Source of the DNA: a virus
Taxonomy: Duplodnaviria > Caudoviricetes
Length of the DNA: 55,735 nt
Virus record (IMG/VR): IMGVR_UViG_3300028790_000007
Location: 1 to 55,735 of that record
Direction: 5' to 3' (one strand)
Made by a program: the position numbers and the translations under genes. Under the pieces are notes generated by a model. That model did no database searches. It was given only the letters and a program-made list of their open reading frames with translations, and was not told where the DNA came from. This document shows, piece by piece, positions 1 through 55,735 of this stretch; the first letter of the stretch is position 1, and the number at the start of each line of letters is the position of its first letter.

Positions 1-11
1 GGGGCCGCCGC

Positions 12-136
12 CCCGACTCCGGGCAGGCGGGCGAGTTCGCTCACTTGCTGGAGGTGTCTCCGGCGCCCTCTACGACGAGGACCTGCACGGCGCCGTCGCG
101 GGTGGTGCCGCCGTGGGTGCGGTTGGCCTCTCCGCG
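12..136. repeat. Terminal direct repeat, copy 1 (circular assembly overlap)
   Basis: 125 bp identical to 55611-55735. Bases 1-11 (ggggccgccgc) match 55600-55610 (ggtgacgcagg) with 4 mismatches, consistent with read-end errors. Confidence 0.95.
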
Positions 137-211
137 GCGGGGGCCGGTGATGTAGTCGGCGGGGTCGTTGGAGATTTCCTTGACGGTGTACTTGTCGTCG
201 CTGTCAGCCAC
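41..211 (-). CDS. Small hypothetical virion-region protein (56 aa)
   Basis: GTG at 211 overlaps the end of the upstream gene. Its stop overlaps the start of the 55092-55643 gene across the circular junction. Confidence 0.55.
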   Translation of the reverse strand: MADSDDKYTVKEISNDPADYITGPRRGEANRTHGGTTRDGAVQVLVVEGAGDTSSK

Positions 212-839
212 GGGGGGCCTCCTTGGTGGTGGTGTCCGCCGAGGCGGGGGTGGCCGGAGCCGGTTCGGCGTCCGGGGTCTGCGGGCCGGGCGCCTGCGTG
301 GACGGCGCCGAGGCGGGCGCGGACGGCGTAGCGGGCGCCGGGGTTGCGGGCTGTCCCGCGTCCGGGGTGTCATTCCCGGCCGTGTCGCTGCTCCTCCCGG
401 CCTCCGGGCCCTCGTCGGGGGTGTCCGGCCGGGCGGGTGGCTTGTCGGCGCTTAGGGCACCGCTCGGGGCGTCGTAGGAGGCGAGGAGCCGTTCGATGAG
501 TTCCGCTTTGCGGCCCTGCGTGGACAGGCGGCGTTCCCGCAGCAGCGGGATCAGCTCATCGTCCACCGTCATGTGCTCCAGGTCCTCGCGGGATCGGCGG
601 CCCTGGTAGCGGGCGGCGATGGAGCGGTCCGGGTTGCGGGACACGAAACGCATGAACTGGCGCTGGTCGTCGCGGTCCATGCCCGCGTACTCGTCGCGGA
701 GACGTTGCATCGTCTCGTCATCCAGCCCGGCGCGGCGCAGACGCTTGTCGGGGAAGCCGGGGGCGGCCGGGGCGAACGGGTCGTAGACGGCGCGCAGCGG
801 CAACGCCAGGAGGGCCAGTAGGCCCAGGAGCAGGATCAC
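204..839 (-). CDS. SAP-domain protein with hydrophobic N-terminus and Pro/Ala-rich tail
   Basis: LEHMTVDDELIPLLRERRLSTQGRKAELIERL is a SAP-type motif; GTGA overlap with the upstream gene. Confidence 0.65.
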   Translation of the reverse strand: MILLLGLLALLALPLRAVYDPFAPAAPGFPDKRLRRAGLDDETMQRLRDEYAGMDRDDQRQFMRFVSRNPDRSIAARYQGRRSREDLEHMTVDDELIPLLRERRLSTQGRKAELIERLLASYDAPSGALSADKPPARPDTPDEGPEAGRSSDTAGNDTPDAGQPATPAPATPSAPASAPSTQAPGPQTPDAEPAPATPASADTTTKEAPRG

Positions 840-1567
840 GGTGCTGTCCTCCGGTAGGTGCGGGGCGAGGTGTCCGGGGACCATGCGCGGGCCCGGCGGG
901 TGAGCTTCGCGGGGTTGACGGTAGCGAGCCACGAGTCCACCGGCACCAGACCCGTCTGTCCGAGGGCGATGATCTGGGAGGCGGGGACGAAGGTCTGCGT
1001 GATGCCTTGCCGGGTGACGGAGGTGACGTTGGCGGGGAGGGCGCACGGCTGGCCGAGGGCGGACAGGGCGTATTCGCGGGCGAGGAGGGCGGCGGCGAGG
1101 CGGCCCCCGTCGGGCGGCTCCTGCCCGGAGGTGTAGGTGACGACGATGCCGGGCTCGCAGACGGGCCAGCCGGTGCCGGTGAGGTCCCGCAGGTAGGGGC
1201 CGCGCAGGTCGTAGGTGTCCGGGTCGCGGACCGCCTCCCGGTGGGACACTTCGGAGACGGCGACCGGGGAGCCGGGCAGCCGGACCTCGGTGGGGGCGGC
1301 GCAGCAGCCGTGGTTGATGATCTGGCCGTCCACGACGGCCGGGTGCATGGCCGTGCCCCAGGTCAGGTCCCAGCCGGAGGGGATGGGGTCACCGGGCGCG
1401 GGCGCCACCACCTCTACGGTGCGCGTGGTGATGCCACCCCAGCGGCGGCCGGACAGCGCCCACAGCACCTCGGAGGCGAGGGCGATGACCGGCACCCACT
1501 CCTCTGCGCCACCCAGCTCCGGCACCGGGGCGGGGATGGCGTCGAGGTCCGTCCACGGGGCGACCAC
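836..1567 (-). CDS. Head-to-tail adaptor
   Basis: ASEVLWALSGRRWG...CALPANVTSVTRQGIT...TGLVPVDSWLATVNP is typical of actinophage adaptors; next to the major tail gene. Confidence 0.75.
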   Translation of the reverse strand: MVAPWTDLDAIPAPVPELGGAEEWVPVIALASEVLWALSGRRWGGITTRTVEVVAPAPGDPIPSGWDLTWGTAMHPAVVDGQIINHGCCAAPTEVRLPGSPVAVSEVSHREAVRDPDTYDLRGPYLRDLTGTGWPVCEPGIVVTYTSGQEPPDGGRLAAALLAREYALSALGQPCALPANVTSVTRQGITQTFVPASQIIALGQTGLVPVDSWLATVNPAKLTRRARAWSPDTSPRTYRRTAP

Positions 1568-1569
1568 GG

Positions 1570-2238
1570 TCAGACGGCGGCCGGGACCGCGATGAAGCCG
1601 TTGGCGGACAGGTCGGGCATGGTGGCCTGCCGGACGCGCTGCACGACACGGCCGGACTCCCACTCCCAGTCGTTCAGGGGCCCGTTGCCCCAGTTGGGGT
1701 TCTGGTTGCCCTGACCCTCGAACGCGGCGGCCATCGGATCGGCGGAGATGGAGACACCGGACGGCTTGAGGTACAGCCGGGGCAGCGTCCACCAGATGTA
1801 GGGCAGCTCGTCGTCCACCCCGTCGTCGGTGATCGCAGAGGACCACAGCTCCACGCCGATCCCGTTGGGGACGGGATCGGAGCCGACCTCGGGGGCGGCG
1901 TGGCCGATGGGGCGGCCGTCCTCGTCCAGCAGCACATCCCCCCCGCCCAGCATCTCCTCCAGCTCCGGGTCGGGGTAGCACAACTCCAGGGAGTCGATGA
2001 CGAGACGCTTCACGGTCGGCGGCGACGAGTAGTACAGGCACGCCTTGCCTTGGCCGTTGAGGCGTTCGACCTCGGTGCCGTCCCGGTACTCCAGGGTGTA
2101 GTCGAGCTTGACGAGGTTGTCCGACACGTACGCGTTGTCGGGGCCGACAACGGGGGCGCCGTTGGAGGCGATGCGGGTGAAGCGCCCACCGAGGGCGAAC
2201 ACACTGCCGGACTTGCGGACAGGGGTGGGCGTGGTCAC
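1570..2238 (-). CDS. Major tail (tube) protein
   Basis: RFTRIASNGAPVVG..NAYVSD..G.E....NG.G..C..LELCYPDPEL..GVELWS pattern; 222 aa; directly after the capsid genes. Confidence 0.75.
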   Translation of the reverse strand: MTTPTPVRKSGSVFALGGRFTRIASNGAPVVGPDNAYVSDNLVKLDYTLEYRDGTEVERLNGQGKACLYYSSPPTVKRLVIDSLELCYPDPELEEMLGGGDVLLDEDGRPIGHAAPEVGSDPVPNGIGVELWSSAITDDGVDDELPYIWWTLPRLYLKPSGVSISADPMAAAFEGQGNQNPNWGNGPLNDWEWESGRVVQRVRQATMPDLSANGFIAVPAAV

Positions 2239-2248
2239 AGGGGGCTCC

Positions 2249-3094
2249 TCAGCTCAGGGTGATGGGGACGGCGAAGTACGCACAGGTGTCGAACGTGGCC
2301 GCCACGCGTTTCCCTGCGGTCCGGCGGATGGTGTTGGTGCGGGTGTCGATGACCTCCGCGTCGTTGGCGGAGTCGAGGACGAGGGGGCTGCGGCGGACCA
2401 CGACGGGCCCGGTGGCGTACATCCACGACACGTTGGCGGCGGCGGAGGTGCCCTCCGGGGGGGTGCCCGGATATCCGGCGTCGGCCACCACCACATTGTC
2501 CAGGTTGGTGTAGAGGAGGTTCCCCACCTTCGCCAGGTCGGGACCGAACATGGTGATGGCGTCGCGGGCGATGTGGAGGAACACCTGCTGGCCGTGGAAG
2601 GCGTCCCCGGCTGCTTTCTGGAGGAGGCCGAGGCCGCGCCGGGGGGAGACGGGCCCGGAGCCGAGGACGGTGGGGTCCTTGGCGAGGTACAGGTTGGGTT
2701 CGGCGCCCCCGCCGATGGCGGCGGCTTCCTGCTCGGACAGCTCCCCGGTCCACAGCTCGCGGGCGATGGCGTAGGACTCGATGGAGTCGGCGGCGCGGCG
2801 TAGCCGGGCCGTCACCTCCGCCTCCTGGTAGCCGAAGGTGGTGGGGCAGGGGTCCTGCACCTGGAGGTCCCACGGCCGGTACACGACAGCGTCGGCGACG
2901 CCTGCGGCGGCGCCCTGGTCCAGCTCCTCGGCGGTGCAGTCGGAGAGGGCCCGGTAGCCACCGCAGGTCTCCGACACGTACTGGAGGCCGCGCACCCACT
3001 CACCGCCCGCGTCGTCGTCGCGGTTGGTGATGGCGGCGCGGAGGAGCGAATGCGGGGGGGCGGCCGCCGGGGGGGCGGTGACGGTGACGGTCAT
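2249..3094 (-). CDS. Major capsid pentamer protein
   Basis: 281 aa immediately after the hexamer gene; WVRGLQY..C, ES.AIARELWTG, N.VV.DAGY, WMYATGPV motifs as in Rosebush-like two-capsid-protein phages. Confidence 0.7.
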   Translation of the reverse strand: MTVTVTAPPAAAPPHSLLRAAITNRDDDAGGEWVRGLQYVSETCGGYRALSDCTAEELDQGAAAGVADAVVYRPWDLQVQDPCPTTFGYQEAEVTARLRRAADSIESYAIARELWTGELSEQEAAAIGGGAEPNLYLAKDPTVLGSGPVSPRRGLGLLQKAAGDAFHGQQVFLHIARDAITMFGPDLAKVGNLLYTNLDNVVVADAGYPGTPPEGTSAAANVSWMYATGPVVVRRSPLVLDSANDAEVIDTRTNTIRRTAGKRVAATFDTCAYFAVPITLS

Positions 3095-3129
3095 GGGTGC
3101 TCCTCGCGGTCGGGATGCCTGTCAGGGAA

Positions 3130-3168
3130 CCCGGCGCCAGCCAGCGGGGGTCGAGAGCTGGCGCCGGG
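3130..3168 (-). terminator. Stem-loop between capsid hexamer and pentamer genes
   Basis: Perfect 12-bp stem cccggcgccagc / gctggcgccggg. Confidence 0.6.
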
Positions 3169-3176
3169 CGTACCTG

Positions 3177-5153
3177 TCAGGCGGCGAGGATGGCCGCCGT
3201 GTCGGCGGTGCCCGCGGTCATGCCGGTCGGCTGGAGGTCGGTGACCAGCCGGACAGCTTCGACGCCGCGGTGGGCGACACCCTCAAAGGTCTCGGAGAAC
3301 TGCTTGTAGCGGTTGACCTGGTTGAGGGAGGAGTCGCGGACGACACCCAGGTCCATGCTGCCGCCGTCGAGGTGCAGCATGTCCCCTTCGCGCCACAGCA
3401 GGGTCTCCACCTGGGCGGGGAAGTCGGGCACGGCCGCGTTGTCGGTGAGGGCGGCGTAGAACTGGTTGGCCATCGTCACCTCGGAGCCCCCGGCGACGGT
3501 CGCGGGGCGGCCGTCCAGGTGCCAGGTGATGTTGATGTTGCGGGCGGCGAACCAGGAGTTGATGGTGGCGTTGGCGACGGCGAACGCCTCCCGGATGTCC
3601 GTGCCCGACCCCACCCCGGCGCCCAGCATCAGGTCGGCGCGGATCGCGTCACGCCACCAGATGGGCTTGACGGCGCGGAGGGCGATGGCCTCGTCCAGGC
3701 GGTAGAAGTTGCGGAACGCGGCGATCAGCCGGTCCGTGGCGAGCAGCTCGTCCCGGATCGCGGACACGACCACCCCGGCGGTGACGGTGGTGGACAGAGC
3801 GGCGATCTGGGTGAGCAGACGGTTCTCCGTCAGCCGGGCGTGCGCGATCTGGGATGCCTGCACGTTGGCGGCGGTGGCCTGCGGGTCGAAGCGGGCCGTC
3901 ATGTTGGAGAAGGTCATGCACATGGTGATGGCCTCCACGTACGCCTCGGCGTCGTCGGGGCACTCCACGTCGATGCACGGTTTGACCTTGGGCTCGGTGT
4001 CCGGGTCGCCGGTGACGGCGGCGTCGTCGGCGAGGGTCCAGATACCGGTGGCCCCGGCGAAGTCGCCGAAGGAGACGTGCTGCCGCCAGCGGATACCTCC
4101 CCCACCCTGGCCCTGGACACCGAAGTTGGTGAGGGCGTCGCGGACGGGGCGGGCGACGGAGCCGAGCACGGGCACGTCGTAGTCGAGGTTGAGGGGGGCG
4201 CACAGCCCCCCGGCGGCGACGATCGCGCCGTTGGCGAGGGCGGCCTGCGCCGAGGCGACGAGGGTGGCCTGGTCGGTGGCGGCGTCGATGAGCTGCGTGT
4301 TCTGCGCGGCATCGTCACCGAGGAAGCGCTCCGCCGGGTAGGAGGTTCGCAGCGAGGCGACGGGCACCTGCTCGCCGTCGCCTCCGCTGGTGTTGCGGAG
4401 GGCGTGGCGGCGAAGGTTGATGGCCTCCCCGAGCTGGTCGGCGGTGGCGATGGTCGCCCCCACCTCCAGCCCGGCGCGCTGGTTCCCGGCGGAGGCGACG
4501 AGGGTGGCGGTGGCGCGGGGGGCGACGAACCCGGCGGGCTCTCCCCCGGCCGAGTTGGCGGCGCGGTTGCGGGTCGAGGTGGAGGAGGAGGGGACAGCTC
4601 CGGGCCGCCCGGCGGCCTGCACACGGCGACGCTGGCCCGCGGAGGCCGCGACGGGCTCAGGGGCGGCCTGCGAACCGGCGGGCTGGCTGTCGCCCTCACC
4701 CTCACCGTCCGAGCCGTCTCCGGTGCCCTCGTCGCCTTCCTCGTCGTCCTCCGGGCCGTCCTCGGAGCGGGGGGCGAGGCGGGCCAGGGCCTCGTCACGC
4801 TGCCGCTGCGCCTCCTCCGCCTCGGCGGCGATAGCACCCTGCCGCTCCTCGGCGACCTCGCGGGCGTCGGCGAGGGCGTTGATGCGGGCCAGCACCTCGG
4901 GGGTGATCGGGTCGTCGGAGGCGCCGATGGCCTGGCCCTCCGCGACGGCGGCGTCGATGACGGCGGCCAGCTCGTCGGCGGACAGCCCGGTGAGGGCCTC
5001 GGTGATCTGGTCGCGGGTGGGGAGGGGCTGGCCCTCCTCTACGTCGAGGAACGCCAGCGGGTCGGGGGTGTCCTCGCCGTCGGCGATGAGGGCGAGCAGG
5101 CGGCCGTCCGCGGCGAAGGCGGCGCGGGGGGTGGCGGTGCGGGTGCAGTACAT
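3177..5153 (-). CDS. Major capsid hexamer protein with N-terminal acidic scaffold-like domain
   Basis: 658 aa; AAGGLCAPL..YD...RPVRDAL, GGGIRW, KPCIDVECP, DLGVVRDSSLN.VN.Y..F.ETFEG motifs. Confidence 0.85.
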   Translation of the reverse strand: MYCTRTATPRAAFAADGRLLALIADGEDTPDPLAFLDVEEGQPLPTRDQITEALTGLSADELAAVIDAAVAEGQAIGASDDPITPEVLARINALADAREVAEERQGAIAAEAEEAQRQRDEALARLAPRSEDGPEDDEEGDEGTGDGSDGEGEGDSQPAGSQAAPEPVAASAGQRRRVQAAGRPGAVPSSSTSTRNRAANSAGGEPAGFVAPRATATLVASAGNQRAGLEVGATIATADQLGEAINLRRHALRNTSGGDGEQVPVASLRTSYPAERFLGDDAAQNTQLIDAATDQATLVASAQAALANGAIVAAGGLCAPLNLDYDVPVLGSVARPVRDALTNFGVQGQGGGGIRWRQHVSFGDFAGATGIWTLADDAAVTGDPDTEPKVKPCIDVECPDDAEAYVEAITMCMTFSNMTARFDPQATAANVQASQIAHARLTENRLLTQIAALSTTVTAGVVVSAIRDELLATDRLIAAFRNFYRLDEAIALRAVKPIWWRDAIRADLMLGAGVGSGTDIREAFAVANATINSWFAARNINITWHLDGRPATVAGGSEVTMANQFYAALTDNAAVPDFPAQVETLLWREGDMLHLDGGSMDLGVVRDSSLNQVNRYKQFSETFEGVAHRGVEAVRLVTDLQPTGMTAGTADTAAILAA

Positions 5154-5320
5154 GGGTGGGCCCTCCTGGGCGTCGTCAGAGGTCGCGGACGGATCACGCG
5201 GTCTGAGCTGTCCCCAGGGCTTGGCCTCCGGGGCGACGGTCGGCCCACTAGGTGGCTCCGGCCGCTGCTCTACGGAGGACCGTAGGACAGCGGCCGGAGG
5301 TGGCGTGCTGAGTTGCGGGA

Positions 5321-5689
5321 TCAGAAGGGCGGGTCAGGGACGGGGCCGTCCACGATCCACGGGTTGGGGATGTCCGGCACGTCGGCGTAGGCGAGCTGCC
5401 GCCGGTCCGGGCCGACGCACACTTCCTCGGCGTCCTCCCCGGTCTGGCCGACGGCGTAGAGGAGCCGGTGCTGCTCCCCCTCGGCGGGCGCCCGGCCGCA
5501 CAGCCCACACACCTCCACCATGTGGGTGTCCGAGGTGGCGTGCTCCTCCCAGAAGCCGAGGGCGGCGTTGAGGGTGGTGGCGCTCGGGCACAGGCAGGCC
5601 CGGCAGGGCTGGCAGTACACCAGCACAGAGCCGTCCCCGGCGCCGATCAGCTTGCAGTCGGCGGGGGTGACGTTGGGGCGGTGGTCCAT
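5321..5689 (-). CDS. Hypothetical Cys-rich protein
   Basis: CQPC..H and CGLCG motifs; GAGGA-like RBS upstream. Confidence 0.5.
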   Translation of the reverse strand: MDHRPNVTPADCKLIGAGDGSVLVYCQPCRACLCPSATTLNAALGFWEEHATSDTHMVEVCGLCGRAPAEGEQHRLLYAVGQTGEDAEEVCVGPDRRQLAYADVPDIPNPWIVDGPVPDPPF

Positions 5690-5780
5690 CGGGGTCCTCT
5701 CGTCGGCGTGGGGTAGGGCGGCGGTCGGCCGTCCTCCGCGGGCGCCGGGCGGGGTCAGGGCCTGGCGGCCACGGAGGGCG

Positions 5781-6107
5781 TCAGACGAAGCAGTCGGTGA
5801 AGTGGGGGCCCTCGGACTGTCCGCAGGTGGGCTGCGGGTCGTCGTGCTCGGCGCACTCGTAGCCGTTGTGGGAGACGGTCCGGCCGCACCAGCAGCGGAC
5901 ACGGGCGGCGCGTTCCTTCGCGCCCTCCTCGGCGGCGATGCGGCGCCAGTCGGCGGCGGTGGCGAGATAGGTGGCGGCGTGGGCCCGCAGCTCGCCGGAG
6001 AGGCCGGGGCCGCGGAGGTCGTCGGCGCGGTCGGCGGCGGCGGTGAGGCGGGCGGCTTCGGCGTCGCAGCGGGCGGCTGCCTGGTAGGCGCGGATGGAGC
6101 GGGTCAT
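5781..6107 (-). CDS. Hypothetical protein with C-terminal Zn-finger
   Basis: Follows repeated promoter cassette and AGGAGG RBS; CWCG..C.EH. Confidence 0.6.
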   Translation of the reverse strand: MTRSIRAYQAAARCDAEAARLTAAADRADDLRGPGLSGELRAHAATYLATAADWRRIAAEEGAKERAARVRCWCGRTVSHNGYECAEHDDPQPTCGQSEGPHFTDCFV

Positions 6108-6135
6108 GGGGTCCTCCTGTTGACGTGGGGGTGTG

Positions 6136-6163
6136 CTGTCCCCCCTATTATGCACACACCTAC
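6136..6163 (-). promoter_or_regulatory. Repeated promoter cassette copy 1
   Basis: TAGGTGTGTGCATAATAGGGGGGACAG on the minus strand. Confidence 0.75.
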
Positions 6164-6675
6164 TGACAGAGCGGGGGGCGGGCTCGCCGTAGCAGCGTCC
6201 CCTCCAGTCCGGGACGGCACACGGGGCAGGCGCGGGCGTGACCGCGGGCCTTCATGCGGCGCTCCAGGCTCCGGTCGCCCGCCCAGGTGCGGACCAGCTC
6301 CCAGCCGATGCCCGCCTTGCCGACATGTCGCAGCAGGTTGGCGCCGGTCCCGGAGGCGTGGTGCGCGAGGCGCCGCTCCAGATTGCCATCCGATGCCCAC
6401 CCCATGTAGTGCCGGGCGTGCCCGAACGGCTGGTCGAAGTGCAGCAGGTAGACGGTGCCTCCGGGGTGCTCGGTGGCGAGGAGCCGCAGCCGGGCGCGGA
6501 GCACCGCAGGCAGCAGGTCCCACTCCGGGCCGGGCTGCCCGAGGGGCGGGTGCCCGGCGCCGAGACAGCGGGGGCGGCGCCCGTCCGGCAGTGCAACGGG
6601 GGCGCGGTGCCACCAGACGAGTCCCCGCCGGGTGAGGGCGGAGGAGCGCCAGCACACCCGGCAGGGCGCCCTCAC
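6160..6675 (-). CDS. GIY-YIG-type endonuclease
   Basis: VYLLHF..HARHYMGWA...LERRL..H..G.GA..L...ERRMK...CPVC. Confidence 0.75.
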   Translation of the reverse strand: MRAPCRVCWRSSALTRRGLVWWHRAPVALPDGRRPRCLGAGHPPLGQPGPEWDLLPAVLRARLRLLATEHPGGTVYLLHFDQPFGHARHYMGWASDGNLERRLAHHASGTGANLLRHVGKAGIGWELVRTWAGDRSLERRMKARGHARACPVCRPGLEGTLLRRARPPLCQ

Positions 6676-6983
6676 TCGGACAGCTCCACGGGCTCCTCGG
6701 TGACGGTGCCGCAGTAGCCCTGAGAGTGGGCCTCCCGCCACAGGCTGGCGGGCTTCCAGTCGGCGGACGGGCCGAAGGAGTAGGACAGCCCGGCGTGGCC
6801 GAGGGCGGGGTGGTCCCACTCCTGGCGCATCGCGGCCTCCAGCGCTTCCTCCGCGGCCTCCCGGTCGGTGTGGAGGGACAGGTGGAGGGGGCGCCCGGAG
6901 ACGGCAGCGGAGCCCTCTACCAGGCCGACGGTGCCCATGCCGGTCTGGTGGGTGAGGAGGGCGAGGAACACGGTGGGGGTCAT
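6672..6983 (-). CDS. Hypothetical protein
   Basis: ORF with CACGCCA..AAAGGA leader; GTGA overlap with the next gene. Confidence 0.55.
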   Translation of the reverse strand: MTPTVFLALLTHQTGMGTVGLVEGSAAVSGRPLHLSLHTDREAAEEALEAAMRQEWDHPALGHAGLSYSFGPSADWKPASLWREAHSQGYCGTVTEEPVELSE

Positions 6984-7076
6984 GTGAGGTAGATCCTTTC
7001 GTGGCGTGGATCGTGACAGTGGGGTCTGACGACTCCCCTGGCCGCCCGGCACGAGGCCGGGCGGCGTAGGCAGCGG

Positions 7077-7268
7077 TCAGGCGGAGTGGGTGGCCCACTC
7101 GGCGGAGGCAGCCTCGGCGTGCGCCTTGGCCTTGGCGACCTGAACGGTCTTGGGGAGGTAGGCGAAGCGGACGCCGAGGTGGCCGCAGGAGCAGACGGCC
7201 CGCATGGCCTTGGCGCCGCCGTTGCAGACGGTGATGACCTTGACGGTGTGGGTGGCGGTGGCGTTCAT
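7077..7268 (-). CDS. Small CxCG..H protein (starts MNATA)
   Basis: Follows promoter cassette 2 and a GAGGAG RBS. Confidence 0.6.
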   Translation of the reverse strand: MNATATHTVKVITVCNGGAKAMRAVCSCGHLGVRFAYLPKTVQVAKAKAHAEAASAEWATHSA

Positions 7269-7297
7269 GGCGGGCTCCTCGGTGGCGTGGGGCGTTG

Positions 7298-7339
7298 CTG
7301 TCCCCCGTATTATGCACACACCTAACCCTGTCGTGTCTA
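7298..7339 (-). promoter_or_regulatory. Repeated promoter cassette copy 2
   Basis: TAGACA-N19-CATAAT-ACGGGGGACAG; 41/42 identical to 40855-40896. Confidence 0.85.
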
Positions 7340-7399
7340 GTACCTACGCGGCGCGGCGCGCCGTCTCCCCCGGAGGAGGGACGGCGCGCCGGGCGGCGG

Positions 7400-8308
7400 T
7401 CAGGCCGTCATCCACGCGGACCGGAGGAACGCGTGGAGGCTGTTGCGGTCGGTGACGGTCAGGGTCGGCTCCGCGGCGGCCTCCTCGGTCGTCAGCCGGT
7501 CGGCGACGAGGGCCCGGAGGGCGTCCCGGTCGGCGGCGGTCGTCGGGATCGACCGGCCCCCGTCGGTGAGGGTCTTGGCGGCGGCGAGGCGGGACAGGAC
7601 GGGGGCGGCCGGGCCGTCGAGGACGGCGAGCGGGCCGAGAAGGAGCGTGTGGACGCGGCCGTGGAAGCGAACCGCCTTGGCCTTCTCAGCAACCTGCTCG
7701 GCGACCGGCTCGGCGGCGGGGCGGGCCGGACCGAGGATCGCCACGGCGACCTCCTCAGCCTCCTCCTCGGTCATCGGCTCCGCGAACTCGGGGAGGTGTC
7801 CGTTCACGTCCACCAGCGAGGAGGCCGGGGAGACGGCCTCGGCGGCGTTGAGCTGCGCGGCGCGCTCCTCCGCCTTGGCGCGGGAGGCGTGGGTGGAGAC
7901 GTAGGCGGCGCCGGGGGTGAGGCCGTCGGGGGCGGCGTCGATGATGGCGCCGTCGATGACGCGGTAGCGGCCGTCGGCGCGGGAGGCGTAGTAGCGGGCG
8001 GCGGGCGCCTCGGCGACAACGGCGGTGATCTCGTCGCGGACGGCGGCGGCGGCGGAGACACGCTTGGGAGCGGCGGCGACCTCGGCGGGGGCCTGCTCCT
8101 CGGCGCGGGCGGCGGCGGCCTTGAGGCACTTGGTGCAGGTGGCCTCGGTCCCGGCGGGCTGGCGGGTGATGGAGCGGGTGGTGATGTTGCGGTAGCGGAC
8201 GGCGCCGCAGTCGACGGAGGGGCCGTAGCCGTCGCCCCGGTCGGCGCCGAGGTGGACGGCCTTGCCGTTGCCGACGGTGACGGGGAGGTAGGTGGTCGTG
8301 GCGTTCAT
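7400..8308 (-). CDS. Hypothetical Ala-rich protein with N-terminal H..C..CxxC Zn motif (starts MNATT)
   Basis: Follows promoter cassette 3 and an AAGGAG RBS. Confidence 0.65.
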   Translation of the reverse strand: MNATTTYLPVTVGNGKAVHLGADRGDGYGPSVDCGAVRYRNITTRSITRQPAGTEATCTKCLKAAAARAEEQAPAEVAAAPKRVSAAAAVRDEITAVVAEAPAARYYASRADGRYRVIDGAIIDAAPDGLTPGAAYVSTHASRAKAEERAAQLNAAEAVSPASSLVDVNGHLPEFAEPMTEEEAEEVAVAILGPARPAAEPVAEQVAEKAKAVRFHGRVHTLLLGPLAVLDGPAAPVLSRLAAAKTLTDGGRSIPTTAADRDALRALVADRLTTEEAAAEPTLTVTDRNSLHAFLRSAWMTA

Positions 8309-8337
8309 CGGGGGGCTCCTTCTGGCGTGGTGTCGTG

Positions 8338-8378
8338 CTGTCCCCCGTATTATGCACACACCTAACGTGGAAAGTCGA
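8338..8378 (-). promoter_or_regulatory. Repeated promoter cassette copy 3
   Basis: TCGACT-N18-CATAAT-ACGGGGGACAG. Confidence 0.8.
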
Positions 8379-8410
8379 GGAGGTGTCCAGCGCGGCGCGG
8401 CGCGGCGTGT

Positions 8411-9856
8411 CTATCTCCCCCGGACGGGTGTCAGCGGCGGCGCCGCGTACCGCCGGGACAGCTCCACCAGGTCGCCGTCGGAGGCGTAGGCGAAGCGGGC
8501 CCGCACCGGCTCCGGGGAGTCCTCCAGCACCACGTAGCCGATGCCCGGCGAGGCGGTGGGGATGCGGTCGGTGACGGCGCCGCGGTCGCGGGCGCCCTTC
8601 CCCAGCACCATGTCGGCCATGCCCGGTTCGGCGGTGCGCAACGCAATCCGGCCGGGGAACAGGTCCCGCATGCCGACGGTCTCCTTCCGCACATCCTGGG
8701 AGGCGGCGACGACGGCGACACCGGGCGCCCGGCCCTGGGAGAGGAGGAGGGACAGGGCGTCGGCGGCCCGTTTCCGCAGGGCGGGGTCGGTGATGTAGGC
8801 GGTGAGGGCGGCCAGCTCGTCCACGACGACCACGGTCAGCGGATCGTCCGGGGTGGGGACATGGACCCGTAGCCCGGCGGCGCGGAGTCGGGCGGCCCGC
8901 AACTGCATGCCGCGCACCGCATCCTCCAGCAAGACGACCAGCGGTGTCTGCCACGCCTCATCGGCGGATGGCTCACCCCAGACGAGGCGGGTGAACAGGT
9001 CGGCGGCGGCGCCCAGCTCCATGCCGCCCTTCGGGTCGGCACCCCACACGCGCACGGCGCCGGTGTGGATGAGGGGGGCGATGCCGCCGAGGAGGGACCA
9101 CAGCACGGAGCCCTTCCCGGAGCCGGTCTCGCCTCCGATCAGCCAGTGGGTGGCTCCGCGGCCGGGCCGCCACAGCGGCAGCGTCAGCACATCCCCGTCC
9201 TCGCGGCGGCCGACGGGGATAGCGGCGAGATCCACGGCGGTCACGGCGGGGAGCGGTAGGGGGCGGCGCAGCGGGTCGGCGGTGATGCACCGCAGGATCA
9301 GTTCGCGGTCGCGGCGGCCGGTGGTGGGGCGGGTGTCGAGGAGTCCGAAGGTGGTGCGGAGGGCGGGGGCGGCCGCGGTCCAGTGTTCGATGGTTTGGCC
9401 GGGGGCGAGGCGGATCGTGAGCAGGTCCACGTCGGGACCGCTTCGGATAGAGCGGAGGACGGGCATGGTGGCGGGGCGGTCCTCGGCGGCGAGGCCGGTG
9501 CGGACCATGAGGGGCTCCCACCAGCGGCCGTAGACGGTGCGGCGGCGCCAGGCGGCGCGCAGCGGCCACCACACCCAGCGGCGGAACGAGGCGGGGTGCA
9601 GCAGCAGCCAGGCGGTCAGGGCGACAACGGTGAGGGCGTGCGGCCACGCCCCCCAGTAGTGCCACAGCAGGAGGTGGGCCGCGAGCGCCGCGAGTAGCCG
9701 CAGGTGACGTGCGCACCACACGGTGAGGGCGAGGGCCCGGCGGAGCAGCCACAGCAGCAGGAGGAGCTTCCAGCGGCGCGCGGCGGCGTCCACCGTGCGG
9801 GCCTCGCGGAGCGGGCCACGCAGCGGCGGCCCCATCGTCTTCCGCAGCACCCCCAC
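8411..9856 (-). CDS. FtsK/SpoIIIE-family DNA translocase (AICE/plasmid Tra-type)
   Basis: N-terminal TM segments; Walker A GETGSGKG; DPKGGMEL; Walker B VVVVDELAAL; QGRAPG; SQD.RK; RDLFPGRIALR. Confidence 0.9.
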   Translation of the reverse strand: MGVLRKTMGPPLRGPLREARTVDAAARRWKLLLLLWLLRRALALTVWCARHLRLLAALAAHLLLWHYWGAWPHALTVVALTAWLLLHPASFRRWVWWPLRAAWRRRTVYGRWWEPLMVRTGLAAEDRPATMPVLRSIRSGPDVDLLTIRLAPGQTIEHWTAAAPALRTTFGLLDTRPTTGRRDRELILRCITADPLRRPLPLPAVTAVDLAAIPVGRREDGDVLTLPLWRPGRGATHWLIGGETGSGKGSVLWSLLGGIAPLIHTGAVRVWGADPKGGMELGAAADLFTRLVWGEPSADEAWQTPLVVLLEDAVRGMQLRAARLRAAGLRVHVPTPDDPLTVVVVDELAALTAYITDPALRKRAADALSLLLSQGRAPGVAVVAASQDVRKETVGMRDLFPGRIALRTAEPGMADMVLGKGARDRGAVTDRIPTASPGIGYVVLEDSPEPVRARFAYASDGDLVELSRRYAAPPLTPVRGR

Positions 9857-9878
9857 AGGGGGGACAGTAGCGGGGGGT

Positions 9879-11366
9879 TCAGCTCCGGGGGCGGGTGAGG
9901 CGCTGCAACGAGGACCGGGCGGCGGAGGCGAGAACGGGACGCAGGGCCCGGTTGATGGCGGCTTCGACGGCGGCGGCGTCGGTGCCGCCGTGCCGGGCGC
10001 GGCGGGCCAGCGGCGCCGATCCGGCGGCGACGAGGGCGCGCGCTCCGGAGGCGGCGATGTGGGCCTTGGCGCCGATGTTGAAGCCTGGGGTGTTGACGGA
10101 GAGGGCGGCGACGAGCCGCACGTTGCGGTCACCGGGGTTGGCCCGCCAGTCCCCGGAGAGGGGATGGGAGGCGAAGTCCTCGATCTGCGCGCGGGTCAGC
10201 ATCGGGGAGAACGCCCCGGCGAACCAGACGCCGAAGTCGTCCTCCCCGGCGCGGCACTTCACGTAGGCGGTGCCCGCGTTGTCGTAGTGGGCGAGGGCGG
10301 GCGCCACCCCGGCGTTCATGTTCATCAGGTGCCCACCGCCGAAGGTGAGGAGGCCGCAGGACAGCTCCTCTCCTTCCTCGGTCATGACGGCGCCCTGCGA
10401 CAGGAACGTGCGGTACCCGGCGTCGCCGAGGCGCGGCGCCTCCACGTAGCGGTCCTGTACCCCGGAGTGCGGCACCCCCCATTCGGCGATGTAGCCCCAC
10501 ACCTGCCCGGTGGGGGTGCCGTCGGGGCGGCGGCCGACGTACACATGCCGGGACGGGTTGAGCTGCTCCACCCGCTCGAACCAGGCGCGGGGCGGGGCGA
10601 CGGGGGAGATGCCGGTGGGCTCCTGCGGGACGGGGGAGGAGGCGATGAGGGTGAGGGCGCGGGCCGACTCGACCGGCGGCAGCTCCTCGTCGGTGAGGGG
10701 CTCCTCCTCCGCCAGTTCGATGTAGGCGCCGGGGAACGCGGCGAACGGGCAGATGGTGGCCTGGCCGATGGAGCCCTGCGTGATCCGCATCCGCACCTTC
10801 TCGGGGAAGCCGTCCTCGTCCTCCTCCAGGACTTCGATGTCGGCTTCGACCTCGCCCATGTCCACGGACACGCCGCGCAGCGATTTGCTGCGCACGTAGT
10901 CGAGGGTGGCCTGCGAGCCGGGCTGGTCGGCGTTGGGGATCAGCCAGCCCTCCGCGGACCACGCCCACACGCCGTCCCCGAACGGCTGCCCGGTTTCCCG
11001 GTTGATGACGGCGGAGGCGTCGTACCGTTCCATGCGGTCGATGCGCCCGGCGACGAGGGCGGCGTCATGTCCCCAGCCGCCGTCCGGGTTGCGGACCATC
11101 GCCATGAGGGACTGCGGCAGGTCGCGGCGGCCGAGAGAGCCTGCCTCGATGAGGCGGCCGTCGGAGGTCTCCCAGCCCTCCAGCACGAAGATGGGCATGC
11201 GCCACCGCACCCCGCCCTCCGGGTCGGGCAGGTCCGTGTCGTCCAGGGGGGTGCGTTCGGCGGGCGGCGGGGCCTGCGGCTCCTCCTCCACGACGGGGGC
11301 GGTGGCGATGAGCGCCAGAAGGTTGCCGTCGTCGGCCCAGCGGGCGTACAGGGTGGGTCGCTTCAC
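9879..11366 (-). CDS. Capsid maturation protease (cluster B-like)
   Basis: EG.ETSDGR, GHD.A...GRIDR, ATICPFAAF, GQVWGYIAEWG..H, SGDWR, L.VN.PGF motifs; GAGGAG RBS; located between portal and capsid. Confidence 0.75.
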   Translation of the reverse strand: MKRPTLYARWADDGNLLALIATAPVVEEEPQAPPPAERTPLDDTDLPDPEGGVRWRMPIFVLEGWETSDGRLIEAGSLGRRDLPQSLMAMVRNPDGGWGHDAALVAGRIDRMERYDASAVINRETGQPFGDGVWAWSAEGWLIPNADQPGSQATLDYVRSKSLRGVSVDMGEVEADIEVLEEDEDGFPEKVRMRITQGSIGQATICPFAAFPGAYIELAEEEPLTDEELPPVESARALTLIASSPVPQEPTGISPVAPPRAWFERVEQLNPSRHVYVGRRPDGTPTGQVWGYIAEWGVPHSGVQDRYVEAPRLGDAGYRTFLSQGAVMTEEGEELSCGLLTFGGGHLMNMNAGVAPALAHYDNAGTAYVKCRAGEDDFGVWFAGAFSPMLTRAQIEDFASHPLSGDWRANPGDRNVRLVAALSVNTPGFNIGAKAHIAASGARALVAAGSAPLARRARHGGTDAAAVEAAINRALRPVLASAARSSLQRLTRPRS

Positions 11367-11382
11367 GGGTGTCTCCTCGGTG

Positions 11383-14300
11383 TCACACGTCGGGGATGCG
11401 GTTGATGAGGGCCTTGAGGGCGTTGAGCCGTCGGCGGGCGGTGGCCTTCTGCTCCCGGTCCATGTAGTTGGAGTAGGCCAGCTCGTCCTCGTAGATGCTG
11501 GCGCGGTCCTGGAGGGTCCGGCGGGCGGTGTGGGCGTCGCTGATGTAGATCTCGCCGTCGCGGATGCCCAGGCCGTGCGCCTCCCCCGAGTCCTCCATGA
11601 CCTCCATGGAGTAGCGCACCTCATCGAGGATCTCGGGGGTGGGTTTGCGGCCGCCCACGCGGGTCAGTTCCCGCTCCGGCGCCGCGGGCACGCCGGGGGC
11701 GGGCGGCGGGGGCTGCTCGCGGGCCCGTTTCGCAGCGGACGCCTCGCAGCGGCGGCAGGTGGCTTTGACGGGGTCGTCGCCGGGCCCGATGTAGGTGTTA
11801 CGCGGGGTCTCCGAGTTGCACAGCGATCTCCAGGCGTGGTGGTTGTCCTCGTCAATCTCCACGAAGTGGGTTTTCTCGCCGGTGATGGTGCGGGTGACGA
11901 GAAGCGGGATGCGCTGGCCGAGGAGGTCGGCCCGGTCGCGGGCCTCATCGATGCGGGTCAGTTCGATCACCCGGTTCGCGGCTCTCACCTGGTCGAAGGT
12001 GCCCGCGGTGGCGGTGGCGGCGGTCTGTTCGGCGGCGCGCCGTTCCAGGGCGGAGCGGGTCCGCGCGGAGTCCTCGGCGAGGGCGGTGGGCGGGGCGACG
12101 GGTTCGGCGGCGACGGGGCGCCTCAGGTCGGGCATCCGGTTGTCGTGGGAACTGATCCGCGGGTCCACGGTGGCGGTCCAGCCGGGAACGAGCTGGTCGG
12201 GCTTCTGCTCCCGGTAGGCGGCGCGGCCCAGCTCGTCCAGTTCGGCGCGGGCGCGGGCGCCGTCGGAGTAGATGGGCATGTAGTCGCAGTGGCAGCCCTT
12301 GTGGTCGCCGGGCGCCATGCTGCGGCCGATCCAGTTGGCCTCCGTGGGGGTGGCGAGCACCGGGTCATCCCAGGAGGTGAATACCTGGCCGTCGAGGTCG
12401 CGGTGCGGCTTGAAGGGGCGGGAGGAGATGCCGTACGCCCACTCATTCTCGTGGGCGACCACGTTGCGGTCGGCGAGGAACGTCTGGAGGAGGCGACCGG
12501 AGGTGAGGCCGGACAGCGGGGGGAGGCCGGTGGCGTCGGAGGCGAGACCTCCGGCGACGGCGAGGGCGGAGCGCAGCACACCGGGAGGGACGCGGGTCGC
12601 GGGCACCTCACCGCGGTCGGGCAGGCTCAGGTCGGGTTCGTAGAGGGCGCCCTCCGCGACGGTCAGCAGCTCCCCTTCGAGGGCGGGCCAGGACAGCTCC
12701 ACGGCGTCGGCGAAGGTGTCGCGGAGGGAGGCGACGGCCCGCATCACGGTCGGGTCGTCGCGGCGCAGCCCGGTCAGTTCGGCGGCCGTGTCCATTGCCT
12801 CCTCGGCGGCGGCCAGCGTCCACTCGGTGTACTGGCCGCGGAACCGTTCGAATGCCTCCGCGAGTAGCTCCTGCTCCTCGGCGCCGAGGGCGGCGACGAG
12901 GGTGCGGCCCATGACGGCGGCCACCCGTTCACCGGGCACCCCGGCGGAGGCGGTGCGGGCCTCCGGGTTGCCGTTGGCTTTGGAGCGGAGCCGGTTCCCA
13001 GCCCGTTCGAGGGCCCGGTTGAGGGCGGCGTCGGCGGCGGTGGTGAGGCGTTCCCGGAGCTGCCGATCAATGTCGAGGAGGCGGCGGGATAGGCGGCGGG
13101 ACCGGTCGGTGACGGGGGCGGGCGGGTCGGGGGCGGCGGCGGTGATCGCGGGCTGCTCGTTGCCGACGGTGCCGGGCGGCCCGGCGGGGGTGGCGCCGGG
13201 CACGATGCCGGTGTGCGGCAGGTCGAGGCCGAGGGCGGCGCCGACGCTGTCCGGTTCGTATCCGGCGCGCAGCAGGTTCCCGGCGATCACCGCCACCTGG
13301 GCGAGGAGGGCGGCGGACATGCCGGTGGTGCCGATGGCCTCGTCGGGGGCGGCCTGCGCCTCCTCGGGGGCGTCGGACTCGTCGAAGCCGAGGATGCGGC
13401 GGTGGGCTTTGCCGGAGATGGTGCCGCGGTCGTAGGCGTTGTTGGCGGCTTCCCGCTGGTCGGGGGGGGTGACGAGGGAGGCGGCGTCGTAGCCGATGAC
13501 GACGCGCTCGATCTGCTCGGTGGTCCAGGATGCGACACCCAGGTCCACGGCTGTCTGCAGCCGGGACCGCATGTAAGCGAGGGTGAGGGCCTCGCAGCCG
13601 TTGATGGTGATGGGCTCCTGGTGGTGCTTGAAGGTGTCGGAGTCCACCTGCCACACGTTCCAGTGGTTCACGTCGGCGTAGCCGGTGATGACCTCGGGGG
13701 GCACGTCGAGGCCGATGCCGAGGCGGGCCAGCAGCCGGGTTTCGAGGGCGGCCAGCTTCTCGTCCATCGGCCGGTCGACGGTGAGGTGCCGGATTTTGTC
13801 GAGGTATTCGGCGGGGCCGCGGAGGACACCGGGGACGACGGAGGCGGCGGAGCCGTCCTGGGAGAGGGGGGTGATGAGCTGGGTGGTGAGGTCGGCCTGG
13901 AACTCGTCGGCTTCCTCGTCGGCCTCGTCGTCGGTGTTGGGCGGGGGGGACAGCTCGTCGGGGACGAGCATGAAGCCGTTTCCGGCGGCGCGGGACCGCA
14001 GGGCGGCGTCGGTGGCGCGCTCGATCAGCAGCAGCCGTTCGCAGACTCCGGCGAGGGATCGCATCGGGGAGGACGGTTCCGCTGACCATTGGGTGTCGGC
14101 GGTCCACATGCGGTGCACGGTGGTGTAGGCCGGGTCGAGGTCTTGGGCCTCGGAGTCCTTGCCCTCCCCGGTGACCAGCCGGTAGTAGCCGGGCGGCCCG
14201 TCCGGGTCCATGGTGGGCAGGCGGCCGTCCTGGAATCTGACTTCGGACTTGGAGTAGATGCCCCACGATTCGCGGTCGCTGTCCGGGTCGTAGGTGCCGA

Positions 14301-14799
14301 CCAGCCACGCCTCCCCGGCGAGCTCGAAGTTGGCGACGAGGGGGGCGAGGATCGCGGACCCACCGCCGGAGGGGGCGGAGCCAGTGAGGACAGCGAGGGC
14401 ATCGCGGGCGGCCTCCACGAGGTCCTCGGGGAGGGCGTCGGGGTCGCGGGTGACGGTGGTGCCGTCCTCGGAGCGGATCAGGCCGTAGTCCTCGTCCAGC
14501 TCCACCACCTGGTCGGCGCCGCGGGGCCGGTCGGCGGCGGTGAGGCGGATGTGCGCCGAGTTGTGGGCGAGGAAGCGGATGACGTAGCCGACCTCCGGGA
14601 GGGCCCGCTCGTACACGAAGGCGGCGTCCTGCCAGGCGCGGGTGCGGCTGCCCTTGGCGATCTTGGCGCCCAGTTCGGGGGTGATCTGGCGGGCGGCGGC
14701 GGTGAGGGTTTTGGTGCGGGCGAACACGGCCGCCGTCAGTGTCGGGGGGGCCTCGGGGGCGGGCGGGCGGAACAGGTCGAGGAGCTTGGGTCGGGCCAC
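11383..14799 (-). CDS. Portal protein fused to MuF-like domain and extra C-terminal domain
   Basis: 1138 aa; portal motifs (WQ..A, PEV.Y, GEAWLV, SPMRS, RLGIGLDVPPEV.TG....NHW); MuF-like FKPHRDLDG..PGDHKGCHC. Confidence 0.8.
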   Translation of the reverse strand: MARPKLLDLFRPPAPEAPPTLTAAVFARTKTLTAAARQITPELGAKIAKGSRTRAWQDAAFVYERALPEVGYVIRFLAHNSAHIRLTAADRPRGADQVVELDEDYGLIRSEDGTTVTRDPDALPEDLVEAARDALAVLTGSAPSGGGSAILAPLVANFELAGEAWLVGTYDPDSDRESWGIYSKSEVRFQDGRLPTMDPDGPPGYYRLVTGEGKDSEAQDLDPAYTTVHRMWTADTQWSAEPSSPMRSLAGVCERLLLIERATDAALRSRAAGNGFMLVPDELSPPPNTDDEADEEADEFQADLTTQLITPLSQDGSAASVVPGVLRGPAEYLDKIRHLTVDRPMDEKLAALETRLLARLGIGLDVPPEVITGYADVNHWNVWQVDSDTFKHHQEPITINGCEALTLAYMRSRLQTAVDLGVASWTTEQIERVVIGYDAASLVTPPDQREAANNAYDRGTISGKAHRRILGFDESDAPEEAQAAPDEAIGTTGMSAALLAQVAVIAGNLLRAGYEPDSVGAALGLDLPHTGIVPGATPAGPPGTVGNEQPAITAAAPDPPAPVTDRSRRLSRRLLDIDRQLRERLTTAADAALNRALERAGNRLRSKANGNPEARTASAGVPGERVAAVMGRTLVAALGAEEQELLAEAFERFRGQYTEWTLAAAEEAMDTAAELTGLRRDDPTVMRAVASLRDTFADAVELSWPALEGELLTVAEGALYEPDLSLPDRGEVPATRVPPGVLRSALAVAGGLASDATGLPPLSGLTSGRLLQTFLADRNVVAHENEWAYGISSRPFKPHRDLDGQVFTSWDDPVLATPTEANWIGRSMAPGDHKGCHCDYMPIYSDGARARAELDELGRAAYREQKPDQLVPGWTATVDPRISSHDNRMPDLRRPVAAEPVAPPTALAEDSARTRSALERRAAEQTAATATAGTFDQVRAANRVIELTRIDEARDRADLLGQRIPLLVTRTITGEKTHFVEIDEDNHHAWRSLCNSETPRNTYIGPGDDPVKATCRRCEASAAKRAREQPPPPAPGVPAAPERELTRVGGRKPTPEILDEVRYSMEVMEDSGEAHGLGIRDGEIYISDAHTARRTLQDRASIYEDELAYSNYMDREQKATARRRLNALKALINRIPDV

Positions 14800-14802
14800 G
14801 GG

Positions 14803-15102
14803 TCACTCCGCCGATGCGAGGAGGCCGGTCACGGATGACCAGGCGAGGGCGGCTCCGGCGGCCGCTGCGACGGTCGGGGCGGCGACGGTGAGGGCGGCCC
14901 ATCCGGCGCCAGCCCACATGGACACGCACCAGGGGCAGGTGACGAAGTAGGCCAGGCGGCCCTCCGGGTCGGTCTGCTCCACCCGCTCCCGCCACGGCCG
15001 GGTCACCTCGTCGGTGGTGATGAGCCGGGTGATGCGGTGGGTGGCGAGGGCGCCGAGGACGAGGACTGCCGGGTCGCGGAGCGAGGACAGCCGGGCACCC
15101 AT
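14803..15102 (-). CDS. DUF1360-like membrane protein
   Basis: LATHRITRL.T.D....R...FVTCPWCVSMW; hydrophobic helices. Confidence 0.65.
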   Translation of the reverse strand: MGARLSSLRDPAVLVLGALATHRITRLITTDEVTRPWRERVEQTDPEGRLAYFVTCPWCVSMWAGAGWAALTVAAPTVAAAAGAALAWSSVTGLLASAE

Positions 15103-15127
15103 AGGTGGGGACGCTACCGGCGGACGG

Positions 15128-15529
15128 TCAGGAGGCGCGGTGGGTTGCGGGCCGCCCGGCGGTGCGGGGGAGGGGAACGGGCTGGGATGGGTGGCGGGCG
15201 GCGCGTAGGGGGGCGGTGTCCACGCAGGTGCAGCGGACGAGGGCGTGGAGGCGGCGGACCTCCTGCCGTAGCCAGTCCACCTCGGCGCGGAGGGCGGTGA
15301 CGCGCCCTTCCTCCTCCTCCCGTTCGATGCGGCGGCGTTCCGCGCGCAGGGCGGCCTCGTGGCGGAGCTGCCGGACCTCGCGGTCACCCCACCACTTGGC
15401 GACCTTCGTGGCGGGTCCGACGAGGCCGGTGACGCGCTCCACGACGACACCGACGGCGCCGAGGGCGAGGAGGCCGGACGCCAGCCACGGCACGCTCGTC
15501 GCGTACTCCATCAGGTCGGCCTCGGTCAC
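15128..15529 (-). CDS. Membrane protein with coiled coil (holin-like candidate)
   Basis: N-terminal TM helix followed by a charged heptad region. Confidence 0.45.
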   Translation of the reverse strand: MTEADLMEYATSVPWLASGLLALGAVGVVVERVTGLVGPATKVAKWWGDREVRQLRHEAALRAERRRIEREEEEGRVTALRAEVDWLRQEVRRLHALVRCTCVDTAPLRAARHPSQPVPLPRTAGRPATHRAS

Positions 15530-15615
15530 CGGATGACGCTATCCGGCCGGACCTGTTCCGCCGGGGCGGACAGTCGGGCAACAGTCGCCAGGGTTCCGCT
15601 GTCCGGTAGGCAGGT

Positions 15616-15945
15616 TCAGCCGGTGCCCTTGCGGTAGGGCCGCCACGGTGTCCAGCCCTTCAGCCGGTTGCCGCAGCCGCAGCCGCGCTGCCCCTCCACG
15701 ATGAGGGAGGAGCCGTCACCGAGGACGAGGGCGGTGGGGCGGCTGCGGGGGGCGTTGAGCGGGGGCACCTCGGAGGCGGCCGCGTCGTAGGCGAACGCGG
15801 CGGCGGGGGTACCGGGTGTGGTCCACACGTAGACGCGGGAGCGGGTGATGACGGCGCGGGCGGAGCGAAGAGTGGAGGGGCCGAAGCGGACGACGGCGGG
15901 GAACACGTCGCGGATCACGACGGCGTCCGGCTCGGGCCAGTCCAT
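15616..15945 (-). CDS. Hypothetical protein (GCGCG motif)
   Basis: DVFPA...RGCGCGNRLK; start overlaps the upstream stop. Confidence 0.55.
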   Translation of the reverse strand: MDWPEPDAVVIRDVFPAVVRFGPSTLRSARAVITRSRVYVWTTPGTPAAAFAYDAAASEVPPLNAPRSRPTALVLGDGSSLIVEGQRGCGCGNRLKGWTPWRPYRKGTG

Positions 15946-17919
15946 CAGCGCACCGTACCGGCGGACGCCTCGGCGGCCTCTGCGATGGTGGGCTCGGGCA
16001 GCACCTCCCACACGTCCACGGTGGCGCCGAGGTCCTGCCAGCGGGTGATGCAGCGGTCGAGGCCGGGGCGGGTCTTCGCGGAGGCGTTGCCGATGAAGTG
16101 GCGGAGGCCGGGGCCGAGGGGGATGAAGGCGACAGCGCGCCACGGCCGGGCGCTCATCTGTCCTCCTGAGCGCGTCTCTGTAGTCGGCGGAGCCTGGCCT
16201 GGCCCTCTGCCCTCCGGGCGTCGTCTGCGGCGCGCTCAGCGGGCGACAGGGCCGCCAGGCGGGCCTGCTCCTGCTGCGCGGCGAGGTCCGCGAGGGTATC
16301 TACGGCGGACAGCTCCTCCGCGGTGAGGGGGGCCCGGCCGCAGACGCGGATGCCGCCGGGGGTCACCTGCACGCTCCTCACAGCTCCGGCACCTCCTCCA
16401 GGGGGATGGAGTCCGCGCGGTGCTCGGCGTGGCTGGGGCACAGACGCAGCCAGCGGCCCGTCTGGCCGAGGGGGGCGGCCTCGGTGGCGGTAGCGAGGCA
16501 GTCCCCGGCGGGGTTGGTCTTGGACGGCTCCACCGCCGGGTACTGGCACAGGGGGCAGGTCACCGGTGCCCCCGGTCTCCGCGGCAGCGGCGGTACAGGA
16601 GCTGTGGGGACAGCTCCTCTTCGCAGCGGTAGCAGCCGGGCGCCAGGCTCATCATGTTCTCAGCATCCAGCATGGGGGTGACGGGCTGCCCGGTGGCGAG
16701 GGCGCGGGCAGTGTCCTCGGTGATGGCGTAGGCGACGGCCACCATCCACACGTGCTCGCCGAGGCGCTCCGCCCGGTCCATCCGCTCATCGAGGGCGCGG
16801 TGGGCGGCGGCGATCTGGGTGGGGCCGACGTGGCGGCCGTCTGTGGCGGTCACGCTGTCACCTCCGCCGGGTAGCGCCAGATGTAGTCGTCTCCGGTCCA
16901 CTCGATCTCGATGCGGTGCCGTCCGGGGCGCAGGTCCGTCGCCTCCATCTCCCGCTCCCCGCCCACGTCAGGCTCATCAACCCAGCCGCTGTCCTGCCAG
17001 CCGACGGCGTCCAGCCAGGTCATCTCCCGGCAGGACGACTGCCCGATCTTCGGGTCCGGCGCCCACTGGTGGATGTCGTCCGGTACGCGGTCCGCGGGCA
17101 CCCGGTTGGGCCACAGCACGATGTCGCGGGCCAGGCAGGACTCCTCGCAGCCCTCGGCGCACCACTGGCGGCAGCCGTCCTCGTCGCGCCCGGCGCAGAC
17201 GAAGCGGACGGAGGCGTAGCCGTCGGCCAGTATGTCGGCATCGGCGTAGTGCTCGGCGGTCACGGCTGCTGCCCGATCTTGCCGGGGCGGGGGAGGCGGA
17301 CGGCGGGGCGCATCCGTGTCGGGGCGTCCTGCACCGCCAGGTCCTCCGTCGGCGGTCCGAGGAGGGCGGGCTGCACTCGGGGGGCGGCGGGGGCTGTCAG
17401 GGGCTCCTGCGGGCTCTCGTGAGGCTCGCGGTGGCGTGCGGCGCGGCGCTCCTCCGCGCCCTCGGCGTGGGCCTTGCGGTGCGCGAACAGCTCGCGGCGG
17501 CAGGTGATGGCCTCGGAGCGGGCGAGGACAGCCACCCACAGGGCGGCGGCGGCTATCCCGAGGGCGAGAGCGGCGACGATGACGGCGGCGATCATGCGGG
17601 TACCTCCAGGTCGGCGTGGATGGGCGGTTCGGGCGGGTCGGTGAACGGGCGGTGGCGGAGGCCGGTGGGCTCCCCGGCGAGCTTGCGGAGCTGCCGCCGT
17701 CGGGCGGAGGCGGAGGCGGCGGCGTGCTGCGTCTCCTGCTCCTGGTCGATGACGGCCCGGTAGAGCTGCATGCCGAGCCAGCGCAGCTCCGCCGGGTCGG
17801 ACAGGACGATGCGCTCACCGTCGGCGGGGCGGGTGAGGACGAGGCGCCCCCGGTCCACCGTCACCAGCCAGCCGAAGCCGGAGGCGTCGGTGAGGGTGCG
17901 GGTCTGCGGGAGCGCCATG
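15945..17919 (-). other. Run of about 7 small overlapping hypothetical genes
   Basis: ORFs 15945-16157, 16154-16381, 16378-16563, 16560-16853, 16850-17263, 17260-17595, 17592-17919, mostly joined by ATGA/GTGA overlaps; several Cys-rich, one membrane-anchored. Confidence 0.55.
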
Positions 17920-17934
17920 CCGGTGATCCTTCCA

Positions 17935-17982
17935 GGAAAAGGCGCCGCCCCCAGGCTGTGGAGAAACCTGGGGGCGGCGCCA
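17935..17982 (-). terminator. Intrinsic terminator
   Basis: 15-bp stem ggcgccgcccccagg / cctgggggcggcgcc followed by TTTT on the minus strand. Confidence 0.8.
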
Positions 17983-17998
17983 TCGGTGGGGAGGGGGG

Positions 17999-19183
17999 TC
18001 AGAGGGCGGCGGCCAGCTCCCAGGCGCGGGTCTTGGCCCGGTCCAGCTCGCCGGTCATGATCCGCTCGTAGCGGCGGGTGGAGGGGCTGTCCCCACCGCG
18101 GACGGTACCGAAGAAGTCCATGTGCTCGATGACGGCCTGCACTCCGGCGTAGGCGGTGCCCCGACCGAACTCGCAGGTCTGCGAGGCGAGGATGGCCAGC
18201 AGCTCCTCGTCGCGGGCCTTGGCGAGGGTCAGGGACCGCTTGCTCAGGTCCTCGTCGTCGGTGGACACGCCCCACAGCTCGCGGGCGAACACCACGAACC
18301 CGTCCTTGGTCATGGGCTTCGCCAGCAGCTCCTCGGACTCCTCGCGGAGCACCTCCTCGTACTGCTTGGTGAGGCCGAGGATGCGGCGGGCCTCGTCCAG
18401 CTTGAACTTGGCCTCGCCGACGTGGCGGATGGAGAAGCGGGGGGTGGCGCGGCGACCGAAGGTGGCGTTGGTCTGGTTGGTGCAGCCGAGGCGGATCGGC
18501 GCCATCAGCCCGTAAGTGCCGGTGCCGTCGTGGGAGGTGACGAGGGTGACGAAGGAGCGGTAGGGGTCTCCGGCGATGTCGAAGCCGTCGCCCAGCTCCC
18601 AGGCGCCGTACACCTTGGCCCGGTTGTCCCAGGCGCCGAGGGCGACCAGCTTGCCCTCGGACAGGCTGTCGCCGACCTCCAGGGCGGCCTCCGTCTGGAT
18701 GATGGTGTAGCGGGGGGAGCAGGGGGCGATCCCGAAGGGGGTGCCGCCGTCGTTGGGGTAGCCGACGGTGGCGACCCAGCGGGGGCGCATCGGCACCTGC
18801 GCGCCGGAGGGCTGCCGCTCCATCGTGAGGGAGCCGTTGTCACCGACCACGGCCACATCCTCGGACACGTTGATGGCGAGGCTGTCGAGGCGCACCTCGA
18901 AGTCGAGGCCGGTCTGACGGAGGGCGTCGGCGACGTTGAGGCCGCGGGTGTCCTCGATGTAGACGCCTCCGGTGCGCTCGGCGAGGCCGAGGAACGCGGG
19001 CACGCGGCCCTGGGTGGGGGCGGCGGAGCCGAGGTCGGCGCCGAAGAAGCCGAGGGTGCCGGTGCCGCCGTCGCGGCCCTTGGCGCCGTTGCCGTCGAAG
19101 GTGATGGCCTCACCGGAGTCGACGCGGGCGGCGTCGGCGAAGGGGGTGGCGTCGATGGGGCGGTAGCTGGAGTGGTTGGACAC
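17999..19183 (-). CDS. DUF932/DUF945-family protein
   Basis: GLDFEV, Y.IIQ, TSHDGTG...PIRLGCTN motifs; follows promoter cassette 4. Confidence 0.8.
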   Translation of the reverse strand: MSNHSSYRPIDATPFADAARVDSGEAITFDGNGAKGRDGGTGTLGFFGADLGSAAPTQGRVPAFLGLAERTGGVYIEDTRGLNVADALRQTGLDFEVRLDSLAINVSEDVAVVGDNGSLTMERQPSGAQVPMRPRWVATVGYPNDGGTPFGIAPCSPRYTIIQTEAALEVGDSLSEGKLVALGAWDNRAKVYGAWELGDGFDIAGDPYRSFVTLVTSHDGTGTYGLMAPIRLGCTNQTNATFGRRATPRFSIRHVGEAKFKLDEARRILGLTKQYEEVLREESEELLAKPMTKDGFVVFARELWGVSTDDEDLSKRSLTLAKARDEELLAILASQTCEFGRGTAYAGVQAVIEHMDFFGTVRGGDSPSTRRYERIMTGELDRAKTRAWELAAAL

Positions 19184-19224
19184 GGGGTGCGCTCCTGTCT
19201 TGGCGTGGTGACCGGCCGTCCGGC

Positions 19225-19265
19225 CTGTCCCCCCTATTATGCACACATAACGTGCGGCGCGTCTA
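19225..19265 (-). promoter_or_regulatory. Repeated promoter cassette copy 4
   Basis: TAGACG-N18-CATAAT-AGGGGGGACAG. Confidence 0.8.
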
Positions 19266-19538
19266 CCCCGGACGGGATAGACGCGCCGAGTTTCTGTCAG
19301 GGGTGTGACAGCCGGACCGGCCTCCACGGGGGGGGGCGGCGGGGACGCACCACCGACGGCGGCAGCGGCGGAGCCCTCAGCGGCCCTGTGGGCTCCTCGG
19401 CGGGGGACACCCACAGGAACCCGGCACAGCGCCAGGACACGCCCTCCGCGGGGTGCTCGGGGTAGGGGACGCCGCAGCCCGGCCGGGCGCAAAGCACCGG
19501 CCGGGCTGCAAGCGAGGGCCCCACCTGGGGCTGGCGGG

Positions 19539-20000
19539 TCATGCAGTCGCCGCACCGTACGCCGCAAGGGCGCAATCGATAATCTTGCCCGCCTCGTCCG
19601 GGGAGAAGCCGGTGGTGAGGGACGGCTGCGGCAGGGTCAGCGACGCCACGACGGCCTCGCGGGTGGGGATGTCGGCGCCGGGCGGCACCGAGGCCGGGTT
19701 GGTCAGCAGGTCCGCGATCCGGCGACCCACCTGGGTCAGGGCCTCCCCCTGCTCCGGGGTGTAGTCGACGCCGGGCCCGAACAGGTCCGCGAGGAACGCC
19801 GCGTCCGCCTCGTCGGCGGCCTCGGAGGGGCGCATGGCCTCAGTGTGCGGGGCGGCAACGGCGAGGGCGAGAGCGGGCTGCTCGTGGTGCCGGGTGGGCT
19901 GCACGGCCCCGGCAGAGGCGGGGAGGAGGACGGCGGCGAGGGCGATGAGGGCGACGAGGACGGCGAGGAGGAGGACGACGGTGGTGAGGTGGCGACGCAT
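19539..20000 (-). CDS. Secreted/membrane protein, DUF732-like
   Basis: Signal peptide ending ASA-GA; D.AFLA.L..GRRI...L..A..II..A..AY pattern. Confidence 0.5.
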   Translation of the reverse strand: MRRHLTTVVLLLAVLVALIALAAVLLPASAGAVQPTRHHEQPALALAVAAPHTEAMRPSEAADEADAAFLADLFGPGVDYTPEQGEALTQVGRRIADLLTNPASVPPGADIPTREAVVASLTLPQPSLTTGFSPDEAGKIIDCALAAYGAATA

Positions 20001-20076
20001 GGGGTGCTCCCTTGGCGTGTCCGCGAGGTGCGGAACATGGTGGCGTGGAAGGTGTGACGGGTGATGCGGGTGGGGC

Positions 20077-20112
20077 GAACTGCCGCCCCCGCGTGACCGG
20101 GGGCGGCAGTTC
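20077..20112 (-). terminator. Stem-loop terminator
   Basis: gaactgccgcccc / ggggcggcagttc. Confidence 0.65.
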
Positions 20113-20126
20113 GTGACTGTCCGGGG

Positions 20127-20741
20127 TCAGGCCCACAGCTCCGGGTTGGTGAGGGTGACCGTGGCGGGGGTGAGCGCGTAGCTGGCGGTCAGCTCCTCGC
20201 AGTCGGGCCCGCACTCCGGGCCGCGCTCAATGTGCTGCACGCAGCCGTAGGCGGGCTCCTCGGCGGGCTCCGGCAGCTCCTCGGTGAGGAGGGCGCCGTA
20301 CTCGTCTCCGGTGGCGAACCCGGCGGCGTGGGCCTCCTCCTCCCAGGCGGCGTCGGCGGCGAGGCGGACGGCGAGGACCGGGGCGGAGGCCAGCAGCTCG
20401 CCGTAGCGGGCGTCGGCGACCTCGGCGCGGGCTGCTTCCAGGGCGGCGGCGCGGGCGGTCTCCTGCTCGGCGATGGCGGCCTCACGGGCGGTCTCGTCAG
20501 TGACGTTGATGACGATCTTGCCGTTGCGGGCGCGGCCCCAGGTGGTGGTCATGCCGTCCAGGGCGCAGATGGCGTCGGAGGCGGCGCGGCCCAGCACGCT
20601 GTCCGTGGTGCCGTTGGCGTCCATGAGAACCACACGGAAGGAGTAGGGGCCCTGGCTGGTGGTGACCCAGCGGGCGGCGGTGACGCGCTTGGCGGTGGCG
20701 GTGATGGTGCGGGCGGTGCGGGTGGCGGTGAGGCTGCTCAT
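20127..20741 (-). CDS. Hypothetical protein
   Basis: Follows promoter cassette 5 and an AGGAG RBS. Confidence 0.6.
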   Translation of the reverse strand: MSSLTATRTARTITATAKRVTAARWVTTSQGPYSFRVVLMDANGTTDSVLGRAASDAICALDGMTTTWGRARNGKIVINVTDETAREAAIAEQETARAAALEAARAEVADARYGELLASAPVLAVRLAADAAWEEEAHAAGFATGDEYGALLTEELPEPAEEPAYGCVQHIERGPECGPDCEELTASYALTPATVTLTNPELWA

Positions 20742-20769
20742 GGCGGGCTCCTGGGGGTGGCGTGGCGTG

Positions 20770-20811
20770 CTGTCCCCCTTATTATGCACACACCTAACGG
20801 GGGTTTGTCTA
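20770..20811 (-). promoter_or_regulatory. Repeated promoter cassette copy 5
   Basis: TAGACA-N19-CATAAT-AAGGGGGACAG. Confidence 0.85.
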
Positions 20812-20851
20812 GCACCCGTCTGGCGCGGCGCGGCGTGTCCTCCGAAAGGGG

Positions 20852-21292
20852 TCAGCAGGTGCGGCGGGCCCGCACGCGGGACGCCACCAGGCTGTCCGGT
20901 CTGTACCGCTTCCCGGCGGGGGACAGCATGTAGCCGTCCGACAGCTCCACCCACTTCTCGGGGGCGTGCGTGTGGGGGTGGTTGCGGCGGCGCTTCTTCT
21001 CCAGCTCATCCAGCACCGGCTCCGCGGGGTGGGTGGTTCCGGCGGCGTAGGCCTCTGCCGGTATCTCCTCCTCCGTCTCCGCGAGGTCGTACAGGACACC
21101 GCGCCAGCGGGCGTACATGGCGCATGCCACCTCCGCGTAGGCGGCCTCGATGGCGCGGGCGAGGTCGGAGGGGCGGCGGGCGCAATACGCCCAGCCGGGC
21201 GTGAACGGGGTGCGCAGGACCAGACCACCCTCGGGGGCGCGGGTGACGATCAGCCGCAGCTCCTCCGGCTCATGCGGTCGCTGCGCTGTCAC
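20852..21292 (-). CDS. Hypothetical protein coupled to TerL
   Basis: GTGA overlap with the terminase stop. Confidence 0.55.
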   Translation of the reverse strand: MTAQRPHEPEELRLIVTRAPEGGLVLRTPFTPGWAYCARRPSDLARAIEAAYAEVACAMYARWRGVLYDLAETEEEIPAEAYAAGTTHPAEPVLDELEKKRRRNHPHTHAPEKWVELSDGYMLSPAGKRYRPDSLVASRVRARRTC

Positions 21293-23160
21293 CGGCGGTC
21301 ACCCACACCGGGGAGGGTAGTGGCGGCGCTGGTGGTTGTCCTGGCGCGGCGGACAGCCAGCAGGTGCGTCACCAGCCACACGTAGGCGTCCATGCGGCCG
21401 GGGGAGGCGGCGCCTTCCTGCCATTGGGTCAGCTCCTGCTCCAGTTCGGCGAGCACACCGATGTGGGAGACCTTGCCGGTTTCGACGGCGACGGCGATGG
21501 GGGTGGCGCGGGCCCGTTTGCCGACGGAGGCGTGGACGGCGACGAGCCGCGCCGGGGGTGTCTCCAGTACGCCACCGGACAGTAGGCCGGAGGTGATGCG
21601 GTCGTACACCTCTCCCAGCTCGCGGAGGTCGTCGGGGGACACCTCCACTTCCAGGATGGACAGCCGCTGTTCGGCGGCGGCCCAGATGCGGGCGGCGTGC
21701 CGCAGCGCGTCGTCGCGGACCTCCGGCCGGTCGAGGTCGAGGGGTTCGGGGGCGCGGCCGGTGAACGGGTCAGCGTCCTCATCGGGGCGGAGGAGGGTGA
21801 GGAGGGTGCGCCACTGGCGGACGATCCGCGCCCAGGCGTCCTGCAACTGGGAGCGCATCAACGGCCCGGCCAGGTTGGCCTCCCAGACAAGGTCGTCGGC
21901 GGCGAGGTCGAGGACCATCAGCCAGGCGCGGCGGGCCCACTGCGCGGCGGACATGGCGCCGGAGCGGTCGGTGGTGATGTAGGCGCGGCCGTCGGTGCCG
22001 CGGTAGCCGCCGATCAGCCCGGCCTCGTCGTCGCCCCCGGCGGATGTGTCGACGGCGACAGCGGTCCGGCTACGGGTGGTCTCCCAGTCGGCGGGGCGGC
22101 GGCTGCGGCTGATGTGCTCGTAGGCGAACACGGCGCCCGTCGGTGGGGTGGGGTGCTGCTGGTAGAGGGAGCCCCACACCATCTCGCCGACGGCGGCGCG
22201 CTGCGCGGCCCACTGCTCGGGGGTGCGGCCGCGGGCGGACACAAGGTAGGTGCCCGGGTCGCGGTTGAGGGAGTCAGGTAGCCAGGTGCGGTCGTCCTCG
22301 CGGCGGCGTTCGGCTTGGGCGGGCACGTTGACGTACCGCCAGGTGCGGGCCTCCTCCGGCAGGTTCAGCTCGTTGCCGACGATGTACCCGGCGAGGTCGT
22401 CCGGGTGCCAGCGGGTCTGCACGACGATCAGCAGGGACGCGGACGGCAGTCGGGTGAGGGCCACATTCTGGTACCAGTCCACGACGGCCTTGCGGTGCTT
22501 GGGGCTGTCCGCGGCCTCCCGGTTCTTGTACGGGTCATCGATGACGAGCACGTCGAGGGGGCGGCCCGTCAGCCCACCCTTCATGCCGACCGCGTAGACG
22601 CCTCCGGCGTGCCCGGCGAGGCCGAACCGGGACTTGGAGGTGGAGTCCCAGCGCAAGGTGATGCCCAGCAGGTCGTCGTCCAGGGAGCGGGGGTTGAGGG
22701 GGGTGCCGGAGCCGTGCTCGGCGATCCAGTTGCGGATGGGGGAGGAGAACTCGGCGGCGATCTCCGATTCGAAGGAGGCGATACCGACACGCCAGTTGGG
22801 GTTGCGCAGCAGCAGCCACAGCACCCCGGCCATGGTGACGCGGCGGGACTTGCCCTCCTGGGGGGGCATGAACACGCCGAGGCGGACAGCCTCCCCGGCC
22901 TCTAGGCGGGTTGCGGCCTGCACCAGTTCGGTGTCGAGGAGCCGCAGGGCGGGGGTTTCGACAGTGACCAAAGGGTCGAGGCGGTGGGCGAGGGCGCCGG
23001 GCGACGGGTAGCGCATGCGGCGCTGCCGGTGGGCGACCTCGCGGGCGACCCGTTCGGCGACGGCGACACGCTCATGCGGGGGGAGGTCGCGGGTGGCGTC
23101 CTCCAGTGCGGCGCGGAGCTGCGCTCGGGACAGCCCGGCGAGGCGGGCGGGGATGGTCAC
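21289..23160 (-). CDS. terL: Terminase large subunit
   Basis: MPPQEGKS (Walker A), IIDDP-like VIDDPYK (Walker B), QTRWHPDDL, SLYQQ.P, nuclease motifs VAVD and P.RMDA. Confidence 0.92.
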   Translation of the reverse strand: MTIPARLAGLSRAQLRAALEDATRDLPPHERVAVAERVAREVAHRQRRMRYPSPGALAHRLDPLVTVETPALRLLDTELVQAATRLEAGEAVRLGVFMPPQEGKSRRVTMAGVLWLLLRNPNWRVGIASFESEIAAEFSSPIRNWIAEHGSGTPLNPRSLDDDLLGITLRWDSTSKSRFGLAGHAGGVYAVGMKGGLTGRPLDVLVIDDPYKNREAADSPKHRKAVVDWYQNVALTRLPSASLLIVVQTRWHPDDLAGYIVGNELNLPEEARTWRYVNVPAQAERRREDDRTWLPDSLNRDPGTYLVSARGRTPEQWAAQRAAVGEMVWGSLYQQHPTPPTGAVFAYEHISRSRRPADWETTRSRTAVAVDTSAGGDDEAGLIGGYRGTDGRAYITTDRSGAMSAAQWARRAWLMVLDLAADDLVWEANLAGPLMRSQLQDAWARIVRQWRTLLTLLRPDEDADPFTGRAPEPLDLDRPEVRDDALRHAARIWAAAEQRLSILEVEVSPDDLRELGEVYDRITSGLLSGGVLETPPARLVAVHASVGKRARATPIAVAVETGKVSHIGVLAELEQELTQWQEGAASPGRMDAYVWLVTHLLAVRRARTTTSAATTLPGVGDRR

Positions 23161-24053
23161 CGGGGGCCGCGGACGCGGGCGCGGCGCGGGTCGTCGGGGG
23201 CGAGCATGGCGACCTCGCGGCGGGTGTAGGTGCGGGTGGCGAGCCAGCAGCCGATGCAGGGCGACGGGACAGGCACCCAGTGGCCGCAGCCGCCGGGACA
23301 CGGGTACTGCTCCAGGGCGGTCTGGTGGCGGGGGAGGCCGGTCATGCGTTTCGGCCGAGGGCGATGCAGCCCGCGACGGCGACGATCACCACGATCCAGC
23401 CGAGGGCGGGGTGGGCGGAGTCGAACACGGCGAACCGGTAGCCCAGCCACATGGCGGGGGGAATGCAGCAGAGGGCCAGCCACCACGTCACGGGGTCACT
23501 GTACGGGGGGCAAGCTGGCTCCGTTGTTGGCGGTGCGGCGGTGGTGGTCGTGGTCGTCTAGGACCAGGGCCTGACTGTCGGGCCCGCTGAACCAGCCCTC
23601 CCATTTGCCGCAGCGGCACCACACCAGGTATCCGGCGGCGGTGGTGCGGCCGTGGAGGGTGTGCATGGTGTCGTCCTCCTCGTCCATTACCGCCACCAGC
23701 GGAGGGAGTGGAGGACGGCGACGGCGGCGCCGACCGCACCGAGGAGGACCCCCACGCAGGTGTCGGTGCCGGGCGGTGGGGGTCTCAGAGGATGACGCCG
23801 TTTCGGGTGCGCGTTTCTAGGCCGAGCAGCCATGACTCCACCTCGGACAGGGCGACGATGCGAACGATGTGCCCGTCCACGACGGGCAGGTCAGCGGTGT
23901 CCAGCTCGCTCAGGTGGTTGTGGAGGGCGTGGATGACGTTGGCGGCGGCCTGGAAACCGCGGTCCAGCTCCTGATTGTCGGGGCGTCCCCGGCGGTCAGG
24001 CATGGCCGGGCTCCGGGCTCGGGGAGGGGGTGCCGGGCACAGGGCTCTCCTTC

Positions 24054-24602
24054 TCATGCGACTGCGGCGGTCAGCTCATCCTGCCCGAGGGGGTCGAGGG
24101 GGCGCCGGGTGGAGCGGGCGGCGGGCTCGATCAGGTCGAGGACGGCGACGGCGAGGGTGCAGATGAGGGTGGGGAGGACGACCCACAGGTTGGCGACGAT
24201 CAGGGCGGCCATCATCGGCAGGTCGGCGGCAATGCCGGGCCGTCGGGTGGCGGAGACGAGGGCGCCGAGGCGGACCCCCAGCCACATCATCCAGCGGCGG
24301 ATGACGCCCATGCCGAGGTCGCGGAGGTCCTGCCGGAAGGCGCGATCGGTGGTGCGGCTGTCTACCGGGGGGCGTCCGGCGTTGAGGGCGTCGCAGCGCA
24401 CGTCGTGGCGGACGGCGGCGGCCTCGTAGGGCCCGGCGGGGGGGATGAGCCAGTGGAGGGCGCGGGGGATGGAGGCGAGGTCGGTGCGGTAGCCGGACGG
24501 CACCGTGTCGCCGTCGGAGTGGGTGAGGGCGCCGACCAGCTTGTAGGTGCGGGCCTCTCCGAGGGGGCGGGTGAGGTGGGGGAGGGGGGCGAGGAAGGGC
24601 AT
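24054..24602 (-). CDS. DUF1353-family protein
   Basis: VP.G..TDLASIPR..W...P.G....AAV.HD; C-terminal TM helix. Confidence 0.8.
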   Translation of the reverse strand: MPFLAPLPHLTRPLGEARTYKLVGALTHSDGDTVPSGYRTDLASIPRALHWLIPPAGPYEAAAVRHDVRCDALNAGRPPVDSRTTDRAFRQDLRDLGMGVIRRWMMWLGVRLGALVSATRRPGIAADLPMMAALIVANLWVVLPTLICTLAVAVLDLIEPAARSTRRPLDPLGQDELTAAVA

Positions 24603-24657
24603 GGGGTGAGCTTGCGGTCCGCTCCGTTCGGAGCGGTTGAGGAGAGTTGCCCGTGTC

Positions 24658-25428
24658 TCAGCGATCCACTGGCAGCTTGTGCCTGTCGGCCTGCATGCCG
24701 GAGAAGGTGCGCCCGGCCTGGCGGCGCTGGTAGTGGGGGATGCGGTTGGCGACGATGCCGATGCGCAGCGAGGGGGCGAGGACGCACAGGGCGTCGTGGG
24801 CCTCCTGGTCGTAGTACCCGGCCTCCGCGAGAGCGGCCGCGGTGGGGAACACGTCGGCGTGCCGCATCGTCTCCCGGTCCACCCGGCCGTCCTGCCGTCC
24901 GCCGAGGGAGTAGACCCACAGGAAGTTGGGGGGCGCCTCCCGGCCGACCCGTTCCAGCAGGCCCACCTCCTTCGTGTACGCGTAGAACAGGGCGTGGGGG
25001 GTGACGGCGGCGATGGTGAGCCACGCCCGCAGGTAGCCCTCGGCGAAGAAGTCCCCGGAGTCGTGGATGCGGACGAGGGGGCTGCCGGTGTCGAGGAGCC
25101 GGGTCACCTCGGGGGTGAGGTGGGCGCGGTCGAGGTCGGGCAGGTGCGGGATGCCGGTGGCGCGGTAGCGGCGGCGCCGCAGCTCATGTCCCATGCGGGT
25201 GACGAACGCGGGGTGCATGGCCTGCCGGAGGTTGTCGAGGTGCGCGGCGCGGGAGGCGGGGAACAGGTAGGTGCCGTTGAGGGCGTAGCAGGCGGACGCG
25301 CACGCCCCGGCGGACGGGCAGACGTTGAGTTTGCGGCCGTCGGACAGTTCCACCACCCAGGCGGGCAGGGTCCAGTTCCAGACGCCGAGGTCGCGCAGCT
25401 CCGAGTTCTGGGTGAGGAGGAGGGTCAC
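24658..25428 (-). CDS. Gp88-family (radical-SAM-like Fe-S) protein
   Basis: LLTQNSEL, WTLPA, CPSAGACASACYA, RIHDSGDFF, FYAYTK. Confidence 0.8.
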   Translation of the reverse strand: MTLLLTQNSELRDLGVWNWTLPAWVVELSDGRKLNVCPSAGACASACYALNGTYLFPASRAAHLDNLRQAMHPAFVTRMGHELRRRRYRATGIPHLPDLDRAHLTPEVTRLLDTGSPLVRIHDSGDFFAEGYLRAWLTIAAVTPHALFYAYTKEVGLLERVGREAPPNFLWVYSLGGRQDGRVDRETMRHADVFPTAAALAEAGYYDQEAHDALCVLAPSLRIGIVANRIPHYQRRQAGRTFSGMQADRHKLPVDR

Positions 25429-25847
25429 GGCCGGGGCCAGGGCGGCTTGGGCGGGGCGCCCCGGCCGTTCCAGGGGGCGGCCCACAGGTCCGCGATCAGC
25501 TCCGTGGCCACGTCCACGGAGCCGCGCAGCGGGTCGTGGGCGATGACGCGGGCTAGCTGCCGGTCGCCGTACTTGTCGGGCTTGACGGTGGCGAGGACGA
25601 GGGGGGTGCCCGCGGGCCAGCGGCGGGTGGCTTCGGCTTGGGCCTCGGGGCCGCCGGGCTCGCCCTTGGTGAAGGGCGGGTTGGGGACCTCGCGGGCGGA
25701 GGAGCCGAGGACGCGCACCGACCAGGTGGAGTAGTCGCGGCGTCCGCGGTCCACCCGGCAGAGGACGGTGTCGGCGTCGTGCCACTCCAGTACCCAGGCG
25801 TTGAAGTAGAACGGTGCCGGGACCGGGGGGAGGGCTGTCACGCTCAC
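25425..25847 (-). CDS. Thermonuclease (SNase)-like protein
   Basis: HDADT (DGDT variant), VRVLG..A.E, DKYG.R.LA. Confidence 0.7.
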   Translation of the reverse strand: MSVTALPPVPAPFYFNAWVLEWHDADTVLCRVDRGRRDYSTWSVRVLGSSAREVPNPPFTKGEPGGPEAQAEATRRWPAGTPLVLATVKPDKYGDRQLARVIAHDPLRGSVDVATELIADLWAAPWNGRGAPPKPPWPRP

Positions 25848-26050
25848 GCGGCGAGGATCGCACGGAGGCAGGCGGGGCACAGGTGGGCGCCGTCCTCCTC
25901 GCGGACACGCCACCCCGCGGCGTTGACCTCGGCGGTCATCGCGTCGGCGTCGGCGAGGCGCAGCGACAGGAACGCGCGGCAGGATTCCAGGGCCATGAGT
26001 GGCCGGTCGGCGGGGGTGCCGTCGCAGCAGACGAGGATGCGCCACGTCAT
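25844..26050 (-). CDS. Small Zn-binding protein (CDG..C..GWR..CP)
   Basis: Apparent paralog of 29517-29720. Confidence 0.55.
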   Translation of the reverse strand: MTWRILVCCDGTPADRPLMALESCRAFLSLRLADADAMTAEVNAAGWRVREEDGAHLCPACLRAILAA

Positions 26051-26382
26051 GGGCGGTACTCGTTGAGCCAGGTGCCGATGAGCCAGCCGGTGACGGCTCC
26101 GGCGCCGAGGGTGCAGCCGACGACGGCGGCGAGGACGGCGAGGGCGGCGGGCAGGCTCACTGGAAGGGAAGCTCCTCGCCGGTCTCCTCCGCGGTCTCCT
26201 CGGTCTCCAGCTCCTCCTCCTCGTCGTCCCAGGTGGTGACGCGGAGGGACACGTCACGGGCGCCGTTGCGGACGAGGGTGGAGACAACGGCGGCGAGGGC
26301 ATTGGCGACGGTTTGGGCCTCGTCGGCGTCGCGGGCGGCGACGGTGAGGGTGACGTGGGTGTTGGTCACGGCGGGCTCCTTG

Positions 26383-26793
26383 TTACTGGCGGGTAGGTAG
26401 CTGCTCGATCTGGTGCCCGGCGAGCTGTTCGACGTGCTGCCACAGGAGGTGGCCGGGGGTGAAGTACTCGCGCTCGACTCGCAGGTGGGCGAACTGCCGG
26501 TGGCGGGTGGACTCCAGCCGCCGGTCGCCGGGCTCGGTGGCGAGGAGGTCGCAGCCGAGGGAGGACATGCGCTTGTGGACGCTGGCTGAGTAGCCGATCT
26601 TGACGAGTCCCCCGACGCGGGGGCGCTCCTCGGGGGTCCAGGCGTAGTAGACGACGGCAGTGGAAGGCGGTTGCGGCGGTACCAGGACAGCAGCCACGGC
26701 GGCGCGGTGTACGGGGCAGAGCCAGACACTAACGGCGACCTCCTCTCCGGGGGCGGTGCAGCCGTAGGCGACGCAGGGGCGGGTGTCTCGCAT
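26383..26793 (-). CDS. T5orf172/GIY-YIG-like endonuclease
   Basis: VVYY...VKIGYS...R...L..LLATEPG....E..RH.QF...R..REYF. Confidence 0.75.
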   Translation of the reverse strand: MRDTRPCVAYGCTAPGEEVAVSVWLCPVHRAAVAAVLVPPQPPSTAVVYYAWTPEERPRVGGLVKIGYSASVHKRMSSLGCDLLATEPGDRRLESTRHRQFAHLRVEREYFTPGHLLWQHVEQLAGHQIEQLPTRQ

Positions 26794-26994
26794 GGAGACA
26801 GCCTAGCGGGGGGTTGAGTCCCCATGATCATTCTTGCGACCTGCGGGTTTGTCGATAGATTGATCTTGGTCAGGTCCAGGGACAGCCCGCGCGTGGCCTG
26901 CTCTGTGAGCGCTTCGTAGGCGGCGGTGCCGGGCTGCACCGCGGTCGTGATCACGCCCGTCTCCGGAGTCCAGCCGGTGACGATGATGGCCGGG

Positions 26995-27720
26995 TCAGGC
27001 ATCGCCATCCTCATCGCCCCACTCGTCGTCACTGTCGAGGTCGAGGGAGGCCGGGTCATCGTCGGCCGCGAGGAGGGCGCCCTCCATCTGCTCGGTGTCG
27101 ATGCCGACGGCGCCGAGGACAGCATCCGTGGCGGCCTCGATGCGGCGCTCCGCCTCGTCCTGGCTGATTTGGACGCGGGTGGTGGCGGCCCAGGCCTGCG
27201 GGTTCTTGCGGACGAGGAAGTCGCGGGCGGCGCGCCAGTCGTCGGCGAACGCGGCCCGCCAGTGGGTGACGGCGGCGACCTCGGCGGAGGTCTGCGCTTG
27301 CGTGATGGCGGCCAAAAAGTCCAGGTAGGGGACCTCCGCGGGGTCGAGGGCCCACATGGCGGGCGGGTCGTCGGAGTGGCAGGACGGGCACGGGTCGAGG
27401 GTGGCGTAGGAGCGGGTCTCCCCCGGCCCTAGGGGGCGATCGTCGGCCTCCAGGTTGAGGCGGTGCACCTCCTGCACCTCCTCGGTGCGCTCGGTGTCGC
27501 AGGTGGGGCAGTAGAGCCCTCCGGGGTCGTGCCGGTCGCGGAGGGCGAGGGCGGCGCGGCCGCGTTGCAGCCACAGCTTGAGGGTGGACTCGCCGATGCC
27601 GCAGTACTGGGCGGCGGTGTTGAGGTAGTTCCCGGCCTTGACGACGCGGACGATGCGGTCTTGCAGTTCGGGGGTGAGGAGGGATCGGCGGCCCATGCGG
27701 GGTGGGGGCTCCTCGGTCAT
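26995..27720 (-). CDS. Terminase small subunit-like HTH protein with Zn-finger insertion
   Basis: GR.S.LTPE....I...V.AGNY...AA...GI..ST...WL.RG; DWRAA..FL.RK.P..W; inserted CPTC..CPSC. Confidence 0.65.
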   Translation of the reverse strand: MTEEPPPRMGRRSLLTPELQDRIVRVVKAGNYLNTAAQYCGIGESTLKLWLQRGRAALALRDRHDPGGLYCPTCDTERTEEVQEVHRLNLEADDRPLGPGETRSYATLDPCPSCHSDDPPAMWALDPAEVPYLDFLAAITQAQTSAEVAAVTHWRAAFADDWRAARDFLVRKNPQAWAATTRVQISQDEAERRIEAATDAVLGAVGIDTEQMEGALLAADDDPASLDLDSDDEWGDEDGDA

Positions 27721-28000
27721 GGTTTCTGTCCTCGGGTGACCTCGGTGAGGTGGGCGGCGGCGTCCTTGACGCGCTGGCTGCCTTTGGGGGTGGGGGCGGT
27801 GAGGGCGTCGGCGAGGGCGAGGACGGTGGTGACGAGGGCGCCGGTGGTGTCGTCCGGCGGCGGGGTGTCCGGCGGGGCGGGGGCGGGCTGGGTGCGGTCC
27901 ACCTCCACGAGCACGATGGGGTCGCCTTGCGGGTCGGGGCTGGTGACGATCACGTCACCGGGGAGGAGCTGCCCTCGGGGCGCCCATACGCGGCGGGTGG

Positions 28001-28465
28001 TCATCGGGGGCGGGCCTCTCCGAGGTAGGTGGAGGGGTGGCTGGCGCGGGAGTGGCAGCGGCGGCAGTTGATGGCGGTGCAGGGGGCGGCGCTAGTGGTG
28101 GAGTCGGCGGTGAGGACGAGGCGGACACCGCAGGCCGTGTCCGCCATGCCGGTGCCGCGGACGGGCCGGGCCAGGTGCCAGTCGTTCTCGGCGGTGAGCT
28201 GGGCGGCTAGCGGCCAGTCGGGGTGCTGGGCGAGGGTGGGGTAGAAGTAGCCGTCAAGGACGACGTACCCGGCTGTCGTCTCCTCCACGGTGGGAACGGC
28301 GTACAGGGGGGCGGGCCCGTCGCTGGTGAGGTCGTCGGTCAGGTGCAGGTCGGCGGCGGGGCCTCGCGGGTGCGCTGCCTGGGCGCGTTCCAGGATGGGG
28401 GCGGGCGGGTCGAGCTGGTCGGCGGCCCAGCGGAGGACGGCGGCGGTGGCGTGGGGGATGCTCAT
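28001..28465 (-). CDS. Hypothetical protein with C-terminal H..C..CxxC motif
   Basis: WHL...TACG...NCRRC. Confidence 0.5.
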   Translation of the reverse strand: MSIPHATAAVLRWAADQLDPPAPILERAQAAHPRGPAADLHLTDDLTSDGPAPLYAVPTVEETTAGYVVLDGYFYPTLAQHPDWPLAAQLTAENDWHLARPVRGTGMADTACGVRLVLTADSTTSAAPCTAINCRRCHSRASHPSTYLGEARPR

Positions 28466-28906
28466 GCGGGCCACCCGGCCAGCCACGCCTCCGGGTCGGC
28501 GCGTTTGTCGCGGGGCGGCATGATGATGGGTTTGCCGCCGAGGCGGTAGCCGACCACGTCGCCGGTGGTGACGCGGGGGTTGCCCTGGGAGATGCCTCCC
28601 GCCTCGCCCACGTCGGCGTCACCTTCGTGGCGGCCGTTGGGGTTGCGGTCGAGGTCGGACCACAGGGACTGCCAGGCGCGGAGCCGGGTGATTTCCTGCT
28701 GCCGCTCCTCGGCCAGCTCGCGCCAGGTGAGGCGGCGCCAGGTGTGTTCGCCGTTGACGGTCTCCCCCACGCTGCTGTCGGAGTAGACGGCCGGGTCGTA
28801 GTCAGTGTCGGTCACGCTGTCTCCGTTCCATGCGGTAGCCCCCTATCAGGCAGGCGATCCCTGCCAGTCCGGCGGCGGCGGCGAGGGCGAGGGTCACCCC
28901 GGGACC

Positions 28907-29524
28907 CTACAGGGGGGTGAGGTTGGTGTGCAGGGTGCCGCGGGCGGTGCCGATGATGGCGTCGTGGTAGTCGTGGTCGGACACCAGGCGGGCGGCATCC
29001 ACGAGCAGCACCTCCACACCCCAGGCGGAGGCGTGGAGGGCGAGGTTGGCGGCGGCGGTGCGGCGGTTCTTGATCCACGTCTGGTTTTCGGGGCGGTCGA
29101 GGACGCGGGTGCGGGCGGACCGGCGGTGCGCGGCCAGGTTGGGGCCTTGGAGGTGGAGGAGCTGCACCCGCCATCCGGCCTGCACGGCGTCGGTGAGGAA
29201 GCGGCGGTGGGCGAGGTGGGAGCCCTCGGCGAGGATCAGCGACGACTCGCGGGCGGCCTGCCCGGAGTGCAGCCACGTTTCGGCTTCGGTGATGCAGGAC
29301 GCTTCGAGGGCGTCGGTGCCGGAGGCGGATTCGCGGAGGCGGCCGAGTTCGACGGCGCAGCACACGTTGGGGGTGCCGCGGTCGAACAGCAGGTCCCGGT
29401 GGGGGGCTTTGCCGGGTTCTTTCGGCAGGTAGATGCGCTCCCAGTCGGCGGTGATCTCCCGCATGAGGGTGGATTTGCCGACACCGGGTTCACCGGACAG
29501 GTAGACGAGGCGGAGGTCACTCAT
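28907..29524 (-). CDS. P-loop nucleotide kinase of the type linked to phage base modification
   Basis: GEPGVGKST, SGTDAL, I.AEG..L motifs. Confidence 0.7.
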   Translation of the reverse strand: MSDLRLVYLSGEPGVGKSTLMREITADWERIYLPKEPGKAPHRDLLFDRGTPNVCCAVELGRLRESASGTDALEASCITEAETWLHSGQAARESSLILAEGSHLAHRRFLTDAVQAGWRVQLLHLQGPNLAAHRRSARTRVLDRPENQTWIKNRRTAAANLALHASAWGVEVLLVDAARLVSDHDYHDAIIGTARGTLHTNLTPL

Positions 29525-29720
29525 GGGGGGTGGGTTCCTGGTCGTGTCCGGGGGAGGGGCAGAGGACGGCGGGGAAGCCGTGCGGGTCCATCCTCCATCC
29601 GGCGGCGACGGCGCGTGCGGTGGCGTCGTCGGTGTCGGTGGCCTGGGGGAGGGTGAACGCTGCCCGGCAGGGCTGTCCGAGGCGGGTGCCGTCGCAGGTG
29701 ACGACGGCGTACACGGTCAT
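29517..29720 (-). CDS. Small Zn-binding protein (CDG..C..GWR..CP)
   Basis: Apparent paralog of 25844-26050. Confidence 0.55.
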   Translation of the reverse strand: MTVYAVVTCDGTRLGQPCRAAFTLPQATDTDDATARAVAAGWRMDPHGFPAVLCPSPGHDQEPTPHE

Positions 29721-30332
29721 CGTGTCCGCTTCCGCAGGAGGAGGGTCAGGCCGAGGTGGGTGCGGCTGCCGCCCATCGGCCAGTAGTCGGGGAGGCGGAT
29801 GCCGACGCCGAGGGCGTGCCCGGTGCGGATCAGCCACAGGCGGGGCATGGTGTCGGTGATGGTGACGGTGGCGGCCAGGAAGTGGGGTCGTCTCATTCGA
29901 TGACCTCGGACAGCCGCAGCGGGGTCTCCCCGTCGGCCATGGCTTTGGCCTGGTTCTCGGCGTACACCCAGGGCTGGTGGCGGGGCAGCATGTGGGCGCA
30001 CTGCGCGAGGTGGAGGGCGACGAGCCGTCTCAGCTCCCCGTAGGTGAGCGTGATGCCGTCCTCGGGCCAGATCCCCCCGTCGGGTCGGTGGCGGCGCTCC
30101 TGCGGCTGCTCGTGAGGCTCGCGGGGCCCTTCCGCGAGGGTGGGGGGCTGCCAGCCGGGGCGGGTGTCGGGGACCTCGGTGAGGACGGGGAGGGCGTCGA
30201 GGTCGGTGGGGCGGAGGACGAACCCGGCGACTCCCTGCCCGGCGAGGGCCTCGGAGGGTAGTGGGGTGGGGTCGGGGGTTGTCATCGGGTGTCCTCCTCG
30301 CCGTAGGCTGTCGGGGGGTTTAGTGTGTGGGT

Positions 30333-30635
30333 ATGTCGTCGCCGATGTCCACGCCACTCCCCCGTCGCCGTCACTCCGAGGGTGCCAGGGTCACCGACCG
30401 CACGCGCCGCGGGTCGTCCCCGGCGTCCGCCCGCACCGGCCGGTCGCAGTTCGCCCCCTACTTCAAGCTGGCCACGTTCGTACCCCGGACGTGCGCGTGG
30501 CAGGAGACGAAGGGCACCTACTGGACGGTCGAGGAGGCGAAGGGGGCGGCGCGGCGCGGCGTCGAGACACGGCTGGTGCGGGTCGCCCCCGGCCTGCCGG
30601 GCGGCCGCGAGGTGCTGGAGACGTTCACGGTCTGA
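30333..30635 (+). CDS. Hypothetical protein, lone plus-strand gene
   Basis: TAGTGT-N6-ATG leaderless-type start; converges on the modification operon. Confidence 0.45.
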   Translation: MSSPMSTPLPRRRHSEGARVTDRTRRGSSPASARTGRSQFAPYFKLATFVPRTCAWQETKGTYWTVEEAKGAARRGVETRLVRVAPGLPGGREVLETFTV

Positions 30636-30637
30636 CC

Positions 30638-31234
30638 TCACAGCGTGGCGCGGCGGACGGTCCGGTAGGCCTCCGCCCTGGCGTGCCCGATCCGATGCGC
30701 CCAGCGTTCGGAGCGGGCACGCAGCGCGCCCGGCTCCACGTAGGGATGCCCGGCCTGGGAGGTGTGCTCGGCGACGGCGTCGAGCTGCCGGGTCAGGGAC
30801 TCCTCCGCCAGCGGCACGATCGTGTCCGGCGCCCACTCGGGCGGGGTGGAGGGGGTTTCGTACTCCACGACGGTGAGGGCGCTGCGGCGGGTCGCGGAGC
30901 GGATGGCGTGGGCGACGGCCCGATGGTCCTGGTGCTCATCGAGGAGCGGGGGCCCGGCGACGATCCGGGCGCGGGTCTGCTCGATGCCCCATTCGATGGC
31001 GGCGATCAGCAGCGGCATGTCCTCTCCCAGCCGCCCATCCTCCAGGTGGCGTTGGATCAGGTCGCAGCCCGCGGCCTTCGCCCCCAGGACGGCCTCCGCG
31101 GCGCGCCCGGTTGTCGCCGCGGACAGGCAGAGGACGGTCGAGGAGGAGCCGAGGAGGTAGGCGCAGCCCAGTTCGGCGTCGTCCGGGTGGGGGGAGACGA
31201 GGAGCGCGCCGTACTCGTTGTCGGGGTATCTCAC
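30638..31234 (-). CDS. PIG-L/LmbE-family N-acetyl-sugar deacetylase
   Basis: LLVSPHPDDAELGC and HQDH metal-binding motifs; H.SQ. Confidence 0.88.
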   Translation of the reverse strand: MRYPDNEYGALLVSPHPDDAELGCAYLLGSSSTVLCLSAATTGRAAEAVLGAKAAGCDLIQRHLEDGRLGEDMPLLIAAIEWGIEQTRARIVAGPPLLDEHQDHRAVAHAIRSATRRSALTVVEYETPSTPPEWAPDTIVPLAEESLTRQLDAVAEHTSQAGHPYVEPGALRARSERWAHRIGHARAEAYRTVRRATL

Positions 31235-32007
31235 CGGGCGGCGGCCTTGGGGCGGCGGTCCCGTAGCCGGACCTCGGTGAACGGGCGGGACTTCTTGGCG
31301 GTGTTGACGGAGGCGAGGTCTGGGTAGCGGCGGGCCAGTTCCCGCGCCGACCAGTCGATGCGCTCGGGGGTGCGGGTCGCCTGGAGACCGCCGGGCTCGG
31401 TGTAGTAGTTCGCCCGGAACGTGTAGTAGTCGATGCGGACGACGGCGCCGTCATGCAGGTAGTGCCGGATGGACCGCTCGTAGTCTTCCTTGTCGTCCAG
31501 GGTGACCTGCTGGTAGTCGCCCCCGTCGAGGATCGTCCCGAAGATGCCCGCCTCGATGTAGCGGAGGTCGGTGCGGACTCCGGGCCGCATGAAGTACGGG
31601 TTGGGCACCGGGTAGATGCCCCACAGGGTGGCGCCCGCGGCGCGGCAGTGCCCGAAGCCCTCCTCGAACAGCTCGGGGAGGGAGGCGACCGGCACGGTGG
31701 TCTTCGGGTCGATCCACTGCATCACGTCCGTCAGGTCGTCATCGACCTCCATGACGGGCCCCCGCCAGTTGTCGGCGATGAAGTTGCGGGTCCGCATGAT
31801 GGAGCCGGGGGCGCCGGACACGGCAACAGCAGGTAGGGGCAGGTCGGCGGTGCGGATGGCGTCGGTGTAGCTCGCCTCCTCCTCGGCGGTGCCGACGACG
31901 AGGACCACGTCAGCGGGCCGGACACCGCGGGCGTACAGCAGGGGGAGGGTTTTCCGGGTCAGGCACCGCTCCCGGCGGTAGGACGGGACGATGACGGGGA
32001 TGCTCAC
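31231..32007 (-). CDS. TET/JBP-associated GT-A glycosyltransferase (TAGT/GREB1-like)
   Basis: VPSYRR, DDD (DxD), LWGIYP, KEDYE, PGG motifs. Confidence 0.8.
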   Translation of the reverse strand: MSIPVIVPSYRRERCLTRKTLPLLYARGVRPADVVLVVGTAEEEASYTDAIRTADLPLPAVAVSGAPGSIMRTRNFIADNWRGPVMEVDDDLTDVMQWIDPKTTVPVASLPELFEEGFGHCRAAGATLWGIYPVPNPYFMRPGVRTDLRYIEAGIFGTILDGGDYQQVTLDDKEDYERSIRHYLHDGAVVRIDYYTFRANYYTEPGGLQATRTPERIDWSARELARRYPDLASVNTAKKSRPFTEVRLRDRRPKAAAR

Positions 32008-32951
32008 GGCGCCATCAGCGCCGGGTCGTCGGGTCCGGCGGCCACGTCCGCCTCGGAGGGGAGGAGCAGCGGCGGGGCGGGGGTGATCGTGTGCGCCCTG
32101 GGATCGGCGGCGAAGCCCTGCCCGGCGGCCATAGTGCGTTCCCGTTCGGTGCGGCGAACCTGGGCGGTACGGGTCTCCTCCGCGAAGGTGTGGCAGTCCT
32201 TCATGCCGCGCAGCGCGTAGTAGACGACGGAGAAGCGGTAGCCGTCCGACCGCGTGAGGCGCATGGGGGTGACGCCGTGGACGAGGGCGTGGCCGCAGAA
32301 GAACACGGCCCACCCGTCCCGGCAGGCCACGGTCAGGTCGTACTCGGGCAGGTGCAGGTGGCCGCCGTCGCAGGCGCGGCGGATGACGGGCATCGCCGAC
32401 CAGGTGGGGAAGTTGAAGCCGTCGCGGTGGTACGGCAGTTGGCTGTTCTGGTTGACGACACCGGAGGTCCAGGTGGTCCCGGCCATCTTCCACTCGGGCA
32501 GGACCTCCCGCATGGTCTCCTCGTCGCGGTCGGCAATCGTGGGGTCGATGCCGCGGAGCATGTCAAGGAGGCGGACGGCGTAGGCGTCAAGGGTGGCCTG
32601 CTCGGCGGGCTGCTCTTTCGCGAAGCTGGTCGAGTTGCAGGCTTCCCGGCGCTGCACGGGGCGGCGCGGGGACCAGCCGAACACGCGGGAGGCGTTGCGG
32701 CGGCCGGAGGCGGCCCGGTACGTCTCCCGGATGTCGACGGCGCGGACGGCCCGGCGGAGGTCCGCCACATCCCCCAGCGGCAGATACGCCAGGACCGGGT
32801 CGCTGGTCTCGGCGTCGGTGAACACGGTCGGGGCGGTGACGTTGGGGACACGCTCACCCACGTCGGTGCCGACCAGCTCCGTGGCGTCCTGGGCGGGCAG
32901 GACACGTTTGACCTCAGTGCGTTCGAGGGCGGCGGTGTCAGCTCTGTTCAT
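32004..32951 (-). CDS. TET/JBP-family 2OG-Fe(II) 5-methylpyrimidine dioxygenase
   Basis: WTSGVVN..LPYHRD..N (HxD), GG.L.LPEY, HGVTP, R.SVVYY. Confidence 0.88.
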   Translation of the reverse strand: MNRADTAALERTEVKRVLPAQDATELVGTDVGERVPNVTAPTVFTDAETSDPVLAYLPLGDVADLRRAVRAVDIRETYRAASGRRNASRVFGWSPRRPVQRREACNSTSFAKEQPAEQATLDAYAVRLLDMLRGIDPTIADRDEETMREVLPEWKMAGTTWTSGVVNQNSQLPYHRDGFNFPTWSAMPVIRRACDGGHLHLPEYDLTVACRDGWAVFFCGHALVHGVTPMRLTRSDGYRFSVVYYALRGMKDCHTFAEETRTAQVRRTERERTMAAGQGFAADPRAHTITPAPPLLLPSEADVAAGPDDPALMAP

Positions 32952-33732
32952 GGGGCTCCTCGGCGGCCTTCTCGGCGACGGCCTCCGCGGCGGCGACGGC
33001 CTCCTCACTGATGGTCGCATCCGGGGCGGGTGGCTCCTCCCCGGTGCGGTCGGAGACGAGGGTCAGCAGCAGCGCCGAGTTGGATTCGACGCCGAGGTCG
33101 GCGGACAGCTTCGCCATGGACTCCACCACCCAGGCGTACTGGGCGAGGGGGAAGATGAGGGCGAGGAAGCGGGTGGCGCGGGACGCGTACCCGGCCTGGT
33201 ACTCGGCGTAGGAGGGGGTCTGCCGGACGTTGGTGCCGTCGGCGGAGCCGCCCTCCCCGTAGGAGGAGCCGGGGGCGCCGACATGGGCGGCGAGGCCCAG
33301 CGGCTCGTCGGGCGGGAAGTCGGCGTCGGCCTCCTCCAGGGACGCCAGCAGGTCGTCGTAGTCGTCCAGGTCGTAGCCGGTGCCCTCCAGGTCCTCCCCC
33401 AGCTCGCGGAGGAGGGTCACCAGGGCCCGGTCGTCGTAGGTGCCGAGGTCGCTGGTGCGGTTGTCGGCGATGACGATGCGGCGGGCGGCGGCGTCGTCCA
33501 CGTCCAGCCACTTGACCTCCGCCTCTACCCAGCCTTCCTGCTGCATGGCGGCGAGGGTGTTGTTCCCGGCGAGGACGTGGCCGGTGCGGTACTGGACGAT
33601 CAGCGGCCGGTACTGGCCGTTGCGGCGGAGGCTGTCCCGGATGGCGTCGAGGTCCCCGCGGCGGGCGTTGCCGGGGTAGGTGGTGAGGGAGTCGAGCGGC
33701 ACCATCTCAGTGCCGGTGGAGGGTGCGGTCAC
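32938..33732 (-). CDS. ParB-like N-terminal domain protein
   Basis: L..YP.NAR....I..SL...GQ.RPLIV....VLAGN...A...ADNR. Confidence 0.85.
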   Translation of the reverse strand: MTAPSTGTEMVPLDSLTTYPGNARRGDLDAIRDSLRRNGQYRPLIVQYRTGHVLAGNNTLAAMQQEGWVEAEVKWLDVDDAAARRIVIADNRTSDLGTYDDRALVTLLRELGEDLEGTGYDLDDYDDLLASLEEADADFPPDEPLGLAAHVGAPGSSYGEGGSADGTNVRQTPSYAEYQAGYASRATRFLALIFPLAQYAWVVESMAKLSADLGVESNSALLLTLVSDRTGEEPPAPDATISEEAVAAAEAVAEKAAEEPHEQS

Positions 33733-34070
33733 AGTTCGATCCGCCGGAGGATGGAGCGGATGGCGCGGTTCAGGTTGAGGATGCGGTCGCCGTCCTCCAT
33801 GAGCCGGTTCGCCAGCGGCGACAGGTCCTCGCTCTGGCGGACCTCGCCGAGGGCGGGCTCCGGGCGCTCCGGGCCGAGGATTGGCTCCAGGCGGCGGTAA
33901 AGCTCCCCGATGGCCTCGTCCAGGGTGCTGATGGCCTCCGCGGTGCGGTCCAGCTCCCGCTCCACGGGGGCGCGGTCGCGGTCGCGCAGCTTGGCGGCCT
34001 TCATCTCCCGCTCGTCCGGGTCACGCATGGGGGCCTCCGAGGTGCTGGCCTCGCTGTCTCCGTAGTTCAT
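33729..34070 (-). CDS. Coiled-coil hypothetical protein
   Basis: Overlaps both neighbours; heptad pattern. Confidence 0.55.
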   Translation of the reverse strand: MNYGDSEASTSEAPMRDPDEREMKAAKLRDRDRAPVERELDRTAEAISTLDEAIGELYRRLEPILGPERPEPALGEVRQSEDLSPLANRLMEDGDRILNLNRAIRSILRRIEL

Positions 34071-34342
34071 AGCTCTCCCAGCCCCTCGGCGCGACGCGCC
34101 TCTCGATGGATCTTGTAGATGGTCTGCTCGGTGGTGGGGACGGCGGCGGCGATGACGGAGAACAGCACGGGCGGCTCCCTCCGCCGGAGCCGCAGCACGG
34201 TGCGCATGCGGGTCTTGGACAGGGACTCCACTGCGTCCTGGTGTTCCCAGATGGCGGTGGAGGTGTCGCGCAGGGTGGCCAGGTCGGCGTCGGCCTCCGG
34301 GTCACCCGTGGAGGGGATCGGCGTTGGGATGGTCACGGTCAC
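34067..34342 (-). CDS. HTH DNA-binding protein
   Basis: FSVIAAAVPTTEQTIYKI HTH-like segment; TAGGTT-N7-GTG start. Confidence 0.55.
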   Translation of the reverse strand: MTVTIPTPIPSTGDPEADADLATLRDTSTAIWEHQDAVESLSKTRMRTVLRLRRREPPVLFSVIAAAVPTTEQTIYKIHREARRAEGLGEL

Positions 34343-34452
34343 GGGCTCCAACCTAGCGGGGGGGACAGTCGGGTGGGGAGTAGTTGCGGGGACGGGACCG
34401 CCCCCCGCCCCAGGATCAGGGGGACGGGGGGCGGCGTGTGCGGGGTTGCGGG

Positions 34453-35644
34453 TCAGGAGAGGAGGTCCGCGAGAAGGTCCGGGCCTCGGGTGAGGGAGTC
34501 CACCTCCCCGGCCAGGGCCTCCCAGTAGATGGGCTCCCGCCGGTAGTCGGCGGAGCGCACCACCACCACCCCGGCGTCCCCGGTGATGACCACCGCCTCC
34601 CCGTAGGGGACGGGCTGCCCGTTGTTGCGCAGCTCGGAGCGGTCTACCGCATCAGCGAAGGAGGTGGCGGCGGCCTCCAGCAGTTGCGCCTCCTGCTGCC
34701 TCTCGCGGCGGACGTTGGCGGGGCGCTCCGGGGCGGAGGTGGCGAGGGCCATGACGCGGCGCTGCACGAGGGCGTCGAATCCGGCCCGGTCGAGGGCAGG
34801 GGTGGTCATTCGTACACCTCCACGGAGGTGACGGTGAGGTGCTCGCGGATGCGCATGCCGGGGAACCGCCAGATGGCCTGCTGCGCCTCGCGGGGCCCGT
34901 AGTGGAACGCCCAGGCGGTGCCGTACAGGTCGAGGGCGATCCTGCGGACCAGCTCCCGTTTCGTCTCGTCGGACAGCGGCGTGCCGTCGTCGGTGCGGTC
35001 GGGCAGGACCACCTCCGTGAAGGTGCTCTGCGCGGGCTTGCCGAAGCCGAAGGTGATGAACCAGGAGCGGGACTCGCTGCGGCCGCCGGGGCGGGCGTGG
35101 CGGTCCGGCTCGGCCAGCGTGGCGGCGTAGCTGAGCGTGGGGGCAGTCACTGCCCACCGTCCATGCGGGCGTTGTGGGCGCTCCCGGCGGCGTGCGCGAG
35201 GACGCGGGCGTCGGCGGTGTGCAGGTCGGCGAGGGAGGCGTAGGTGGCGGTGGTGCGCACGTCACCCTTCTCGGCGGCATCGGTGGCGGTGCGCAGGTGG
35301 GACAGGGCGTTGGCGAGGTGCGCGTCGGCGGTGGCGGCGAGGTCCTTCCGCTGCTCCTGCCGTCCCTGCATGCGGCCCCGCAGGTAGGCCTCGGTGACGG
35401 CGACCTCCAGCGCGGCGTCGTGGCTGTCGGCCCCGTCGTAGCGGTCGGAGAAGCGGTCCTTGGTGTCCTGCACCACCTGCTCGCCGTGGCTGTCTAGGCG
35501 GGGCCAGGGGGTGAGGGTGTCGGGGTTGATGGCGCCGAGGCGGGCGCATTCGGGGCAGCCCGCGATGGCGGTGTAGTTGCCGAGGTGGGTGTGCTCCTCG
35601 GTGGGGGCGGTGGGCATGGTGTCCTCCGTTGGCGTGGCGGTCAT
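34453..35644 (-). other. Three coupled hypothetical genes (34453-34809, 34806-35150, 35147-35644)
   Basis: ATGA/GTGA overlaps; preceded by TAGTCT-N6-ATG and followed by a hairpin at about 34398-34434. Confidence 0.55.
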
Positions 35645-35677
35645 ACCGGGAGACTAACAGGGGGGATAGACGCGCGG

Positions 35678-36466
35678 CTATCCCTGGGGTCGGACGCGCC
35701 GGTCGGGGGCGTCCGCGGGCCAGGAGACGATGCGGCCCAGCCCATTGAGGCGGGAGGCGACACGGCCACCCAGCCGGTCGCGGAGGGTTGTGCCGGGCGC
35801 ATTGAGGGTGATGATCGTCGGCAGGCAGGCGTTCCACCGGGCGTTGATGAGCCGGTATACGACCTCCTCCGTCCACTCGGAGACACGCTCCGCTGACAGG
35901 TCGTCCAGCAGCAGCAGCTCCGCCCGCTCCACCTCCTCCAGCGGCACCCGGGGGGTGCGGCCGGGGCGGAGGCTGTCCAGGAACGCGGGCACGTCCACGG
36001 CGACGGCCCGGCAGCCGGTCTGCTGCGCCACCGTGCGCCAGGCGCCGTACGCCTGCCAGGTCTTGCCGCAGCCGACGGGCCCGTTGAGGACGAGTCCTTG
36101 CGCGGCGAGGACACCGCCGCGGAGGGTGCGGGTCACCCAGTCGGCGACGGCCGGATGGTCGGCGGTGGCGTCCCGGTAGCGGGGCGGCACCTGCGCGGCG
36201 GACAGCTCGCGGTTGCGGGCCTGCCGGATCTCGCGGCGCTGCTCCGCCAGGATGCGCTCGCGGCGTTCGCGAGCCTTCCGCTGCTCCTCGCGGTGGGGGC
36301 GGGAGCGCTCCGCGATGCGGTCCACCGCGGCCTTCCAGTCGATGGCCTCCGGCGTGGGTTCCGGCCGCGGGGCGGGGCGGGGGGCGTCCGGGCGGGGAGG
36401 GGAGGCCGCAGCGGCGGCTTCTATCTCCTCCAGGCTGGGGCGGACGGTTCCATTGGCGTGGGTCAC
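35678..36466 (-). CDS. DnaC/IstB-like AAA+ helicase loader
   Basis: GPVGCGKT, LLLLDDL..E..SEW, LINAR.....TIIT.N, LG.RV.SRL. Confidence 0.88.
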   Translation of the reverse strand: MTHANGTVRPSLEEIEAAAAASPPRPDAPRPAPRPEPTPEAIDWKAAVDRIAERSRPHREEQRKARERRERILAEQRREIRQARNRELSAAQVPPRYRDATADHPAVADWVTRTLRGGVLAAQGLVLNGPVGCGKTWQAYGAWRTVAQQTGCRAVAVDVPAFLDSLRPGRTPRVPLEEVERAELLLLDDLSAERVSEWTEEVVYRLINARWNACLPTIITLNAPGTTLRDRLGGRVASRLNGLGRIVSWPADAPDRRVRPQG

Positions 36467-36468
36467 GG

Positions 36469-37302
36469 TCAGAACTCCTGACTGAATGCGTCTGGCGTGG
36501 ACGGCGGCGGATCCTGATAGGGCTGGTGAGGACCATAGTTGGAGCGGGTGACAGAGCGCCCCCGGTTTGCTGCCGCGACGGCATCGAGGTCGTCCTCCCA
36601 GCACCCCGCGTTGAGCCAGGTGGCGGGGTCCTTGATGAACTGCTTGTCGGGGCGGAACGGGTAGCGGGCCACCACCTCCACGATCTTGTCGGGGTCGGCG
36701 CGGCGGGCTGCCTTGGCCCAGGCTCGCCGGGCGGCGTCCTTGCTGACCTTCTTCGGGTAGGCGGCCCAGAACGTGTCGAACAGCTCCGCGACGGAGTGAT
36801 GGGTGACGAGGGCCAGTTGCCTCGCCTCATCGACAGGAGAGTCCGAAGGACTCTCCTTGGTGTTCTCTTCTTTGTCTTCTATAGGGCTGATTATCCGCCG
36901 CGGGTTATCCGCCGCGGATAATCCGCTCCGGCGGGTTTCCGGCTGATCTACCGCGTCGGATCGGCTGGTTTCCCGCCCCCTCGCGGGGAGGAGTTGCCCG
37001 GCGGCGTCGAACGGGTCGGACAGCACGTAATCCACCTCGCCCCACCGGCCGCCGTTGGCGCGTCCGCGGACGCGGGTGAGGTACCCGGCGTTCTCCAGCT
37101 CCGTGAGACCGGAGCGGACAGCCTCCTTGCCGTCGGTGCCGTCGCGGATGATCTGCGCCAGGGACAGCTCGTAGCCCTCGTTGTGAGTGTGCAGGTAGGC
37201 GAGGAGGCCGCGGGCCTTGTAGCCGAGGCGGCGATCACGGGCCCACTCGTTGCGTATCTGGACGAAGCGCACCGTGGGTGGGCGCGTAATCCTCACCGCC
37301 AC
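36469..37302 (-). CDS. Replication initiator (phage O/replisome-organizer-like, wHTH)
   Basis: F.QI.N...RD.RL..KA.GLL.YL...G.EAVRSGL.ELE.AGYL; C-terminal FW.AYPKK..K..A..AW..PATWLN...WED. Confidence 0.8.
   Translation of the reverse strand: MAVRITRPPTVRFVQIRNEWARDRRLGYKARGLLAYLHTHNEGYELSLAQIIRDGTDGKEAVRSGLTELENAGYLTRVRGRANGGRWGEVDYVLSDPFDAAGQLLPARGRETSRSDAVDQPETRRSGLSAADNPRRIISPIEDKEENTKESPSDSPVDEARQLALVTHHSVAELFDTFWAAYPKKVSKDAARRAWAKAARRADPDKIVEVVARYPFRPDKQFIKDPATWLNAGCWEDDLDAVAAANRGRSVTRSNYGPHQPYQDPPPSTPDAFSQEF
36856..36980. other. Putative replication origin inside the rep gene
   Basis: TTATCCGCCGCGG x2, inverted GCGGATAATC, degenerate GGTTTCC copies, adjacent AT-rich pyrimidine tract. 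Confidence 0.6.
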
Positions 37303-37490
37303 GACGCACCCCGGTGGGTGGCGCTGTCGGGTTGCCGGTCAGCTATCATGAGGTTGGCTCCTTCGGGTCGGACCTTCGGGTTCGGCACCCTCGGTGCTCC
37401 TTTCATTGGCGTGGAAGGCGAGTGGCGCCCGGCCCGGTTCCCCCGGCCGCCACTCTCATGTGCGGGCTGTCCCCCCGGAGAGGGAGGAGC

Positions 37491-38057
37491 CTATGCCCCC
37501 CGCTCCGCGGGCCCGGCGAGGAGCCGCACCGCCTTGTCGGACAACACCCAGACGGTGTGCTCCCGGCCGTGGTGGATGCGGGTCCGGCCGGAATCCTCCA
37601 GCCACCCGCCGTCCACCAGCTCCCCGCGGCGGGGACGCAGCGAATTGGGGCGGATGCCGGTGGCCGCGCTCAGCTCCACATCGGTGAGGCCGACGAGGGC
37701 GGGGTTACGGGCGACAGCGGCAACGGCGGCGAGGAGCCGGTGCCGCTGGGTGCCTGTCCGCGGTTCGACGGCGGCGGCCGCCGCGATCGAGGTCCGGCGG
37801 GCCGCTCGTTGCCGCTGTCCCGGCCCGGGACGGTCCGGCGGGGGGAGGACACCGGCGGACGGGTCGGAAGCCGTTAGCGAAGCGCTCGCGGCGTCGGCGG
37901 CCGCCGCCCGGAGGAACCGGTGCCCCCGTTCGAGTCCGCGGGCGGCGTCGTCCAGGGTCTTCGCCCAGGCAGCGAGCTGCCGGGCGTTCGCTGTCCCCGC
38001 CCCGCGCATGCGGCGGGCGGTAGCGCGGATAGACTTAACCTCCCCGTCGAGGGTCAC
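37491..38057 (-). CDS. Winged-HTH protein
   Basis: GLTD.EL...TG...NS.RPRR.ELV..G...DSG. Confidence 0.65.
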   Translation of the reverse strand: MTLDGEVKSIRATARRMRGAGTANARQLAAWAKTLDDAARGLERGHRFLRAAAADAASASLTASDPSAGVLPPPDRPGPGQRQRAARRTSIAAAAAVEPRTGTQRHRLLAAVAAVARNPALVGLTDVELSAATGIRPNSLRPRRGELVDGGWLEDSGRTRIHHGREHTVWVLSDKAVRLLAGPAERGA

Positions 38058-38253
38058 CGGGTCACGTCCAACAGGTGCCCGGCGGAGGCGTCGCGAGCGG
38101 ACAACGCCCACCGGCAGTCGCAGGCCCACCCGCAGGAGCACGACACCTGCCACCGCACGCTGCTCAAGTTGCGAACACGGGTGTCATGGTCGGGCACGAC
38201 GGCCCGCGGCCCGCGGCGGGCCCGGCCGATGGCGCGACCACGGCCATGCCGGG

Positions 38254-39114
38254 TCACTTCGCGTCCTCGCGGGTGATGCGGACGCCGCGGTACTGGCGCA
38301 GGCCGACGGAGCGCACCTGCCGGAGGACAGCGGCGTCGGCGTCGCGACCCAGCCCGGCGAGGCGCTTCCGCTCCGCCTCCAGCAGCTTGATGCCGGGCGT
38401 GTAGGTGCCGAGGCGGCGGAGCTTGTCGATAGCGTCCCGACACAGACTCACCGCCTCCTCGTTCGTCCAGACAGGAACCTCCGACGGCTCCTCCCCCGGC
38501 GCCAGCATCGCGGGCTCCGGCTTGCGGCCCTCGTCGGCCACCACCGTCTCCGCGATCCACGCCGCGAGTGTGTCCACGTCCCAGGTGGAGCCGCCCGGCT
38601 TCCAGTCGGGGGTGACAGCGATCCGCTGCCCGGTGCCGTCGGGCACGAACAGGGACCCGGCGGGCGCCTCTTCGTAGCCGGGCAGGCCCCCGTTGGCGGT
38701 CAGCGCCTCCTCCTCCAGGAGGGCGGTGCACTCCCTGGCGGCGGCGGTGAACGCCTGCGCCCACTGGGTCAGGACCTCCTGCGCAGCGGTGACCCGGCGC
38801 ACCAGCTCGAAAACATCTTCCGGCACGACGACCGTGCCTCGGGCCTTGCGGAACGCTGCGGCGGAGGCCCGCAGCTCCTCCACCAGCCGGTCACGGACGA
38901 CGGGCGCCAGGCGCCGCATGTCGTCTACCTCCAGCACGAACGATCCGAGGTCGATGCGGCCCAGGGGGACAGCGGGCAGGTTGGCGGCGTAGCGAGGGCA
39001 CTCCGGGTAGTGGCCGCCAACGGCGGTGCAGCCACGGCAGTCGGCGGTCATGAATTCGGGGTAGCGGCCCTCGGCGGCGTTCTGCTCGGCGGTGCGGGGG
39101 GTTGTCTCGGTCAT
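38254..39114 (-). CDS. Hypothetical protein
   Basis: 286 aa ORF with typical coding composition, coupled to neighbours. Confidence 0.6.
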   Translation of the reverse strand: MTETTPRTAEQNAAEGRYPEFMTADCRGCTAVGGHYPECPRYAANLPAVPLGRIDLGSFVLEVDDMRRLAPVVRDRLVEELRASAAAFRKARGTVVVPEDVFELVRRVTAAQEVLTQWAQAFTAAARECTALLEEEALTANGGLPGYEEAPAGSLFVPDGTGQRIAVTPDWKPGGSTWDVDTLAAWIAETVVADEGRKPEPAMLAPGEEPSEVPVWTNEEAVSLCRDAIDKLRRLGTYTPGIKLLEAERKRLAGLGRDADAAVLRQVRSVGLRQYRGVRITREDAK

Positions 39115-39542
39115 GGCGTGGATGGCTCCTCAATCAGGGTGTTGCCCTCCGGCGGACAGCAGGAGGGGTTGGTGCAGTCCAGCGAGCGCCAAGTGGTGCC
39201 GCTGGGGGTTCGGGACACGATCAGGGCGTCGTGCACGGTGAGGTCGTAGCGGACAGCAGCGGCCACCATCCACCGCAGCCAGGCAGACAGCTCCGGGCTG
39301 GTGGGGTGCGGCTCCCCGGTGTAGACGACGAGGGCGCAGCGGGTGGCCCCGTCCTCCCACAGGCGGGCGATGGCGTTGACGTGATCGGCGGGCCACAGGT
39401 CCGGGGGGAGGGCGACAGCGACGGCATGCGCGCGGTCCTCGTCGTTCCAGCCGAGCAGGATGGTTTCGGCGGTGACCGGCCTGCGGCCGAGGACCTGGGG
39501 CAGGGTGCGCAGCAGCTCCGCCGGACCTCGGAGCGGTGTCAC
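39111..39542 (-). CDS. Short DUF4192-like protein
   Basis: LRGPAELL..LP..LG..P...ALVVY...DAL.V...WRS..C....CCPPEG. Confidence 0.65.
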   Translation of the reverse strand: MTPLRGPAELLRTLPQVLGRRPVTAETILLGWNDEDRAHAVAVALPPDLWPADHVNAIARLWEDGATRCALVVYTGEPHPTSPELSAWLRWMVAAAVRYDLTVHDALIVSRTPSGTTWRSLDCTNPSCCPPEGNTLIEEPSTP

Positions 39543-39799
39543 GGCAGGAGGTTGGCGAGGAGGGCGCCGTCACGCCAGGCGGCCCGGCGGGCGGCGAGGA
39601 CAGCCCGCTGACGGCGGGTGGCGGCCAGCCGCTGCTCGTACTCGATCTGCGAGGCGAGAGCGATCGGGCAGGACAGGGGGGCGCGTCCGCGGCAGCCGTA
39701 GTGGCCGCAGCCGAGACGGTCGGCGGGGCAGATACAGCCGGTGCGGCAGACGTGGCAGCCCACCGGGGGGGCGAGGGGGAGGAGCGGGCGGGTGGTCAT
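39539..39799 (-). CDS. Small Cys-rich protein
   Basis: Follows promoter cassette 6; CHVC..CIC..CGH.GC..C. Confidence 0.55.
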   Translation of the reverse strand: MTTRPLLPLAPPVGCHVCRTGCICPADRLGCGHYGCRGRAPLSCPIALASQIEYEQRLAATRRQRAVLAARRAAWRDGALLANLLP

Positions 39800-39822
39800 G
39801 GGTCTCCTTCGGCGTGGGCGGG

Positions 39823-39865
39823 CTGTCCCCCCGATTATGCACGCACACTAGCGCGGGAGCTAGCT
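39823..39865 (-). promoter_or_regulatory. Repeated promoter cassette copy 6
   Basis: TAGTGTGCGTGCATAATCGGGGGGACAG. Confidence 0.7.
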
Positions 39866-39890
39866 TGCGGGGGGCCCAGCCTAGAACCGA

Positions 39891-39924
39891 CAGTGCCCCC
39901 CGCCTGTCTCGGCGGGGGGCACTG
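39891..39924 (-). terminator. Stem-loop terminator
   Basis: cagtgccccccgcc / ggcggggggcactg. Confidence 0.7.
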
Positions 39925-39940
39925 TGTCCGGCGGGTCAGC

Positions 39941-40828
39941 TCACCAGTCGGCCTTCTTGGCGCAATCCGGGCCCAGGCCCGCGGACCGTGAGGTCTCATC
40001 AGTCAACTCCCGGCCGCACCGCCCGCAGCAGCCAATGAGCTGACCGTAGAGGGCGGCGGCCTCGCGGGGGTTGGCGGCGATCCAGCGCAGGGCGTCGGTG
40101 TCGGTGCCGCGGTAGGGGTGCTCGGAGGGCCCGGCCTGCGAGTAGACGCGACCCGTCCGGCTGACCCGCAGGAACATGGCCTGCGCGTCCTCCGGCTGAA
40201 AAGCGTAGCGGCCCTCGCGGATGCCGTGGGCGGAGGTGGCGGCGGTGGCGCGGGGGCGCTTAGACAGCACGTCGATGGCGAGGGAGGCGTCCGCGAAGGA
40301 CAGGGTGGCCGGGTCGATCAGGGCGTAGTCGGAGCCCTCGGGGGCGACGCGGGTGGCGAGGAGGTCCGTCAGGTAGCTGATCTGGCCCTCGGTGGCCTTG
40401 CGCTCCGGGCGGACGGCGGCGGTGCCCTCGCGGCGGGCCTTGTCGAGGGCCTTCTTGGCGCCGTCGATGATGAGGGAGGCGTGCGACTTGTCGCGGGGGG
40501 TCTGCAGCTCGTAGCCGAGGTCGCGGGCAAGGGAGGCGAGGAAGCGGATCTGCCCGTCGGTGGGGGCGTTGCGGTTGCCGCCGGTGCTGTTGCCGGAGCC
40601 GGTGCCGCGGAGCGCGGGCGCCTCGTCGGCGGTGGCGCGCTCGGTGGTGGTGCCGACCTCGGCGGCGGCGTCCTCGCAGGCGGCCAGGTAGGCGTCCAGG
40701 TAGATGTCGGTGGCCTGCTCTTCGACGGTGACACCGGGGTTGGCGCGGCGGAAGGCCTGCGCCTCCCGCATCCGGGCGAGGGACCAGGAGTCGGTGGTGA
40801 CGGTCCAGCGGGGGGTGGTGGCGTTCAT
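39941..40828 (-). CDS. DUF6011-domain protein (starts MNATT)
   Basis: C-terminal CGRCGRELTD..S...GLGPDC; two internal (P/A)T(D/E)GQI..L..L repeats. Confidence 0.75.
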   Translation of the reverse strand: MNATTPRWTVTTDSWSLARMREAQAFRRANPGVTVEEQATDIYLDAYLAACEDAAAEVGTTTERATADEAPALRGTGSGNSTGGNRNAPTDGQIRFLASLARDLGYELQTPRDKSHASLIIDGAKKALDKARREGTAAVRPERKATEGQISYLTDLLATRVAPEGSDYALIDPATLSFADASLAIDVLSKRPRATAATSAHGIREGRYAFQPEDAQAMFLRVSRTGRVYSQAGPSEHPYRGTDTDALRWIAANPREAAALYGQLIGCCGRCGRELTDETSRSAGLGPDCAKKADW

Positions 40829-40854
40829 GGTGTGCTCCTTGGCGTGGAGGGGGC

Positions 40855-40896
40855 CTGTCCCCCGTATTATGCACACACCTAACCCTGTTGTGTCTA
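40855..40896 (-). promoter_or_regulatory. Repeated promoter cassette copy 7
   Basis: TAGACA-N19-CATAAT-ACGGGGGACAG. Confidence 0.85.
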
Positions 40897-40925
40897 TCCG
40901 GCGCGCCGCGCGTCGTCCCCCGAGC

Positions 40926-40970
40926 GAGTGATGGCCCGGCTCCCAGGGAAGGAGAGCCGGGCCATCACTC
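40926..40970 (-). terminator. Terminator after ssb
   Basis: gagtgatggcccggctc / gagccgggccatcactc 17-bp stem. Confidence 0.75.
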
Positions 40971-40982
40971 AGTGTGCATGCG

Positions 40983-41441
40983 TCAGAACGGAGGCTCCTC
41001 CGAGGCGGCACCCGCCATGGACGACCCCCACGGGTCATCCAGTCCGCCGGACCGCTGCGCCGGGGCGGAGTCCCGGCGGGCGGCGCGCATAACCTTGGCA
41101 TCCGCGAACTTCAAGGACGGGCCGACCTCCTCCACGTCCAGCTCCACGACGGTGCGCTTCTCCCCTTCCTTCGTCTCATAGGAGCGCTGCTTGAGGCGGC
41201 CCTGGACGATGACCCGGCTGCCCTTCGTCAGGGACTCCGCGACGTGCTCGGCGGCGTCCCGCCACACACTGCACCGGAGGAACAGGGCGTCCCCGTCCCG
41301 CCACTCCTGGCTCTGCTTGTCGAACGTGCGGGGGGTGCTCGCGACGGTGAAGTTGGCGACGGCCGCCCCGGACGGGGTGAAGCGCAGCTCAGGGTCGGCG
41401 GTCAGATTTCCGACGACGCAAATCGTTGTCTCGCCTGCCAT
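40983..41441 (-). CDS. ssb: Single-stranded DNA-binding protein
   Basis: [38 protein letters not shown]...EEPPF; very host-like actinobacterial SSB. Confidence 0.97.
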
Positions 41442-42094
41442 GTCAGGCTCCTTTTCGGTCGGTGGTGCCGGGGTGGGTGCGCGGGCGGCGTGTCCGCCCG
41501 GCCGCCGGGCGGGGAGGCCCGGTGGATCGGTTGCCCCGCGCCCACAGGGCACGGGCGCGGGGGTCGGCCGGTGGCTCCTCGCGGAGCTGTCCGGCGTCGC
41601 GGAGGGCGGCGCGTAGCCGCTCCATGTGCGGGAGGGTGCCGTTGATGGCTTCCGCCATCTGCCGCATGACGGCCTGGAAGGAGTCGCGGACGGCGCGCCA
41701 GCGGGCGAGGGAGGCCGCCAGCGGCTCTCCGGTGTAGAGCGACCACTGCCGGGCGAGGGGGAACAGCTCCGGCTCGGAGGCCCGTAGCCGCTCCGCCTCC
41801 GCGGCCGCGTGGAGGGCGACAGCGGAGACGGACGGCGGTGCCGCGTGGCAGGGACAGGCGAGGTCGGCGCAGGTCCTCATCCGCCACCCACCTCGGGGAG
41901 GGGGCGGACGCGGGGGTCGTGGCGGCTGCCCGCCTTGACGAGGGTGTGCGTGATCGTGACGACCTCCGCGGCCGCCAGGTCGGAGTAGCGGTCCGCGGAG
42001 GACAGCTCCCGCTGGACGACGAGCCAGCGGGAGCCGTCCGGCATGGTCAGCTCCCCGACGAGGGGGGCGGTGGATTCGCCCCATAGGTCGGCGA

Positions 42095-42724
42095 TCACCC
42101 GAAGCCACCGCCCCCCCGCATGGCCTCGCGGATGGAGGACAGGACGGACTGGAGGACGTTGGCCTTGGTGCGGAGGTTATGCAGCCCCTCTTTCGCTGTC
42201 CGGCACGTCATCTCCAATAATTGCCATTCTTCGTACTCGTCGCGGCAGGCCAGCAGGGCGTCGTCCTCCCGTTCGCCGACGGTGCGCCGCTCCGAGGTGA
42301 AGCGGGCGCGGGCGAAGTCCAGCTCGTAGCGGACCTTGGCGGCGGAGCGGGCCTCCTCCTTTGTGGTGAGGAACCCGGCGCCGCGTTCGATCCGGTCGAG
42401 GGTGTCCACCAGTTCCAGCTCCACCTCCTCCGGGGTGTACGGGCGGGAGGAGGCCGGGTTGGTCGGGTCCCAGGTGACGTGCCGGAGGCCGCCGACGGAA
42501 CGCTCATCGCCCTCCCGCTGGGTGGGGTCGGTGGTGCCCGGCCGGTCCTTCGGGACGATGGCCTGGTGGGCGGCGGCGGGGACCTCCTCCCCGCAGGCGG
42601 TGCACACCTGGACGCGGCCGCCCACCACCTCCGCGAGGCGCCGGGCTCCGGCCGGGTGCGGGCAGCCGCTGTCCTCCTCCTCGGGCGGGGACACCTCGGC
42701 GCCCGTCTCGTCGATGACGGTCAC
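42095..42724 (-). CDS. Hypothetical protein (Zn-finger plus coiled coil) next to ERF
   Basis: CPH..C..CG; coupled to the ERF gene. Confidence 0.55.
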   Translation of the reverse strand: MTVIDETGAEVSPPEEEDSGCPHPAGARRLAEVVGGRVQVCTACGEEVPAAAHQAIVPKDRPGTTDPTQREGDERSVGGLRHVTWDPTNPASSRPYTPEEVELELVDTLDRIERGAGFLTTKEEARSAAKVRYELDFARARFTSERRTVGEREDDALLACRDEYEEWQLLEMTCRTAKEGLHNLRTKANVLQSVLSSIREAMRGGGGFG

Positions 42725-43533
42725 GCGGGCTCACCCCCGGCCTGGCCCTCCAGGGCGGCGCGGCGCTGGTCGAACAGCACGGACAGCGGAACCACGGAGC
42801 CGTCCTCCAGGGGCACGGGGACGGTGAGCAGTTCCAGGGCGCGGCGGCGCACCCCGGCGAGGGCGTCCACACCCGTGCAGCCGTCAGCGGCCTGCGCGGC
42901 GGTGATGGCGCGGGTGACCTCCTCCGCGGTGAACGGGCGGGCGGCCTCGTTGGTGGCGTCGGCCTCGTCGTCCGCGGACTGCTCGGTGGGAATGGTGAAC
43001 GCCTGGAACACGAGGGTCTTGTAGGACTGGCTGTGCGCCTTCTGGGTGGCTTTATCGCCGGAGTCGGCACCCTCCCCCCACGCGGCGGCGGGCAGGGTGG
43101 AGCCGTCCGGGCCCATGAATGTGTAGCCGACGAGGAGTCGGGCCACGTTGAGGGTGCCGCCCTTGGCGGTGGCCCGGGTTTCCCACTGCTCCCGGACCAC
43201 CTGACCGGGCACGATCACCAGACCCACGTCACCCAGGATGGGGTGGAGGGCGGCGAGGGCCTGATCTATGCCGCGGAAGCGGTAGCCCTCCGTGGATCGG
43301 CCCGTCTTCTCGATGGCGCCGATGCGGCGGGTCACCTCTGCGATGGCCTCGCCGACGGACAGGGGGAACTCCTGGCCGAAGAAGCCGATGCGGCGGGAAG
43401 TGTGCGGTTCCTCCGGCGCGGGCTCCGGCGCCGGGGCGGGCGGGGCTGTCGGCGGGACCTCCTCGATGGGAACGGGGGCGGGCTCCCCGGCGGGGGAGGG
43501 ATCGGTCTTGGTGTTGGTGCGTTGGCCAGGCAT
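42721..43533 (-). CDS. ERF-family single-strand annealing recombinase
   Basis: I.K......GY.FRGID.....L...L...G; GEG.DSGDKA..KA.S..YK....F.IPT. Confidence 0.85.
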   Translation of the reverse strand: MPGQRTNTKTDPSPAGEPAPVPIEEVPPTAPPAPAPEPAPEEPHTSRRIGFFGQEFPLSVGEAIAEVTRRIGAIEKTGRSTEGYRFRGIDQALAALHPILGDVGLVIVPGQVVREQWETRATAKGGTLNVARLLVGYTFMGPDGSTLPAAAWGEGADSGDKATQKAHSQSYKTLVFQAFTIPTEQSADDEADATNEAARPFTAEEVTRAITAAQAADGCTGVDALAGVRRRALELLTVPVPLEDGSVVPLSVLFDQRRAALEGQAGGEPA

Positions 43534-43781
43534 CAGTGGCTCCTACGGTGGGAGTCGGCGTTCGGGCAGGTGGCGAAGTGCGAGGTGTAGCGGGTGGAGC
43601 TGGGGTCGCGCTCCGAGGAGACGACGGCCAGCGGGGAGTCGTAGGACTCCAGCGGGGGGACGAGGGTGACGTTGCCGTCCGGTGTCGGCTCCGCGTCCAC
43701 CGGCATGCGCTTCCCGGCGGGGGTGCGGGCCCAGATGATCGGCGCCGGACAGCTCCCGCAGGTTGTGGTCCGGTAAGGCAC
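43533..43781 (-). CDS. Small Zn-finger protein
   Basis: C.SC.API.W..T..GK.MPVD....HFATCP. Confidence 0.65.
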   Translation of the reverse strand: MPYRTTTCGSCPAPIIWARTPAGKRMPVDAEPTPDGNVTLVPPLESYDSPLAVVSSERDPSSTRYTSHFATCPNADSHRRSH

Positions 43782-43783
43782 CG

Positions 43784-44005
43784 TCAGTCCTCCGGCGGGG
43801 TGGCGGCGTAGGCGTCCAGCTTGCCCGCGGCGTAGGCGGCCATGAGGGAGCGCAGCACGTCGGTGTAGTCACCGTGGTCCTTGCGGGCGGCCCGCTCCTC
43901 CCCCTTGCGGCGGTGCTCGGCGTTGACGTACAGACCCCAGCGGGCCCGGTTCTTGATCTTCGGGGGGCGTCCGGCGGGGCGCTTCGCGACGGGTGGTGCG
44001 GTCAT
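43784..44005 (-). CDS. Small basic DNA-binding protein (ribbon-helix-helix-like)
   Basis: GRPP, beta-like RWGLYV, two helices ending TDVLRSLMAAY; directly behind promoter cassette 8. Confidence 0.5.
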   Translation of the reverse strand: MTAPPVAKRPAGRPPKIKNRARWGLYVNAEHRRKGEERAARKDHGDYTDVLRSLMAAYAAGKLDAYAATPPED

Positions 44006-44029
44006 GGTGTCCTCCTCGGCGTGGTACAA

Positions 44030-44070
44030 CTGTCCCCCCGATTATGCACGATAGGAACCGAGGGGGACAG
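44030..44070. promoter_or_regulatory. Promoter cassette copy 8, bracketed by inverted CTGTCCCCC/GGGGGACAG; divergent control region
   Basis: ctgtccccccgattatgcacgataggaaccgagggggacag. Confidence 0.7.
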
Positions 44071-44078
44071 CGTTGGGG

Positions 44079-44459
44079 ATGCGCGAGTTGCGGCGGGCCG
44101 CGTGGCAGCGGGAGGACGGTCGGTGCGCGATCACCGGGGCTCTCCTCGGCGAGGTGGACGGCGACCTGTGGCAGCTCCACCACCGGCGGCCGGGCGGCAT
44201 GGGAGGCACCCGACGACCCGATCAGGACAGCCTGCCGAACGTGATCGCGTTGCTGGCGCGGGTCCACAACTTCGGGGCGCCCGGCCTGATCATCGACGGC
44301 GAGGACGGTCGCTCCGTCCACGGCGACCCCGCATGGTCCGGGCCGCGCGGCTACCTGCTGTCCCCGAGTGAGCCTGATCCGGGGGCGGTGCCGCTGCTGC
44401 TGCGCGGGCGGCGGTGGGTGTTCCTCACCCCGGAGGGCGGCTACGAGCCGGTCACCTGA
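44079..44459 (+). CDS. HNH endonuclease
   Basis: RE.GRC...G...LHHRR..GMGG....N.I.L...VHN. Confidence 0.75.
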   Translation: MRELRRAAWQREDGRCAITGALLGEVDGDLWQLHHRRPGGMGGTRRPDQDSLPNVIALLARVHNFGAPGLIIDGEDGRSVHGDPAWSGPRGYLLSPSEPDPGAVPLLLRGRRWVFLTPEGGYEPVT

Positions 44460-44460
44460 C

Positions 44461-45000
44461 TCAGTACGGCATGGCGGACAGCCGCCGGTTGGTGATGCCC
44501 CCATAGGGGGCGACAGCGGTGGACGAGTAGGTGAGGGCGTAGCGGGCGGCGACGGTGTACCAGCCGGGGGCGAGGCCGGTGTGCAGGCCGAAGGTGGAGG
44601 CGGCGCCGCGGGCGTCCTGGCCGGTGCCGGAGTGCTGCACCTCGTAGGAGCGGTCGTAGGCGGGGGCGACGACCTGCGCGGCGGTCAGCGACAGGGCGGC
44701 GGTGGCGGCGGGGCCGAGGACGGCGTACGAGGTGTACACGGAGCACTTGTTGCCGGAGGCGACCTGGGAGGCGGCCACGTCCACGCGGAGGCGGCCGGAG
44801 GCGACGTACAGGGAGACGAGGGGGGTGCCGGACACCCAGCCGACGCTGCCGACGGTGCTCGGCGTCCCCCACAGCTCCACCAGCGCCAGGTCGACGGCGG
44901 TGATCTGACCGAACGGGTTGGCGGTGCGCAGGGCCCGCAGCCCGGTCTCCAGCTCGCCGAGGCGCGCCTCCAGGGTGTCGTCCAGGGTTTGCGCCATCAC
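44461..45000 (-). CDS. Minor tail protein
   Basis: N-terminal coiled coil plus beta-rich domain at the end of the tail module. Confidence 0.55.
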   Translation of the reverse strand: MMAQTLDDTLEARLGELETGLRALRTANPFGQITAVDLALVELWGTPSTVGSVGWVSGTPLVSLYVASGRLRVDVAASQVASGNKCSVYTSYAVLGPAATAALSLTAAQVVAPAYDRSYEVQHSGTGQDARGAASTFGLHTGLAPGWYTVAARYALTYSSTAVAPYGGITNRRLSAMPY

Positions 45001-46271
45001 GTCACCGAACCCTGAATGTCGAGGGTGACCTGCTCGGTGGTGTCCTGCTCCGGGGGGGAGATGGATCGGCCGACGATCTGCCCGATGATCTGGGTGGTCT
45101 GCCCGGTGGTGGTCTCCCCGATGCGCAGGGTGGCGTCGTCGCCCACGTCGTACATGAACACGGTGGGGGCGAGGTCGCCGCGGACCTTGATGCCGGACAC
45201 CTTCGTCTCGGAGGAGAGCTGCGCGAGGAGGGCGCCGCGGGCGTGACCGGTGACGGAGTCCTGGGTGCGGAGATCCTGAGTGGAGGAGCCCAGCGACGCC
45301 TCGTAGACGGGATACCCGGCGGCGCTCTCGTCGCGGGTGGTGGTGGAGGAATCCACGACAGCGCGGAGCTGGTTGGGGCCGGTGCCCTCCCCGAGGGCGG
45401 TCACCCGGTTGTGGACGCCCCCACCGTCCTCGGCGATCGTCAGGTCATCGACGTAGCCCCAGCGGGACCGCATGTCGGCGCGTTCGGTGGACCAGCGCAG
45501 GTCGGCGGGCGCGGTCCGGCCCAGCCGCGGGTAGCCCATGTCGAGGCGGACACGGAGGGTGGTGAGGTCTCCGGGGGTGCCCCACTCGGGGACGAGCCGC
45601 CAGTCGAATCCGGCGCCGGAGCGGGACAGCTCCAGGCAGTTCTCCAGGACCGGTTTGAGGTCGGCGGCGAGGTAGGTGCGGTCGGCGACGACACCGGACG
45701 TGTTCCACGGCGGCGAGGGGAGGGCGCCCGCGAGGGCGTAGTCCAGCCCGGCGGTGTGCGGGCTCATCGACGGGTACAGGCCGGTGGAGGTGGGCTGCAT
45801 GAAACCCTCGGAGACGAGCCACCGCATGATCAGGAACTTGTCGGCGGCGGCCCAGGTGGAGTCGCCGGACAGCCGCCGTTGCAGGTAGGACTCCCAGGAC
45901 ACGGCGGTCAGCTTCATGGTGCGGGCGGCGTGCTGCCGGGCGCGGCCCATGATGACGCCTCCCCACATGATGCGGGTGTCGATGACGGTGCGGGTGGCGG
46001 GGTCCCGTTCCTGCCGTTCCGCCCACAGGCAGGAGCGGCGGGGGACGGTGGAGCCGAACGGGTCTCGGCGGCGGACGGCCTCGGAGGCGAGGGGGACGGT
46101 GCCGGAGGCGGAGGAGGCGCCGGACAGCACCGTATCGAACGTGGTGTCGGTCATCGGCAGGGTGGCGAGGAGACGGCCGGAGCGGAAGTCGGTGAAGTGG
46201 TAGCGCCAGCGCACCAGCCGGGGGTCGGCGCGTGCCAGCAGCCCGGCCGGTGCGGTCAGCAGCGAGGTCAC
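44997..46271 (-). CDS. Minor tail protein (baseplate hub/Gp37-like)
   Basis: Y.F.D..SG..LA.LP, WGG.I, GFDW, YPRLG, ALGEG.G, YDVGD. Confidence 0.75.
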   Translation of the reverse strand: MTSLLTAPAGLLARADPRLVRWRYHFTDFRSGRLLATLPMTDTTFDTVLSGASSASGTVPLASEAVRRRDPFGSTVPRRSCLWAERQERDPATRTVIDTRIMWGGVIMGRARQHAARTMKLTAVSWESYLQRRLSGDSTWAAADKFLIMRWLVSEGFMQPTSTGLYPSMSPHTAGLDYALAGALPSPPWNTSGVVADRTYLAADLKPVLENCLELSRSGAGFDWRLVPEWGTPGDLTTLRVRLDMGYPRLGRTAPADLRWSTERADMRSRWGYVDDLTIAEDGGGVHNRVTALGEGTGPNQLRAVVDSSTTTRDESAAGYPVYEASLGSSTQDLRTQDSVTGHARGALLAQLSSETKVSGIKVRGDLAPTVFMYDVGDDATLRIGETTTGQTTQIIGQIVGRSISPPEQDTTEQVTLDIQGSVT

Positions 46272-47023
46272 CAGCGGGCGCCGCGGGCGCCGAACGCGGC
46301 CTTGGTGCGGGGGCCGACGGTCTCCCCGTTGGCGTCGGCGCCGGTGATGCCGCACTGCTTCTGGGCGGCCTTGACCACGTCACGGGTCTGGTTGAGGTAG
46401 TTGCCGGTGGCGGGGAGGAGGGGGAGGGCGGGCACCCAGTTGTAGCGGTTGAGGAAGCCTTGGAGGGCTCTCACCCCGGCGTCGTTCCGCATGCCGTAGG
46501 TGAGGGTGCGGAGGCTGTTGGGGTCGAAGCCTGCGGCCGGGGGGGCGTGGGGGGCTTCGGTGACGGCGGCGTAGGCGGGATGCCCGTAGCCGACGACGGA
46601 TGTCTGGGAGCGGCGGCGCCGCCACACGCCTCCCCCGTCGGACTGGTTGCCGCCCGTGCCGGAGGTGGTGTTGCCTTCGATGGTGGTGAGGGTGCCGTCC
46701 TCGTTGACGGCCTCCACGATGCCGACGTGCTGGATGCGGGGCACGCTGTCCGGCCAGTCGTAGAAGACGAGGGAGCCGACGCGGGGCTGGCGGCTGGCCT
46801 GCCCTTTCTGTACGAACCAGTTGTAGAAGGTGGGGGTGTAGGCGGTCTTGGGGATGAGGTCGGACGCCCCGGCCTCCCGGAACACCCACCACTGGAACTC
46901 GGCGCACCAGGCGACGCCGTTCATGCCGTAGGCGGCGCCGTACGGGGTGTTGCCGTCGCTGTCCTCAACGGTGCCGAGTTGGGAGCGGGCCACGTCGAGG
47001 ACAGCTCCGGGGGTGGCGGTCAC
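46268..47023 (-). CDS. Endolysin (CHAP peptidase plus peptidoglycan-binding domain)
   Basis: AWCAEF..WVF, HVGIV, TIEGNT; C-terminal V.ALQ..LN...TG.Y...T..VV...Q...GP.T. Confidence 0.88.
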   Translation of the reverse strand: MTATPGAVLDVARSQLGTVEDSDGNTPYGAAYGMNGVAWCAEFQWWVFREAGASDLIPKTAYTPTFYNWFVQKGQASRQPRVGSLVFYDWPDSVPRIQHVGIVEAVNEDGTLTTIEGNTTSGTGGNQSDGGGVWRRRRSQTSVVGYGHPAYAAVTEAPHAPPAAGFDPNSLRTLTYGMRNDAGVRALQGFLNRYNWVPALPLLPATGNYLNQTRDVVKAAQKQCGITGADANGETVGPRTKAAFGARGARW

Positions 47024-47181
47024 TTCGTCTCCTCGGCGGCGGTCTGCGTGCCCGGCGGCAGCCAGGCGGGGTCCTGCTCGATCGGCTCAACGTCGTCCGG
47101 GTCACCGGGCTTGGGGCCGTTGTCGGTGTACTCCACCCGCCGGTCGTCGGCGGTGAGGTCGTCCTGCTTGCGCTGAGCCAT
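47020..47181 (-). CDS. Small acidic protein upstream of endolysin (53 aa)
   Basis: TAGGCT-N7-ATG start; GTGA overlap with the endolysin. Confidence 0.5.
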   Translation of the reverse strand: MAQRKQDDLTADDRRVEYTDNGPKPGDPDDVEPIEQDPAWLPPGTQTAAEETK

Positions 47182-47215
47182 GGCGGGCAGCCTATCGGGG
47201 GGTTGAGGGGCAGGG

Positions 47216-48343
47216 TCAGGAGTTACCGATCCACGTCATCTCGAAGCGGGGGGTGATCTCGACACCGGCCGCGATGAAGTTCAGCGTTCCGGCGACGGAG
47301 ATGTAGAGCAGGAACTCCACGTAGTCTCCGGCGGCGAGCTTCATGGTGGTGTCCGACTGCACCTCGGCGGCCTGGTTGGTGATGTGCCCCAGGGAGTTGC
47401 TGCGCCGCGAGAGACCGTCGCTGCCCTTGCGGAACGCGGTGAACATGTCGAGGTTTCCGTGACCCTGTGCGATCGAACCGATCCCCGAGCAGTGGTAGAT
47501 GCCGTCAATGGGGGCGATCATGCGGGTGGGCTGCGCCGCGGACCACATGCTCGTGTCAGTCGTGTCCGCGGTGATCATCAGCTCCCAGATGGTCGGGGTC
47601 CACACCTGCCCGACGATCCCGCCAGTCGTGGTTGTCCGGCGGACGACGCAGGTGGGGATCGGCCCGGTGCTGAACAGCCATTTGGTGCCGTTCCACAGCC
47701 ACACGCGGCCGGTGGAGAGGGCGAGGACCTCCAGGCCGGGGTAGCGGTCCGCGGAGGGGATGGCGAGCCGGGCGGCCTCGTCGGTGACGGGGTAGACCTC
47801 TCCACGGATGACTGTCCGCGGGTTGTACGGGGTGAGGGTGACGGTCTGCCCGGTGGGGGGGATGAGGATCTCGCCGAGGGCGAGGGAGTTGGCGGGCAGC
47901 GCAGGCAGGGCGGCGGCGCCGGAGGTGGCGGCGAGGGCACCGTCCAGCGGGTACAGGCGGGCCCGGTCGGTGGTGCCGGAGGATCCGACCCCGGCGGTCT
48001 GCGAGTCGTTGACCTCGATGAGCACCAGGGATTTGCGGAACTGGGTGGCGTGCTGCGCGGTGACGGCGAGGGTGACGGCGGCGTCGTTGGTGACGAGGGC
48101 GGGGCCCGCGGTGAGGTCCTGCGTGTTCTGCACGACAGCGCGGAACGGCTGCACGGTGCAGGTTGTCGGGGTCGGCAGCGTCACCTCGCCGTTCTGGCCG
48201 GTGGGCCCGACGATGCAGCCGGAGCGGGTGGTGATCCCGGCGCCGAGGGGCATCGCCATCGCGCCGATGTTCTGCCGGAGGAGGCGGCCGGACAGCACCT
48301 GACCGGCGGCGCCGAGGGCGTACGGGGGACTCAGGACAGCCAC
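47216..48343 (-). CDS. Minor tail / receptor-binding protein
   Basis: Beta-rich; W.WNGT.W; C-terminal C1q-like (API.GIY...L.AGDYVE) domain. Confidence 0.7.
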   Translation of the reverse strand: MAVLSPPYALGAAGQVLSGRLLRQNIGAMAMPLGAGITTRSGCIVGPTGQNGEVTLPTPTTCTVQPFRAVVQNTQDLTAGPALVTNDAAVTLAVTAQHATQFRKSLVLIEVNDSQTAGVGSSGTTDRARLYPLDGALAATSGAAALPALPANSLALGEILIPPTGQTVTLTPYNPRTVIRGEVYPVTDEAARLAIPSADRYPGLEVLALSTGRVWLWNGTKWLFSTGPIPTCVVRRTTTTGGIVGQVWTPTIWELMITADTTDTSMWSAAQPTRMIAPIDGIYHCSGIGSIAQGHGNLDMFTAFRKGSDGLSRRSNSLGHITNQAAEVQSDTTMKLAAGDYVEFLLYISVAGTLNFIAAGVEITPRFEMTWIGNS

Positions 48344-48350
48344 GGGGCGC

Positions 48351-49274
48351 TCACTTCCAGGAGGGGGCGGTGGTCACGGTCAGGCCAGCGGCCTGGTCGG
48401 TGCCGCCGGTTGCGGACCGCAGGCGCACCTCGTCGCCTCCGGCGGGGATGAGGGGGAAGGTGGATCCGGCGCCCCAGGCGTCGTAGCGGTTGACGCCGTT
48501 GACGGTGGATGTTCCGGCGGCGGTGTCCACCACCCACACGTCGAGGGCTCCGAGGTCGGTGTTGAGGGCCACGTAGGGGCCGCGCCCCAGTTGGATGCGG
48601 GGGCGGGGGACGGGCCCGGTGACGGTGTAGATGGCGTGGGAGTCCTCGTCCCCGGCGTTGGGGACGGTGACGACGGTGACGGCGATGGTGCCACCGGCTG
48701 AGGTCCACGGCATGACGGCGCCGCTGGCGCCCATCGGGTAGCCGCCCTCCCCCCCGACGGTGGGGAGGCGGACGGGCCCGTAGACGGCGGCGGAGCCGGT
48801 TTTGATGGGGTCCTCGGCGACGAGGGTGAACGAGAAGTCCGCCACCCGATCATCGAGGACCCGCCAGCGGGGTTTGCCGGTGGGCCGCACCCACAGCCCC
48901 ATCGCGGCCGGTGTCTCGTCCAGGTGCGTGTACCGCAGGAAGCTGCTGAGTTGCCCCAGGAGGGCCCGCAGGAGCCTCCGGTAGGCGTCGTCCAGGGCGG
49001 CGGGTGTCGGGGCGGTGACGGTGCCCTCGAAGGCCAGGACACGCTCCTCGTAGGTGGACTCCCCGAGGTAGGAGCCGTGACCGCCCTGCCGCCGGTCGGA
49101 GGGGGTGGTCACCTCGGGGGAATCCCAGCCGTCCGGCACGTCGCACGCCCACATGCAGCCGTAGGTGTCGGCGTCGTTGAGGACGATCAGCGGCGCCTCG
49201 GGGAGGCCGAGGGCGTAGCGGGTGCGGCGCCCGGCGGTCAGGTAGGCGCGGTCGTCGGCGGCGAGGACGCTCAT
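48351..49274 (-). CDS. Distal tail protein (Dit-like)
   Basis: Directly after TMP; GW.SP, HG, R...FEG, L.A.DP, N.G motifs. Confidence 0.75.
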   Translation of the reverse strand: MSVLAADDRAYLTAGRRTRYALGLPEAPLIVLNDADTYGCMWACDVPDGWDSPEVTTPSDRRQGGHGSYLGESTYEERVLAFEGTVTAPTPAALDDAYRRLLRALLGQLSSFLRYTHLDETPAAMGLWVRPTGKPRWRVLDDRVADFSFTLVAEDPIKTGSAAVYGPVRLPTVGGEGGYPMGASGAVMPWTSAGGTIAVTVVTVPNAGDEDSHAIYTVTGPVPRPRIQLGRGPYVALNTDLGALDVWVVDTAAGTSTVNGVNRYDAWGAGSTFPLIPAGGDEVRLRSATGGTDQAAGLTVTTAPSWK

Positions 49275-51817
49275 GCGAGGGCTCCGGTGGCGCCGATGCG
49301 GCGGGTGATGCCCGCGTTGAGCCGCCACACGGTGTCCTGAGTGACGCGGGCGGCGAGGACGGCGCCGGACTCGCCCGGCTGCTGCGTGATCTCGTTGTGC
49401 ACGGTGAGCCCTCCGCCGGTTGCGGCGTCCATCGCTGTCCCGGCGGCGATGGTGCCGGACAGCAGGTCACCCAGCAGCCGGTCGGCGATGAGCCGCTGCT
49501 GTGGGGTGATGACCCGCTCCTGGTCGCGGAGCAGCGCCAGGCCCTCCCCCTGCCCGGAGTCGAAGATGCCGCCGGAGTGCAGTTTGGGGATGGAGGGGAT
49601 GTGCGGCACGTCGGAGAACGGATTGACCAGGTTGACGCCGTCGATGAGGACGTTGACCCCGCCGATGACGAACTTGTTGATGGTGCCGATGATCCCGTTG
49701 ATCGCGGTTTTGATGGCGGCGCCGATGCCGTCCCAGACGGCGCCGACGGTGGAGGCGATGCCGGAGAACACGGAGCCCACGAAGTCTTTGATCTTGTTGA
49801 AGGCGCCGGTGATGATGCCCCAGATCCAGTCGAGGGCTCCGCGGATGGCGTTGCCGATCGTGTTCCAGACGGTGGTGACGACGGTGACGACGGCGTTGAA
49901 CACGGTGGAGATGACCGTCCACCACATGTTCAGGTACCACTTGATGGCGTCCCCGATGAAGCCGAGGGCGGCGGAGATGGCGCCCTTGATCCACTCCCAG
50001 ACGCCTTGGATGAAGCCCCAGATGGCGGTGAAGGCGGCGATCGTCCAGCCTTTGACGGTCTCCCAGTTGGCGATGATCAGGGCGACGAGGCCGATGACGG
50101 CGGCAATGATCCAGCCGATCGGGCCGAGGGCGATGAACCAGGCGGCGGCCATGCGGGCGGCCTGGATGAGGGACTGCGCGGCCATCAGCACCCATCCGGC
50201 GACGACTCCGGCGACGGTGGCGGCGACGGAGGCGACCATGACGGCGCCCTGCGCGACGAACCCGGCGGCCATGACGGCGAGGGAGATGACGGTGCGGATC
50301 TGCGCGGCCACCCAGGCGGCGGCGGTGCGGGCGGCGGAGGCGGCGGCCTGAATCCCCATCCACACCCATTGGGCGACGACGACGGCGGCGGAGGCGACGG
50401 CCTGCGCGCCGAGGGCGATCCAGCGGACGATCATTCCGGCGATCTGCGCGGAGTGGACGGCGGCGGCCTGGATGGCGCCCACCTTGGAGGCGACCCACAT
50501 GGCGGCGGTGGTGGCGCCGGTGAGGACGGCCTGCGCGGCGAGCGCCAGCAGGTGGGGGATGAAGACGGCGGCGATGACGGCGGCGATGACGCTGATGGTG
50601 GTGGAGTTGTCGTCCACCCAGCCGGTGAAGTCCTTGACGGCGGGGATGATGTCGTCGGTGATGATCCCCGCCACGTAGGAGACGGCCGGGCCGAAGTGGT
50701 CGTTGAGCCAGCCGGACACCTCCTGCACCTTGGGGATGACCTGGCCGCCGAGGAAGTCCACGGCGAGGGACTGCGCGGTGCGCATGAACTGGGTCATGTT
50801 GGTGGAGGCGTTGTCGTTGAGGGTCTGCCCCATGCGGTCGGCGGCGCCGGACACGTCCCCCAGCCCTCCCCCGGCGGCGGACAGTGACTTGAGGAACTCG
50901 GGCACCTTCGCGGTGCCGATGTCCTCCAGGGGGGTGCCGAACAGGGCGATGGCGGTGTTGGCCTGGGTGGCGGGGTCCTTGATCTTGAGGAGGCCGTCGA
51001 TGATCTTCTGGGTGGCGCCCTTGGCGGTGTCTCCTCCGGCGAGGATGCGGTTGGCCATCGTCTGCGCGTCGAGGCCGATGGAGTCGTAGGCGGCGGTGGA
51101 GCTGGCGGACATGTCGGTGGCGCGGATGGTGAATTCTTTGATCGCGTCCCCGGCCTTGTCGATGCCGTACATGCCCTGCTCGGCGCCCTTGACGAGGGTG
51201 CCGAACGCCTCGGAGCCGGAGTAGCCGAGGGACGCGAAGAAGGTGCCGTACTCGTCGGCGGCGTCCAGCACGTCCTCGCGGAGGGCGGCGGGCACCTTCT
51301 GGGAGGCGGCGGTGAGCAGGTCGAACGCCTCGGTGCCATCCTTGGCGAGGCCGGTGCGCATGAGCTGCCCGGCGATCTGCGTGGCCCGGTTCACGTCCAC
51401 GTCGAAGGTGGTGGCGAAGTTGAGGGCGGTGCCGGTCAGCGCCTCCAGGTCCGCGGAGGAGGCGGTGGCCATGCCATCGATGGAGGTCATGACGGCGCCG
51501 ACGGCGGCGTTGACGGTCTCCATGCTGTCGCCGTAGGCGTTGGCGAACAGGTTCCCGGCGACCTTGCCGACCTCGGCGGATTTGCCTTCGGTGAGGCCGA
51601 GGGAGGCGGCGAGCCGGTCGGACAGGGCGCCCCGTTCGAGGGCCTGGGAGAAGCCTTCGCCGATGGCGAGGGCCCCACCGATGGCGGCCCCCATGGCGGC
51701 GGCGCCCTTGCCGCCGAGTTTGCTCATCGCGCCGACGATGCCGCCCTCGGCGTCGTCCTCGAACTTGTCGGTGTCGGGGCGGACGCGGACGGCGGCGTCA
51801 CCGACGACGACAGCCAC
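49271..51817 (-). CDS. Tape measure protein
   Basis: 848 aa; Ala/Gly-rich; D...D...EY..F, DK.GDAIKEF.IR, ALFGTP.ED; W-periodic repeats. Confidence 0.92.
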   Translation of the reverse strand: MAVVVGDAAVRVRPDTDKFEDDAEGGIVGAMSKLGGKGAAAMGAAIGGALAIGEGFSQALERGALSDRLAASLGLTEGKSAEVGKVAGNLFANAYGDSMETVNAAVGAVMTSIDGMATASSADLEALTGTALNFATTFDVDVNRATQIAGQLMRTGLAKDGTEAFDLLTAASQKVPAALREDVLDAADEYGTFFASLGYSGSEAFGTLVKGAEQGMYGIDKAGDAIKEFTIRATDMSASSTAAYDSIGLDAQTMANRILAGGDTAKGATQKIIDGLLKIKDPATQANTAIALFGTPLEDIGTAKVPEFLKSLSAAGGGLGDVSGAADRMGQTLNDNASTNMTQFMRTAQSLAVDFLGGQVIPKVQEVSGWLNDHFGPAVSYVAGIITDDIIPAVKDFTGWVDDNSTTISVIAAVIAAVFIPHLLALAAQAVLTGATTAAMWVASKVGAIQAAAVHSAQIAGMIVRWIALGAQAVASAAVVVAQWVWMGIQAAASAARTAAAWVAAQIRTVISLAVMAAGFVAQGAVMVASVAATVAGVVAGWVLMAAQSLIQAARMAAAWFIALGPIGWIIAAVIGLVALIIANWETVKGWTIAAFTAIWGFIQGVWEWIKGAISAALGFIGDAIKWYLNMWWTVISTVFNAVVTVVTTVWNTIGNAIRGALDWIWGIITGAFNKIKDFVGSVFSGIASTVGAVWDGIGAAIKTAINGIIGTINKFVIGGVNVLIDGVNLVNPFSDVPHIPSIPKLHSGGIFDSGQGEGLALLRDQERVITPQQRLIADRLLGDLLSGTIAAGTAMDAATGGGLTVHNEITQQPGESGAVLAARVTQDTVWRLNAGITRRIGATGALA

Positions 51818-51829
51818 CCGGCGGCCTCC

Positions 51830-52116
51830 TCACATCGGCGCGTTCTTCATGGCCCGCTGGTGGGCTGGCAGCTTGCCCCAGGTGGCCCGGTCGGGTTTGC
51901 CGGTGGACTGCGAGTCGAGCGCTGCGTCCACCTTCTCCCGATGGTCTCGGGCCTCCTTGGTGTCCTCCACCACCAGGCAGTAGATCAGATCCCACAGGGC
52001 AGTTGCGGGGAGCGCGGTGAGGTCGGTGCAGTGGAGGCGGGTCAGCGCTTGCGACCGGACCCACGGGGCGTTGACTGCGGCCCACGCCCAGAGGACGCGG
52101 GCCGCCCCGTAGGGCG
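51830..52116 (-). CDS. Tail assembly chaperone -1 frame extension (GT)
   Basis: -1 frame ORF overlapping the end of the chaperone, ending 13 bp before the TMP start; no clear start of its own. Confidence 0.65.
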
Positions 52117-52779
52117 TCCCCCGGACTGTTCGATCAGCCACTTGGAGGTGTCGATGAGGGCGTCCAGCTCCACCCGGTAGTAGGTGCTGGACATGATGAA
52201 CGCGAAGCGTCGGCGGGAGGAGCCGTCCCGGAACTCGTCGTAGCCGAGGTCGTCGTAGGGGACCAGTTCGCCGTCCCACCGCTCGTACAGCAGGGGGCCC
52301 TCCGGATCGACCTCGGTGGGTTCGCCGCGGAGGGCGCGGGAGTCCAGGTCGCCCTCGTCCTCCAGGGCGGGCTCGTCGATGCCGGGCGGGGACCAGTCGG
52401 TGGGGACACCGTCGTCATCCAGCAGGGAGGTCGCGAGGACGAACGCGGTGGCGTTGGCCTGCTCCATCTCGGTCTGGGCCTGCATGAGACGGAGGATGCC
52501 TCCGGCGTCGAGCTTGGTGTAGACGGTGAACGGCACCTGCTCGGTGACCTTCTTGCCGCGGTGCCGGTAGCGCACCTCCAGCCCGAACTGCTTGGTGGGG
52601 ACGGCGACCCGGTCGTCCACCTTGCCGAACACCGGCACCCCGTCGGGCAGCGGCTGCGGCGGGTCGAGGGGGGCGGGCGCGGTCCGGCCGGTGACCGGCG
52701 GGTAGGCGGGCAGCGGCGGCGTCGGCGGCGCGGGGGGTGCGGAGGTCTCGGGGGTCGTCACGGCGGTCAGCGTAACCAT
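52042..52779 (-). CDS. Tail assembly chaperone (G)
   Basis: Upstream of TMP; ends WLIEQSGGRPT..; possible true start is GTG at 52761. Confidence 0.7.
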   Translation of the reverse strand: MVTLTAVTTPETSAPPAPPTPPLPAYPPVTGRTAPAPLDPPQPLPDGVPVFGKVDDRVAVPTKQFGLEVRYRHRGKKVTEQVPFTVYTKLDAGGILRLMQAQTEMEQANATAFVLATSLLDDDGVPTDWSPPGIDEPALEDEGDLDSRALRGEPTEVDPEGPLLYERWDGELVPYDDLGYDEFRDGSSRRRFAFIMSSTYYRVELDALIDTSKWLIEQSGGRPTGRPASSGRGPQSTPRGSGRKR

Positions 52780-52899
52780 GCCGGGGGGTGAGTTGCGGGG
52801 GGTAGGGGGGAGCGCTCTGGTCGGAGCGGTTCACCCTTTCGGGGGGTGCCCCCGCGTGCCCGGCTAAAGGGGGGGACAGTTTCGGCCGATGGTAGGGAC

Positions 52900-53196
52900 A
52901 TGACCACGACTACCGCCCCCCGCGTTACCGCTGCCGCCCTCTCCGCGGCCGCCACCCGCCTCCTCGGCACCGTCGTCCTGGACGTGGCCGACGGCCTGGC
53001 GGGCCCGGCCATCTACCAGCCGCGCCTCGCGGCGTTCCTGACCATCGACGGCGAGGACCTCGGCGAGGACGACGGCACCCTGATCGTCCTCGTGCCGGTG
53101 GGTCACGCCACGGAGCTGATCGCGGAGCACGGCTCCGCCGGTCGGGCCGCCGCGGTCGTCAACGCGGAGCTGCGCCGCGAGTGGCGCGCCGTCTAG
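52900..53196 (+). CDS. Hypothetical protein
   Basis: First gene of the plus-strand island; GGGGGACAG motif upstream. Confidence 0.55.
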   Translation: MTTTTAPRVTAAALSAAATRLLGTVVLDVADGLAGPAIYQPRLAAFLTIDGEDLGEDDGTLIVLVPVGHATELIAEHGSAGRAAAVVNAELRREWRAV

Positions 53197-53224
53197 ACAT
53201 CCCCCCGTTAGGTGTGTGCATAAT
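53194..53224 (+). promoter_or_regulatory. Repeated promoter cassette copy 9 (inverted)
   Basis: TAGACA-N19-CATAAT with the GTTAGGTGTGTG spacer; lacks the GGGGGACAG tail. Confidence 0.8.
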
Positions 53225-53261
53225 GAGCGCGCACGATCCCACGCCACCGAAGGAGATCACC

Positions 53262-53417
53262 ATGGCCCGCAGCCGACGCATTGCCGCCCGCATCACCAAC
53301 GTCCACCCGACACCCCGCATCTGCGAGGTATGCCCGGACCCCATCGTCAACGGTCAGGGCGCCTACGTCACCACTGACGAGCGCGCCACCCACCTCGCCT
53401 GCCCGGCCGTCCGATGA
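53262..53417 (+). CDS. Small Zn-finger protein
   Basis: CEVC...H..C; CACGCCA..AAGGAG leader. Confidence 0.55.
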   Translation: MARSRRIAARITNVHPTPRICEVCPDPIVNGQGAYVTTDERATHLACPAVR

Positions 53418-54067
53418 CCGCCGTCGTGTACGACCTCGCGGTGGTGCGGGGCGCGATCGGCGCGGCCCGGCCGATGAGCCAGGCGGAGATTGACGCCGAG
53501 GTTGCGGCGATCCGCGCGGAGCTGGTCCGGCCGTTGCAGCGGCTCGCTGTCCTCCGCGAGGCGGGGGCGCACCTGACCTCGTTCGGCCCGGACACGCTGT
53601 GGCATGAGGCGTGCCTGCGGTGGTTCGGGGACCTCGCGGACCTGCGGCTGACCGGCACCAAGGCGGCCATCGCGGAGCGGGAAGCCCTCATCTGGTCGAT
53701 GCGGGAGGCGGGGGACTCCACCCGCGTCATCCGCGACCGGCTGGGGGTGGGCGCCTCGGCGGTCGCGGATGCGCTGGCGAAGCACGATCCGGCGCCGGAC
53801 ACGATCATCGCCACCGACGGGCGGGTGCTGTCCGCGAGGACGGGCCGCCGGGCGCCGGAGCCGGTGACCGGGCCGAAGTGGCGGCGGGCGGCGGCGCTGC
53901 TGCGGCAGGCGCCGGACGGCCTCACCATCGCCTCCCTGGCGAAGGCGGGGGGCTGGTCGGAGGGGTCCGCGTCGGGGCTGCTGTCGGACCTGCTGCGGCG
54001 GGGTCTCGCGGTCCGCTCCGAGGACCGGCGGGACGGCATGCGGGTGCACCGGGCGGTGGAGTCGTGA
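53414..54067 (+). CDS. Double-HTH DNA-binding protein
   Basis: G.STR.I...LGVG...V..AL and GLT...LA...GW..G.ASG.LS.L.RRG. Confidence 0.6.
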   Translation: MTAVVYDLAVVRGAIGAARPMSQAEIDAEVAAIRAELVRPLQRLAVLREAGAHLTSFGPDTLWHEACLRWFGDLADLRLTGTKAAIAEREALIWSMREAGDSTRVIRDRLGVGASAVADALAKHDPAPDTIIATDGRVLSARTGRRAPEPVTGPKWRRAAALLRQAPDGLTIASLAKAGGWSEGSASGLLSDLLRRGLAVRSEDRRDGMRVHRAVES

Positions 54068-54398
54068 GCGACTGCGGCGAGGTATTCCGGGCGTGCCTGC
54101 GGCGCATCGAGCGGCCCGCCTGCCCGCGGTGCCCGCTGCCGCTGGGTGACGGGGACCGGGTCACGTACGGCATGCACTGGGTGTGCCTGCGGAGGTGGGA
54201 GCGGTGACCGTCCTCGATCAGCCTCGGGATGAGGTGGGCCGGTTCGCCACGAAGGCCTGCCCGGCGGTGTACGCGCTGCTGGATGAGCTGGCGCCGGTGG
54301 AGGGGACGGAGGGCCGGTACCATCGGGTACCGGCGCCGAGGTGTCCGCACAACCACTTCGCCCGGTGGGCGGCGCGCAATTGCAAGCAGTGCCGGTAG
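54064..54398 (+). other. Two tiny Cys-rich genes (54064-54207, 54204-54398)
   Basis: GTGA overlaps; CxxC..HxxC and CPH.H..CxxC. Confidence 0.45.
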
Positions 54399-54622
54399 GC
54401 TGGCCGTCCACCGTTTGAGTCACGGTAAGGCCGGGGCCCTGCATCTCCCACACGCTGCGGCGGGGAGGGCGGGGCTCCGGCGCGTCTACGCTGTGCCGTG
54501 TCCGGCGGGGACCCAAGCGCACCGTAAGTCCCACGGGCGGGTGTAGCCCTCCGCGCCGACAGCAGGGCCCGTCCTTCTGCCGCCCATCTGGGCTCCCGGC
54601 AGGAGGCGGGCCCTCGCTGCGT

Positions 54623-54955
54623 CTATCCGCGGGCCAGGTGCAGGTTGTCGGACAGGAAGCGGTTACCAGGCCAGCCTCGGGTGTTGCCCTCGTGATGCCA
54701 GTAGCCGTAGGGCACGCCCTCGGAGACGACGAGGATGAACGGGCCCTTGGCGTCCACGCCCTGCCGTTTGACGATGCTGCGTTCGAGGCGGCGGGTGTCC
54801 TTGCCGACCTGGCGGCGGGCTCCGGCCTGCACGCGGCTGGCGCGGCGGTCGAGGTCGCGGAGGATGGGGCCTCCGCCGTCGCGGACGTAGGCGGCCAGCT
54901 TGTCGGGATCGATGTAGACGTAGCTCCCATCACTGGCTACTCGTCCCTTGACCAT
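54623..54955 (-). CDS. HK97 gp10-like tail completion protein
   Basis: DT.RL.RSI, Y..W.HEG, N.FL...L. Confidence 0.7.
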   Translation of the reverse strand: MVKGRVASDGSYVYIDPDKLAAYVRDGGGPILRDLDRRASRVQAGARRQVGKDTRRLERSIVKRQGVDAKGPFILVVSEGVPYGYWHHEGNTRGWPGNRFLSDNLHLARG

Positions 54956-55091
54956 CAGGACCTCCAGTGGCGCCACAGGGCGGGCAGGTTCCACCAGGAC
55001 GGGCGGAGCGCGCACGGCCCTTCGTGGCCGCGGAGACGGGAGCACCACCAGCCGGGCGCGGCCAGCAGGCAGCGGGGTTCGGCGCGGACGG

Positions 55092-55643
55092 TCACAGCAG
55101 GGGGACGGTGAGGCCCACGGCGGCGGCGGCCGCCCCCCCGTCCGGGCCGAGGGTCACCAGGTCATCGACGGTCACCCCGGCCTCGCCGACGGGGGCGCGG
55201 GTGAGGGCGCCGGAGTTGGCGACGGCGAGGACGGCCCGGATGAGGTAGCCCGCGTCGGCGGTGACGAGGAGGCCGTGGGCGTGGAGCGCGTCGGCGGGGG
55301 CGAGGGCGGGCGCGCACCGCACCACCTGCACCTCGAAGGAGGCGGTCTGCGTGTAGCGGCCGGAGTTGGCGGGGGAGGCGCGGGGGACACGCACCGGCTG
55401 CTGGGAGCGGGTCGAGTCGAGGCCGACGAGGATGCGGCCGAGGGTGACGGTGACCTGCCCGGCGGTGTCGTCCCAGGCGACGGCCCGCGGGTCGCCTCCG
55501 GCCACGTAGCGGCGTGCGGGGAGGGCCGGGTAGTCATCGGGGGTGTTGTCGGCGAACCAGCCCACCACGCCGTCGAGGAGGGCCTGCGCCACCGCATCCG
55601 GTGACGCAGGCCCGACTCCGGGCAGGCGGGCGAGTTCGCTCAC
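55092..55643 (-). CDS. Tail terminator-like structural protein
   Basis: VQVVRC.P, GP.GG motifs; located in the neck module. Confidence 0.55.
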   Translation of the reverse strand: MSELARLPGVGPASPDAVAQALLDGVVGWFADNTPDDYPALPARRYVAGGDPRAVAWDDTAGQVTVTLGRILVGLDSTRSQQPVRVPRASPANSGRYTQTASFEVQVVRCAPALAPADALHAHGLLVTADAGYLIRAVLAVANSGALTRAPVGEAGVTVDDLVTLGPDGGAAAAAVGLTVPLL

Positions 55644-55735
55644 TTGCTGGAGGTGTCTCCGGCGCCCTCTACGACGAGGACCTGCACGGCGCCGTCGCGG
55701 GTGGTGCCGCCGTGGGTGCGGTTGGCCTCTCCGCG
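55611..55735. repeat. Terminal direct repeat, copy 2
   Basis: Identical to 12-136. Confidence 0.95.

Follow-up and report, generated by a model that had tools for sequence, protein, structure and literature searches.

A ParB, TET/JBP, glycosyltransferase and PIG-L gene cassette in an uncultured actinobacterial phage suggests a predicted amino-sugar analogue of base J

In the synthesis of kinetoplastid base J, TET/JBP dioxygenases (JBP1/2), which are independent of ParB, convert thymine to 5-hydroxymethyluracil (5hmU), and GT-A O-glycosylation of the hydroxymethyl group by JGT then adds a glucose that undergoes no further tailoring. Transfer of GlcNAc followed by de-N-acetylation by a PIG-L-family enzyme is known from the synthesis of mycothiol (MshA/MshB), bacillithiol (BshA/BshB) and GPI anchors (PIG-A/PIG-L); in these pathways, as with teicoplanin Orf2*, a glycosyltransferase (GT) and a PIG-L zinc hydrolase with HPDD and HxDH motifs generate a free glucosamine amine. 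Phage systems combining a C5-methyltransferase (C5-MT), a TET enzyme and a GT (Burke 2021, PMC8256090; Pyle et al. 2023 preprint) are described as oxidising DNA post-replicatively and then glycosylating it with GT-A enzymes, starting from 5-methylcytosine (5mC) and requiring the C5-MT. HexNAc and di-HexNAc on DNA are demonstrated in the Pyle et al. preprint, where a phage GT69 and its epimerase yield HexNAc-5mC. O'Toole et al. (PNAS 2026, PMC13229309) report phage thymine dioxygenases that depend on ParB (5mYOX clade C1). Their TET/JBP gene immediately follows that of a short ParB homologue, no C5-MT gene lies close by, and the surrounding hypermodification genes adjoin those of the terminase; this subclass is tied for the most part to kinases, GATases and amino-acid:DNA transferases, and the same paper ties GTs mainly to a ParB-independent clade. 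No deacetylation step in DNA hypermodification is described in the searchable literature, in keeping with the first-pass annotation of the locus studied here, which knew of no characterised one; the terms deacetylase, PIG-L and LmbE do not occur in the main text of PMC13229309, nor do "deacetylase" and "amino sugar" in the available text of the Pyle et al. preprint, or "deacetylase" in that of Burke 2021 (PMC8256090).

The virus record IMGVR_UViG_3300028790_000007 (55,735 nt, 73% GC, rated 100% complete), analysed here at full length and referred to as the window, comes from an uncultured high-GC actinobacterial phage. The first-pass annotation had placed four genes at positions 30638-33732, and all four ORFs were recovered there on the minus strand as a cassette of overlapping genes encoding a ParB-like protein (32938..33732, 264 aa), a TET/JBP-family 2OG/Fe(II) 5-methylpyrimidine dioxygenase (32004..32951, 315 aa), a TAGT-family GT-A glycosyltransferase (31231..32007, 258 aa) and a PIG-L/LmbE-family zinc deacetylase (30638..31234, 198 aa). 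Stop-to-start overlaps were found at the TET/GT junction, where the GT start codon is GTG, and at the GT/PIG-L junction, each consisting of the 4 nt GTGA, whereas the ParB stop overlaps the TET ATG (32951) by 14 nt, or by 83 nt if an alternative ATG at 33020, giving a 338-aa protein, is used. Third-position GC is 0.92-0.95 across all four frames. The motifs originally quoted for the dioxygenase (HRD, HGVTP, RFSVVYY), the GT (PSYRR, DDD, KEDYE) and the deacetylase (HPDD, HQDH) are all present in the translations and conserved in relatives, and PHROG/ESM Atlas and Pfam searches, together with AF2/Foldseek for the GT and PIG-L, agree with the family assigned to each protein. The packaging genes follow a short way downstream of the cassette, with the small (26995..27720, phrog_4102, E 7.8e-22) and large (21289..23301, phrog_38, E 1.6e-65) terminase subunits on the same strand, as they do in mycobacteriophage relatives such as Mycobacterium phage Rich (gp1-gp6). 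Recurrence of the ParB-TET-GT-PIG-L synteny in unrelated phages places the locus far beyond chance.

Taken together, the genes present, their motifs and folds, their synteny and their co-inheritance lead us to a predicted chemistry of T -> 5hmU -> HexNAc-O-hmU -> HexN-O-hmU as the best reading of the cassette, and one that we consider reasonably probable. The cassette would constitute a post-replicative thymidine hypermodification set of an actinophage, in which the TET/JBP enzyme and its ParB-like partner would oxidise thymine in phage DNA to 5hmU, as characterised relatives of the same architecture suggest. The TAGT enzyme would then glycosylate the hydroxymethyl group from a host sugar nucleotide, most likely UDP-GlcNAc, and family, fold and gene linkage point to a HexNAc analogue of base J as the product. 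Finally, the PIG-L zinc hydrolase would strip the N-acetyl group to leave a glucosaminyl-type hmU whose free amine can be protonated, a step suggested by PIG-L family chemistry and by the strict GT/PIG-L linkage. The hydroxylation, glycosylation and de-N-acetylation logic originally proposed thus fits the families, folds, residues and coupling observed, while its product, donor and step order are predictions. If the reading is correct, the recurrent pattern of GlcNAc transfer and de-N-acetylation would here be applied to DNA, the likely benefits being protection from host nucleases and a partial neutralisation of charge on the packaged DNA. Relative to base J, the GT is TAGT-like rather than JGT and a deacetylase has been added; unlike in the small-molecule GlcNAc pathways, the acceptor would be DNA, and the GT is of the GT-A/TAGT type, whereas MshA and BshA are GT-B enzymes. 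Unlike the GTs tied mainly to the ParB-independent clade in PMC13229309, the one in the window accompanies a ParB.

The pathway had been put forward as new, but it is less so than claimed: the cassette is already present in GenBank phages, among them Mycobacteriophage Acadian, for which GlcNAc-5hmU was predicted earlier (Iyer et al. 2013, as cited by PMC4111573, 2014), and its ParB and dioxygenase pair corresponds to the class of thymine dioxygenases reported by O'Toole et al. in 2026. The ParB-TET-GT-PIG-L order was found in 18 GenBank actinophage records, corresponding to 15 distinct phages, and the set of records with the GT is identical to the set with PIG-L (18/18). These cultured phages include Mycobacterium phages Acadian, Rich, Baee, Donny and others, as well as Arthrobacter phages Altadena, Lilmac1015 and others, and share the order ParB-TET-GT-PIG-L(-kinase)-terminase with proteins 35-50% identical to those of the window; the searchable literature holds no published chemistry for them. 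Their relationship to the window phage is remote, its major capsid protein sharing at most 39% identity with that of any cultured phage. The four-gene order is present in 8/11 PIG-L-bearing phage loci, and the PIG-L gene is labelled "glucosaminyl deacetylase" in 13 of 19 phage records.

The GT matches the TAGT family (PF20691) at E 7.7e-5 and 23.2 bits, below the 27.5-bit cut-off, but 41 of 42 aligned homologues match it at E <= 0.01 (best E 2.3e-15), and residues D89, D90, D91 (the DDD motif), K173 and D175 are invariant in the 42-sequence alignment. The top PDB matches of its AF2 model (pLDDT 95.8) in Foldseek, RmlT, TarS, TarP and WrtF, are all GT-A enzymes, and TarP is also reported to rank first among PDB matches for the phage enzymes proven to glycosylate DNA in the C5-MT/TET/GT systems (Pyle et al. 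2023 preprint). Although the UDP-GlcNAc users TarS and TarP are among these neighbours, the sequence itself does not tell the donor, as the neighbours variously use UDP-GlcNAc, UDP-Glc, TDP-rhamnose or GDP-fucose. Searches of the genome for an epimerase and for GNAT gave no match. The donor is therefore probably made by the host, as a nucleotide sugar such as UDP-GlcNAc would be, and, with GNAT unmatched, there was no sign of a ligase or acyltransferase that would act after the deacetylase.

The deacetylase exceeds the 28.2-bit cut-off of PF02585 (E 1.1e-10, 42.5 bits), and H16, D18, D19, H101, D103 and H104 are invariant across 24 aligned sequences. Its AF2 model (pLDDT 94.6) matches TT1542, BC1534, diacetylchitobiose deacetylase, BshB, Orf2* and MshB in Foldseek, with the HPDD and DxHxDH motifs aligning with those of TT1542 and BshB. 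These results bear on the possibility that the GT adds a non-acetylated sugar, such as the glucose of base J, and that the PIG-L-fold protein hydrolyses some other amide or ester or acts as a hydratase. The diversity of donors among the PDB neighbours of the GT would allow this, the GalB hydratase, a non-deacetylase on the same fold, is among the structure matches of PIG-L, and PIG-L is missing from 12 of the 14 GT-bearing relatives of the TET locus in IMG/VR, indicating that glycosylation does not need it. We nevertheless regard this possibility as unlikely, given that the full metal and base set of the deacetylase motifs is invariant, that the best PDB neighbours with known function are deacetylases of GlcNAc conjugates (BshB, MshB, diacetylchitobiose deacetylase and Orf2*), and that PIG-L-linked and PIG-L-less GTs separate on the tree, which fits a difference in donor.

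The order of the last two predicted steps could also be inverted, with PIG-L deacetylating a soluble donor (UDP-HexNAc to UDP-HexN) or another small precursor and the GT moving the amino sugar to 5hmU, leaving the end product unchanged. With a median pI of 5.7 and a net charge of -5, the PIG-L clade is acidic, in contrast with the basic GT family (median pI 8.2) and unlike an expected DNA-binding enzyme, so that a soluble substrate is conceivable, and the modelled 198-aa protein is small and has no additional domain able to hold DNA. However, no nucleotide-sugar deacetylase is found among the structure matches with known substrates (BshB, MshB, diacetylchitobiose deacetylase, Orf2* and Dbv21), the GT-then-PIG-L gene order weakly matches action after transfer, and, to our knowledge, the characterised PIG-L family members act after glycosyl transfer, all of which makes deacetylation of the donor distinctly unlikely.

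GT and PIG-L are also coupled in their inheritance. Mapped onto a 21-row GT tree, the label for PIG-L linkage costs a single change, a cost as low being reached in 0/500 shuffles, against five changes on a TET tree of 86 rows. GT and PIG-L thus travel together, as a single module, from one dioxygenase lineage to another. Alternatively, the pair might act on virion proteins, on the host envelope or on a host thiol such as mycothiol, in the manner of an MshB-like auxiliary gene, with its adjacency to ParB-TET reflecting mere genome organisation. Glycosylation of virion proteins is known among mycobacteriophages, their actinobacterial hosts employ mycothiol, and the PIG-L enzyme MshB is among the fold matches; moreover, three phage PIG-L homologues of greater divergence (24-34% identity) do not adjoin a TET gene, and two of them (L010, L011) reside in sugar-nucleotide operons, while no neighbour was identified for the third (L013). 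We consider this alternative very unlikely, as the GT belongs to a TET-associated family, follows TET directly in 14/14 GT-bearing loci and overlaps PIG-L by 4 nt, and MshB ranks with the remotest of the fold matches (E about 5e-6, versus 4e-11 for TT1542). The pair also occurs with ParB-TET in a viral contig of 48% GC (L057), next to genes for UDP-galactopyranose mutase, a GT2 and a nucleotidyltransferase, where a mycothiol-producing host is unlikely. Furthermore, at the sequence level the TET-linked PIG-L proteins form a clade distinct from other PIG-L: its 24 clusters fall at E <= 5e-26, with a gap to the next at 4e-11, and its profile retrieves 30 of 10,407 PIG-L representatives at E <= 1e-30. 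Outside this clade, 160 PIG-L loci of greater divergence, taken from cellular genomes and from metagenomes, had no ParB, TET, GT or kinase gene nearby.

A different association is reported for Stenotrophomonas phages DLP3 and DLP5 (PMC7326821), which, like the window phage, encode a PIG-L deacetylase, a GT (BshA-like) and a ParB domain protein, and whose DNA resisted 15/15 restriction enzymes tried. Unlike in the window, no TET is listed in the consulted part of that report, and PIG-L is accompanied by WcaG, WecE and a methyltransferase, in what looks like a sugar-nucleotide pathway.

At the head of the cassette, the ParB-like protein, treated as a bystander in the first-pass annotation, is predicted by analogy to activate the adjacent thymine dioxygenase, since the ParBs of such loci are reported to activate their cognate enzyme (PMC13229309). 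Its PHROG matches are phrog_723 (E 4.7e-45) and eight other families, including phrog_6392 (E 1.2e-42), five of the eight being labelled ParB-like, and ParB_N clusters make up 29 of its 30 named ESM Atlas matches (best score 0.97); Pfam returned no ParB_N match and the PDB sequence search was empty. A ParB homologue precedes TET in 78 of the 80 closest TET loci. The dioxygenase matches phrog_6059 at E 2.1e-85 and narrowly misses the curated 34.9-bit cut-off of PF12851 (E 4.8e-8, 32.8 bits), and its residues H175, D177, H225 and R239 are invariant in 36 aligned sequences. Its plausible kin among PDB sequences are only two chains of the Naegleria Tet-like dioxygenase, matched weakly (E about 0.03); rows at E 0.7 and 0.97, an exonuclease partner and an AMPK subunit, are unrelated and at chance level. 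ParB-associated phage 5mYOXs are described as thymine dioxygenases (O'Toole et al. 2026), and thymine is the likely substrate here because searches of the whole genome yielded no C5-MT match, nor one to an N6/N4-methyltransferase or ThyA. Action on 5mC, leading to a glycosylated 5hmC of the kind made by phage C5-MT/TET/GT systems, would recall the characterised clade A and B phage TETs, which oxidise 5mC and are followed by GTs (Burke 2021, PMC8256090), and 5mYOX97 and 176, which also oxidise 5mC in vitro (PMC13229309), but it is extremely improbable in a genome rated 100% complete that lacks a C5-MT match, given that, according to PMC13229309, ParB linkage defines the thymine-oxidising subclass and C5-MT co-occurs with only 6% of mined 5mYOX pathways.

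Downstream, the window differs from the cultured actinophages in having 2-3 extra small ORFs between PIG-L and a kinase gene. The plus-strand ORF at 30327..30635 (up to 102 aa, third-position GC 0.92) is convergent with PIG-L, their stops lying 2 nt apart; a Pfam search assigned it to no family, and its membership in the cassette is doubtful. On the minus strand, the 154-aa ORF at 29893..30357 (third-position GC 0.87) had no Pfam or PHROG match and no homologue in any related locus examined, and the 106-aa ORF at 29517..29837, also unmatched in Pfam and PHROG, has a weak coding signal, with a third-position GC of only 0.77. The first-pass annotation had overlooked the kinase itself, a 205-aa P-loop protein three ORFs downstream of the cassette (28907..29524, minus strand; PF18751 Ploopntkinase3, E 1.7e-33). 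It shares 47% identity with gp7 of Rhodococcus phage Tonitrus, labelled a 5-hmU DNA kinase by its authors, a putative assignment. Tonitrus resembles the window in pairing ParB-TET with a P-loop kinase, as in the 5hmU DNA kinase and aGPT-Pplase pathway (Lee 2018, 2022, via PMC11955845), but differs in carrying aGPT-Pplase2 and lacking GT and PIG-L; across 80 TET loci, GT and aGPT-Pplase never co-occur. The kinase also matches phrog_800, annotated as "terminase small subunit" (E 1.9e-15), and its homologues are present in 411 phage records, versus 102 for TET. It is possibly a 5hmU-DNA or sugar kinase, or a packaging-linked protein, and its membership in the pathway is uncertain; its family has been tied to 5hmU phosphorylation, and it might redirect the pathway or add a step to it.

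All four open reading frames (ORFs) of the predicted DNA hypermodification cassette were recovered on the minus strand exactly where the first-pass annotation had placed them: a ParB-like gene (32938-33732) matching phrog_723 (E = 4.7e-45), a TET/JBP dioxygenase gene (TET; 32004-32951 or 32004-33020) matching PF12851 (E = 4.8e-8), a glycosyltransferase gene (GT; 31231-32007) matching the TAGT family PF20691, and a PIG-L/LmbE gene (30638-31234) matching PF02585. The reported stop-to-start overlaps are also present, with the GT start overlapping the TET stop, and the PIG-L start the GT stop, by the four nucleotides GTGA, and the ParB-like stop and the TET start (ATG at 32951) overlapping by 14 nt. 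Every motif that had been quoted occurs in the translations, catalytic residues do not vary among relatives, and third-position GC lies at 0.92-0.95 across all four frames. The cassette is real.

The assignment of the ParB-like protein is based on PHROGs and on the ESM Atlas, in which ParB_N clusters make up 29 of the 30 named matches; the protein had no match to Pfam ParB_N, in the PDB sequence search or in NCBIfam. The dioxygenase aligns to positions 13-162 of the 164 in PF12851 with 32.8 bits, below the curated cut-off of 34.9, which is a near miss and not a contradiction, and PF12851.14 is assigned to this protein and to many of its relatives in a precomputed domain table. Its iron triad and 2-oxoglutarate arginine, located in HRD (H175, D177), HGVTP (H225) and RFS (R239), are invariant in 36 homologues. 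The PDB sequence search returned two Naegleria Tet-like dioxygenase chains as weak matches (E about 0.03), in alignments spanning the distal His and Arg strands, while the remaining rows (E of 0.7 and 0.97) were at chance level and none corresponded to TGT/DpdA. Homologues of this dioxygenase are labeled 'queuine tRNA-ribosyltransferase' or 'DpdA-like tRNA-guanine transglycosylase' in many GenBank and RefSeq records, and phrog_6059 carries the same designation. We rejected that label on the basis of the 2OG/Fe(II) triad and of matches to TET/JBP only, and it looks like a propagated misannotation.

The ParB-like gene lies directly upstream of the dioxygenase gene and overlaps its start, and a ParB homologue precedes TET in 78 of the 80 IMG/VR loci closest by TET, the remaining two loci beginning at TET itself. 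No match to C5 methylases (PF00145), N6/N4 methylases or ThyA-type enzymes was obtained anywhere in the 55.7 kb record. According to the available portion of O'Toole 2026 (PNAS, PMC13229309), the ParB-TET architecture defines a ParB-dependent subclass of phage thymine dioxygenases, for which thymine oxidation was observed in vivo and in vitro and the cognate ParB was required on double-stranded DNA. The window resembles this subclass in having an adjoining ParB and in lacking a neighboring C5 methyltransferase. The characterized enzymes of the subclass, such as 5mYOX176, belong to clade C1 and are distinguished by an insert and a C-terminal extension of their own. Given the missing C5 methylase, the upstream ParB conserved in 78 of 80 loci and the precedent of this subclass, thymine is likely to be the substrate of the dioxygenase in preference to 5-methylcytosine. 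By analogy with the requirement for a cognate ParB in thymine oxidation, the ParB-like protein is probably an activator of the reaction and not a bystander.

The glycosyltransferase aligns to positions 2-202 of the 205 in PF20691 with 23.2 bits, below the curated cut-off of 27.5. The TAGT profile is matched at E <= 0.01 by 41 of its 42 aligned homologues (best E = 2.3e-15), and we read the window protein as a putative divergent TAGT member. Its predicted structure (pLDDT 95.8) adopts a GT-A fold with RmlT, TarS, TarP, WrtF and GnT-I as the nearest PDB structures, and the DxD motif (D89-D90-D91) is invariant in 42 sequences. In the accessible text of the Pyle 2023 preprint, TarP is the top PDB neighbor of proven phage DNA glycosyltransferases. 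The position of the gene is also conserved, with the GT following TET by 21-294 nt in all 14 GT-bearing loci among the 80 closest.

The PIG-L protein scores 42.5 bits against PF02585, above the curated cut-off of 28.2, and its model (pLDDT 94.6) presents an LmbE-type Rossmann-like fold that Foldseek matches to TT1542 (E = 4e-11). Query-normalized TM-scores of 0.72-0.79 were obtained to BshB, diacetylchitobiose deacetylase and Orf2*, with further structural matches to BC1534 and to the teicoplanin and A40926 deacetylases, and with MshB more distant. The hydratase GalB is also among the fold matches, so enzymes other than deacetylases share the fold. Residues H16, D18, D19, H101, D103 and H104 do not vary among 24 sequences, and in profile-to-PDB alignments the HPDD and DxHxDH motifs fall on those of TT1542, BC1534 and BshB; by comparison with MshB and BshB, the (A/P)HPDD and HxDH motifs would supply the zinc ligands and the catalytic base. 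Identification of the protein as a BshB equivalog was discarded, as NCBIfam BshB1 yields only 26 bits against a cut-off of 182.5.

With the single PIG-L sequence as query, IMG/VR yielded no relative, and a profile scan was required to recover relatives there. The PIG-L clade comprises 24 clusters at 90% identity, followed by a gap in E-values from 5e-26 to 4e-11, and 30 of 10,407 PIG-L representatives reach E <= 1e-30 against the clade profile; the TET-linked PIG-L clade delimited in this way is small. None of 160 loci encoding more distant PIG-L proteins in bacterial and archaeal genomes and metagenomes carries ParB, TET, GT or kinase nearby, and such cellular and metagenomic relatives were set aside as a source of genomic context.

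The first-pass annotation had proposed measuring how often PIG-L accompanies TET and TAGT in phage genomes. In GenBank phage records we found homologues of TET in 102, of GT in 20 and of PIG-L in 19, and the GT and PIG-L accession lists are identical for 18 actinophage records (12 Mycobacterium and 6 Arthrobacter, representing 15 distinct phages). The leftover records are two from Synechococcus phages with GT only and one unannotated fecal phage fragment with PIG-L only. In IMG/VR, the pair is present in two of 14 GT loci and the other 12 lack PIG-L. Eight of the 11 phage loci that encode a PIG-L homologue have the order ParB-TET-GT-PIG-L, which is continued by a kinase in six of the eight; the three exceptions are also the most distant homologues (24-34% identity), and two of them, L010 and L011, lie in low-GC sugar-nucleotide operons with epimerase, UDP-glucose dehydrogenase and ATP-grasp genes. 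In these two viral contigs (29-33% GC), the distant PIG-L homologues (L010:5983-6612 and L011:5977-6600) occur without TET, and the operons, in which the epimerase is NAD-dependent, also encode a methyltransferase and a TOD1/MUCI70-like GT.

Among the 80 closest TET loci, 14 contain a GT, 38 a kinase and 22 an aGPT-Pplase, the partner enzyme of other ParB-TET thymidine pathways, and none combines GT with aGPT-Pplase. The ParB-TET core is therefore joined to alternative tailoring modules, GT plus PIG-L being a minority one. Of the 80 loci, 25 lack GT, aGPT-Pplase and kinase altogether, indicating that further tailoring modules remain to be recognized.

On the GT tree (21 rows), linkage to PIG-L maps with a single change, a value as low as which was obtained in none of 500 label shuffles. 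Seven of the nine PIG-L-linked GTs group in one clade (SH-aLRT support 86); for the branch that would join all nine, support is only 13%. On the TET tree (86 rows, inferred with FastTree and containing several long branches), the same label requires five changes. With one change on the GT tree against five on the TET tree, GT and PIG-L appear to be inherited together as one module, which seems to have been transferred from one dioxygenase lineage to another.

Conservation of the pair extends to phages of very different kinds, as illustrated by the window and by L057, one of the two PIG-L loci among the 80. L057 is a viral contig of 48% GC whose segment 4215-11178 carries UDP-galactopyranose mutase, ParB, TET, GT and PIG-L genes, followed farther along by a GT2 and a MobA-like nucleotidyltransferase. 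This gene context suggests a larger glycan on DNA, possibly containing galactofuranose. It also bears on whether GT and PIG-L could be auxiliary genes for mycothiol or the cell envelope. Median pI is 5.7 in the acidic PIG-L clade, and the GT family is basic at pI 8.2; the acidity of the PIG-L clade is no less compatible with a soluble substrate than with DNA and, if anything, argues against DNA binding. The genes around the pair in L057 favor assembly of a glycan on DNA over a mycothiol-type function, and we rejected the auxiliary role as very improbable.

Searches of the window genome for epimerase and GNAT genes returned no match, and the sugar donor is therefore probably supplied as a host metabolite. 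UDP-GlcNAc is the donor used by the partners of PIG-L-family enzymes in mycothiol, bacillithiol and GPI synthesis, which would make it the obvious candidate, and donors of several kinds are used by the structural neighbors of the GT.

A P-loop kinase gene (28907-29524, minus strand) lies three ORFs downstream of the cassette. Its product matches PF18751 (E = 1.7e-33; 116.1 bits, cut-off 27), contains the Walker A motif GEPGVGKST and is 47% identical to Tonitrus gp7, which, in the available text describing it, was named a 5-hmU DNA kinase by its authors on bioinformatic grounds. Tonitrus gp7 belongs to a ParB/TET/aGPT-Pplase2 system, whereas the window cassette has no aGPT-Pplase homologue. In the 80 TET loci, the kinase occurs together with aGPT-Pplase in 18 (17 with ParB) and without it in 19, and among the 14 GT-bearing loci it is found only in one, which also has PIG-L. 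The protein also matches a 'small terminase' PHROG. Kinase homologues are present in 411 phage records (376 of them from Mycobacterium phages, in which the kinase is often gene 1, adjacent to the terminase) versus 102 with TET, which leaves many copies unaccompanied by TET. Phosphorylation of 5hmU or of the sugar is a possible role for the kinase, as is membership of a packaging module. Many PF18751 homologues are annotated as 'adenylate kinase' or 'terminase small subunit'.

The first-pass annotation had proposed that thymine is converted to 5hmU, then to HexNAc-O-hmU and finally to HexN-O-hmU. We regard this predicted route as the best available hypothesis for the cassette and as somewhat more probable than not, having counted against it the scores of TET and GT under their Pfam cut-offs, the acidic PIG-L and the 12 of 14 IMG/VR GT loci without PIG-L. 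More tentative, and falling a little short of an even chance, is a fuller version in which PIG-L would act on the DNA polymer itself, converting GlcNAc-O-methyluracil to a cationic glucosaminyl-O-methyluracil; the product would be the first base of any DNA to bear an amino sugar, and its formation the first hydrolytic 'unmasking' reaction of a DNA hypermodification pathway, with GT/PIG-L as a mobile two-gene module swapping between ParB-dioxygenase lineages and the neighboring kinase decorating the product further in some phages.

The pathway had been put forward as new, and this stands for the predicted de-N-acetylation step and the resulting amino-sugar base; the cassette itself occurs in cultured actinophages, where it has been annotated before. 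The window adds a new, distant and uncultured member, and the upstream half of the cassette, of the ParB-TET type, was characterized in 2026. The core idea has, at least in part, already been published as a prediction, since PMC4111573, in the portion available, cites Iyer et al. 2013 for a predicted GlcNAc-5hmU in Mycobacteriophage Acadian. A literature search returned no paper on a deacetylation step in phage DNA or 5-hydroxymethyluracil hypermodification. Deacetylase, PIG-L and LmbE are not mentioned in the available main text of O'Toole 2026 or of Burke 2021 (PMC8256090), nor are deacetylase and PIG-L in that of the Pyle 2023 preprint, and in the accessible part of a 2026 NAR paper on glycosylated 5-hydroxycytosine a deacetylase appears only in a reference title. 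The term 'glucosaminyl deacetylase' was encountered in one phage genome announcement, whose available text merely lists the annotation. Stenotrophomonas phage DLP3 likewise encodes a PIG-L protein, a BshA-like GT and a ParB protein, and its DNA resisted 15 restriction enzymes, as stated in the accessible portion of PMC7326821.

If the product is a glucosamine-bearing thymidine, its cationic amino sugar would constitute a new chemical class among natural DNA bases, and the PIG-L hydrolase would be a new type of enzyme for DNA hypermodification. DNA containing the base would be predicted to resist many restriction and CRISPR nucleases, and the free amine would offer a chemical handle for labeling at 5hmU or T. 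The hypothesis lends itself unusually well to testing: the cassette occurs in phages that can be grown on laboratory strains of Mycobacterium smegmatis and Arthrobacter globiformis, and a platform for heterologous expression of ParB/5mYOX/GT has been published.

The record that carries the cassette is 55,735 bp long, is rated 100% complete and has a GC content of about 73% throughout. PHROG matches identify tape measure, minor tail, large terminase, portal, major capsid and small terminase genes, and the capsid protein shares no more than 39% identity with any cultured-phage capsid, the nearest being those of Arthrobacter and Gordonia phages. On these grounds, the window derives from an uncultured actinophage with a high-GC host. 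Nearly all genes lie on the minus strand and, consistent with this, the plus strand shows positive GC skew in all 2 kb bins of the record. A scan for promoters and terminators yielded nothing exceeding shuffled expectation, and Pfam and PHROG searches assigned no family to the four small ORFs between the cassette and the small terminase or to four ORFs upstream of the cassette. In gene calls across 27-38 kb, the sole plus-strand frame with coding-like composition is an ORF at 30327-30635 (up to 102 aa; third-position GC 0.92), which is convergent with PIG-L, their stops lying 2 nt apart, and which matched no family in a Pfam search. The portal (11383-14799, minus strand; 1138 aa) is covered by the portal profile at residues 24-635 only, and cultured-phage capsids align to the capsid protein (3177-5153, minus strand; 658 aa) only beyond approximately residue 214; large additional domains seem to be present in both proteins. 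Between the small and large terminase genes, a 139 aa ORF (26383-26802, minus strand) with a T5orf172/MUG113 (GIY-YIG-like) match may encode a homing endonuclease.
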